DNA of 62,283 bases, the filler included, from Nemertoderma westbladi (lineage: Eukaryota > Animalia > Xenacoelomorpha): assembly GCA_032718475.1 (NCBI GenBank). It is 4 parts of 4 records of this genome, joined end to end, with 100 filler letters (N's around TTAATTAATTAA, not from the genome) between each part and the next. Parts side by side here need not be neighbours in the genome. Positions count along the whole stretch, not along the records: positions 1 to 23,512 come from JAUCBJ010004594.1; 3 more parts are not named here. One strand, 5' to 3'. Numbering within the stretch: the stretch's first letter is position 1; each line of letters begins with the position of its first letter. Below are positions 1 to 62,283 of this stretch, one piece after another. Below the pieces are notes generated by a model that searched no databases, was not told where the DNA came from, and was given only the letters and a program-made list of their open reading frames with translations. The position numbers and the translations under genes were made by a program.

Positions 1-124
1 TGGCTGTAATGTACTGCTACTGCTGACTGCCTACCTAAGTCTGGCTCAGACCAATACTTGCAAATACATACTGAACTTAAATACTCAATCCTGCAATCAA
101 TACCCTCTATCTGCCTGTTCCGCA

Positions 125-997
125 ATGGCACGCAAGGCTGACAAAGAGAACTGGGCTGCCGCTATACAAAAGCTTAATGACCTTATTGAAGTTAAGTTCG
201 AATATTTGGATGGAGACATTAAGCTCATAAAGACCCAACTAGAACTCATCCCAGTTATCCTCAAGGAAAACGAAACATTAAAAAGAGAGAACCTAGCTCT
301 AAAAGACAAGATTGCAACACAAGAGCTACATATCGATGAACTCGACCAATACGAGCGGCGGCACTCGGTTCTGCTTCATGGAATTGCCGAAGGTAGCAAA
401 GATGACGATCGGAAATCTCTCCAAGATGTTCTCTCCACCCTAGGTATTAACTTTAACTCCGTTGACATTTTTCACCGTCTTGGAAAGTCACCTACCGGTA
501 TCAACTCAATAGCTAAAGAAGGTAAGACAAAGTCCCGTCCTATTATCGTCCGATTTTATGGCCATTCATCACGCTGGGTCGTTTTCGGAAACCGTAAATT
601 ACTGGAAGGTACTGGCATCTACGCAACAGATCACCTAACACCTCGCCGAATGGCTATTCTACATCACGCGTTGAAACTAAAGCGGTCGAGGCGCCTACAC
701 GCTGCCTATTCATATTCCGGTGTCGTTACCATTCGCGTTTCTCAAAACGATAAACCGATCCGAGTAACAACAATCCAAGATATCGACGCGGTTCTCTGCC
801 CAACAGTCTCTTCCCCACCCATACAAACCGACGACCAATATTCCCGTCCGGTCACCGATTCTGATCTAACGGCTGTCGCGAAGGCATCCGTTGATCGATC
901 TCTCCGTCCACGCGATGCATCGAGCAGTCGCGTCTCCGGTAAACCTATTCAAATCAGTAACTCCTTCGAGTCGCTCGAGTCCGACAAACTTCCATGA
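125..997 (+). CDS. LINE ORF1 protein (coiled coil + L1-type RRM/CTD)
   Basis: Heptad-rich N-terminus, then 'DELDQYERRHSVLLHGI', 'HRLG', 'RPIIVRF', 'IYATDHLT' motifs typical of CR1/L2-group ORF1p. Confidence 0.85.
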   Translation: MARKADKENWAAAIQKLNDLIEVKFEYLDGDIKLIKTQLELIPVILKENETLKRENLALKDKIATQELHIDELDQYERRHSVLLHGIAEGSKDDDRKSLQDVLSTLGINFNSVDIFHRLGKSPTGINSIAKEGKTKSRPIIVRFYGHSSRWVVFGNRKLLEGTGIYATDHLTPRRMAILHHALKLKRSRRLHAAYSYSGVVTIRVSQNDKPIRVTTIQDIDAVLCPTVSSPPIQTDDQYSRPVTDSDLTAVAKASVDRSLRPRDASSSRVSGKPIQISNSFESLESDKLP

Positions 998-1265
998 AGG
1001 AAGCAAGCTGTTAACGGACGCACGGTATTTTTATATTAACGAATTAATTAATTAAATAATTTAATTAAGAAAGAAGATCTGAGTAAGGAATTTTAATAAT
1101 AATGAACCAAGTGAGGGATATTACTAAGGAAATCACATTTAGAACAACTGTAAAATGTCTGCCATTCTAAGAAATCTTATTTTTAATTGAGTATTGAAGT
1201 ACAGATATATTATCTATATATATGTAATGTATGGTCCGTTCCAGTACGAGATAAATTAAACTGTC

Positions 1266-4200
1266 ATGTCTATCCCAATTACAAGAATCCTGTCCCAAAC
1301 CCCTCCCCCTTCCCCCTGTTCCTCATGCACATTTTGCTACTCACAGTTTGTCCCTTCTGATATTCCCTTTCACTGTATTTTATGTAGAAATTGGTTCCAC
1401 CTACCATGCGGTTCTCACCTGACTATTGCTGAACTCAATGAATTATATGGATCCAAATCTTTTTCTGGTCATTATTGTATGCATTGTTATTATGATATTT
1501 TCCCTTTTACAACTATTTCTTCAGACGACGACGATATATTTGAATCCTCGACAATTATTTCCGATTTTAACAGCGACATTACCAATCCAAAATTTAGTTC
1601 AATAGACCCTGATATACATATCTTAAACACCGCCAGGTATAGCGAATACTATACTGACGACGGGTTCAATGATGAAATTCAGTTGATAAATTCTAAACCT
1701 AACTTTTCTATTTTCCACCTCAACTGTAGGAGTTTAAACCGAAATCTATCACCAACTACCGATATTTTAAGTACATTAGAACATGATTTCGATATGCTAA
1801 CTTTTTCAGAAACTCTCGTAGGCGAGAATGAAGACTTAAGTAAACTACAAATAGAAGGATATGCCGGTCCCTTCCTTTCAGCCCGGCCGAGCGGAAGAAA
1901 AACTGGTACTGGGTGGGGCGTAGGCTACTACATCAAAGACAACATAAATTTTCTGGAAAAACCTGAATTAAAAGTCGACGGAATTGAAAACAAGTGGATT
2001 CAAATTAAAACAAATAGCAATAAAAATCTCTTAGTAGGTATAATCTACAGACCACCATCTGTTAATTTTAATACATTCCATGAAATTTTCGATAAACTTT
2101 TGTTATCCATCTCTAATCTAAATGTAGATATTGTACTTGCTGGCGATTTTAACGTAAACCTTAACAAAATAACCAAGGAAAGTTCCCAATATCTTAAGAC
2201 AATATCCTCTTACGGATTTACTCAGCTTATAAAACAACCTACACGTATAGTCTTTGGAGCAAACTCTACCCTGGATCATATAATTACAAATATTTCGACA
2301 TGCATAAACAGCTCTGGAGTCTTTTTATCTGAGTATGGCACAACGGACCATTTAGCAACTTTTGCAATTTTTCAGGAGTTCTCAGCATTTTTTGAACAAC
2401 CCAAAAAAATAACAACCTATGACTACTCAAAATTTAAGGCCACAGACTTTTTATTTGACTTCCAATCGGTTCCAATGAGCTCATACAGATCGCAAGATAT
2501 TCCAAATGAATCAAAATTCGAACACTTTTACCAATATTTTGAAAAAATATGTAATAAACACCTACCAAAAAAATTTATACCGAAAAGGAAGATTACACAC
2601 AAACCATGGATAACTCAAGCCTTATTAAAATGTATTAAAAAAAAGAACAGACTTTTCTCCAAATTTTTAAAAATTCCAATAGCATATAACGAATCAAATT
2701 ACAAAAAATATAAAAACGGTCTTAATACAATATTAAAAGCTGCAGAAAAATCGTACTATGAGTCACAATTTAATAAAAACAGAGGCAACATGCGCAAAAC
2801 CTGGGCTGTTATTAATTCTGTTCTACATAGATCCAAAAAATCGGCAATGCCAACTAAGATGAATTTTATTACGAGCGACGGCATCAAAACAACAAATGAC
2901 CCTATTAAAATTGCCTCCACATTAAATGAGCATTTCAGTTCTATAGGCTCAAAATTAGAACGTTCTATGCCCCGCCCAGTACGATCACCTACCCGACACA
3001 TCCGTAGCTATAATTCTAAATCATTCTCTCTAGTACCCACTACTGTCCCGGAAATCCACTACTTGATACTACAATTAAATACAAACTCCGCTACTAATGA
3101 TAACTTTCCTACTAAACTTCTAAGAACCATTGCTGAACCACTTGCTCACCACCTTACTTACCTAATTAACCTATCTATTACTATTGGAAACTTTCCTGAT
3201 TGCCTAAAATATGCTAAAATAATACCAAACTATAAGGGGGGTGATCCACTCGATCCAAATAACTATCGCCCAATTTCTCTCTTACCGGTATTTAGCAAAA
3301 TTTATGAACAAATTATATATTCCCAACTTCAAAACTACCTCGAACGCTTTTCAATTTTAACATCACGACAGTTCGGCTTCAGGAAAAAAATATCAACATC
3401 ATATGCCATATTAACGGTTACTGAAAAAATTCGATCTATACTGGACTCTAAAAACTCAGCCTGTGCTATCTATATCGACTTGAAAAAAGCATTCGATACA
3501 TTAGATCACAACATTTTATTAAAAAAATTAGATACATATGGAATCCGCGGAACACCAAAAAATTTATTTCAAAGCTTTTTATCAAACCGGTCACAATCTG
3601 TTTCTCTAAATAACTGTCTTTCACCGCCTTTGCATCTGAGTTGTGGCACTCCCCAAGGTTCGGTATTATCACCACTACTCTTCTTACTATATATTAATGA
3701 TCTACCTAACGCTTCTAACCTTCTGAATTACGCTGATGACACAACCCTTCTTCATAGCCACAAAGATCTTGAACTACTAATTACTACTGCTAACTACGAG
3801 CTAGACAAGATCTCTGATTGGCTAGTCGACAACCGCTTATCACTAAACCTAACTAAAACAGAATATTTCATATCCAGTAATCAACGGCACGACTGCTTAC
3901 CGAAAATAAAAATAAAAAACAATAATATTAAACAGGTGGAGTGTGCGAAATTTCTAGGTGTATTGATGGACCGAAAACTAAATTGGAAATCACATATTAA
4001 TTATATCCTCGCTAAAATTTGCAAAACATCAGGCATTTTTTATAAATTAAGGCACATATTTCCCCTTGAAATTCTTCGCACACTCTACTTCTGTCTCGTA
4101 CATCCGTATATTACATACTCTATATTAGCATGGGGTTCCACACATACAACGACAATACGCCCGCTTAGAATAAAAATTAATAAAATAATTCGCTGCATAA

Positions 4201-4556
4201 CTTTTAGCCACTACCAAGCTTCCTCTATCCCTATTTACAGATCATTAAATATTCTCCCCCTTGAATCTCTATTTAAATTTCACTTAGGCCAACTACTTTT
4301 TGATGCTTTATCAAATACAAATCACCCTTTATCGACTCTATTTTCTAAATCATCTGAATTTCATCATTACAACACCCGATCGTCCGCCTCAGGTAAACTA
4401 GTAATTCCTCTAACTCATCTACATGTCGCTCACCAATCTATCTCCGTGTTAGGACCTTTATTTTGGAACAGTCTACCAAACAATATTATAAATATAAAAT
4501 CCGCAACAATATTTAAACAAACATTAAAAAAACACCTGAAAGACAATATGACTTAA
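1266..4556 (+). CDS. LINE ORF2: PHD finger + APE endonuclease + reverse transcriptase
   Basis: CxxC..CxxC..HxxC..CxxC N-terminus; APE motifs 'HLNCRSL', 'SET', 'YRPP', 'GDFN', 'TDH'; RT motifs 'YRPISLL', 'QFGFR', 'DLKKAFD', 'PQGSVLSP', 'YADD'; uninterrupted 1096 aa. Confidence 0.95.
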   Translation: MSIPITRILSQTPPPSPCSSCTFCYSQFVPSDIPFHCILCRNWFHLPCGSHLTIAELNELYGSKSFSGHYCMHCYYDIFPFTTISSDDDDIFESSTIISDFNSDITNPKFSSIDPDIHILNTARYSEYYTDDGFNDEIQLINSKPNFSIFHLNCRSLNRNLSPTTDILSTLEHDFDMLTFSETLVGENEDLSKLQIEGYAGPFLSARPSGRKTGTGWGVGYYIKDNINFLEKPELKVDGIENKWIQIKTNSNKNLLVGIIYRPPSVNFNTFHEIFDKLLLSISNLNVDIVLAGDFNVNLNKITKESSQYLKTISSYGFTQLIKQPTRIVFGANSTLDHIITNISTCINSSGVFLSEYGTTDHLATFAIFQEFSAFFEQPKKITTYDYSKFKATDFLFDFQSVPMSSYRSQDIPNESKFEHFYQYFEKICNKHLPKKFIPKRKITHKPWITQALLKCIKKKNRLFSKFLKIPIAYNESNYKKYKNGLNTILKAAEKSYYESQFNKNRGNMRKTWAVINSVLHRSKKSAMPTKMNFITSDGIKTTNDPIKIASTLNEHFSSIGSKLERSMPRPVRSPTRHIRSYNSKSFSLVPTTVPEIHYLILQLNTNSATNDNFPTKLLRTIAEPLAHHLTYLINLSITIGNFPDCLKYAKIIPNYKGGDPLDPNNYRPISLLPVFSKIYEQIIYSQLQNYLERFSILTSRQFGFRKKISTSYAILTVTEKIRSILDSKNSACAIYIDLKKAFDTLDHNILLKKLDTYGIRGTPKNLFQSFLSNRSQSVSLNNCLSPPLHLSCGTPQGSVLSPLLFLLYINDLPNASNLLNYADDTTLLHSHKDLELLITTANYELDKISDWLVDNRLSLNLTKTEYFISSNQRHDCLPKIKIKNNNIKQVECAKFLGVLMDRKLNWKSHINYILAKICKTSGIFYKLRHIFPLEILRTLYFCLVHPYITYSILAWGSTHTTTIRPLRIKINKIIRCITFSHYQASSIPIYRSLNILPLESLFKFHLGQLLFDALSNTNHPLSTLFSKSSEFHHYNTRSSASGKLVIPLTHLHVAHQSISVLGPLFWNSLPNNIINIKSATIFKQTLKKHLKDNMT

Positions 4557-4987
4557 ATAATATTAATATATAAATAAATAATTATAGTAATAATATAATA
4601 AAATATTACAATCATATTTAAAAAATAAAAATTAATCTATTAAGGGGCCGCATGGTAGGATACTACACTTTTGGATTTATTATTTTAAATATTTAAAATT
4701 GACGAAATTAATTAAATACAATACAAATAATACTATAAATTCTGACAACCCGTGAGTACATATATTTTTACTACCCCCCCCCCCCCCCCCCAATTGGTTT
4801 AGCTGGAGGCCTTGACTAGCTCGGCTATTGCCACCAGCCATATAACCAGCCTGCACTTTTTTTTTTTAATATACATCTATACATATATATATCAATATTT
4901 CTATATTATAAGTGCGGTAAATAAATTTATATATATCTATCATGAAATAATATAATAATTGAATTGAATTGAATTGAATTGAATTGA

Positions 4988-5890
4988 TTACCCTCATCAA
5001 ATTTTGCATGATCATAGTACAAATGTTGTTTATATTCACACCAAAAATCAAGATCAGCAACACTGCCATATCAAGACCAGCCATATCACCAAATGATGTT
5101 TTGAATTTTTTTCGAATTTTTTTTTTGAAGTTTTGAATCAAACTATCAATGAAAGCAAATTTTTACAATTTTTCTCCCATAGAGTACTTGGACTTCGTTT
5201 TAAGTTGCCTTTGGCACTATTTTCGAACTCTGCACCATCGAATTACCAGAGAAACATCTAATCTAAACAAAACTAAATCTAAACATCTAAAAATTGTGAA
5301 AAATATCATATTTGCAAAATATCATTTTTGTGTTCATATTAAATAACGACAATTGCGAAAAATGCAATAATTCTTGCAATTACCCTCCTCAAATTTTGCA
5401 TCATTATACTAACACATGTTGTATATATTCACACCAAAAATCAAGATCGGCAACACTTGGCCACATCATCAAATGATCATTTGAATTTTGTCAGTTATCA
5501 AACTATCACAAAACTCAAATTTTTACATTTTTTCACCCATAGAGTACTTGGACTTCGTTTGAGTTGTTATTAATGCCATTTTCGACCTCAGTACCATCAA
5601 ATTACCGCAGAAATATCTAATTGGTTTTGTAAATCACATCTGTAAATCAAATCATATTTTCTAAATGTTCATATTTGTGGATTTAAAACACATCGTGATA
5701 CGCGCAACGATCACAAGTGCTGACCGCAGACTCGCCATTTTTAGAGGGATGCAACTTTTGAACAGTAAAACATTTTGAGCTAATTTTTTTGCATTTTGCT
5801 AGGTATATGTTCGCTAATATTTGGTGCAAGTTTCAAAAAATTCAGTGACCTATGGTGTCAGGCCCTGGATGACTTAACATGGAATGACCC
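4988..5890. repeat. ~390-bp diverged direct repeat (two units), probably part of a non-autonomous DNA transposon ending in CATGGAATGACCC
   Basis: TTACCCTC(A/C)TCAAATTTTGCAT...CCCATAGAGTACTTGGACTTCGTTT occurs at ~4988-5200 and again at ~5380-5560. Confidence 0.55.
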
Positions 5891-6199
5891 CAAAGTAAAA
5901 GTATAGGTACCTAATAATATAAAAAAGTAACCCATACCCAATATTGCCACGTCTTGTAAGTATTAATGGTTAATTATAGTAAATAAATATCATATTATTC
6001 AGAAGTTTTTTTGATTAGACGCCATTTAAAAAGTATAAATATCAGTACAAACATAATAAATTACAAAATATAGTTTACTAGGGTGTATTTCAACTAATAA
6101 GATACAAAGATTGTATGACTACCCATAATAAGCATTGAATTGCTTCTATATCCTATTATAAAAGTTTCAGCCTACACTAATTTTGGCTAAATCTCGGCT

Positions 6200-6800
6200 G
6201 CATGCATGGCCTGTATTAAAGGATGCCTTGGGTTGTTGCATTCAGTCTTATGCACAGTAATATTATTGGACTCATATGGAATGGCCTGCCTCTGTGATGG
6301 ATTTCATCAAGCTACTATAGTCTCCATCAGATACTATTGATGAATATATCAAGTTATTGTGCGAAATATAACGCTTAAACATCTTCACTGCTAAATGTGG
6401 TTTCCATTGCACCACTGTGGAACCAGTAAAGTATATCCCACACTCATGACCATCCTCTTCTTCCTCACAATTGTTGCGGTGCTAGTGCTAACATTATCCT
6501 CAATATCGGGGCCATTATCAATATCATCATCACTCACCACATCATTGTTGTCAATATCAGCACCACCAAGCTGACTAGAGGGGATGTGGCAGTACTCTGA
6601 GCAAACATCATAGTCCAATATGAGACCAGTAAGTTTGGAGATTACGCTTGCAACTCCATAAAAGGATGTATGACCTCGCTTCATCCATGATCCATCAAAT
6701 GATATTGCGATATTCTTGTCCGTTTCCATGAGCCAAATATTTGAATTTGATTGGGAAATAGCTGAGTTATGGGCATTATAATGTACAGTAGTGTCATCAT
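6200..6800 (-). pseudogene. Kolobok (Mutator-like) DDE transposase fragment, N-terminal catalytic part
   Basis: 'IAISFDGSWMKRGHTSFYGVASVISKLTGLILDYDVCSEYC', then after a frameshift 'SIVSDGDYSS' and 'KTECNN'. Confidence 0.8.
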
Positions 6801-8633
6801 GAGATTCCCCTCCCTTTATCACAGCCCACAGGTTAACTGTGTCACTTACCCAATAGTTTAAATTATAAAAGTCACTATTACAATAGGTCACTTGTCCAAT
6901 ATGCTACTTAACATTTAAATGCATTTAGTAATTATCTTGCTTTTAAACTGCATATGTTATAAATGTGTAGTATAAATGAATATCCTACCTCTGGATGCGA
7001 GTAAATTATCCAATTGATTCGGTTGTAATCGTAGATAAACAGATGAACAGAATAACCAAACGACAAAATGTTTCATCTTCCGATCTTGAGGCAAAACATG
7101 TGCGGTTGATTAAATATAAAACAAAAGATGAAATTAGTATCAAATCAACTGGGGCCATCAAACTCCAACGTCCTATTAATACAAATCAGCAATGAAAACA
7201 AACAGGCACGAAACGTTTCTTCTTTATGTCATCAAATGCAATAAAATCGAAACCAACATTTGTCAGAATCCAATCTGGTTCTAGAATCCAACCCAGTTCC
7301 AGAATCCAATCAGGTTCCAGAATACAATCCGTGTTGGACAAACTTTCCTACCAGGCTGACCGTTTCCAAATACCCACCACTGATTTACCTAATAAACAGC
7401 GAAAGAAGCAAGGCGCGATTCGATTCGAGATGAAGCATAAATAAATTAATCAACTTTACTAACATATTAAACTTATTTATTTATAACCCTACCATACCTG
7501 TTTTCACATATTTGTATGCATGCATATTTTATATTACCAATTGTTTTTTTTGTGAAAGTTATCTGTTCTTAAGGCTGGCCTTTACATATAGGACAGCTTC
7601 AATTTGTCCAGCCTTACTAATTTATTGTAGCCTTTTATACGCCAAATACACAATGCCAAGGTGTCTTAGTAACCAATATCATTTGAAATTATTTGAAAAT
7701 TAAATTTCCCGCCAATTTTAGTGGCAAATTTGTTAAATTGACTCAAAATGCTAAGGATCGTGACCAAGTACTTGAAATGTTACGAGATTCGGTAGGGGGC
7801 ATCTAATGGGGGTGATATGCAAAAGTTATAGAGAGGATTTTGTTGTATTTTGTTTTATATCCAAAAAATTCAAAAATCCAAAAAAAATTTGACATTCTTC
7901 GGTTTTTGGCACAAAAATGTCACTTCTATATAACTTTTCAAAATTTTGTCTATAACTTTTGATCAGTCATGTCTCTTGAACATTGTGTTAAAATTTCAAC
8001 ACAAACAATAAAAAAATGACTGACTAGTAGCATTTTGATTTCAGCAAAAATGGAGAATTTACATTTCGATTAAATCGCATCTAAAGTTTGAACCTTCCCA
8101 TGCAAATTGGTTAGTCTCTGTGACTGCTGATATGAATTAATTAAAATAGTTATTTATGAATGATTTTCTGGAAGCTGACAGCTGAAGTTTTCCCTATGGG
8201 GGTTTTCGTAGTCACTGATTTAAATTCTGATATCAGTTTTCAAATTAAGACAAATCAACACTGTCTGTCTGGCTGTCTGTAGGAATGTCTGTCTGTCTGT
8301 TGGTTTGTAGGTCAAAATATAATAAAACACACGAAATATCTACAAGTTTCGCTTTGGGGGTTTTCCATGTCGCTGATTTCATTTCCTATGTCAGTTTTGA
8401 TTTTGTATTGAATTTTGTCTGTCTATCTGTCAGTTTGGCTGTCTGTCAGTACGTTTTTTGTCTGTTCGAATGTCGGTCAACATACAAAAAAATACATTCT
8501 AGCTAACATTTTCATTATGGGAGTTTTCGGGGTCGCTGATTTCATTTCGGACGTCAGTTTTGATGTTCGGCAAAATCTAGTCTGTCTGTTTAAGTCGGGA
8601 AACACATTTTTTGTGGAAAATAATATTAATTAT

Positions 8634-10978
8634 TATACCCTAATGGGTAATTATTAATTATTAATTGTTAATTATTATAATTTATACCCTAATGGAACCA
8701 AAGCACAACTGGATTACATCCTTATAAACAAAAAGTGGAGAAATAGCATGATCAACTGCGAGGCATACAGCTCGTTCAACCTAATTGGTTCGGACCACAG
8801 AATTGTGACTGCAGAGATCAGACTCAGTTTGAGAGCCAGCAAACCCAGGACAAGCAAGCAAATCAACTATGACTGGGAGAAACTCAGAACTGACAATGCT
8901 GTAAAGGATGCTTATACAGTAGAAGTTCAAAACCGCTTTGAAGCACTTCAGTCAATGGATGAAGACCAATCCACCGATTCAATATACCAAAATATAATAA
9001 CAGCCCACAAGGAATTAGCTAAGAGGCATATCCCCCAGAAACCTAAACGAAAACAGTATGTGCCATGGCAAAACTCTGAGGTTACTTGTAAGAGAGAAGA
9101 TCTTAAGATAGCCTACAAAGTTAAAACCGAACAACCAACAACCGAAAACATTAACAAGGTTGAGAAAGCTAAGGACGATCTTAAATTGGCCTACAACATC
9201 AGCCAGGAAAAGTACATACAGGATAAAACTGAAGCAATTACAACTGCTCACATACAGCAACAATCAAGACTTACCTGGCAAACTGTAAATGAGGTATCTG
9301 GTCGGAAAAGTTGTGCAAAGGGGCGCCTCAAAGCCGATAGTCCTGAAGAACGTGTTGGGAAGTGGAAAAATCACTTCAGCAACTTGCTTGGGCAGCCACC
9401 AAACATCGATGTCAGTCCTACAAGGAAAATATATGACAAGACACTACCTATAGAAACAGGGGACTTCACACCTGCCGAACTCCAAAGAAGCATTAAAAGC
9501 ATGTCCAATAATAAAGCGAGTGGATTAGATGAAATCCCAGCGGAGGTATGTAAAACCGGAGTGCTAAATAGACCATTATTGAATGTTTGCAACCGGATGT
9601 TAAAAGGGGAAAAGCCACCACCAATTTGGACTAAAGGTCAACTAAAGCCTCTCCTCAAGAAAGGAGACCTCGGCATACCAACAAACTATCGTGGGATCTG
9701 TCTGCTTGTGGTAGCTGCCAAAATATACAATAAAATGATTCTATATAGGATTAGGCCTCACATAGAGAAACTACTGCGTAAGAGCCAAAACGGATTTCGA
9801 CCAAGTAGATCAACAATAGCTCAGATACTTGCACTACGGAGACTGATTGAAGGAATCAAGTCAAAGAATCTCCCCACAGTCATGACTTTTGTGGACTTCA
9901 AGAAGGCATTCGACTCCATCCATAGAGGTAAAATGCTTGAAATCCTAAGAGCTTATGGAATACCAGAAGTAATTGTTGCTGGCATTGGATTGCTATATTG
10001 TGACACAGAAGCGCAGGTACTCTCACCAGATGGTGAAACTGAGTTTTTCTCAATCCTGGCTGGCGTACTGCAAGGTGACACATTAGCACCATTACTATTT
10101 GTAATTGTGCTGGATTACGCAATGAGGACGGCCACAAAGGGTGAAGATCTGGGATTCACACTTCAAGAACACAGAAGTAGTAGATATCCGGCAACTACAG
10201 TCACAGACACCGACTTTGCGGATGACATCGCCCTGCTCTCTAATATGCTAGCAGATGCACAGCTTCTACTAAATAAAGTGGAGAGGGCTGCTAAGGAGGT
10301 TGGATTGCATATAAATGCTACCAAGACCGAATTCATGACCTTTAATGTTGATGGAAACTTGACAACCATTGATAATAATCAACTAAGGCAGGTCGATGAC
10401 TTCCAGTACCTTGGATCATGGATAGAGAGTAGCAAAAAGGACATAGAAGTTAGGAAAGCAAAGGCTTGGGTAGCTCTATCAAAAATGGATACCATCTGGA
10501 AATCAGATCTCTCCAGGCACCTGAAGACCAAGTTCTTTCGAGCCACAGTGGAAAGTGTATTTTTATACGGGGGTGAGACCTGGACAGGACACTGACTAAA
10601 TCACTTGAACAACGAATTGATGGTTGCTACACAAGACTACTAAGGGCAGCCCTAAACATCAGCTGGAGACAACACATGACAAACGCCGAGCTTTATGGTA
10701 CAATACCACCTGTATCAACCACCCTCCGTGAATGCAGATTAAGATTCAGTGGGCACTGCTGGCGAAGTAAAGACGAGGTCATACCAGATCTACTTCTCTG
10801 GCAACCAACTCATGGAAAGCGTAGTCGTGGACGACCTGCCATAACATATATAGATCAACTTGAAAGGTATACTGAACTTGGGAGAAACGAAATTGCGACA
10901 ACTATGGAGAATCGGGAAGCCTGGAAGGATCTCATTTCCACTGTCCGAGTTCGCTCGACCTAGTAGTAGTAGTAGTAG
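8634..10978 (+). mobile_element. 5'-truncated RTE-clade LINE (family A) with (TAG)n tail and 13-bp TSD
   Basis: TSD TAATATTAATTAT at 8621-8633 and 10979-10991; tail TAGTAGTAG... 10961-10980. Confidence 0.9.
8683..10963 (+). pseudogene. RTE APE C-terminus + RT, one frameshift near 10586
   Basis: 'QLDYIL', 'SDH', 'NYRGICLL', 'QNGFR', 'DFKKAFD', 'GVLQGDTLAP', 'FADD', 'YLGS'; the C-terminus continues in ORF 10676-10963 ('RLRFSGHCWR', 'RGRP'). Confidence 0.9.
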
Positions 10979-12941
10979 TAATATTAATTATATTTATATT
11001 CAAACATTCCATGAAAACACGAGTGTTTCTCGAATACTAAACAAGATAATTCAAAACGGATTTCAGATTCGGAATCTGCATAAAATTTTGCATTAGAATG
11101 TGTAAAAAATCAGATATCGTCAAATTTTTCGAAATGTATGTAAAGGCCAGCCTTAATCCATAACACAAGGTACTGCAAGTCGTCAACGTTCTTTTTATTA
11201 TTATAAAAATTATTATTATAAAAATCACTTCACTAAAATTTCACTTCACTTGATTATCACTTTTCTTCCCTCTCCCCATTATACTGGTAAATATTAATTT
11301 AATCATCCAGGGAATTCTGCTAGCTAGCCTTAGCCTACTGCCCAACTACAGTATACTTACAATATTATGAACTGGAACCTGTGTAGTCTGTTTCCCTAAA
11401 ATACAATGATATAAGTCTAAATGTGCTTCGTCACTTTAATGATTTAAATGTTTCTGCGCTATTTCCCTATACGACCTTCATAAATTATTATTTAGTTTAG
11501 TTAGAATAATGCCCAACTAGTTGTAATAGTGTAAACTTTCCCTTAATCAACCTATTCGTACCTTCGTCCCAATCAGAAGTTTTTCCTGGAACCCCATTCT
11601 ATAAGAAACAATAACACACTAGCACTTGCATTATGTCCTTAGGAATTAAAGCAAATCTGTTAGCGAAGAGTATGAACACCATTGATACAGAAGAGTTTGA
11701 AGGTGGAGCGCCACCTTAACCACAATAGGCAAAAGTAATCTCAAGCACATAGACGCATGTGAACATTTTTTTTATTGTTTTAGTTACAATACACAGACAC
11801 TTCAACCTGATCCTTTTCCTTAATGTTTTATATTAAATCAATTTTTAAACCCACAATACTAATATTTAATGATTGAGGTTATTTTACACCATTGACTTCT
11901 GACGAGATACAGTGCATGCAGTACAATCTTATGTAGCTAAATCGTATTATGACATACAGTATACATCCAATATATGTTTCTCTCTGGTAATTGCAAATAA
12001 AAGTAAAACAACAATTCTTTTGTGCAACTATTTGGCGACCAAAACAAAATAAATGTGATTGATATAGAATCTCTAATTTATTCATGTGGGTAATATCCAA
12101 TCAAATGCATACTATTTTCAAAACGGTGTGATCATACTGTATATTTGAACAATAATTGAGATGAATGAATTATATAAAAGGATACTAATGCAGAGTTCCC
12201 TTATCAGGACTACAGATTATTATACTTTTATCTTTACTAAGTGCCAGGGGGCACGTAGGCATAATGCCGGCGTAAGTGTTTTTAATGAAAATTAATGCCC
12301 CATTTATTTTAAAAGAACTGAATGGAAATGGTTAAAATTTATACCACATCTTCTTAACCATACACCCCTGGAACTAAAATCTTAGTGATATATATATATC
12401 TGTTGGCCCAATATAATAAAATCTATTTCAGCTAAAAAGTATAATATTTCAAATGTCTATAACTATTATTCTTATGCCTGAAATCCATTTTTTTAGTTCA
12501 GTCGTTGCAAAATACCTTATATACATATCCCTGAAGGTTTCACCATTATACCATTTCTGGTTCTCTCAAAAAAGGGTCATTTGTATAAGAAATAGCGTTA
12601 ATCGCGAAGTGGTAAAATAAGACGTTTAAAGTTTCCGAACACTAATAAAATACCACTTGGATAGTATATTATAGTTATCTGGTATCAGTTTAAGATCAAT
12701 AGATATATACAGACTTAGTATATACTTAATATAAACAAAAGTAAATCTTATTCTACTCTTTCCTAAATTAATTACACTTAATAATGATACAATATACCCT
12801 TCACTTCATAACTAAAGGATAATATCAATAATATATGGTTCGATAGTTTGGCAGTTTTAGTTCATGAAACAGCTGAAGATGGAATATACAATAAGTGAAT
12901 CATCTAAGTATAAATTGAATATACAAATCAAGTCAATCAAC

Positions 12942-13420
12942 CTAGTATTTCCCTGCCCCATACTTCCCTTCCTCTTCATCAGCATCCTCATTCGCAAGAT
13001 TTCTCTTCCTCTTGCTCCTTCTCGCCTCCTTTGCCACTGTATTTATAACACACTGAGCATTCTTGACCTTGAGGAGATCTATCTTAATCACTAAATCAAA
13101 GGAATATTTCCCAGGATTGCAGCCAAGATCTTGAAGGACTTTCATCCTTGATGTATAACCATCATTAAATGTAATGACAGTATCCAATACACCGAACCCT
13201 AGAATAGTTGTCATAATAAATACACGCTTCGGAAGTCTTGCACAAACAACATTATTGAAGCTCTCATTGACATTCTGCGTTTTGCCATGGAGACACTTTG
13301 CTAGTCAGTTAGGGTCTGAAAGAGACTTATATATGGGCTTTATGGCACCCATTACAACAGGAAGTAAGTTATGGGTATGTTTGTATTCCTTCTTTTGCGA
13401 AAGCGCTACATAAAACTTCC
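12942..13420 (-). pseudogene. Kolobok transposase C-terminal fragment
   Basis: Minus strand reads 'KCLHGKTQNVNESFNNVVCARLPKRVF..FNDGY...YGAGKY'; truncated by the element starting at ~13441. Confidence 0.75.
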
Positions 13421-13441
13421 ACCATGATGTTTCTCCTTTAA

Positions 13442-14250
13442 CCCTATTAGTACCGGGCTATAAAATGCTGTACAAATACCGGGGGGGGGGGTCATATTGA
13501 CCCCTCCCTCTAAAATCTACAAATATTAACGAAAACGTCTGATTTTTTGTTTGTACGTAGGTATCACTAGTCTGGATCCGACCGAAAAAAAACATTTTCA
13601 AAAAAATGGACTGGAGTGGTAATATTGCAGCACCAAAATTACAAGTAGTGCACAATTTTCACAAAATTTGAAAGTTACATTTTTTGGCTAATTGTTTTTC
13701 AATACAGGTTTTCTGGGGCGCAAAATACATTGGAAAATATTTAAAAATGATATGATTACCATAAATGGCTGTTTAGTCCTCTATGCGTAGGAAAAAAATG
13801 AAAAAAACAAGTAACCAGCACTTTTCAGTTAGAACACAAAATTTTAATTCACTTATACGATGCTATAAATTCACATTTTTAGGTTTTCTAGGGCGCTGAT
13901 TCTAATGGAATACATTTCAAATATGCTAGATCATTGCTACTTGTATTTTTCGGCGTAATTTGACAAGTTTTGGTGCTAGCACCAAATTTCGTACCCATCA
14001 CCAAAAAGTACAAGTTTGCGATGTCCAGTGCTGTTTTTATTGTTTCCATCGGATTCAGGACCCTCATAAACCCGTATAACGCAAGAAACAAGATGATACT
14101 ATCTACTGATCAATTTACTCATTTTCCAAAATTTGGTGCAAAACAACAATTTTCACCCACCGGCGAAAAATACAAGTTTGAAAACTCTTATGAAATTTTT
14201 ACTGATTCCATTGAATTCAGAACCCTAACAAACCCGTATAACGCAACAAT
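13442..14250 (+). mobile_element. Left part of a piggyBac-like MITE
   Basis: TTAA then CCCTATTAGTACCGGG, similar to the TIR of the complete element at 54180-55108; right end not seen. Confidence 0.5.
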
Positions 14251-15510
14251 AACTACCTAAAAAGCCATAGATGACCCCTGGACTAATTAAATCATCAATA
14301 TCAAAAAATAGTATGTACGCAGCTCTATCAAAAAACCATCACAATCCAAAACCTGCTTATCCTACAATCCTGCTTCTTTAAACCACCTAATAATGACCAG
14401 TATTGTTATGATTTTTCTAAATTTAATAAAGAAAATTATTTAAAGGATATTCAAAAAACCGCCTCATGGACATACAAAACAGATAACATTTCCACTGACA
14501 ATCAATTTGACGAATTCTACAAAAATCTCGAAAAAATATCAAATTCTCATCTACCAAAAAAAAAACTAAAAAAAAACGAACTACCTAAAAAGCCATAGAT
14601 GACCCCTGGACTAATTAAATCATCAATATCAAAAAATAGTATGTACGCAGCTCTATCAAAAAACCAAACTAGTGAAAAACTTAACGAATATAAAAAATAC
14701 CGTAATAAATTCACAAAAATCATAAAATTAGCCGAAAAAACATATTATGCAAATGAATTTGAGAAAAACAAGGACTACTATAAACTCCGAACACCAAACA
14801 CCGAACAAAAACGAAAACGTCACCTAAGAAACTAATTTTAACGGACAATAATGGTAATGAAAATGAGACTACTGATACCAAGGAGATTTGCAGTATATTT
14901 AATAACCACTTTGCTACAATAGGATCTAGACTTGCTTGCACAAGACATACCTACTACAACTAATAACCCAACACGTTACATAAATCATAAAAAACCCAAC
15001 ACATTCTCACTTGTTCAAACCTCAAACGCTGAAACCATTTACAATATATTAGATCTTAACTCCTCAACCACAACATACGATAGCTTTCCTATAACCATAG
15101 TTAAAGTAGCAGCATACGATCTCGCACCCCATCTAACATATCTTATTAATCTCTCTATTAAAACCGGTTCATTCCCCACCACTCTTAAATTAGCCAAAAT
15201 TACACCAATCTTCAAGTCCGGCGACCCATCTGATAAAAATAATTACAGGCCAATCTCATTATTGTCTGTTTTCAGCAAAATATTTGAACGCATAATAAAT
15301 TCCCAATTAATTTCTTATTTAGACAAGTACTCTATACTCTCACAGTAACAATACGCATTCAGAAAACACTCCACAACAACAGACGCCCTACTGACTGTAA
15401 CTGAAAGGCTACAAAATATTCTAGAACTGCAAGAATCGGCCTGTTTGAAATCATTAGATCTTAAAAAGGCATTCGATACTTTACAACACAATATTCTTCT
15501 AAAAAACTGC
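14251..15510 (+). pseudogene. Degenerate CR1/L2-group ORF2 fragment related to the element at 1-4987
   Basis: 'KP*MTPGLIKS', 'YKKYRNKF', 'NYRPISLLSVFSKIFE', 'DLKKAFD'; stops and frameshifts. Confidence 0.85.
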
Positions 15511-16381
15511 ACACTTCCGGATCCATGATCCCAGGTAACAGAAGTCGTCCACATGCTCAAGCATAACATCCTTTGAGCTTATGCTCATCCGATCAGAGAC
15601 TTGCTGAGACTTTCAAAGTTAACTGTCAAAATTTTGGTCTTTCTGGAGTTAATAAAAAGACCAACACTAGAAGCAGCATGTTCTAATGAGCTGAGGAGCC
15701 GTTGGGCTCCCTCTAATGATTCTGAGAGTACTCCTAAGTCATCAGCAAAGTCTAGATCAGTTAGGTACTTGGCAGGATTTTCTCAACTTCTGGAGCCAGT
15801 AGGTGGAGTTATCATTACCCCATCATCATTATGATGATCTAAGGACATGCGTAGAACATAGTCAACCACAATAATGAACAAGAATGGTGCAAGTGTGTCT
15901 CCTTGGAGGACGCCCCGCCCCATAACACTTCAAATGGTTCTATGTCACTGTCAACAGTAGACACAAATGTTGTCGAACCATCGTATACTGATCTGATTGC
16001 TGCAATAATTTCATCAGGAAGCCCATATAATGAAAGTATGCTGAACATACGTGAGCGAGAGACAGAATCAAAGGTTTTGAAGAAGTCAACAAAGATAACA
16101 GCCTGTCTTTCTTTGTGTCAAAATGTGCCAAAATGGGCTCCATGGTCCCACGACCTTTACGGACCCATTCTGATTTCCACGGAGCAGTCTCTCAATGGGA
16201 TCCCTGATGCGATTTAATAGAATCCTATTGTATAGCTTTGCAGCAATCGAGATCAATGAGATTCCCCGAAAAGAACCATGGAGTGTTAGGTTGCCCTTCT
16301 TGGGAACTGGCACCAACTTATTTGTTTTCATTTCTTGTGGGACTCTTGTTGTTCGGTACATGTCTACTATGATGGGATAGC
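15511..16381 (-). pseudogene. RTE-clade RT fragment (family B), lacking both ends
   Basis: Near-identical reverse complement of ~58110-58990; 'LVPVPKKGNL', 'RGISL', FADD region. Confidence 0.9.
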
Positions 16382-16965
16382 CTGGATGGGACAGATTTGT
16401 TTCTTATTGCCCTCCCATAATATTTTTGATATTTACCAATTTCTGAATCTGTCAGTCGATTCTTTCCACCAAGAAGTTTACCATTGGTCAGTTTCTTTGC
16501 AGGAACACCAAACTTTGGTTTGTGTGGACTTGCTATACACTACCTTTAAGCCGTAATTTTGTATCTTTTTTAACCCGTAAAGTACTCCCTTTGCACCGTA
16601 ACTGTTTTGTATTGAAATTAGGACCTCGCAGCAGTAGTTATGATATGGTAGGACTGTCGCCTTGTATATATTAAGTTTAGATTTGAGTGGTAACTGTCCT
16701 TTTATCTGTCATAGTGAATGGGCAGTCTTAAGTTGCATATATTCTATCTCAAACAGCATACCTAATGGCCTCAAGTATGGTAGAGTGAAACAGGAGGGAA
16801 GTACAAATAAATAAATATTCAGCTCGAGTATTGCTGCCAGTTGATATTAATTAAATAAAAATAAATTGGAGATGAGCTGTTGCAACTGTAATTAATGATG
16901 TAATTTAAATGGTTTTGTTCAGAAGTGGAAAAAATGAGAAAGCGCGTCACCAGGGGGTTGAACCA

Positions 16966-17009
16966 GTGCTATACGTATGTTTCGGCCTAACAGGCCTCAT
17001 CAGTAGCGC
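16966..17009 (-). ncRNA. Minimal type I hammerhead ribozyme (best-preserved copy of family 1)
   Basis: GCGCUA-CUGAUGA-GGCCU guu AGGCC-GAAAC auac GUA^UAGCAC: stems I and II, full core, short stem III. Confidence 0.85.
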
Positions 17010-17290
17010 TAACCAGCTCAGCCACTAGCCCCTGACACTCACACTCCCACCTAATCTACTTCTATTGAATGGGCAGTCTTAAGTTGCATATATTCTATCT
17101 CAAACAGTGGACCTAAAGGCCTCAAGTATGCTAGATTGAAACAGAAGGGAAGTACAAATAAATAAATATTCAGCTCGAGTATTGCTGCCAGGTGATAATA
17201 ATTAAATAAATTGGAGATGAGCTGTTGCAACTGTAATTAATAAAATTAGGTGGGAGTGTGAGTGTCAGGGGCTAGTGGCTGAGCTGGTTA

Positions 17291-17334
17291 GTACTACTGA
17301 TGATGCCTGTTAGGCCGAAACGTACATATAGTGC
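17291..17334 (+). ncRNA. Type I hammerhead ribozyme, mutated copy
   Basis: GUACUA-CUGAUGA-uGCCU guu AGGCC-GAAACGUAC AUA-UAGUGC; stem II closing pair broken and GUA changed to AUA. Confidence 0.7.
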
Positions 17335-17631
17335 TGGTTCAACCTCTGGTGATGCGCTTTCTCATTTTTTCCACTTCTGAACAAAACCATTTAAATTACA
17401 TCATTAATTACAGTTGCAACAGCTCATCTCCAATTTATTTAATTAATATCACCTGGCAGCAATACTTGAGCTGAATATTCATTTATTTGTACTTCCCTCA
17501 TGTTTCACTCTAGCATACTTGATGCCATTAGGTCCGCTGTTAGAGATAGAATATATGCAACTTAAGACTGCCCGTTCAATAGAAGTGGATTAGTTGGGAC
17601 TGTGAGTGTCAGGGGCTAGTGGCTGAGATGG

Positions 17632-17675
17632 TTAGGACTGATGAGGCCTGTTAGGTCGAAACGTACGTATAGCGC
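17632..17675 (+). ncRNA. Type I hammerhead ribozyme, intact core but 5' strand of stem I partly deleted
   Basis: CUGAUGA-GGCCU guu AGGUC-GAAACGUACGUA-UAGCGC. Confidence 0.7.
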
Positions 17676-17789
17676 TAGTTCAACCCCTGGTGACGCGCTT
17701 TCTCATTTTTTCCACTTCTGAACAAAACCATTTAAATTATATCATATAATTTACATAGCATACAAAAAGCAGAGGACCCAATATACTAC

Positions 17790-18600
17790 CTAGTGGTACA
17801 CTACAGGTAATCGAATCCGAATCCCAAGGGGCCCACCATGAGTCCATGTATCATATAAATGAACAGCATTATATACTACATAGATAGGTAGCATGGTCCC
17901 ATCAGCAGCACCAGAAACCAATATAGATGTAGATGCTTTTGAAGAATTCGTTATCCTCTCTAGGTACTTACTTGCACCCTCATCGAACAATACACCTCTT
18001 CCTACCCGGATCATCTGTCAGATTTGTCTCGTTGTAGTTTACGATATTTGTATTTGGTATACCAGACAATTCCTTTTCTAGATTATCGAAGTAATCATCA
18101 ATGATGTCCTTGGTAACTTCAGCTCTTTTATTTTTTATGTTCTGAGTAAGTCGATAGGACACCCAATTCCGCTTGATAAAATGATTTAATATATTCGTAG
18201 CCAGCTATGTTAGTTTTAAATTGTGCTACATGTGACTGTGACTTACCTAGCCACTGAAGGTATTCATGTAAAATAAATTTTGAGTCAAAGAACGTGAAAG
18301 GAAACCCATAATCTGATATAATTGGAAACCTTTTGGCTATGATTTTTTCTTCTTCCATTCCCAGAGCGCTAGGGTGACCAATGGGACCAGAATGTTTCTG
18401 TGAAAGTTTGTTCTTTAAGGTCGGTCTTGGTATATTTACTTCTTTAGCAGCTTTGCGTTGCGTTAACTGTTTAGTTTTAATTAGATTAATAGCTTGATTT
18501 AACTTATCCTTGGAATATTGCTTATAGGACCTTGCTCCTAATTTGTGTCTTGATACTGGCCAACTTGATCTTTTGTTTGATCTCATCTCTTTTTCGGGGC
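17790..18600 (-). pseudogene. Pogo/Tigger-like (HTH_psq + CENP-B HTH + DDE_1) transposase remnant
   Basis: 'YKQYSKDKLNQAI..LTQRKAAKEVNIPRPTL', 'IVNYNETNLTDDPG', 'GAADGTMLPIYVVY', 'WTHGGP'; frameshifted. Confidence 0.85.
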
Positions 18601-19689
18601 CATTGCAATACTGTAATACCATATATAGAATATAGTAACAAATACACTAAGAATGAAATGCAGTTAGATGTCAGACAATATGCTTAGGCCTACATTAAAA
18701 AGTTAGGGCAGTGTAGGTAGACTGATTTACAGTTTCATTACTTGAAATACTGTAACTAACTATTGGGTGTAAAATACCAAATGATTGGGCCAAAGTTGTC
18801 CCATTTACGAAAATATTTAGGTTTCAACATTGCCCACCCTATGAGAAGATGGTATATATAATGACAGATGCAAAAGAATGGTGTCAAACATGTGTCAAAT
18901 TTATCGTATTTGTAGATTTAGTAACAACCGGGATTGTATTAATTATCACCACACTACAGCACAAGCTCCGAAGTGTAATTTTCTAACTAAATTTAGTAAC
19001 ATATTTTAATGATCTAGTCTGTAAACAAAAGGCCATTATTTATATCGTGTAACATTTTCAGTCATTTTTCAAAATAACTTTTCTCAAGTTTTTTTTTCGG
19101 GAATGTGTTTAGGAATAATAGTAGTATTAGAATCTGGTTAACCTTGTTACTTATTGTTACTAATATATTTTCACTTTTTACTGTCTGGAAGTTGCCTCTT
19201 GGCATCATGAGACGTGAAAAACAAAGTCTAATTAATATCTTTCCCTGACTTCTGTCCCTGACAAATTTTTCGAGTTTTTTTCTTTGGCGGGAATTTTAAA
19301 TCATGTGTGACAATGGTTTCTTCTAATTTATCGGGTTTTACTTATTCTGAACTTTGTTGTTTTGCCTGTTAGCCTAAATTCACAGTTGCAGTATGCTGAC
19401 AGGTCAAAAATTTATGTTTGTCCTTGACATATTCTGTCTCTGACATTACTGTAATACTAGGTACTAAGTAATACTATCTGTCCCTGACGAGAGTGCTTTC
19501 TGGGTGTCTTCTCGCCGCCCACTGGCTGTAAGTTATAAGTAAGTTGATATAAGTTTTTTACTACTGTAGCGTTGTTCAGCAAGTCACCGGAAATAGGATT
19601 ATAAACAGGTTTACCATCTAACAATTGCATTAATACTATATAGTAACTTATTAAATGGTTAGAAGATATTATTGTCTTGTTTAATTGTA

Positions 19690-21400
19690 ATTCAGAAATT
19701 AGGCCTATCAAAATGGCTAAAACTGGTAAAGAAAGACAAGCAGCTTCAGTAAAGAACACCTGAAAGAGAATCGGTGACACCGCATTTAAAGAGCAAGAAC
19801 GTCGAAGGAAACAGGAATATAGACTTAAGTTGAAGGAAACAAATAGAGATAAATATAGACATACATATATAAAGGATATATATAAAGGCTGTAGAAATTT
19901 CGCACTGTTGTGTCCCTAGGCAAGACACTTTAGACATTAGTGCCTACGTCAACCCAGCGGTATAATGGGAACCTGGCTTTGCTGGGGTAATAATAATAAA
20001 AGCGCTTTGAGTATGCTGAGCATAGAAAAGCGCTATATAAATAACCAATATTATTATTATTATTATTAAATATGAGGCTACCAAGGTAAAGGATAGACAA
20101 AGCAAGATGAAGTTTAAAAAGGCTGCACTAGAGCAGTCGACTCCATTAAAGGCAGGTTATTCAAACCTTATCACTTATCACTTATAAACCTTATTACTTT
20201 ATTCAAACATTAAGTCGATCTGTAAACAAGGTAATACGGGTATTAAGTGATTCTCCTTCCAAGCGCAATGCAGTTCTTTGCTCTATTGTTGCATCCCTAT
20301 CACCTAATAGTAAGGCATTAATTATTAAACCAAAGGAGGGAGGCCGTCCAGAAATAACTGCTAATAAGCGTAGTCAAGTAGTCCTTTTCTTAGAGTCCCC
20401 TGATGTAAGCTACTGTTGTCCGAGTAGAAAGGATACCATTTACATTAAAAATGTGAATGGGAAAGCTGTATACAAACCCAAACATTATTTGTTATGGAAT
20501 TTGAACGAAACTTTGGAGTTATTTAACAACCAAAAGGGGGCACTCACTTACCATGCTTTACAAAAAATTGTCACTGAGGAGAAGCATCTTTTCCTAAATA
20601 GAAGTATGCCCAAAGATAACTGCAGATGTGACACGTGTGAAAATTTGGGTTTGATGTTGGAAAAAGCCAAATCACTTCCAACAAGGCCACATTTTCTTGC
20701 AAAACTCTTACATCCTTGTCTTTCAAATGATGATGTTGAATATTGCCCTGGCTTATCTGCGATAGAGGCAGAACTATCTGAGCTACGGGCACAGGAACTC
20801 ATCCTATACTATCAGAGGTCGAATGTTGTTATAAATGATAAAGGTCAAAAAAAATATAAAAAAGTACTCGTAGAGTCAACCGGATCGGAATTTGTGGATA
20901 TCCTTTGCAAGCAACTCAACTTTCCTAGACACATGTACTCATTCCAGCATCAACATGCAGAGATACGCTATTTAAAGAACAACCTGAAGTCTGGGAATGT
21001 TATAGTTTCTGTTGATTTTGCACAGAATTGTTTTCTCCTGCTTTCTCCTGTCCCTCTAGTTGGTGTTCACTTTTGGTCTGATGGTTCATCTGCTCAGTTC
21101 CGCTCTCGATTCACCTTCGCTTTGCTACGATTATTCCCTTCTGACATTACTCTCGCATGGAACTATGGTGAGGCACACCACTTCAAGGGGCCCCATGACG
21201 GAATTGGGGGCAGCCTAAAGTGTAAAATGTATCGAGATGTACTTTCTAACAAAGTGGTTTTTCAAAATTCTAAGCATTTTGCAGAATACGCGGAAAGCAA
21301 TATAATGACTAAAGTCATATATTTAGATAAGTCTGAAATCGACAATCAACGTATCAAGTTGGACTGTTTTTCGTTGGCCCGACGTTGTTGATATATATGA
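19690..21400 (+). pseudogene. Sola2-like DNA transposase pseudogene
   Basis: 'CRCDTCEN', 'VDFAQN', 'WSDGSSAQFRS', 'EAHHFKGPHDGIGG'; flanked by repeated GTCCCTGAC motifs. Confidence 0.7.
19857..20066 (+). mobile_element. 5'-truncated SINE (conserved-core type) with L2-like 3' tail
   Basis: GTGTCCCTAGGCAAGACACTT...CCCAGCGGTATAATGGGAACC core, AAGCGCTTTGAG...AAAAGCGCTATATAAAT stem-loop, (ATT)n tail; candidate TSD TAAATAT at 19850-19856 and 20067-20073. Confidence 0.7.
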
Positions 21401-22239
21401 TGTAAAAGTGGCTTCGGTTTGTGGATTGCTACCAGCTCCTGGCATGTCCGGGCGGGGTACTTATAAATTCGATACCAATCTATCCATATACAGTCATATT
21501 AAATGAACAGTTCGACGAAAATACCTGAACTGATGTGTTTTTACATTAATGCAGTATATGGTACGTTTTTAGAAACACGTTTTCGATTAGCCTTCATAAT
21601 TTCACTAATAATTATCTGTAAAAATAATATTATCTGTAAAAATAAATATCTGTTACCCCTAATGAATATCTGTGCTCTACTGCTCTTTGCAATATTCTTT
21701 GTTGATTTAGGTAAAGTAATAAAGGTGTCCCTGACAGGATCACAAAAATAGTTACGTTATATCTAACTATAAATTAGGATAACAAACCCGATTTTTTTAT
21801 TAATTAGACTGACATGATATGATCATACTTGTATTTATCATCTAGTGATTACATTTATGTATAATTTGATTGATATCTTAGGTTCAATAAGGGTGTTATT
21901 TAACAGTCATTCCAGCAATCTGTCCCTGACGAAAACGTTTATGCTGTATAATATTCTTAACTTTTGTTCTCTCAAACTAAAACACTTATGGCGTTGTAGA
22001 GAAACACATTAGGTTGATGGGTAAAAAATATTTTATACAAAAAGTTAGAACAAAAGTAAATTCTCGCCAAAATTAGTTCATCCTTTTTCTGTCCCTGACA
22101 ATTTAGTGTTTTCAATAATGGTCAAAAACTATTTGCAACCTATGTAAATAATATGAAAAAGTTAAAGGACACATTAGACCATCAACCTGATGTGTTCCTA
22201 CGGTTTGCAAATAAGATTTGCAATATATAATATAGATTT

Positions 22240-23512
22240 ATAGCAATATATGATATATTTTACTAGTTTGGTCAATGTTGTAGGGCATGCTTGTAGAGGA
22301 TCTCATTGTTTCTGGTGTAAGAGAGAATATCTCTTTTCCATTACCAAAGCTATATGGAAGTATAGCAATCCCAGACACAAGAGACGAAGTTTCAACCCCT
22401 GCTATAGTACGTTCTCATTATCATATTGCACAATATGCAGATAACTTTCTTGAAAAAGGGTGATGCACAAGTCCTTCTACTTAGAGGACAAGATGATGGT
22501 AATATTCTTGCTACAGAGTGTCTTAATGAAACGGCACCATTTGTTCACCACACAGCCCTAGGATGGGCATTAGTTGGCCAAGCTTGTCCCAACAATATTC
22601 CCGAAAATAATGATGATTTTCGAACCCTATGCACCAGCACGATTCATGATCACTATTCGGCCAAATTAACATTTCAACCCAAAGAGAGTAGTTTATTTCT
22701 TCCAGAACACAATGATGATAGACATCAAATTAATGAGATATTCAAATGGTATCGCGATGATTAAATGCCCGGCTTTTCTATTCAAGATAGACTATTCTTA
22801 GATAAAATGGGAAAAGCAATTCATATAAATCAAGAAGGGCACTTAGAGATGCCACTGCCTTTTAAAATGGAAGATCCATCTCTACCTGATACTACTAGTA
22901 GTATCGGCATTTTTAAGAATGCTGTGCCGGCTTGTCGACAAAATTGCGCCGCCACAACTCCCTATCACCCATGACATTTGCTAGATCATCCGCATCTTCA
23001 AGACCAGTGTCCTTTAAGATGCGTCTCAAGAAAGTCATGGGCTGTCCACCATGCTTATTCACACCATGAGGCCACTACCTGATAACGGGCAGCATTATTT
23101 AATAGAACAAATAATACACTACAACGCTTAAAGCGGGAACAGATTCGATAAAATTTATGGAAAAATCTATAAATGCTCGCCATATAGAAGTAGTTCCAAC
23201 TACAGAATTGATTTGTACACAAGGAAAGTGCTGGTACCTCCCAGTTTTTCCCGTCACTCATCCAAGAAAGAAATTACGAATTGTCTTTGATAGTTCTGCT
23301 TCTTATCATGGTGTTAGTTTGAACTCTGTTCTTCTTTCAGGACCAGACCAAAATAACAGATTACGCGGAGTACTTATGAGATTTAGAGAACATCCTGTAG
23401 CAGCATTTGTTGCTGACATAGAATCAATGTTTCATTCCTTTCATTTAAATAAAGAACATCGAGATTTTCTCAGTTTCTACTGGTTTGGAGAGAATGATCC
23501 TAACAAGAAAAT
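22240..23512 (+). pseudogene. BEL/Pao LTR retrotransposon pol fragment
   Basis: 'TALGWALVG', 'EMPLPFK', 'WYLPVFPVTHPRKKLRIVFDSSA', 'SLNSVLLSGPD', 'ADIESMFH'. Confidence 0.9.
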
Positions 23513-23612
23513 NNNNNNNNNNNNNNNNNNNNNNNNNNNNNNNNNNNNNNNNNNNNTTAATTAATTAANNNNNNNNNNNNNNNNNNNNNNNNNNNNNNNN
23601 NNNNNNNNNNNN
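23513..23612. other. Artificial scaffold/concatenation linker
   Basis: N44-TTAATTAATTAA-N44 (stops in all six frames). Confidence 0.95.
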
Positions 23613-24443
23613 GGGGCGAAAAGGTCGCGCTGTCGAGGGGCGAATCGACCCGCACCCCGCACCCCTGTGCCTGTACCATCAAAAACCTTAAAAAAAACCT
23701 AAAAACCCTTTAGGTTTATGTAAAAACCTAGGCTATGCAAAAAAACCGAAACCTATGTTTTTTCAACCCCTGCTCAGTCAGTACCTGCTGCTGCTGCCAG
23801 TATTCTGTCATTTACAGATTTAGTTACCGGTGGTGCTGTAGTGTGTTGGGTAGAATTGACTGATTCGTGATCTGTCCTGTCAGTCTATCTGCTGATCTGC
23901 ATTGCTGCATACAGGATACAGCCACCTCGATACTGCCATACTGAAGTCTGCAGTACTGCAGTAGGCCTACGGTCTGACGGTAGAGCAGTACGGTAATGTT
24001 TACTGCTGTACTGTCTGACTGTAATATTAAATCACCGGCTGACCGGTACCGTAAAGGTTTAGAGATTTGAGGCCGTGTAGTTCAGTAGTTATTAATATTA
24101 GTACTGTAGTAGTCTATTCCGGAGTAAATAAACTCTTTGTTTTGTTCCGGTGAGCTAAATGGATGTCATTACAGAACTGTAATTCAAATAAACCCACCTG
24201 GAACTTAGAATCACCAATATCCGAATGCAGTACTGCAGTAGGTTACTGGGAACTGGGGTGTAGGCCTACTGTAGTATAACAAGACATTTAGTGACAGCAT
24301 CAACAGATCTGCCACAGCCAATCAAATACTCATCATATGGCTGTATGGGTGTCTAAACTAATCTGCCTGTCTGCCAAACCAGAAGGAAAGTTAGGCTGTT
24401 ACGTAATCTGACAGCATGGCATTGTCAGACGGTAGGGTGTAGG

Positions 24444-25584
24444 CAGGGTTGGCAACCAATGGTTTTTCTCACCATTGGTTTTTTATGGTTTTTTGGTTTA
24501 ACCAACTTTTAAAAAAAGGCGAAAAAATTGGTTTTTTATGGTTTTTTATGGTTTTTCATAAAATTTTACAATTAACGCTGGAAATAATATAAAGCAGACT
24601 GGTAGTCGCGTTTCTGCGTTTCTTTATCATTTTGCACTGTTAGAATGAAAAAATTCCGAACACTTTGAGTTCTGCTTGCGTTTCTTTTTCATTTTGCACT
24701 GTCTGACTGTTACATATGTAGAATGAAAAAATTTCACTCACTTTGAGTTTTGCTCTCGTTTCTTTTTCATTTTGCACTGTTAGAAGGAAAAAATTTCGCT
24801 CACTTTGAGTTTTGCTCGCGTTTCTTTATCTTATCATTTTGCACTGTTCAGCTGTTACTTTGAGTTTTGCTTCGTTTCTTTTTCATTTTGCACTGTTACA
24901 TATCTGCATATGTAGAATGAAAAAATTTCTCTCACTTTGAGTTTTGCTCGCGTTTCTTTTTCATCTGTTCATTTTGCAATGTTAATGAAAAGGTTTTGCT
25001 CGCTTCGCTGGCGTATGTTTCTCGTTTACATTGTTAAAATGTGGTGTGCGCGTTTTTTTTCGGTGCATGCGCGGTATTTCATATTGTCCAATATTGCGCG
25101 GCTGAAAAATTGCTGAATTGTGCGCAGGCGTTGTTCGCGGTTCAGTGGTGGTTTGCAGCCTGGCGTGCAGTGGAGCAGTGCAGACGTCTGGACGTTGGTA
25201 TGTATGTATTTTTACGTTGTATGTTGTTAGTATTTTGTCACATGCTGAACCCTGACATGGCTGCATGGGCTGATGGGTTGGATGAGAGTAAGGACAGAAC
25301 AGAACAGCAGAAGAAACGCTTCAAACCAGCATACTGACTGCTGGATGTGGCCTTATTCAGTTATTCCAGTATTTTGTTCTATTGGGCAAGCGCAAGGGTT
25401 GTACTGTCAGACTGTTGTATCTGTATGTAGGCCCTACATTTGTATGTATTGCTGTATTGGATTTAATTAAACCACAGAAAAACCATAAAAAACCATAAAA
25501 AACCGAAAAAAACCATAAAAAACCAAACAATAAAACCAAAACCAAAAATTTTTTTTCAAAAAACCATGGTTTTTGCCATCCCTG
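24444..25584. mobile_element. hAT-type MITE with 8-bp TSD and internal ~55-70-bp repeats
   Basis: TIR CAGGGTTGGCAA / TTGCCATCCCTG; TSD GGTGTAGG at 24436-24443 and 25585-25592; GGTTTTT / AAAAACC subterminal motifs. Confidence 0.9.
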
Positions 25585-25949
25585 GGTGTAGGGCGTACTT
25601 ACTACTGTACTAAGACTGTACTAGTCTGCTAGTAGGTACGGTAGTTCATTCAGTCATTAGCTGTTTTGTTCAATTTCTGAATTTAGACATAGCAGACAAA
25701 GGCCCTGCAAAATAATACGGTACTGACGGTCAGACGGTAGGCCTACAGTAATTCATTAATACAGCACCGGCAGACCGGTAATACAGCAGTACAGTACCGT
25801 TACTGCAGTAGGCTTAATCCTTATACATACACATTTTGCTATACAGGTAGGCCTATTTGTATTCCTTTCCTACCTGACCAGACATACTGACTGACATAGG
25901 CCCTATGTTACCGTACTAATTACAGAATTATTAATTTAATAAAATTACG

Positions 25950-27110
25950 ATGAATATTCATTCACATGATGAGGAATTGGGTCGTTTATTCGTTGGGGGT
26001 CTCCATCCATCCACCACTCCGCAATCCTTAGCGGAGTACTTCAGTCGGTTCGGGATGGTGGTGGATACAACCGTAATGACGGACTCCTCCACCAACCGTT
26101 CCAGAGGATTCGGTTTCGTTAAATTCCAAGAACCGAATTCTATAGAGGCTGTTTTAAGCGTTCCAGAACACGTGATCGATGGGAAGCGTGTCGATCCGAA
26201 ACAATGCGCCCCGAAGGGTCAGCAACCGCCCCGCGCCGCCACATTACAACAACGCGACCTAAAGAGAAAGATATTCGTGGGTGGGGTCCCTCAGGCCGTC
26301 GACGAATGCGAACTATTGCAATACTTCTCCGACCATGTTGGCCCCGTTGCCGAGGTTACACTGATGAGGGATATAACGAATAAATCGCGCGGATTCGGAT
26401 TTGTTATGTTTGAAACAGAAGATTTGGTTAAACTTGCTGTTGATGCTCATTATTTTGATGTTGGAGGTAAGAGGGTAGAGGTGAAAGCGGCTGAGCCGAG
26501 AGGCCCAAGTGGTGGCACAGCACCCATTCCAACAACATCAACTCGCATAACAGCGGAGAAACTTAAACAGGTCCAGCAGGTTCAGCAAGGGGTTGTCGGT
26601 CGATTGGCGTCGTTGAGTGTGACCCCGGGGCGAGGGGGTTCATCCCCCGGTGTGTTCGGTCTAGGTGGCGGCGGCGCCGGGCTCAACGGATCCGTTAATT
26701 ACAACACGCAGTGGTCGCCTGGGTTCGGGAGCGCGGCCGGCGGTCTGGGACGCGGTCCGGGCTACGGGATCCCCGCGGGACTGTCCCCCTTCGCGTCGCC
26801 CGGCCCCTACGGCCAGATCGGCTCGGGGCTGCACACCGGCTACCCCAGCGGGAACCCGTACGGCGCGGCGGGATACGGGGCCGCCACTACCGGCTCCTAC
26901 GGGTTCGGCGGCGCGGACCAGCCTACCAGTTACGGGTCCGGGAGTCCGGGCGGCGCGCCCTTCGCCAACTACCCCCAGGGTGGGTCGGCGTTCGCGCCTT
27001 CCCGTGGCTATGGTTACGATGCGACCTCGCCGTATGCCTATAACCAGACGCCGAGTCCCATAGCCGGAACTGCTGGTAATAAGGCAAGCTTCCATCAGTA
27101 TAGTCGATAG
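25950..27110 (+). CDS. DAZAP1: DAZ-associated protein 1 / Hrb27C-like hnRNP (2 RRMs + G/Y/P-rich low-complexity tail), single coding exon
   Basis: 'EELGRLFVGGL', 'RSRGFGFVKF', 'IDGKRVDPKQCAPKG', 'KIFVGGVP', 'VEVKAAEPR', C-terminal 'SFHQYSR' resembling the FHPYRR end of DAZAP1. Confidence 0.8.
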   Translation: MNIHSHDEELGRLFVGGLHPSTTPQSLAEYFSRFGMVVDTTVMTDSSTNRSRGFGFVKFQEPNSIEAVLSVPEHVIDGKRVDPKQCAPKGQQPPRAATLQQRDLKRKIFVGGVPQAVDECELLQYFSDHVGPVAEVTLMRDITNKSRGFGFVMFETEDLVKLAVDAHYFDVGGKRVEVKAAEPRGPSGGTAPIPTTSTRITAEKLKQVQQVQQGVVGRLASLSVTPGRGGSSPGVFGLGGGGAGLNGSVNYNTQWSPGFGSAAGGLGRGPGYGIPAGLSPFASPGPYGQIGSGLHTGYPSGNPYGAAGYGAATTGSYGFGGADQPTSYGSGSPGGAPFANYPQGGSAFAPSRGYGYDATSPYAYNQTPSPIAGTAGNKASFHQYSR

Positions 27111-28599
27111 TATCTACAGTGGTAGGAAGTCACTTGGCATTGAGTTTATTTTCCTTTTCTCTTTATACCGAAATAGGTGGATTTTCTGTAGGTAGTTTTT
27201 GTGTAGGTCTATGTTTATTACTATTCCGGACTACTTTGTATTGAAGTTGTTTATTGTAAGAATTGATTATCTATAGCGAATTTAACAAGAGGATAACATT
27301 TACCTTTTTTTTATTTTTGTCTGACGCTGATGATATATTATATATATATATATAACATTTATTTACCCATATATATATCGATATATGTAATATAATAACT
27401 TTTTCTAAATGTTATTTTTCCACAATTTGACCAGTACATTGCTTGGAGTGCTTCCCAATTGTATGTCCAAGTGGTGGTTTCGTTTGTAGTAATCGAACCA
27501 TCGCCTGTATTTCAGGTTTTCTTTTACAATTTTTATAAAATTTGTCTTTAAAATGTAATTTACATTAGTAGGTGTGTTGAAAGCAAATTGCAATGAAATG
27601 CGAAAATATTCTGTACATAAATTATTTGTTTGCAATAAATTATCTCAGTTCCTTTATATAACATATAATATGTGAGATGTGGTGGAATTATTATTTGCCT
27701 TTTTTAGATTAACACCATCTGAATTCCGACCGGCAACAACTAGAGAAAATACCAGTCCAGTAACTTAATCTGTATAATACTTACAGAGCTTTATGATATT
27801 GCAGTAATGCAATAATGTCTACAAACCTTTTGCACTGTGGTGTGTTCGTGTATTTTTTTTACTCAGCGTTAATTCACTTTAGCTTTGAACTGCTTTGCAC
27901 CGATGTTCTGATGACGTGACACTCTTTTCAGGGGTTTCTTTAATTGGACAGAGTTATTATTATAATTAATGGTTATTTTTTTATTTAGATCAATTATGTA
28001 CAACATTGTACCGGTTGGTCGCCAACTTATTGTACATAAATTGAGGCGGTTGGGAACAATTTATTATAATGAAATATAATTATAATAAGAATTGACGACG
28101 ATGGCTATTTTCTACACATGGGCTACTATTTTTTATGTTCTTGAGCTCCACCCTTTGGCTCAAAATGTACAGTATATGTTGCACAGTGCACATATTGCCA
28201 CTCGTCATTTTTTCAATTGATTTTTGTGTAATATTTAATATTTTGCCAATTATATTATGTATGTTTGGTTTAGTGTCTCTGTCCTGTTATCTTTCCTTTG
28301 TAGTTTCATAGTTTCTGTGATGTTGTCTTTGTACAATAATTTTCAGAATAATTAATTTTAATGTAAAAACAATTGTTATTCAATATTCATTTACATAATT
28401 TAATAATATCTCCATTTCAAAAATGTACCAATAAAAATACTGATTTTATTCTTCCCTTTATAAAAATTTGATAAATAGTTATATATTATATTCGTTGTTT
28501 TTTATGTTGTATTGTAGTGCAATAATACATGCGTCATAGAACTATGTATATAAAGTTGAATCACAACCCCTTGATTTACAATAAAACACATTGGTGGGG

Positions 28600-29203
28600 C
28601 CTTCGCGTAGCAGTACAATTAGTGGACCTGGTCACTTCTACCAAACCTTCGCGTAGCAGTACAATTAGTGGACCTGGTCACTTCTACCAAACCTTCGCGT
28701 AGCAGTACAATTAGTGGACCTGGTCACTTCTACCAAACCTTCGCGTAGCAGTACAATTAGTGGACCTGGTCACTTCTACCAAACCTTAGCGTAGCAGTAC
28801 AATCAGTGGACCTGATCACTTCTACCAAACCTTCGCGTAGCAGTACAATCAGTGGACCTGATCACTTCTACCAAACCTTCGCGTAGCAGTACAATTAGTG
28901 GACCTGGTCACTTCTACCAAACCTTCCCGTAGCAGTACAATTAGTGGACCTGGTCACTTCTACCAAACCTTCGCGTAGCAGTACAATCAGTGGACCTGGT
29001 CACTTCTACCAAACCTTCGCGTAGCAGTACAATTAGTGGACCTGGTCACTTCTACCAAACCTTCGCGTAGCAGTACAATCAGTGGACCTGGTCACTTCTA
29101 CCAAACCTTCCCGTAGCAGTACAATTAGTGGACCTGGTCACTTCTACCAAACCTTCCCGTAGCAGTACAATTAGTGGACCTGATCACCAAATTTCTACCA
29201 AAT
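28600..29203. repeat. 46-bp minisatellite, ~13 copies
   Basis: CCTTCGCGTAGCAGTACAATTAGTGGACCTGGTCACTTCTACCAAA. Confidence 0.95.
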
Positions 29204-29771
29204 TTCAGATTTATCTGATCGTTGGTTTATAATTATAGCTACCTCTGGGTTTCTTACAACTCGCCCCGACGTCGACAGGCATTACACTAATTATACCGCC
29301 ACGCAAAGGCTTACCTATACTTCGTGGCTCGCCCCACAATAAATCCAATATCCATTGTACTCACTACTCAGTGCACTTAATGTCATGTAGAGAGTTTAAT
29401 ACGGCGTTTGGTGTTGATAGTGTTAATTTCGTTAATATTTCGTTTCGTGTAAAAATAATAATCATTATTTTCCTGTAAAATTTAACATTTCGTTATGAAA
29501 TATATTCCATCGTATTGTGTAACTTTTCTTGGGTATTTCTCTGTTATTTTATTTGTTAAATTCGCTATATATAATAATGTATGTACATTATATTAGGGCG
29601 GAAAAAGTTGTTGTGGCTAAGATAATCAACACCAGAAGTGGTTTTTAACCTAATCCGAGTCTATAGGAAAAAAAACCGGCGGTAGTTATATCCATATAGC
29701 AGAGGGTAGATCAATTGACCGTTTTAAAATGCAAATACATATTTTTCAAAATGTTGTTGGAATTCCCTTAC

Positions 29772-30900
29772 AGACCTGTTTTTAGCCAGGGTTGACTTGG
29801 TGACTCAGACCCGCTGTTAGCCAAGGTTGACTTTCCGGCCTGTTGTTAGCCAGGGTTGACTTGGTGATTCAGAACTGTTGTTAGCCAGGGTTGACTTGGT
29901 GACTCAGACCTGTTGTTAGCCAGGGTTGACTTGGTGACTCAGACCTGTTGTTAGCCAGGGTTGACTTGGTGACTCAGACCTGTTGTTAGCCAGGGTTGAC
30001 TTGGTGACTCAGACCCGTTGATAGCCAGGGTTGACTTTCCGGCCTGTTGTTAGCCAGGGTTGACTTGGTGATTCAGAACTGTTGTTAGCCAGGGTTGACT
30101 TGGTGACTCAGACCCGTTGTTAGCCAAGGTTGACTTTCCGGCCTGTTGTTAGCCAGGGTTGACTTGGTGATTCAGAACTGTTGTTAGCCAGGGTTGACTT
30201 GGTGACTCAGACCCGTTGTTAGCCAAGGTTGACTTTCCGGCCTGTTGTTAGCCAGGGTTGACTTGGTGATTCAGAACTGTTGTTAGCCAGGGTTGACTTG
30301 GTGACTCAGATCTGTTGTTAGCCAGGGTTGACTTGGTGACTCAGACCTGTTGTTAGCCAAGGTTGACTTTCCGGCCTGTTGTTAGCCAGGGTTGACTTGG
30401 TGATTCAGAACTGTTGTTAGCCAGGGTTGACTTGGTGACTCAGACCCGTTGTTAGCCAAGGTTGACTTTCCGGCCTGTTGTTAGCCAGGGTTGACTTGGT
30501 GATTCAGAACTGTTGTTAGCCAGGGTTGACTTTCCGGCCTGTTGTTAGCCAGGGTTGACTTGGTGACTCAGACCCGTTGTTAGCCAAGGTTGACTTTCCG
30601 GCCTGTTGTTAGCCAGGGTTGACTTGGTGATTCAGAACTGTTGTTAGCCAGGGTTGACTTGGTGACTCAGACCCGTTGTTAGCCAAGGTTGACTTTCCGG
30701 CCTGTTGTTAGCCAGGGTTGACTTGGTGATTCAGAACTGTTGTTAGCCAGGGTTGACTTGGTGACTCAGACCTGTTGTTAGCCAGGGTTGACTTGGTGAC
30801 TCAGACCTGTTGTTAGCCAGGGTTGACTTGGTGACTCAGACCTGTTGTTTGCCAGGGTTGACTTGGTGACTCAGGCCTGTTGTTAGCCAGGGTTGACTTG
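29772..30900. repeat. 35-bp minisatellite with 99-bp higher-order (30+34+35) units
   Basis: AGACCTGTTGTTAGCCAGGGTTGACTTGGTGACTC; the CTTTCCGGCC variant recurs at 30035, 30134, 30233. Confidence 0.95.
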
Positions 30901-32034
30901 CCAGTGTTAATTAACCACATCTGGACACCCGACGCAATTGGCTTGTGTAAAAATTGACTACAACACTAAAATAATTAAGTACATACTTTGTCGTTTTTCA
31001 GTATTACTTTAGCTTTATAGCGTATGTATTATGTATTTTCCTATTCCTACGTACGTTTACGTATATAATCTGTCAATATAGTATGACTACATAATAATTA
31101 TTTTGTTTATCAGTGATATAACAATAAATAATAGACTCTAATTTAATCGTTCAAATTTAATTAAGATGTAACAGTATATGGGTTGTCTGGGGGGTTTGTA
31201 TCTATTATTCCTATGAAACCTCGAGTCGAGAGGTTTAGTAATGTAGTCGTTTTGTAATACAATATTTTACAAATAATTATTTTTATATCATAACTTTGTT
31301 GCAGCGTGCCACAATTAGTATAAGTACGCATACGCACACATTACATTACAACTACAGTTCATTTGTATTAGCAAGGAAACTTCATTTCAATTTAACTTTC
31401 TTATATTGTTTTTATCTGATATTTTAGTTTGCTTTTCTATGGCAATACGTATTGTATGTATGAAAAGGCAAGGCAGTATTATTATACAATAATTAATTAC
31501 AGTTAAATTATGCAATAGCTTAATAGTCAAATTTTACATAACCGTCAGTCAACTGAGGCTCCGTCACTTTTCCACAACTGTTTTTTTGCGCCCTAGTACC
31601 ACACATCATTCTGGCTTGATGTACGTACGTACGTATATGTATCTGTATATATACTTGTAACTAACTAAAAGTAACTAGATCTTATATACTGTACCTATTC
31701 TTACGTACCAATTATATACTGTACCTATTCTTACGTACCAATTATATATTTACCATACGTACTATCTTTAATACTTGAATTGTAATTTCTGTCTTGATAC
31801 ATATATATTCATATTCATAGCATATATATTACCCACGTATACCACGTATTTTTTTGTATTTTATTTTTGCTTTATTGAAGATTTTTTTCCATGGGCGCAA
31901 AATGTCAATAGCTGGTATCGAGATTTGATTTCAGACAGGATGCGATCAAGCAATGCATTGTGTCTGTTGTAGCAATGCCCATTGATTCGGGTACCGTATT
32001 TACTCGAATAAATGCCCACCCTCGAATAAACGCC

Positions 32035-32262
32035 GTCTGTCTCCGCCCGTCCGTCTATCTGTCCGTCCATCTGTCAGTCCGTCCGTCTATCAGTCCGTCC
32101 GTCTATCTGTCCGTCCGTCTATCAGTCCGTCCGTCTATCAGTCCGTCCGTCTATCTGTCCGTCCGTCCCTTTGTCCATCAGTCTGTCCGTCTGTCAGTCC
32201 GTCTGTCTGTCAGTCCGTCTTTCTGTTCGCCTCTCTGTCTATCCGTCTGTCTGTCCGTCTTT
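32035..32262. repeat. (CYGT)n-type compound microsatellite, possibly part of a Helentron/DINE-like element
   Basis: CCGT/CTGT/CTAT runs. Confidence 0.8.
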
Positions 32263-32381
32263 AATTAAAAATTCAATTGATAATAACTTTTGAAGCCTTT
32301 AACCAATTTCAACCATTTCAACAATTAATGTCAGCCTATGAAAGACCTACAAGAATGCACAAAAATGAGAGGAGTAAAATT

Positions 32382-32481
32382 NNNNNNNNNNNNNNNNNNN
32401 NNNNNNNNNNNNNNNNNNNNNNNNNTTAATTAATTAANNNNNNNNNNNNNNNNNNNNNNNNNNNNNNNNNNNNNNNNNNNN
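32382..32481. other. Artificial scaffold/concatenation linker
   Basis: N44-TTAATTAATTAA-N44. Confidence 0.95.
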
Positions 32482-33471
32482 AAGCACGAGTTTACATCGA
32501 CGATGGAGGACGCCCAGGACCGTCTAACAGAGACCGCCCAGCAGAAACACATCCTCCAAGCCAAACTCGATGGTCAAACAAAAATCGCGGTGTCACTCCA
32601 GGACGAAATGTTACGACGCAGCGAGCAGGTTAAGAACGAGTTCGAGTCGATACTGGCTCGACAACGGGAAATCGAGTCAGCAAACTCCAAACTGCAGGCT
32701 AGAACGCAGGATGTTAAATCGAATCTTCGGGATCTATACCTCACGGATTCCGAATACCTTGAGCTAAAGGCTTGTAACGAAGACGCGCTCTCCTTGCGCA
32801 ACTACGTCGCTGTGCGACTGTACGACGCCGTCTACCCACTGCGCAACGAGACACGGCAATGGCGGGAGCGCTGTCGTGTCGCGGAGAAACAGACCGAGCG
32901 CGGCGAGGAGCAGCTGGCGTTACTGCGAGAGGAAGTGGATCGGGAACGCCGGGAGGTCGAGGAAACACGGAATCGATGTCGGAAACTCAATTCCGAGTTG
33001 GGAGAATCCAAACAGAAGTTGCACAACGCGGGTTACAAAGCTGAGAACTACGACGGAGTGGAGAAAGAACGACGGCGGTTGGAGACTGAACTCGTGGAGG
33101 TGTCGACGAAACTCGAGAGAATCGAGTCGGAACGACGGGGGTTGTTAGACGAGAAGGACGGATTGGTGCGGACGCACTCGGTCGTCGATCAAGAAAACAA
33201 TCTACTTAAACAGGATAAGGAGTACCTCGGGATTCAAGTTAACGAGTTGTCCAGTAAACTCGTTGTAACCGAAGATCGTCTGGCCGAAACACAGACCGGG
33301 TTGGAGCGAGCCAAGCAAGCTCGGGAAGAGTTGTACGAGCAGTACGTGGATGCGAGGGAGTCCTCCAAGGCGGAGTACGAGCGCAGGCTACGGGAGGAGT
33401 TGGAGGAGATGAGAGAGAAGATGGACAGAGAGATAGCGAGGTTAAAGTCGTCTACAAAGGATATGTACGAG
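32482..33471 (+). CDS. PIBF1: Progesterone-induced blocking factor 1 (CEP90) coding exon, partial gene
   Basis: Coiled coil with 'LRDLYLTDSEYLELKA..LSLRNYVAVRLYDAVYPLR', 'LLKQDKEYL', 'AREELYEQY', 'KDMYE'; frame is open from the gap edge; likely donor GAG|GTTGGT at 33471/33472. Confidence 0.85.
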
Positions 33472-34000
33472 GTTGGTTGGGTTCATTAAAAATATTAATT
33501 TATTTGATCGTCAAGTGATGCTGTAGATAATTTGATTGTGTCGACTTTATAGTCAAGTAGACATTTTGGTGACCACGGCACGGCTCAAATTGGGTATGAC
33601 TGCAGTTTTTCTCAAAGTGTGTACGTGTATTAGACTTTTGAATTTTCGTCTGATTCGCAGTATTAATTTCAAAGCCAGCTGCCATTTTATTAGCCCTGAT
33701 TTTTTGATTATTGATAGTAACAATGTGTTGGCAAGCTGTATTTATCAAGGTGTTTGTTATTATACATTTATTATATATGAAGGGATCTAGGAATCTTAAC
33801 CTCGAGTGATAAGTTTATTTTACCGAAAATAACTTATCTTTTATTGGCGCAAATGTAGGATTAATCCCATCACCTGCGTACTTTTTAACCGGGTATTGTA
33901 CAAATTTAGGAATCGCGTAATTTTTATTGAAAATGCAGGAAAAATGTAAAAGAAAAATTGGAAATGGCAGCTGGCTTTGAAATTAAACTGCATATCTCAA

Positions 34001-34063
34001 GAACCTGTGGCCTAGTGGTTGTTATCTCGGCTTCCACCTCGAGGTCCCAGGTTCGAATCCGAC
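34001..34063 (+). promoter_or_regulatory. tRNA-derived Pol III head (A box + B box)
   Basis: A box TGGCCTAGTGG 34008-34018; B box GGTTCGAATCC 34050-34060; canonical spacing; no complete cloverleaf. Confidence 0.8.
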
Positions 34064-34111
34064 ACCACGCTGATGAGACCTAGTAAGGTCGAAACGCGTA
34101 CGTGGTTTGGA
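34058..34111 (+). ncRNA. Intact minimal type I hammerhead ribozyme (family 2)
   Basis: ACCACG-CUGAUGA-GACCU agua AGGUC-GAAACGCGUA^CGUGGU; stem I extended by UCCGA/UUGGA; palindromic stem III ACGCGU. Confidence 0.9.
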
Positions 34112-35534
34112 GAGATATGAGATATTAATTTCAAGAAAAATTACGCGATTCCTAAATTTGTACACTACCCGGTTAAAAAGTACGCATGTGATGGGATTAA
34201 TCCTACATTTGCGCCAATAAAAGATAAGTTATTTTCGGTAAAATAAACTTGTCATTCAAGGTAAAGACCCCTAGATCCCTTCATATATAATAAATATATA
34301 ATAACGAACCTGTCTTTATTTAGACTGGGTAGTTTTTGTCTAAAGCTGAGGCCGGCAAAAACACGATGGATATATATATTTACCTATATCACTATATATG
34401 TCACTATGTATGTTCACCAAATGGCTTGAAACCACTTGCATGCATTGTAAAATTGTAAACGCAAGTATTTATCAATTGTTGTCTAGTTGTTGAATAAAAA
34501 AGTTGGGAACGATTCGAAGTGCGATATTCGAAATATTTGCATATTTTCAACATTATTGAACGCGAAATTAAATACCCACAACTCCCTTGCTTGAAATGTT
34601 TTTCAGGTGATTGATATTTAGCAATTATTATGAGGTTACCTACTACTGAAATCTGACAGAATGCCAAACGTATTATTATAGTTCTATCTCTATTCAGCCA
34701 GTTAGTGTAATGTCAAGCAGTACATCATTTATATATCGTATGTATCTATAGGGCCTAATTGTCATCGTTATAATACTGTCATCAACTTAGGCTAAGCTCA
34801 ATTGTAATGCAAAGGCTTAGTAGGTTTTGTATATCTGGGACGTTTACAACAGCTGTCGATTAAACTAACAAAACCATAAAACTGAACCAGGGTGGCTGCC
34901 AGCCGGGTACCAACGGCTGTTGGGTAGACTTAAGGGAACATTTCACAAACTTTCATAGGATGCTTGTACATGTACATTATATTGGTTGCTCCGATGTTTT
35001 TATTAGGCTAACTGAGAATGTATCAGGTATAAATACTGTAATTATAGTGTTCTTTATTTTATTTATCTAATACAGAAAAGACCCCTCCGCAGAATAAACT
35101 GCTCTTTTGGGACCGTTTCTCAGGTTGCGGATATGGATACCATTTCACACATCATCGTAGTAATTGTGATTATGATTATGATATAGGCGAATGTGTATTA
35201 CATTAGATGGGAGGCAGTTTTTTGGTTGATGCAAGTCATTCTTGGTTTGCATCTTCCAATCCCATCTGTTTCTTGGAGTCTGTGTAAGACAGGTTCGTTT
35301 AAAGCCATCTTGATGGCGTTCTAGTAACAAACACCTCGAAATATACAGCTTGCCAACACATTGTTACTATCAATAATAAAATATTAAGAACACTCACTAT
35401 TTACATCTGCAAACTGTCATTTAAATAATAAAATTACTTAGAGTTTTCAGAAATGCAAAAAAAGAATTAAAATATTTAGAATTTGCAGAGACGAAGATAA
35501 TAAAATTAATTAGCCTAACTTCGTTCTGATCCCG

Positions 35535-36925
35535 CCCGTGTGAAGAATACCAGGTTTTCACTTTTCGCTTTCGGTCGACTTTTTATTGGAATTTTATATA
35601 TGAAGATTTTTTATTTTTTTTAATTTATCTTTATTAAGTGTTTTATAGAGCTTATTTCTTCCTTATAACCTGTACATATACTAATTCGTTTATTGTTTTG
35701 GTTAGATTCAGCCCTTCTGTAACCTGGGTTTTTGGTGAAAACCTGGTATTCTTCACATGGGGGTAACTGCAAAGTGAAATATAACTGAGGAAAGTCTGGT
35801 ATTCTTCACATGGGGGTAAATGCAAAGTGAAATATAATGGCAGAAAGTCTGTATTCTTCACTTGGGGGTAACTGCAAAGCGAAATATAACTGCAGAAAGT
35901 CTGGTATTCTTCACATAGGGGTAACTGCAAGGTGAAATATAACTGCAGAAAGTCTGGTATTCTTCACTTGGGGGTAACTGCAAAGTGAAATATAACGGCA
36001 GAAAGTCTGGCATTCTTCACATGGGGGTAACTGCAAAGTAAATATAACTGCAGAAAGTCTGGTATTCTTCACTTGGGGGTAACTGCAAAGTGAAATATAA
36101 CTGCAGAAAGTCTGGTATTCTTCACTTGGGGGTAACTGCAAAGTGAAATATAACGGCAGAAAATCTGGTATTCTTCACATGGGGGTAACTGCAAAGTGAA
36201 ATATAATGGCAGAAAGTCTGGTATTCTTCACATGGGGGTAACTGCAAAGTGAAATATAACTGCAGAAAGTCTGGTATTCTTCACTTGGGGGTAACTGCAA
36301 AGTGAAATATAACGGCAGAAAATCTGGTATTCTTCACATTGGGGTAACTGCAAAGTGAAATATAATGGCAGAAAGTCTGGTATTCTTCACATGGGGGTAA
36401 CTGCAAAGTGAAATATAACTGCAGAAAGTCTGGTATTCTTCACTTGGGGGTAACTGTAAAGTAAAATATAACTGCAGAAAGTCTGGTATTCTTCACATGC
36501 AGGTAACTGCAAAGTGAAATATAACGGCAGAAAGTCTGGTATTCTTCACATGGGGGTAACTGCAAAGTGAAATATAACTGCAGAAAGTCTGGTATTCTTC
36601 ACTTGGGGGTAACTGCAAAGTGAAATATAACGGCAGAAAATCTGGTATTCTTCACATGGGGGTAACTGCAAAGTAAAATATAACTGCAGAAAGTCTGGTA
36701 TTCTTCACTTGGGGGTAACTGTAAAGTAAAATATAACTGCAGAAAGTCTGGTATTCTTCACATGCAGGTAACTGCAAAGTGAAATATAACGGCAGAAAGT
36801 CTGGTATTCTTCACATGGGGGTAACTGCAAAGTGAAATATAACTGCAGAAAGTCTGGTATTCTTCACTTGGGGGTAACTGCAAAGTGAAATATAACTGCA
36901 GAAAGTCTGGTATTCTTCACATGGG
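35535..36925. mobile_element. Non-autonomous DNA transposon (EnSpm/CACTA-like CCC...GGG ends) containing a 53-bp tandem array
   Basis: Left CCCGTGTGAAGAATACCAG is the inverted match of the final CTGGTATTCTTCACATGGG; TSD unclear. Confidence 0.6.
35742..36925. repeat. 53-bp minisatellite, ~22 copies
   Basis: CTGGTATTCTTCACATGGGGGTAACTGCAAAGTGAAATATAACTGCAGAAAGT. Confidence 0.95.
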
Positions 36926-37014
36926 CCAAATAGGTTATCGTAACCAATAAAATAGAGGTACATGCAGCATGCAGTAATTTATAGAGAGTAATTTATTATT
37001 AGTTTACATCGCAT

Positions 37015-38178
37015 TACGGTGGCTGAATGTGGCCAATTTAATTAATTTTAAAAATGGGAAATATAAAAAGAAATTAATGAAATATAATTCCTTAAAACAG
37101 AAATTAATCAAATATAATTCAGCCAGAAACAGAAATTAATCAAATATAATTCAACCCAAAACAGGAATTAATCAAATATAATTCAACCCAAAACAGGAAT
37201 TAATCAAATATAATTCAACCCAAAACAGGAATTAATCAAATATAATTCAACCCAAAACAGGAATTAATCAAATATAATTCAAACATTTTGGAGGGAAATT
37301 TAAAATACTGTCTCAGTGCAGTGCAGCAAATTGTCGTTTCCTTTTCAGTCTATCAGTGCAGTACTGCAGTAACGGTTGCCCGTAGCTCTGTAAGCTTAGT
37401 TCTGTGGTTAGTTGTTAATCTTTTGATCACTACAGCACTACTGACTACCGATCTACGTAATGATATGGTAGTACGTAATGATGGTAGTACAAAATGTCAT
37501 GGGTGATAGGGAGTTGTGGCGGCGCAATTTTGTCGACAAGCCGGCACAGCATTCTTAAAAATGCAGCTGCAATGCAGCATGCAGATACTAGTAGTACACC
37601 TGCAGTACAGTTCTATATACAACTACTGAACTAACTAATCCTACGGAATTACCGGTCTTTCTGAAGATTGGTAAGGTAAAGCTGCCGGATTGCCCCGTAG
37701 TCAGGTCGTATCGGTCTATTGGTAGTCAGTAGTGATTAAAAGATTAACAACTAACCACAGAACTAAGCTTACAGAGGTACGGGTAACCGTTACTGCAGTA
37801 CTGCACTGATAGACTGAAAAGGAAACGACAATTTTCTGCACTGCACTGAGACAGTATTTTAAATTTCCCTCCAAAATGTTTGAATTATATTTGATTAATT
37901 CCTGTTTTGGGTTGAATTATATTTGATTAAATTCTGTTTGTGGTTGAATTATATTTGATTAATTCCTGTTTTGGGTTGAATTATATTTGATTAATTTTTG
38001 TTTCTGGTTGAATTATATTTGATTAATTTCTGTTTCTGGTTGAATTATATTTGATTAATTTCTGTTTCTGGTTGAATTATATTTGATTAATTTATGTTTT
38101 AAGGAATTATATTTCATTAATTTCCTTTTATATTTCCCATTTTAAAATTAATTAAATTGGCCACATTCAGCCACCGTA
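37015..38178. mobile_element. Foldback MITE with ~435-bp TIRs and 6-bp TSD (IS3EU-like TAC...GTA termini)
   Basis: TACGGTGGCTGAATGTGGCC ... GGCCACATTCAGCCACCGTA; TSD TCGCAT at 37009-37014 and 38179-38184; 31-bp tandem repeats within each TIR. Confidence 0.85.
37492..37590 (+). mobile_element. ~100-bp 3' end of RTE family B inserted in the MITE spacer
   Basis: Matches 59465-59570; TSD GTAGTACA at 37484-37491 and 37591-37598. Confidence 0.85.
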
Positions 38179-40354
38179 TCGCATGGAGATTGTAAATGGT
38201 TTATTTCCAAACCCCATACGGTCTCAGCAGTAGTTCCTAATACTGCTCGTCTCTGATTGGTCCGTGCTTCGGGTTGAATTACATTGCCAGTGTCGAGATT
38301 GTATGGGATTTGTAAATAATGCTTACAGGACAGGGGTGAAGGAATTTATACATTTTTTATTAATGATTGAATCATAGTATCATTCAAACTATGAATACAA
38401 ATTATGTTGTAAATAATGATGAAATGTCTAATTATTTTGTTTAACCGAAAAACATAACAATATAACATTTTCATCATGTTTTTCAGCAATGTAATGCGTT
38501 TTTCAGCCGATCTTACGGAAAAAAACTATATCAGTAAATATTTATATCGGAAATATTTCCCTTTGATTATGCCGATGTAGTATTGATATTGAAATATTAA
38601 TTATTTTGATAAGTATCAGAGTATACTTTCCTTTAACTAGTGACGGGCCTAGCGGCCCGATAAACAACAGACTTTTTATTTTAAATAAAAGAGATAACGA
38701 GAAACAGTATAGAATAATTATTTAAAAATACAATCATATTTCATACAATAATTATTAATAAATTCGATCTATTATTTTTTTTTTCAAAAGTGCGCCCCCA
38801 GTCGGGGCAATCCAAATTTATTAATAAACATCTTTATGTTTCTCAGTTAACACTATAATTAATATGCACTATAACTAATATTAATAATTAATATAAAAAT
38901 CGAAAACTCTATCGAATTCCATAAAATACTGCAACTTTTTTGAAATTTGTAAAGTTGTAGAACTAGAAAAAATTAATTTTTGAACGGCGCTGTTTGGGGT
39001 TTCGAAACATGGATAGGCTGAAAGAGGACATCGAATTAAGTTGAAAAATAAAAACCCCATCGAATTTGGACAAAGCGTTCCGGAGTTATAGCGGATCGAA
39101 AAAAAATTACCCCCCCCCCCCAGTCGCCAAAAATTTAGGGTAATTTAAAATTTTGAAAAATTAACTTTTTGCGTTATTTTTGATGGCGAATCGATTGGCC
39201 GTACTGGCTACGAAATTTTTTTTTTTAATTTTTGGTCAGAAAAAAAAACATGGAAAAAGTATATTTTTAAAAAGATTTGTTGTCTTTGCCTATATGGTCA
39301 GAGAGTGATCCCACTCTGTAACTTGGCAATCGCTCAAATCCATTCAGCTGAATGGCACAGTAGAGTAAACTAAAGTAAATTCCCTATACAATGTTCTGAA
39401 GGGGAGACTGACAGAGAGTAATCCAACAATAAAACATTTTGCAATCAACAGTGAGTAACCTGCCTGATATAGATAATAAGCGCGGTGATTTTTACATTTC
39501 AAACTATAATGTGAGCCTATGGAGAATCATGAAGTTGATTAAACATACAGTCTCTATAGTATTAATAGATGAGAGTACAGTGCAATAGTACTCTGTAACT
39601 AACAGCCATTCAGCTTGCACTAAATGTCAATCACCTATAAAACATTTTGAAGGCTACAGTGTGTAACCTGATAAAGATAATAAGCAGTGATTTAAGCTAG
39701 GAACAATGTAATTTATTTGCCAAACCAGATGGTGTAATTGTTCTATGCCTTACAGACGAGGTTTATTTGTCTTGTACAAACAATGCGAGCTACTCTCACT
39801 CGAGTTGAGTTGAGTTGTAATTAGTTGGGCCTTCCTCTATTGAATAGCATTACAAGGCCATCTCTATAAAAAAAAATTTCATATGTTGTAAATTATGACG
39901 AAATTCCGTTTTCCTAATTTCACTAGTATGTAGGTATTTTTATATCCCACGCCACTGATGTCGCCTTTTATCACTAATACTATCTTTATTTTATTTTATT
40001 AAGCAACTTAAGAAAATGTAAATTTATATGAGTTAAAATTGTGTAGATTTGTATTGGGTGTATGTAAATTTTACAATCCGTAGGATTAATAAAGATTACA
40101 TTAATTAATTCATTATGACGAAATCTCTGAATATTGTGTTTAACCGAAAAACACAATAACATAAACTTTTCATAAGGTTTTACTGCTATGAAATTAGTTA
40201 TTCAGAGAATCTTACTTCAAAAACACATATCTGTCTGTATTAATACCAAATCAAAGTTCATGTGTAATATGTTACAAATCTGTTTTTTTAGGAGTATCAT
40301 AGAATACTTCCCATTAATAATACATTGAGGGGGGTAGATTTAATGTAAATCAAT

Positions 40355-40615
40355 ACTGTGGAGGCATTACCAGCAATGTCACTCGGTGTTAAGTTGACAA
40401 ATCTCCGATTTAAAACAGGCGTAGTATCCAAAATCGATGAGTCCCGCACCAATAATGTAATGTGTCAGTTAATGAATGGTAAAGGGCAATTTGAATATGT
40501 CTTCCCGCCCTGTAAGCCTCTAGACATGCCGCGGTCAATGACCTGATGCGCCGTGCATTATCTCGTGGTGGAGTAACAGCAGTATTGGAACCACAAGGCC
40601 CGTGTAGGTCAGATG
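40355..40615 (+). pseudogene. CRE-clade (restriction-like endonuclease) LINE C-terminal fragment
   Basis: 'ALPAMSLGVKLTNLRFKTGV' and, in another frame, 'SRHAAVNDLMRRALSRGGVTAVLEPQGPCRSD'. Confidence 0.6.
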
Positions 40616-41062
40616 TCAAGTGATAAAGGTGTATATATGGTCAACACTTCGAAATAGTCAACACTTCGAAAAACCATGTCAACTTTTCGAAATAATGATT
40701 TGAAGAGCACCTTTTTATTGCAAATTTTTACCCCATGTTAACACTTCGAAAGGCCATGTCAACACCTCGAAAGACTATGTCAACACTTCGAAAGACCATG
40801 TCAACACTTCGAAAAGTAAATAGAATGTAATTGAATGTAAATAGAAATAGAGTATATTTTAAAATACAGATACAATAATAACTATATATGGTTAAGGTTG
40901 GGTTATAGAATGTATACGACCGGTAGTAAGAACATAAGAACAATTACTAATTATGTAAGTTTTTTTTAGTAATAAGGAATATTATTGCGAATCATTTCAG
41001 TTAATAGAATAAAATTAAAAATCTACCAACACAGGTATGTAGTACAGTACACCGTAGACAGT

Positions 41063-44000
41063 AGTGTAGTGGTAAGTCACTGCTGATGAAATCAACGCCC
41101 AAACATTGGGAATCCCATCCCAGTGTAGTGGTAAGTCACTGCTGATGAAATCAGCTCCCAAACATTGGGAATCCCATCCCAGTGCAGTGGTAAGTCACTG
41201 CTGATGAAATCAACGCCCAAACATTGGGAATCCCATCCCAGTGCAGTGGTAAGTCACTGCTGATGAAATCAACGCCCAAACATTGGGAATCCCATCCCAA
41301 TGCAGTGGTAAGTCAGTACTGATGAAATCACCGCCCAAACATTGGGAATCCCATCCCAGTGCAGTGGTAAGTCACTGCTGATGAAATCAGCTCCCAAACA
41401 TTGGGAATCCCATCCCAGTGCAGTGGTAAGTCACTGCTGATGAAATCAACGCCCAAACATTGGGAATCCCATCCCAGTGCAGTGGTAAGTCACTGCTGAT
41501 GAAATCAACGCCCAAACATTGGGAATCCCATCCCAATGCAGTGGTAAGTCAGTACTGATGAAATCAGCGCCCAAACATTGGGAATCCCATCCCAGTGCAG
41601 TGGTAAGTCACTGCTGATGAAATCAGCGCCCAAACATTGGGAATCCCATCCCAGTGCAGTGGTAAGTCACTGCTGATAAAATCAGCGCCCAAACATTGGG
41701 AATCCCATCCCAGTGCAGTGGTAAGTCAGTACTGATGAAATCAGCGCCCAAACATTGGGGATCCCATCCCAGTGCAGTGGTAAGTCACTGCTGATGAAAT
41801 CAGCGCCCAAACATTGGGAATCCCATCCCAGTGCAGTGGCAAGTCAGTACTGATGAAATCAGCGCCCAAACATTGGGGATCCCATCCCAGTGCAGTGGTA
41901 AGTCACTGATGATGAAATCAGCGCCCAAACATTGGGAATCCCATCCCAGTGCAGTGGTAAGTCACTGCTGATGAAATCAACGCCCAAACATTGGGAATCC
42001 CATCCCAGTGCAGTGGTAAGTCACTGCTGATGAAATCAGCGCCCAAACATTGGGAATCCCATCCCAGTGCAGTGGTAAGTCACTGCTGATGAAATCAGCG
42101 CCCAAACATTGGGAATCCCATCCCAGTGCAGTGGTAAGTCACTGCTGATGAAATCAGCTCCCAAACATTGGGAATCCCATCCCAGTGCAGTGGTAAGTCA
42201 CTGCTGATGAAATCAGCGCCCAAACATTGGGAATCCCATCCCAGTGCAGTGGTAAGTCACTGCTGATGAAATCAGCGCCCAAACATTGGGAATCCCATCC
42301 CAGTGCAGTGGTAAGTCACTGCTGATGAAATCAACGCCCAAACATTGGGAATCCCATCCCAGTGCAGTGGTAAGTCACTGCTGATGAAATCAGCGCCCAA
42401 ACATTGGGAATCCCATCCCAGTGCAGTGGTAAGTCACTGCTGATGAAATCAGCGCCCAAACATTGGGAATCCCATCCCAGTGCAGTGGTAAGTCACTGCT
42501 GATGAAATCAGCTCCCAAACATTGGGAATCCCATCCCAGTGCAGTGGTAAGTCACTGCTGATGAAATCAGGGCCCAAACATTGGGAATCCCATCCCAGTG
42601 CAGTGGTAAGTCACTGCTGATGAAATCAACGCCCAAACATTGGGAATCCCATCCCAGTGCAGTGGTAAGTCACTGCTGATGAAATCAACGCCCAAACATT
42701 GGGAATCCCATCCCAGTGCAGTGGTAAGTCACTGCTGATGAAATCAACGCCCAAACATTGGGAATCCCATCCCAGTGCAGTGGTAAGTCACTGCTGATGA
42801 AATCAACGCCCAAACATTGGGAATCCCATCCCAGTGCAGTGGTAAGTCACTGCTGATGAAATCAACGCCCAAACATTGGGAATCCCATCCCAGTGCAGTG
42901 GTAAGTCACTGCTGATGAAATCAACGCCCAAACATTGGGAATCCCATCCCAGTGCAGTGGTAAGTCACTGCTGATGAAATCAACGCCCAAACATTGGGAA
43001 TCCCATCCCAGTGCAGTGGTAAGTCACTGCTGATGAAATCAACGCCCAAACATTGGGAATCTCATCCCAGTGCAGTGGTAAGTCACTGCTGATGAAATCA
43101 GCGCCCAAACATTTGGAATCCCATCCCAGTGCAGTGGTAAGTCACTGCTGATGAAATCAACGCCCAAACATTGGGAATCCCATCCCAGTGCAGTGGTAAG
43201 TCACTGCTGATGAAATCAGCGCCCAAACATTGGGAATCCCATCCCAGTGCAGTGGTAAGTCACTGCTGATGAAATCAACGCCCAAACATTGGGAATCCCA
43301 TCCCAGTGCAGTGGTAAGTCACTGCTGATGAAATCAACGCCCAAACATTGGGAATCCCATCCCAGTGCAGTGGTAAGTCACTGCTGATGAAATCAACGCC
43401 CAAACATTGGGAATCCCCTCCCAGTGTAGTGGTAAGTCACTGCTGATGAAATCAGCGCCCAAACATTGGGAATCCCATCCCAGTGCAGTGGTAAGTCACT
43501 GCTGATGAAATCAACGCCCAAACATTGGGAATCCCATCCCAGTGCAGTGGTAAGTCACTGCTGATGAAATCAGCGCCCAAACATTTGGAATCCCATCCCA
43601 GTGCAGTGGTAAGTCACTGCTGATGAAATCAGCGCCCAAACATTTGGAATCCCATCCCAGTGCAGTGGTAAGTCACTGCTGATGAAATCAGCGCCCAAAC
43701 ATTTGGAATCCCATCCCAGTGCAGTGGTAAGTCACTGCTGATGAAATCAGCGCCCAAACATTGGGAATCCCATCCCAGTGCAGTGGTAAGTCACTGCTGA
43801 TGAAATCAGCGCCCAAACATTGGGAATCCCATCCCAGTGCAGTGGTAAGTCACTGCTGATGAAATCAGCGCCCAAACATTGGGAATCCCATCCCAGTGCA
43901 GTGGTAAGTCACTGCTGATGAAATCAACGCCCAAACATTGGGAATCCCATCCCAGTGCAGTGGTAAGTCACTGCTGATGAAATCAACGCCCAAACATTGG

Positions 44001-47000
44001 GAATCCCATCCCAGTGTAGTGGTAAGTCACTGCTGATGAAATCAGCGCCCAAACATTGGGAATCCCATCCCAGTGCAGTGGTAAGTCACTGCTGATGAAA
44101 TCAACGCCCAAACATTGGGAATCCCATCCCAGTGCAGTGGTAAGTCACTGCTGATGAAATCAGCGCCCAAACATTTGGAATCCCATCCCAGTGCAGTGGT
44201 AAGTCACTGCTGATGAAATCAGCGCCCAAACATTTGGAATCCCATCCCAGTGCAGTGGTAAGTCACTGCTGATGAAATCAGCGCCCAAACATTGGGAATC
44301 CCATCCCAGTGCAGTGGTAAGTCACTGCTGATGAAATCAGCGCCCAAACGTTGGGAATCCCATCCCAGTGCAGTGGTAAGTCACTGCTGATGAAATCAGC
44401 GCCCAAACATTTGGAATCCCATCCCAGTGCAGTGGTAAGTCACTGCTGATGAAATCAACGCCCAAACATTGGGAATCCCATCCCAGTGCAGTGGTAAGTC
44501 ACTGCTGATGAAATCAGCGCCCAAACATTTGGAATCCCATCCCAGTGCAGTGGTAAGTCACTGCTAATGAAATCAGCGCCCAAACATTGGGAATCCCATC
44601 CCAGTGCAGTGGTAAGTCACTGCTGATGAAATCAGCTCCCAAACATTTGGAATCCCATCCCAGTGCAGTGGTAAGTCACTGCTAATGAAATCAACGCCCA
44701 AACATTGGGAATCCCATCCCAGTGCAGTGGTAAGTCACTGCTAATGAAATCAGCGCCCAAACATTTGGAATCCCATCCCAGTGCAGTGGTAAGTCACTGC
44801 TGATGAAATCAGCGCCCAAACATTTGGAATCCCATCCCAGTGCAGTGGTAAGTCACTGCTGATGAAATCAGGGCCCAAACATTGGGAATCCCATCCCAGT
44901 GCAGTGGTAAGTCACTGCTGATGAAATCAGCGCCCAAACATTTGGAATCCCATCCCAGTGCAGTGGTAAGTCACTGCTGATGAAATCAGCGCCCAAACAT
45001 TTGGAATCCCATCCCAGTGTAGTGGTAAGTCACTGCTGATGAAATCAGCGCCCAAACATTGGGAATCCCATCCCAGTGCAGTGGTAAGTCACTGCTGATG
45101 AAATCAGCGCCCAAACATTTGGAATCCCATCCCAGTGCAGTGGTAAGTAAGTCACTGCTGATGAAATCAGCGCCCAAACATTGGGAATCCCATCCCAGTG
45201 CAGTGGTAAGTCACTGCTGATGAAATCAGCGCCCAAACATTGGGAATCCCATCCCAGTGCAGTGGTAAGTCACTGCTGATGAAATCAGCGCCCAAACATT
45301 GGGAATCCCATCCCAGTGCAGTGGTAAGTCACTGCTGATGAAATCAGCTCCCAAACATTGGGAATCCCATCCCAGTGCAGTGGTAAGTCACTGCTGATGA
45401 AATCAGGGCCCAAACATTGGGAATCCCATCCCAGTGCAGTGGTAAGTCACTGCTGATGAAATCAACGCCCAAACATTGGGAATCCCATCCCAGTGCAGTG
45501 GTAAGTCACTGCTGATGAAATCAACGCCCAAACATTGGGAATCCCATCCCAGTGCAGTGGTAAGTCACTGCTGATGAAATCAACGCCCAAACATTGGGAA
45601 TCCCATCCCAGTGCAGTGGTAAGTCACTGCTGATGAAATCAACGCCCAAACATTGGGAATCCCATCCCAGTGCAGTGGTAAGTCACTGCTGATGAAATCA
45701 ACGCCCAAACATTGGGAATCCCATCCCAGTGCAGTGGTAAGTCACTGCTGATGAAATCAACGCCCAAACATTGGGAATCCCATCCCAGTGCAGTGGTAAG
45801 TCACTGCTGATGAAATCAACGCCCAAACATTGGGAATCCCATCCCAGTGCAGTGGTAAGTCACTGCTGATGAAATCAACGCCCAAACATTGGGAATCCCA
45901 TCCCAGTGCAGTGGTAAGTCACTGCTGATGAAATCAGCGCCCAAACATTTGGAATCCCATCCCAGTGCAGTGGTAAGTCACTGCTGATGAAATCAACGCC
46001 CAAACATTGGGAATCCCATCCCAGTGCAGTGGTAAGTCACTGCTGATGAAATCAGCGCCCAAACATTGGGAATCCCATCCCAGTGCAGTGGTAAGTCACT
46101 GCTGATGAAATCAACGCCCAAACATTGGGAATCCCATCCCAGTGCAGTGGTAAGTCACTGCTGATGAAATCAACGCCCAAACATTGGGAATCCCATCCCA
46201 GTGCAGTGGTAAGTCACTGCTGATGAAATCAACGCCCAAACATTGGGAATCCCATCCCAGTGTAGTGGTAAGTCACTGCTGATGAAATCAGCGCCCAAAC
46301 ATTTGGAATCCCATCCCAGTGCAGTGGTAAGTCACTGCTAATGAAATCAGCGCCCAAACATTGGGAATCCCATCCCAGTGCAGTGGTAAGTCACTGCTGA
46401 TGAAATCAGCGCCCAAACATTTGGAATCCCATCCCAGTGCAGTGGTAAGTCACTGCTGATGAAATCAACGCCCAAACATTGGGAATCCCATCCCAGTGCA
46501 GTGGTAAGTCACTGCTAATGAAATCAGCGCCCAAACATTTGGAATCCCATCCCAGTGCAGTGGTAAGTCACTGCTGATGAAATCAGCGCCCAAACATTTG
46601 GAATCCCATCACAGTGCAGTGGTAAGTCACTGCTGATGAAATCAGGGCCCAAACATTGGGAATCCCATCCCAGTGCAGTGGTAAGTCACTGCTGATGAAA
46701 TCAGCGCCCAAACATTTGGAATCCCATCCCAGTGCAGTGGTAAGTCACTGCTGATGAAATCAGCGCCCAAACATTTGGAATCCCATCCCAGTGTAGTGGT
46801 AAGTCACTGCTGATGAAATCAGCGCCCAAACATTGGGAATCCCATCCCAGTGCAGTGGTAAGTCACTGCTGATGAAATCAGCGCCCAAACATTTGGAATC
46901 CCATCCCAGTGCAGTGGTAAGTAAGTCACTGCTGATGAAATCAGCGCCCAAACATTGGGAATCCCATCCCAGTGCAGTGGTAAGTCACTGCTGATGAAAT

Positions 47001-50000
47001 CAGCGCCCAAACATTGGGAATCCCATCCCAGTGCAGTGGTAAGTCACTGCTGATGAAATCAGCGCCCAAACATTGGGAATCCCATCCCAGTGCAGTGGTA
47101 AGTCACTGCTGATGAAATCAGCTCCCAAACATTGGGAATCCCATCCCAGTGCAGTGGTAAGTCACTGCTGATGAAATCAGGGCCCAAACATTGGGAATCC
47201 CATCCCAGTGCAGTGGTAAGTCACTGCTGATGAAATCAACGCCCAAACATTGGGAATCCCATCCCAGTGCAGTGGTAAGTCACTGCTGATGAAATCAACG
47301 CCCAAACATTGGGAATCCCATCCCAGTGCAGTGGTAAGTCACTGCTGATGAAATCAACGCCCAAACATTGGGAATCCCATCCCAGTGCAGTGGTAAGTCA
47401 CTGCTGATGAAATCAACGCCCAAACATTGGGAATCCCATCCCAGTGCAGTGGTAAGTCACTGCTGATGAAATCAACGCCCAAACATTGGGAATCCCATCC
47501 CAGTGCAGTGGTAAGTCACTGCTGATGAAATCAACGCCCAAACATTGGGAATCCCATCCCAGTGCAGTGGTAAGTCACTGCTGATGAAATCAACGCCCAA
47601 ACATTGGGAATCCCATCCCAGTGCAGTGGTAAGTCACTGCTGATGAAATCAACGCCCAAACATTGGGAATCCCATCCCAGTGCAGTGGTAAGTCACTGCT
47701 GATGAAATCAGCGCCCAAACATTTGGAATCCCATCCCAGTGCAGTGGTAAGTCACTGCTGATGAAATCAACGCCCAAACATTGGGAATCCCATCCCAGTG
47801 CAGTGGTAAGTCACTGCTGATGAAATCAGCGCCCAAACATTGGGAATCCCATCCCAGTGCAGTGGTACGTCACTGCTGATGAAATCAACGCCCAAACATT
47901 GGGAATCCCATCCCAGTGCAGTGGTAAGTCACTGCTGATGAAATCAACGCCCAAACATTGGGAATCCCATCCCAGTGCAGTGGTAAGTCACTGCTGATGA
48001 AATCAACGCCCAAACATTGGGAATCCCATCCCAGTGCAGTGGTAAGTCACTGCTGATGAAATCAGCGCCCAAACATTGGGAATCCCATCCCAGTGCAGTG
48101 GTAAGTCACTGCTGATGAAATCAACGCCCAAACATTGGGAATCCCATCCCAGTGCAGTGGTAAGTCACTGCTGATGAAATCAGCGCCCAAACATTTGGAA
48201 TCCCATCCCAGTGCAGTGGTAAGTCACTGCTGATGAAATCAGCGCCCAAACATTTGGAATCCCATCCCAGTGCAGTGGTAAGTCACTGCTGATGAAATCA
48301 GCGCCCAAACATTTGGTATCCCATCCCAGTGCAGTGGTAAGTCACTGCTGATGAAATCAGCGCCCAAACATTGGGAATCCCATCCCAGTGCAGTGGTAAG
48401 TCACTGCTGATGAAATCAGCGCCCAAACATTGGGAATCCCATCCCAGTGCAGTGGTAAGTCACTGCTGATGAAATCAGCGCCCAAACATTGGGAATCCCA
48501 TCCCAGTGCAGTGGTAAGTCACTGCTGATGAAATCAACGCCCAAACATTGGGAGTCCCATCCCAGTGCAGTGGTAAGTCACTGCTGATGAAATCAACGCC
48601 CAAACATTGGGAATCCCATCCCAGTGTAGTGGTAAGTCACTGCTGATGAAATCAGCGCCCAAACATTGGGAATCCCATCCCAGTGCAGTGGTAAGTCACT
48701 GCTGATGAAATCAACGCCCAAACATTGGGAATCCCATCCCAGTGCAGTGGTAAGTCACTGCTGATGAAATCAGCGCCCAAACATTTGGAATCCCATCCCA
48801 GTGCAGTGGTAAGTCACTGCTGATGAAATCAGCGCCCAAACATTTGGAATCCCATCCCAGTGCAGTGGTAAGTCACTGCTGATGAAATCAGCGCCCAAAC
48901 ATTGGGAATCCCATCCCAGTGCAGTGGTAAGTCACTGCTGATGAAATCAGCGCCCAAACATTGGGAATCCCATCCCAGTGCAGTGGTAAGTCACTGCTGA
49001 TGAAATCAGCGCCCAAACATTTGGAATCCCATCCCAGTGCAGTGGTAAGTCACTGCTGATGAAATCAACGCCCAAACATTGGGAATCCCATCCCAGTGCA
49101 GTGGTAAGTCACTGCTGATGAAATCAGCGCCCAAACATTTGGAATCCCATCCCAGTGCAGTGGTAAGTCACTGCTGATGAAATCAGCGCCCAAACATTGG
49201 GAATCCCATCCCAGTGCAGTGGTAAGTCACTGCTGATGAAATCAGCGCCCAAACATTTGGAATCCCATCCCAGTGCAGTGGTAAGTCACTGCTGATGAAA
49301 TCAACGCCCAAACATTGGGAATCCCCCAGTGCAGTGGTAAGTCACTGCTGATGAAATCAGCGCCCAAACATTTGGAATCCCATCCCAGTGCAGTGGTAAG
49401 TCACTGCTGATGAAATCAGCGCCCAAACATTTGGAATCCCATCCCAGTGCAGTGGTAAGTCACTGCTGATGAAATCAGCGCCCAAACATTTGGAATCCCA
49501 TCCCAGTGCAGTGGTAAGTCACTGCTGATGAAATCAGCGCCCAAACATTGGGAATCCCATCCCAGTGCAGTGGTAAGTCACTGCTGATGAAATCAGCGCC
49601 CAAACATTTGGAATCCCATCCCAGTGCAGTGGTAAGTAAGTCACTGCTGATGAAATCAGCGCCCAAACATTGGGAATCCCATCCCAGTGCAGTGGTAAGT
49701 CACTGCTGATGAAATCAGCGCCCAAACATTTGGAATCCCATCCCAGTGCAGTGGTAAGTCACTGCTGATGAAATCAGCGCCCAAACATTGGGAATCCCAT
49801 CCCAGTGCAGTGGTAAGTCACTGCTGATGAAATCAGCGCCCAAACATTTGGAATCCCATCCCAGTGCAGTGGTAAGTCACTGCTGATGAAATCAACGCCC
49901 AAACATTGGGAATCCCATCCCAGTGCAGTGGTAAGTCACTGCTGATGAAATCAGCGCCCAAACATTTGGAATCCCATCCCAGTGCAGTGGTAAGTCACTG

Positions 50001-53000
50001 CTGATGAAATCAACGCCCAAACATTGGGAATCCCATCCCAGTGCAGTGGTAAGTCACTGCTGATGAAATCAGCGCCCAAACATTTGGAATCCCATCCCAG
50101 TGCAGTGGTAAGTCACTGCTGATGAAATCAGCGCCCAAACATTGGGAATCCCATCCCAGTGCAGTGGTAAGTCACTGCTGATGAAATCAGCGCCCAAACA
50201 TTTGGAATCCCATCCCAGTGCAGTGGTAAGTCACTGCTGATGAAATCAACGCCCAAACATTGGGAATCCCATCCCAGTGCAGTGGTAAGTCACTGCTGAT
50301 GAAATCAGCGCCCAAACATTTGGAATCCCATCCCAGTGCAGTGGTAAGTCACTGCTGATGAAATCAGCGCCCAAACATTGGGAATCCCATCCCAGTGCAG
50401 TGGTAAGTCACTGCTGATGAAATCAGCGCCCAAACATTGGGAATCCCATCCCAGTGCAGTGGTAAGTCACTGCTGATGAAATCAGCGCCCAAACATTTGG
50501 AATCCCATCCCAGTGCAGTGGTAAGTCACTGCTGATGAAATCAGCGCCCAAACATTTGGAATCCCATCCCAGTGCAGTGGTAAGTCACTGCTGATGAAAT
50601 CAGCGCCCAAACATTGGGAATCCCATCCCAGTGCAGTGGTAAGTCACTGCTGATGAAATCAGCGCCCAAACATTTGGAATCCCATCCCAGTGCAGTGGTA
50701 AGTCACTGCTGATGAAATCAGCGCCCAAACATTGGGAATCCCATCCCAGTGCAGTGGTAAGTCACTGCTGATGAAATCAGCGCCCAAACATTGGGAATCC
50801 CATCCCAGTGCAGTGGTAAGTCACTGCTGATGAAATCAGCGCCCAAACATTGGGAATCCCATCCCAGTGCAGTGGTAAGTCACTGCTGATGAAATCAGCG
50901 CCCAAACATTGGGAATCCCATCCCAGTGCAGTGGTAAGTCACTGCTGATGAAATCAGCGCCCAAACATTGGGAATCCCATCCCAGTGCAGTGGTAAGTCA
51001 CTGCTGATGAAATCAACGCCCAAACATTGGGAATCCCATCCCAGTGCAGTGGTAAGTCACTGCTGATGAAATCAACGCCCAAACATTGGGAATCCCATCC
51101 CAGTGCAGTGGTAAGTCACTGCTGATGAAATCAACGCCCAAACATTGGGAATCCCATCCCAGTGCAGTGGTAAGTCACTGCTGATGAAATCAACGCCCAA
51201 ACATTGGGAATCCCATCCCAGTGCAGTGGTAAGTCACTGCTGATGAAATCAACGCCCAAACATTGGGAATCCCATCCCAGTGCAGTGGTAAGTCACTGCT
51301 GATGAAATCAACGCCCAAACATTGGGAATCCCATCCCAGTGCAGTGGTAAGTCACTGCTGATGAAATCAGCGCCCAAACATTTGGAATCCCATCCCAGTG
51401 CAGTGGTAAGTCACTGCTGATGAAATCAACGCCCAAACATTGGGAATCCCATCCCAGTGCAGTGGTAAGTCACTGCTGATGAAATCAGCGCCCAAACATT
51501 GGGAATCCCATCCCAGTGCAGTGGTAAGTCACTGCTGATGAAATCAACGCCCAAACATTGGGAATCCCATCCCAGTGCAGTGGTAAGTCACTGCTGATGA
51601 AATCAACGCCCAAACATTGGGAATCCCATCCCAGTGCAGTGGTAAGTCACTGCTGATGAAATCAACGCCCAAACATTGGGAATCCCATCCCAGTGCAGTG
51701 GTAAGTCACTGCTGATGAAATCAGCGCCCAAACATTGGGAATCCCATCCCAGTGCAGTGGTAAGTCACTGCTGATGAAATCAACGCCCAAACATTGGGAA
51801 TCCCATCCCAGTGCAGTGGTAAGTCACTGCTGATGAAATCAGCGCCCAAACATTTGGAATCCCATCCCAGTGCAGTGGTAAGTCACTGCTGATGAAATCA
51901 GCGCCCAAACATTGGGAATCCCATCCCAGTGCAGTGGTAAGTCACTGCTGATGAAATCAGCGCCCAAACATTGGGAATCCCATCCCAGTGCAGTGGTAAG
52001 TCACTGCTGATGAAATCAGCGCCCAAACATTGGGAATCCCATCCCAGTGCAGTGGTAAGTCACTGCTGATGAAATCAGCGCCCAAACATTGGGAATCCCA
52101 TCCCAGTGCAGTGGTAAGTCACTGCTGATGAAATCAGCGCCCAAACATTGGGAATCCCATCCCAGTGCAGTGGTAAGTCACTGCTGATGAAATCAGCGCC
52201 CAAACATTGGGAATCCCATCCCAGTGCAGTGGTAAGTCACTGCTGATGAAATCAGCGCCCAAACATTGGGAATCCCATCCCAGTGCAGTGGTAAGTCACT
52301 GCTGATGAAATCAGCGCCCAAACATTGGGAATCCCATCCCAGTGCAGTGGTAAGTCACTGCTGATGAAATCAGCGCCCAAACATTGGGAATCCCATCCCA
52401 GTGCAGTGGTAAGTCACTGCTGATGAAATCAGCGCCCAAACATTTGGAATCCCATCCCAGTGCAGTGGTAAGTCACTGCTGATGAAATCAGCGCCCAAAC
52501 ATTGGGAATCCCATCCCAGTGCAGTGGTAAGTCACTGCTGATGAAATCAGCGCCCAAACATTGGGAATCCCATCCCAGTGCAGTGGTAAGTCACTGCTGA
52601 TGAAATCAGCGCCCAAACATTGGGAATCCCATCCCAGTGCAGTGGTAAGTCACTGCTGATGAAATCAGCGCCCAAACATTGGGAATCCCATCCCAGTGCA
52701 GTGGTAAGTCACTGCTGATGAAATCAACGCCCAAACATTGGGAATCCCATCCCAGTGCAGTGGTAAGTCACTGCTGATGAAATCAGCGCCCAAACATTGG
52801 GAATCCCATCCCAGTGCAGTGGTAAGTCACTGCTGATGAAATCAGCGCCCAAACATTGGGAATCCCATCCCAGTGCAGTGGTAAGTCACTGCTGATGAAA
52901 TCAGCGCCCAAACATTGGGAATCCCATCCCAGTGCAGTGGTAAGTCACTGCTGATGAAATCAGCGCCCAAACATTGGGAATCCCATCCCAGTGCAGTGGT

Positions 53001-53720
53001 AAGTCACTGCTGATGAAATCAGCGCCCAAACATTGGGAATCCCATCCCAGTGCAGTGGTAAGTCACTGCTGATGAAATCAGCGCCCAAACATTGGGAATC
53101 CCATCCCAGTGCAGTGGTAAGTCACTGCTGATGAAATCAGCGCCCAAACATTGGGAATCCCATCCCAGTGCAGTGGTAAGTCACTGCTGATGAAATCAGC
53201 GCCCAAACATTGGGAATCCCATCCCAGTGCAGTGGTAAGTCACTGCTGATGAAATCAGCGCCCAAACATTGGGAATCCCATCCCAGTGCAGTGGTAAGTC
53301 ACTGCTGATGAAATCAGCGCCCAAACATTGGGAATCCCATCCCAGTGCAGTGGTAAGTCACTGCTGATGAAATCAGCGCCCAAACATTTGGAATCCCATC
53401 CCAGTGCAGTGGTAAGTCACTGCTGATGAAATCAGCGCCCAAACATTGGGAATCCCATCCCAGTGCAGTGGTAAGTCACTGCTGATGAAATCAGCGCCCA
53501 AACATTGGGAATCCCATCCCAGTGCAGTGGTAAGTCACTGCTGATGAAATCAGCGCCCAAACATTGGGAATCCCATCCCAGTGCAGTGGTAAGTCACTGC
53601 TGATGAAATCAGCGCCCAAACATTGGGAATCCCATCCCAGTGCAGTGGTAAGTCACTGCTGATGAAATCAGCGCCCAAACATTGGGAATCCCATCCCAGT
53701 GCAGTGGTAAGTCACTGCTG
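41063..53720. repeat. 59-bp satellite, ~214 copies, runs into the gap
   Basis: AGTGCAGTGGTAAGTCACTGCTGATGAAATCA(G/A)CGCCCAAACATT(G/T)GGAATCCCATCCC. Confidence 0.98.
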
Positions 53721-53820
53721 NNNNNNNNNNNNNNNNNNNNNNNNNNNNNNNNNNNNNNNNNNNNTTAATTAATTAANNNNNNNNNNNNNNNNNNNNNNNN
53801 NNNNNNNNNNNNNNNNNNNN
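53721..53820. other. Artificial scaffold/concatenation linker
   Basis: N44-TTAATTAATTAA-N44. Confidence 0.95.
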
Positions 53821-54179
53821 TCGCTGGCCCGAGCACCATACAGCCATAGTTCTGTAGTTGTCAGTTGGGATACTGACTACTGGTTGCGGTGAGCTATAAC
53901 GTGAACGACTGCACAGCAGAACAATACAGCAGTAACTGTAGTCCCCAATACAGCAGTAGTGCTGCGGCTTCCCACAAATTTAAATATGAAAAAAGATAAG
54001 TAAAATGTCATCAATTTTCAAATTGTTAATGCAAAAATTAATAATTTTCACCCCTTTTTCAATTTTCGATTCAGATTAGGTTCAGATTTGGCATAATTCT
54101 CGAGATTGGGTCCAGAATGGATTCAGATAGGTTCAGATATGACTTAAGTACTATCCAATCTTGTTAGGCTAAATGTTAA

Positions 54180-55108
54180 CCCTATTACCACGGGGGGCGG
54201 CAAATCGGCCTCCCCTTGTATAAAATTGCTGTAATTGCTGTAGAACAACATTATGTATATTTGTTTTGAGAATTAGCCAAATTTAATAGCGCATTTTCGA
54301 TGTGGGTCCCACCTAAAAATTTTGTCCCCAACACAAATATTTTTTAAATTTTCGAATTTTATAAGGTCAGTTGTAAGTTCGTCCTTAGGGATATTATGGG
54401 CTTTTTTATTGATTCTGATTGATATGGAGCACTCTACCCTTATAGTGGTACGTCATTTTTGGGGCACCAAAATTAGGGCATGGCATTTCAGATTTTGAAA
54501 TATTCAGGTCTCGAAAAATACTCCAAAGTTTTGATTTAAACGCATTATTATAGGTTAGCTGGACCGCTGAATCGATTGAAAGTAATATTGAATCATCAAG
54601 GGTTAGTGGTATGTCATATTAGTGCACCAAAATTACGATGTGGCACTTTTTCAAAATTTAAAGCGCACGCCCAAATTTTGGTGCACCAAAAATGGCGAAC
54701 CACTAAGTCTTCAGGCTTCTATATTACTTTCAATCGATTAAGCGGCCCAGAAAACCTATAAAAATGCGTTAAAATCTCAACATTGGTGTAGTTTCCGAAT
54801 CTTGTATTTTTCAAATTTTGAAGTGCCACGCCCTTATTTTGGTGCAACAAAAGCGAGCTACCTCTAGGTAGTCATATTTTTAGAGTAGTGTCATTCGAAT
54901 CAGCGACCCAGAATACGATATTTTCCAGGTCTCTTACAAAATTTTCATTTTTTAAGGTTTGGAAGTTTTCTTCGTTAATTTTTTCACTTACAACCCAAAT
55001 TTTGTAGGATCTATTTGGACGATTACTAAAATACAATGAGGGGGGGGGGGGGGGATCGGCCCCCCCGCCAGTACTGCTATTTGTCTAAACACCCCAGTGG
55101 TAATAAGG
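54180..55108. mobile_element. piggyBac-like MITE (TTAA TSD)
   Basis: CCCTATTACCACGGGG / CCCCAGTGGTAATAAGG TIRs; TTAA at 54176-54179 and 55109-55112; inserted in a 21-bp repeat GTTAATGTTGATAGGCTAAAT. Confidence 0.8.
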
Positions 55109-55250
55109 TTAATGTTGATAGGCTAAATGTTAATGTTGATAGACGAAATGTTACCGGTAATGTTGCTAGGCTAAATGTTAATGTTGATAGGCTAAATGCT
55201 AATGGTGATAGACTAAATGTTAATGTTGATGGGCTAAAATATTAATGTTG
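55109..55250. repeat. 21-bp tandem repeat, ~7 copies
   Basis: TTAATGTTGATAGGCTAAATG. Confidence 0.85.
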
Positions 55251-55379
55251 CTATATTCACAAGAAAGCTACGTCGGGCCACAACCTAAGTTTCTAAGCCT
55301 TTCAACATACGAACTTCTAGATAACGCTACATTTGATATTAAATAAAGTGGCAAGATACGTAACAGATAATGAGTAAGA

Positions 55380-55779
55380 TCATGTTTAATGCGATCCAGA
55401 ACATCGCATTAAACCCTGGAGATTATAGCGATTACATTATTGAGAATGGATATACTGGTAGGATAACAGTGGAAAATGCAATCACATTGTTGGTACCCTA
55501 ACTGTAAGTGTATTGACAAGACGTAAATTATACACTGATTAAATTAGCCGAGGTCTAGAAATGTATGGACTGAGCGGGATATTAAATAACAACAAAGAAT
55601 TATGTCCCAAACTGTTTATCATTCCAGAATCCTCCTCTTACACGGATGTAACCGCAAACTACTTAGTATCGAATCTGCAGCCACAGTATTCTCTGAGTTC
55701 TACGCGAAAAGAGTGGGGGGAAGCCGTCATTGATGACTTCCAAGATTTTTTAATAACTCTGGAGCATGAAAACATTTAA
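55380..55779 (+). pseudogene. G2E3-like HECT domain fragment (probably transposon cargo)
   Basis: 'ISRGLEMYGLSGILNNNKELCPKLF' and 'RKEWGEAVIDDFQDFLITLE' resemble the HECT N-lobe; upstream stops and frameshifts. Confidence 0.45.
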
Positions 55780-56399
55780 GGTTTTAGTGAACTAATAGCC
55801 ATTGATCACAGTTGGGCTGAACCACCTTTTAGTCGAAGAAAAATGCCCTGATTACTGATTGCATTTTTTGATAGAGTTCAACATTCAAAAAATTATAATT
55901 TCAAAATCTTATGACGGTAGCTTTTTGAGATATTTGATTAAATAGTATTAAATAATTTTGTAATACTATTTAATATATATAATGACAAATATTTAAATTA
56001 AATGCCCAATCTAAATTTTTATTTTATTTTGTAGCAGTGGAATCAAAATATACTTAAAATATAAATTTATATCGATGGCTTTTTGAAATATTAATATATA
56101 AGTAATAATTGTTACTATTTAACTTTTAATTATTACTATTGGTCTGTGTATTATTTAAATCATTGACCGGATCACGCACCCTGCGGTTGTATTTATCTAC
56201 TTGAGTTTTATGATTTATGCAATATTAATATAATATATATATATATATATATAAGCTTTCCCACTATTAGGGCTACTTTGCAACGTTCCGTCCTATAGGC
56301 CGCAACGCTGCAAAGTAGTACTTTGCAGCGTTATGAGTAATTCACCAGAACGCTGTTAAGTTGACATAATGTAACAAAATATATTGTAACAAACATTTT

Positions 56400-56845
56400 A
56401 TTTTTTTTATTTTTAGATAATCTAAATAATATTTGTCATTTGGGTGGCTCCAAGGGGACATTGTCTTGTAAGAACCATTATATTTTTTAGTGGCCCTTTA
56501 TGAACAGTGACTAATTAAGGCCATTTTGAACTTTTGGCTCAAATGGAACATGTTCTTGCATGGGCCATTCATTGCCTTTTCAAAGGCGTTTGATAAAAAT
56601 TGGCTAATATCGGGCCACATTATAGTTGAGTGGCTCCAAGCGACACTATCCAATATGGGCCATTTCAGATTTGAATGGCTTTAAGGGAAAATTGCCTAAT
56701 ATATATGAAATATATTTCATATTTAAGTGGCTCTAATGGACAATGTCTTGTAAGAGCCATTTCATTTTTTGGTGGCCGTTTATGAACAGTGTCCAAGAGA
56801 GGTCATTTTAGTGGCTCCAATGAAATATTATATTGCATGGGACAA
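56400..56845. repeat. Degenerate ~55-60-bp tandem repeat
   Basis: Recurring GTGGCTCCAA...GGCCATT units. Confidence 0.6.
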
Positions 56846-58059
56846 ACCTTTTTAAATCCTTTTTAAATTACATAAATAAAATATTATTCGTCTAGGGGGG
56901 AGGGGGGGGGGGGGGGTCGAGCTTGCTTGACACTTTGTGACAGATGGGGGGGGGGGGGTCAAAAAACTGGAAAATTTGCGTGACATACTTTATGAACGCC
57001 CCCATAACTAATAAACTATGTTTTATCATTTTAGATGGAGAAGTACGGTATTGTACATGGTCGATTCGCTCGGCGGGCGACACTTGCTGACGTCATAGAC
57101 AACTCGCCGGTCATGGAGGGCCACCATATGGCGGCAATGATTATGAGTGTAACCTGCGCAGCAAAGAAAAATAAACCGGCACTAATTTCTCAGTCGCCAG
57201 CGAAGAAGGCCAGGGCGTCTTCATACCATACTCTGGCCTTCCTACTGTAAGTAAAAATTATTACTATTACTGATACTAATGTTAATATTTTTTTCAATAT
57301 TCGCAATATGTGACATTACTACCAAAAATAACATGAATTAAAAAACAATCATCAATTTAATTTATGTATATTAATACATTATATTACTAATTTGGAGTTG
57401 TTCAAACTAAATCCTATTAAAAATACAAATATGGTTACCTGCTAAAGTTAAATTTACACTAACTACATCATAATAATATTATATTTTAATAATTATTTTT
57501 AACGATATGTGTTCTAATGAGACGTTTAGTATGCTATTCCCGACCCACGCCGATTCAGAGAGGTTCTTCGAGAACGGTCAACCAGTCTTTGGTTGGATCG
57601 GGGAGTCCACTCTATACGTTTCTGTCGCCGGTGGTTGAATATTGATTGAGGACGATTGATCGGACTCAAACTGAAAATAAAAATACATCTCTATAAATAT
57701 TAACGTTGTCTAGCTGTGTGTCTGTCAGGTCTGACTGTTTATCTAGCTTCCTGTCTGGTAGGGAAGCAACAGAGCTAAAATTTCATCCGGAGCCGGAGCC
57801 CGGAGGTTTCTCCGGGTAACAATGTGAGCTCCGGCCGGAACCAGAGCCGGAGCTTTGGTGAATTGATAATTCCAATGTACAGCATACAGACAGACGAATG
57901 TTCGGGCTTAAATTAATGTTGTTTTAGAGGTCGGCATATTGCATTGGGCAATAGGAGCATATTTTATTCCCCTTTCCCAAATTATTTCGTCTAACTCTGA
58001 ATGACAATAATTCCTGTGTCATTAAGTCCTGTCATTAGATCTCTTCATTGTCGCCACGC

Positions 58060-59573
58060 AAATACTTACCCCCTGAGGTCTTTAAAATACCTGAGTGTTT
58101 AAAGCTCATCTATCCCATCATAGTAGACATGTACCGAACAACAAGAGTCCCACACGAAATGAAAACAAATAAGTTGGTGCCAGTTCCCAAGAAGGGCAAC
58201 CTAACACTCTATGGTTCTTTTCGGGGAATCTCATTGATCTCGATTGCTGCAAAGCTATACAATAGGATTCTATCAGGGATCCCATTGAGAGACTGCTCCG
58301 TGGAAATCAGAATGGGTTCCGTAAAGGTCGTGGGACCATGGAGCCCATTTTGGCACTTAGAAGGATAATTGAAGAATTATCAAAAAAGAAAGACAGGCAT
58401 CTGGCTGTTATCTTTGTTGACTTCTTCAAGGCCTTTGATTCAGTCTCTCGCTCACGTATGTTCAGCATACTTTCATTATATGGGATTCCTGATGAAATTA
58501 TTGCAGCAATCAGATCAGTATACGATGGTACGACAACATTTGTGTCTACTGTTGACGGTGACACAGAACCATTTGAAGTGTTATGGGGCGTCCTCCAAGG
58601 AGACACACTTGCACCATTCTTGTTCATTATTGTGGTTGACTATGTTCTACGCATGTCCTTAGATCATCATAATGATGATGGGGTGATGATAACTCCACCT
58701 ACTGGCTCCAGAAGTCGAGGAAATCCTGCCAAGTACCTAACTGATCTAGACTTTGCTGATGACTTAGGAGTACTCTCAGAATCATTAGAGGGAGCCCAAC
58801 GGCTCCTCAGCTCATTAGAACATGCTGCTTCTAGTGTTGGTCTTTTTATTAACTCCAGAAAGACCAAAATTCTGACAGTTAACTTTGAAAGTCCTCAGCA
58901 AGTTTCTGATCGGATGAGCATAAGCTCAAAGGATGGTATGCTTGAGCATGTGGACGACTTCTGTTACCTGGGATCATGGATCCGGAAGTCAGGTGAGGAC
59001 CTTCGAATACGTAAGGGAAAGGCATGGGCAGCCTTGTATAGGCTTTCCAGGATTTGGAAGTCACCGAGAATTAATCGGAAACTTAAGGTCCGATTATTTA
59101 GAGCAGCAGTAGTTCCAGTACTCCTCTACGGGAGTCCATGCTGGGCTCTAACTGCTGAGGACACCAAATCTCTGGGTGGCACATTCACAAGAATGCTACG
59201 CCGGGTTCATTGTGTCAAGTACAATGCACACATCTCCAACCAGACATTATATAACATTGGAGGTGTCTCATTGGTTCCCCCAAGCTTGACACTAGAACAA
59301 AATCGCCTCCGCTTTGCAGGACATTGCTTTCGCCGTGAGGACCAGCCAGTGCATAATCTTGTACTTTGGCAGCCTCGTGGAGTGAATAAGCATGGTGGAC
59401 AGCCCATGACTTTCTTGAGACGCATCTTAAAGGACACTGGCCTTAAAGATGCGGATGATCTAGCAAATGTCATGGGTGATAGGGAATTGTGGCGGTGCAA
59501 TTTTGTTGACAAGCCGGCACAGCATTCTTAAAAATGCAGCTGCAATGCAGCATGCCGATCCTAGTAGTAGTAG
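58060..59573 (+). mobile_element. 5'-truncated RTE-clade LINE (family B), RT with one frameshifting deletion, (TAG)n tail
   Basis: 'DFFKAFD', 'GVLQGDTLAP', 'FADD', 'YLGSW', 'RLRFAGHCFR'; lacks 10 nt near 58272 relative to the copy at 15511-16381; tail 59562-59573. Confidence 0.9.
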
Positions 59574-60614
59574 CGAAATGTTGATTCTAATGGAGAAACT
59601 TAAGGACAGCTGTACAACGATGCACCACCTAATGGCTAACTGTGATGAACCCAAATAATAATACTAAATACTATTTACTTTATTGTGGGAAAACTGGGAC
59701 ACACTGTTAGTTTAGACCCGAGTGTATTTATGTACCGAGTGAGCGCAACGATGGAGGCTTACATAAATATACAAGGGTCATAAACGATGAATAGTGTCCA
59801 TTCAACACAATGGTGTACGTGATTTTGTTACATTATGTCAACTTATCGGTGTTCTGAATGCTTAATTTTTAGCTTTAGTATTGTAATGCTTAGCGTTTTG
59901 GCGCTCTAACCAAACATTTCTTGCAAACACTGAAAGTTACAATAACTTTTGAGTGTGCGCACGGATTTAGCTGAAATTGCATGCTAATTTTTTTACAACG
60001 ATGCACTTTTGATTCATGTAATAAAATTTAAGAAATTCCACTAAAATTATTTTCACATTTGCTTATTTTCATTATGTTGCTTTTTTCTCCGTGAAAAAAA
60101 TTAAATTAAATTCAATCCTATGGGATACTTATTTCCCTATGGGAAAAAGTGCTTCTTTTTCTCCCGATTTTGGGGGATATTCGGATCAAAAACTTGATGA
60201 TAGCCATTGCAGGCTAAGCGTAAGAATATTTACCGTACTGCTGTAACCTTTACTGCAAATATTTGCATAAAAAGGATATTGATTTCATTAATATTCCTAA
60301 ACATTACAATTTAAAAGTATTTCTATATTACTAAAATACCTATTTTTGAAATTTATTGGATGTTTTCTTGCAAAATACTCTAGCAACACCAAGTTAATTG
60401 TGGTGTTGGCCATTAAAACAACCGTTTGGGTTTGGGTACTAAAATATACTATGATTTATAGATTGTCTTAGGGCTAGGTTTAACTGTTTCTGTCCTCTTT
60501 TGTTGAGGTGAATTTCATCTTGAAGAAGGGGTTTATGTGGGTCAGTAAATCCCCTTACTGCCAAGGATTGCTGTGTATTCATGCAATTGTCCCCTGTTTG
60601 AACCAGTTCACCTA

Positions 60615-60915
60615 CACACACACACACCACACCACACACCACACACCACACACCACACACCACACACCACACACCACACACCACACACCACACACCACAC
60701 ACCACACACCACACACCACACACCACACACCACACACCACACACCACACACCACACACCACACACCACACACCACACACCACACACCACACACCACACAC
60801 CACACACCACACACCACACACCACACACCACACACCACACACCACACACCACACACCACACACCACACACCACACACCACACACCACACACCACACACCA
60901 CACACCACACACCAC
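60615..60915. repeat. (CCACACA)n 7-bp microsatellite
   Basis: ~41 perfect units preceded by (CA)n. Confidence 0.97.
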
Positions 60916-60929
60916 AGCTGGTGACGTAT

Positions 60930-61715
60930 ACCTTTGTGGTATGATCCTCCCTTGTGTTCTAGAATACTGTTACTTAGGGCATACCCTCTGTTGCAACCTA
61001 TCTGATGAACCTGACATTAAGCGTTTGAAATCAACCTTATATTGTCGTGGTAATCAATTAGCCAGAACGTTTAATAAATCCTCTTTACCTATAAAATCCA
61101 TTATTTTCAAAACTTATTGTTATAACTTATACTGTTGTTCTCTATGGTCTGTGTTTCGTGTTGAATCCTTACGTAGATTAAAGGTAGCTTACAATTACGC
61201 TTTCCGTCAATTATTTTCATATTGTAGTACCGAAGACGCCAACACTTTATTTTGTTTGAACCGTATCAATACTTTTAAATCAATTTGTCGTACTGCTATT
61301 TTTTCACTGTTACATCGTGTTTCAATATCTTCAAATCCTATACTTCGTACCTGTAACTCTATTGGTATGTCTACGCTTAGATCTCGCTGGAATATTGTTT
61401 TAGGGGTCGATGAAAACTAACCTATATCCAATTAGTAATTTGTACTCTATTCTCTTTTCAATCTATACAATTTATGAACACTTTGGTATTTCATTATTAA
61501 CTTATGGCCGATAGTTTCTACATTCCTTTTCTTTTTTTGGGTGCGCCCATTAATAACGTCTCATTCTTACAGTACATTGTGCTAGCTGCTAGGTACTGTA
61601 GTTGCTTTATATTAGTTTATAGATACAGTAGTAGCCTACAGTAGAGTTGTGCGGTGCTACATAATGTTTACATTAATGTTCCTGCACGAAATTAAACATA
61701 ATAATAATAATAATA
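60930..61715 (+). mobile_element. 3' fragment of an RTEX-like LINE with (AAT)n tail
   Basis: 'YLGHTL..DIKR..LYCRGNQL..F..IKSIIFKTYC..LYCCSLW..LKVAYNYAFR'; tail ATAATAATAATAATAA at ~61699-61715. Confidence 0.75.
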
Positions 61716-62283
61716 AGGGTGAGATGGTAGGTTGGTTGATTGTTTCTCAACGTTATAACTACAGAGGAAACTTTCAATTTCGTGATACATATTCTTTTGT
61801 AACAACAGGACATTTTAACTAGTACCTACCCTCTGCAGTACCAGTAAGGCGTCTCTGATGTGGTTGTTATATACGTTGCATTGAATTCTATACTTTTCTG
61901 TAATATACTATTTGTAACAAATAATAAATTTGCAGCACCACCCAGCGGATGATATTTATTTTCACAAGATTCCGTCTGATAGATATGTTGCCCCAGTCTT
62001 GCTCTATGTTATAAAAAAATCTTTCATGTGATTAGATACAAAATTGTAAAAGCCTTAGGGTTTTAAGCGCAACCAAGTTTTTATCATTGTTAACTATTAT
62101 AAACTAATATTAAATAACTAAAAATTAAATTTTTCTGATCAGTCAAGTAGAATAGTGTGAAAAATCTAGTATACAATATATAGTTAAAATAAGTGTTTGT
62201 ATTATTTGCCTCTCAAACCGCGAAGAGTTTAAAGCCCTGATTATTTTATGAAGGGTTGCTTACCTTGTAGTAGTTTTATCCTG

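What the first reader, a model, noticed from the sequence alone, without database searches (positions are those of the whole stretch)
16929..17715. Hammerhead ribozyme embedded between Pol III A and B boxes of a tRNA-like unit, followed by a T6 terminator
Seen: each of three copies reads GGGGCTAG-TGGCTGAG(C/A)TGG (A-box match) - TTAG - [type I hammerhead] - (G/A)GTTCAACC(C/T)C (B-box match GTTCRANNC) - ~20 nt - TTTTTT. In the plus copy the A box is at 17276, the B box at 17336 and T6 at 17365-17370. The ribozyme occupies the position of the anticodon arm or intron of a tRNA gene. The A- and B-box sequences also base-pair (UGAGCUG/UAGUUCA) to extend hammerhead stem I across a bulge, and GUGUCAGGGG/CCCCUggUGACGC can close the whole unit. 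Known: minimal type I hammerheads occur in Penelope pLTRs and metazoan non-LTR retrozymes, and Schistosoma SM-alpha combines Pol III boxes with a hammerhead. Inference: the same nucleotides may act as DNA promoter and RNA catalytic helix, giving a ~100-nt self-cleaving Pol III RNA whose cleavage separates the A box from the B box. I do not recall this split architecture being described.
Basis: partly seen in the sequence, partly recalled or inferred. Interest (0 to 1): 0.85.

Follow-up and report, generated by a model that had tools for sequence, protein, structure and literature searches.

The report
Hammerhead ribozyme inside a tRNA promoter
This is a damaged three-copy insertion of an abundant non-coding jumping repeat of an animal, in which a predicted self-cutting hammerhead RNA sits between the two halves of a tRNA-type promoter and pairs with both, so the same bases likely serve as start signal in DNA and as ribozyme scaffold in RNA.

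Summary
The layout is real, but the three window copies are decayed. They are heads of a 344-nt non-coding unit inserted as about 3.0 units, two direct and one inverted head-to-head, as Penelope elements do. In DNA runs the family is abundant and tandem. Its majority form has an intact type I hammerhead, an 11-of-11 B box and T6 twenty bases later. The boxes are unlikely to be chance: 0 of 150,000 simulated hammerheads reached both box scores, also with forced hairpin flanks. In the variant rows shown, 1 of 35 box and terminator positions varies (compatibly) against 20 of 55 flank positions. That contrast is p=0.0002 with four runs but 0.15 without the divergent run. Transcription, cleavage and circles were not shown. 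Verdict: a non-LTR retrozyme with a hammerhead nested in a tRNA-derived Pol III promoter. Sm-alpha has the promoter before the hammerhead; I found no nested case in 7 paper searches. This scan has noted tRNA-head-plus-hammerhead elements on other DNA, but the notes shown describe none as nested.

The parts
16712..17241 (-). Inverted arm of the insert: unit positions 159-344, then 1-337 (contains head m)
   Evidence: blastn; alignment
17245..17751 (+). Direct arm: one full 344-nt unit (17245-17588), then unit positions 1-165 (heads p1 and p2)
17013..17024 (-). A box of head m, with tRNA D-arm-like continuation; best A score on either strand of the window (14.7 bits)
16965..17010 (-). Type I hammerhead of head m (core 17003-16980); least damaged copy, one mismatch in stem I
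   Evidence: (Rfam Hammerhead_3 E=0.011, below gathering score)
16954..16964 (-). B box of head m, 11 of 11 to GGTTCRAnYCY
   Evidence: consensus from PMC7279448 passage
16929..16934 (-). T6 run of head m (Pol III terminator-like)
17276..17294 (+). Head p1: A box (17276-17287) and tRNA positions 20-25; 17290-17296 is also the 5' strand of stem I, and 17280-17285 pairs with the B box
17297..17335 (+). Head p1: hammerhead core, stem II, palindromic stem III, predicted cut after 17328, 3' strand of stem I; damaged at 17304 and 17326
17336..17346 (+). Head p1: B box, damaged at 17345 (C in about 98% of family depth)
17365..17370 (+). T6, the only run of 4 or more T on the sense strand of unit p1
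17371..17588 (+). AT-rich non-coding body; many family copies end near 17390
17620..17711 (+). Head p2: A box 17620, hammerhead with 3-nt deletion in stem I, B box 17677, T6

Best explanation
The element is a decayed three-unit insertion of an abundant 344-nt tandem non-coding repeat (a non-LTR retrozyme) whose type I hammerhead replaces the anticodon and variable arms of a likely tRNA-derived head, so that the A and B boxes likely recruit Pol III as DNA and are predicted to pair as the outer part of hammerhead stem I as RNA. Shown: the layout, the tandem and inverted copies, and the intact majority form. Inferred steps: (1) Pol III starts near 17262-17269 and mostly stops at T6, giving a ~105-nt RNA with one hammerhead. 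(2) When it reads through one T6 in a tandem array, the ~450-nt RNA carries two hammerheads, which can pair through the 8-nt palindrome of stem III and cut out a 344-nt monomer. (3) The cut lies between the boxes, so the linear monomer carries them in the order B...A, and only circularisation or copying across the junction restores A-hammerhead-B. (4) A Penelope-type reverse transcriptase, priming in the A/C-rich stretch just past T6, copies multimers or circles into new sites, often with a head-to-head inversion.
For: Position-weight scores built from 245 viral tRNAs find A+B pairs only at heads m and p2 in the whole window; m's A score (14.7) is near the 75th percentile of real tRNAs. Simulated hammerheads reached both of m's scores in 0 of 150,000 trials with independent flanks and 0 of 150,000 with hairpin flanks. 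Given the observed A side, a forced hairpin gave a B score this high in 0.24% of 40,000 trials. T6 starts 20 bases after the B box; a run of 6 or more T in a stretch of about 30 bases occurs in 4% of window samples. Loose-end consensus rows of a variant subfamily keep T6, and 4 divergent X4 contigs show T5 at a similar place. Among the variant rows shown, 1 of 35 box and T6 positions varies against 20 of 55 flank positions. That one variant, G15 to A (26, 43, 39 and 91% of depth in X1-X4), keeps the purine and turns a G.U pair into A-U. The A/B helix is 8 bp; the longest in 245 real tRNAs is 7. The hammerhead fold of the window-majority head is 1.8 kcal/mol above the minimum, with stem I pair probabilities 0.62-0.92. 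Head-to-tail joints occur in all 3 DNA runs. Five opposite-strand joints are shown and six; the three whose direction I could read are head-to-head. Two direct plus one inverted repeat, head-to-head, is the Penelope pattern (PMC3846280 passages).
Against: No transcript, Pol III occupancy, cleavage or circle was shown. T6 should stop most Pol III (established knowledge), yet the insert is about 3.0 units and 32-50 contigs per run leave the element near 17390, past T6. The model therefore depends on read-through that I could not measure. The boxes are 48 bases apart against the usual 30-40, and the A box has one base more than the 11-nt human consensus (PMC7279448 passages). Rfam gave no tRNA hit and ARAGORN none at its default threshold; the acceptor stem does not pair in register. 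Box conservation is not significant without run X4 (1 of 35 vs 8 of 55, p=0.15). 29 of 69 variant rows were hidden, and most box bases are also paired or in loop 1, so RNA structure alone could hold them. In the circular 344-nt fold of the majority the A/B helix is replaced by another fold (z -1.5). No target-site duplication and no Penelope ORF in the window. No second species with this layout was found.
Confidence: 0.55

Rival explanations
1. Relic promoter: the head did come from a tRNA or tRNA-SINE, but the boxes now persist only as ribozyme structure. The mobile RNA is made by Pol II read-through from neighbouring sequence, as reported for newt satellite transcripts.
For: Copies run past T6 and are multimeric, which Pol II allows. 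Most box bases are paired or lie in loop 1. Newt satellite transcripts appear to be Pol II products (PMC6765202 passage).
Against: T6 and A58 gain little from pairing, yet show no variant in the rows shown. The neighbouring closing helix, also paired, does vary. The T run is kept in divergent relatives.
Confidence: 0.25
2. The 344-nt unit is the pseudo-LTR of a protein-coding Penelope element, and this locus is a truncated pLTR cluster. Unreviewed notes of this scan reached that reading for tRNA-head-plus-hammerhead repeats in other genomes.
For: Two direct plus one inverted head-to-head repeats, 3' ends in an A/C-rich stretch, and a palindromic stem III all match Penelope features.
Against: Units join head-to-tail with no ORF between them. 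Only 1-2% of the contig material laid in X1-X3 runs on into unlike sequence, and loose ends agree poorly (mostly 0.5-0.7), so no shared coding flank is seen. No Penelope RT or GIY-YIG among the 9 ORFs scanned. The genome itself was not available.
Confidence: 0.12
3. An ordinary retrozyme whose stem I flanks resemble Pol III boxes by chance, one box following from the other by complementarity.
For: Single box motifs are common in the window. No Rfam or ARAGORN tRNA call. The finding was picked from a very large scan.
Against: An A score of 14.7 or more next to a hammerhead occurs in 4 to 9 of 100,000 trials. The B box then follows from pairing in only 0.24%, and T6 adds a further 4%.
Confidence: 0.08

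Closest known systems
Metazoan non-LTR retrozymes (Cervera and de la Pena 2020, PMC7229834: passages, first part of Results and Discussion read; Li et al. 2026, 10.64898/2026.07.22.740005: part 1 of 5 and passages)
   Same: Tandem 150-450-bp non-coding units with one type I hammerhead each, low GC, proposed Penelope mobilisation. The mussel family is 350-390 bp.
   Different: 'pol III' and 'polymerase III' occur 0 times in either main text, and no promoter is named there. Here the unit carries its own tRNA-type boxes and T6 around the ribozyme. Their supplements could not be read, so some of their families may have this layout unnoticed.
Schistosoma Sm-alpha / Sj-alpha SINE-like hammerhead retroposons (seen through review passages: PMC6765202; PMC2770079; the 1998 primary paper was not held)
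   Same: tRNA-derived Pol III promoter plus type I hammerhead in a tandem repeat; multimer cut to monomers.
   Different: Described as a promoter followed by a hammerhead, both boxes ending up at the 3' end of the cut monomer. Here the cut falls between the boxes, the boxes form ribozyme helices, and a T6 follows.
Penelope-like element pLTRs (PMC3846280, PMC4209133, PMC11167929; passages)
   Same: Head-to-head inverted copy beside direct copies, short palindromic helix III, 3' ends in an A/C-rich stretch.
   Different: No RT or endonuclease ORF here; the pLTR promoter discussed there is TATA/Inr-like, not tRNA-type.
L1Tc Pr77 / L1TcRz dual promoter-ribozyme of Trypanosoma cruzi (PMC3383444; abstract)
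   Same: The same bases are an internal promoter as DNA and a self-cleaving ribozyme as RNA, so dual use as such is known.
   Different: HDV-like ribozyme that cuts 5' of the promoter and keeps it whole; here a hammerhead would cut the promoter in two.

Membership tests
Type I hammerhead ribozyme | Conserved core (CUGANGA, GAAA, NUH) with stems I-III | tested here: met
   window-majority head has 7/5/2 pairs in stems I/II/III, G10.1-C11.1 and a GUA triplet; these letters are the family majority. Rfam scores stay below gathering thresholds.
Type I hammerhead ribozyme | Self-cleavage of the RNA | not testable with these tools
   Needs in vitro transcription.
Non-LTR retrozyme | Tandem units of 150-450 bp, each with a type I hammerhead | tested here: met
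   344-nt unit; head-to-tail joints in the window and in 3 of 3 DNA runs.
Non-LTR retrozyme | Non-coding, GC under 50% | tested here: met
   No ORF of 150 aa or more over the unit; GC 0.40 for the 2-kb bin 16001-18000.
Non-LTR retrozyme | Target-site duplication, when present, longer than 4 bp | tested here: inconclusive
   Longest shared word at the two ends is 5 nt and out of register; the flanks look like two different decayed transposons.
Non-LTR retrozyme | Expressed as linear and circular monomer RNA | not testable with these tools
   No raw RNA reads were available.
tRNA-derived SINE / type 2 Pol III gene | A box and B box matching the consensus | tested here: met
   B box 11 of 11 in m and in the family majority; A box matches with one extra D-loop base.
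tRNA-derived SINE / type 2 Pol III gene | Boxes 30-40 bp apart, tRNA likeness through the whole head | tested here: not met
   48 bp apart; anticodon and variable arms replaced; no Rfam tRNA or default ARAGORN hit.
tRNA-derived SINE / type 2 Pol III gene | Transcription by Pol III | not testable with these tools
   Needs ChIP or in vitro transcription.
Sm-alpha-type SINE-like retroposon | Whole promoter upstream of the hammerhead | tested here: not met
   The hammerhead lies between the boxes; Sm-alpha order from a review passage.
Penelope pLTR | Flanks an RT plus GIY-YIG ORF | tested here: inconclusive
   None in the window; no shared flank in contigs; genome not held.
Penelope pLTR | Direct copies plus a head-to-head inverted copy | tested here: met
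   pattern described in PMC3846280 passages.

The most novel reading that the evidence does not exclude
A selfish RNA has built its ribozyme into a working tRNA-type Pol III promoter. The A and B boxes are at once TFIIIC sites and the outer helix of hammerhead stem I, and self-cleavage splits and permutes the promoter, so only circularisation or rolling-circle copying rebuilds it. A leaky T6 sets the ratio of short ~105-nt RNAs, possible trans-acting partners for cleavage, to replication-competent precursors of 1.3 units. This would name the polymerase and the control point for an animal retrozyme.
Probability: 0.4. Interest if true: 0.82.

Novelty: new variant of a known kind. Interest (0 to 1): 0.62.

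Why it matters
The two retrozyme papers I searched name no promoter for these highly expressed repeats. This family offers a directly testable one, inside the ribozyme itself. If the boxes work, it is a natural case of one 90-base sequence under double constraint (DNA promoter and RNA catalyst) in which catalysis cuts the promoter in two. It would also be a compact design for Pol III-driven circular RNA production. The same window holds a second family with the Sm-alpha order (boxes first, then hammerhead), an internal comparison in one genome.

Tried and rejected
No whole genome held, so no genomic copy alignment, covariance model or covariation test. Rfam at gathering thresholds: 0 hits in the window. 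In E-value mode only Hammerhead_3 matched m (E 0.098 and 0.011); its type III reading leaves an A-A mismatch next to the cut and was rejected. ARAGORN at relaxed thresholds gave 165 calls over the window at ps80, one over p2, and is uninformative. Searches for the layout elsewhere: viral contigs 0 and 0; prokaryote genomes 0; metagenomes 119 matches from 59 of 64 parts, 0 of 119 with both stem I of 4 or more and stem II of 3 or more. These collections hold little animal DNA, so this says little. The reverse order (B box, then core) gave 14 viral loci, not examined. Expression: no RNA holder listed. Run X5 is only guessed to be RNA and carries another organism label; it gave one 371-nt contig going once round the unit at depth 5.5, which low-level DNA would also give. 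It is not used as evidence. Host placement failed: no exact protein match, an uninformative Atlas result, and best named RRM hits at 45-47% identity in arthropods, amphioxus and a mollusc. Target-site duplication not found. Papers not held: PMC108972 and PMC5785218. Supplement of PMC7229834 unreadable. Paper searches for the nested layout or its parts; judged from listings and the passages cited, none describes it. Most subscription papers and Repbase entries are outside the library.

Full report
Observation. The window is animal DNA rich in decayed transposons (LINE reverse transcriptases, a Mutator-like fragment and an HTH_psq fragment); the host could not be placed further. Between 16712 and 17751 lie copies of a 344-nt unit. 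The plus arm reads unit 1-344 then 1-165; the minus arm, starting at 17241, reads 159-344 then 1-337. Joined end to end these make about 3.0 units with one internal inversion, a 7-base overlap at one break and a gap of about 7 bases at the other. Three heads result: m (minus), p1 and p2. All three are damaged: p1 at G10.1, at the cleavage triplet and at C61 of the B box; p2 by a 3-base deletion in stem I; m by one stem I mismatch.

The family. No genome was held, so I laid contigs of public runs on p1 (X1, X2, X3, X5) and on m (X1-X4; X1 and X3 are one sample). 880 to 1603 contigs per DNA run were laid on the p1 unit. Summed depth in X1-X3 is mostly 10^4 to 10^5, against tens for contigs that carry one flanked copy. 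The tool warns that this is no copy number, so I say only 'abundant'. At eight head positions p1 differs from 95% or more of the depth; most are CpG-type changes. The majority letters give a 7-bp stem I, the G10.1-C11.1 pair, a GUA triplet, an 8-nt palindrome at stem III and a B box that matches GGTTCRAnYCY (PMC7279448 passage) at 11 of 11. All three window heads share a minority T at 17347, which suggests one source. Head-to-tail joints occur in all 3 DNA runs. Five opposite-strand joints are shown and six, about eight distinct; five have one end at 17358-17379, and the three whose direction could be read from side lengths are head-to-head. 32 to 50 contigs per run leave the element near 17390 into unlike sequence. 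Two listed contigs hold head-only copies flanked on both sides (17274-17390 and about 17251-17388).

Are the boxes more than chance? Alone they are not. I built position weights from 245 of 303 unique tRNAs that ARAGORN found in 129 viral loci. Caveats: these are prokaryote-type tRNAs, and the loci were chosen by a perfect B box, which makes the B score strict. In the whole window the only A+B pairs above the cut-offs were at heads m and p2. Head m scores A 14.7 (real tRNAs: median 11.2, 75th percentile 15.1) and B 9.8 (5th percentile 7.5, 25th 14.3); p1's B box scores only 2.5. The two boxes pair, so they are not independent, and I simulated that. With random flanks, 0 of 150,000 hammerheads reached both scores; with 3' flanks forced to complement the 5' flank, again 0 of 150,000 (1 and 2 at relaxed scores). 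Given the real A side, a forced hairpin gave B of 9.8 or more in 0.24% of 40,000 trials. T6 adds a factor of about 0.04. The A/B helix is 8 bp, while the longest among 245 real tRNAs is 7 (2 cases), which suggests the pairing was improved after the hammerhead arrived (inference). Against: no Rfam or default ARAGORN tRNA call, no acceptor stem in register, and 48 bases between the boxes instead of 30-40. Intron-bearing tRNA genes tolerate longer spacing (my own knowledge).

One search showed 40 variant rows and hid 29. I dropped three rows private to m and seven outside 17245-17375, and counted positions varying at 5% or more in any run: 12 of 31 upstream, 1 of 19 in the A box and D-arm, 5 of 41 in the hammerhead, 0 of 10 in the B box, 6 of 19 between B box and T6, 0 of 6 in T6, and 2 of 5 after it. 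Boxes and T6 against flanks give p=0.0002, but p=0.15 without X4. The single A-box variant is G15 to A, which keeps the purine and improves the pair; it was not listed, where the more decayed p1 was the reference. So the boxes do not vary freely, but the data cannot fully separate promoter from structure.

Fold. For the column majority of the window copies, the predicted Pol III transcript (112 nt folded) has stem I at probability 0.62-0.92 and the A/B helix at about 0.75; the hammerhead fold is 1.8 kcal/mol above the minimum. The tRNA D-loop bases form the internal loop of stem I. Helix I of 6-7 bp, helix II of 4-5 bp and a 2-bp helix III with a palindromic loop fit the 'canonical' metazoan type I described in PMC4209133, where such motifs work best as dimers (passages). 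A coral retrozyme monomer nevertheless cleaved efficiently in PMC7229834 (Results). Neither the heads nor the circle fold better than shuffles.

Mechanism. An RNA ended there cannot yield a trimer or copies that end past it. The simplest repair is leaky termination: one read-through in a tandem array gives about 450 nt with two hammerheads, enough to cut out one 344-nt monomer. The steps that follow (ligation by a host tRNA ligase, copying by a Penelope-type enzyme) are those proposed for retrozymes in PMC7229834 (Discussion) and 10.64898/2026.07.22.740005. Head-to-head inversion matches PMC3846280, and internal priming in an A/C-rich stretch matches PMC11167929. All of these steps are inferred here. 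I give this 0.55; a relic promoter with Pol II transcription 0.25; the pLTR of a coding Penelope element 0.12; chance 0.08.

Novelty. Hammerhead plus tRNA promoter is known from Sm-alpha, described as a promoter followed by a hammerhead (PMC6765202 passage), and dual promoter-ribozyme use is known from L1Tc (PMC3383444 abstract). The nested order, with the cut between boxes that themselves build the ribozyme, did not appear in seven paper searches or in five answered look-ups of this scan's notes. The 1998 Sm-alpha paper, the retrozyme supplements and Repbase could not be checked. It rests on one family in one organism label, without RNA data. I file it as a new variant of a known kind, interest 0.62.

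Noticed in passing
window 34001-34112 (+): A second, unrelated hammerhead family in the Sm-alpha order: tRNA-like head (A-like box at 34008, top-scoring B box at 34050), then a type I hammerhead (core 34070-34094; Rfam HH9 E=0.00033, below gathering). It sits inside 181-bp inverted repeats (33752-33932 and 34129-34309), with no T run of 4 or more until 34232.
   Followed up: partly
run X4, laid at window 17001: One contig holding 1108 of 3021 depth has 4 extra bases just before the core. That would put CUGAUGA exactly at tRNA anticodon-loop positions 32-38, though no anticodon stem pairs. The same contig begins at the base equivalent to tRNA position 1 (p1 17269). Either slippage or a trace of how the hammerhead entered the tRNA.
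   Followed up: no
table 8 (X1 record 1): A single contig with a relative about 80% identical spans the whole head (16881-17086) in three runs; its letters are not returned, but it would be the best test of box conservation.
   Followed up: no
window 41063-53720: A 59-bp satellite of 214 copies; 208 CTGATGA motifs, each typically just after a 5-bp hairpin, but none followed by GAAAC. Not a hammerhead as it stands.
   Followed up: partly
window 25950-27110 (+): Single-exon two-RRM gene of the DAZAP1/Hrp48/Musashi type, at most 48% identical to anything found.
   Followed up: partly
window 1260-4556 (+): Uninterrupted 1098-aa LINE ORF with endonuclease and reverse transcriptase domains and a cysteine-rich N-terminus.
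   Followed up: no
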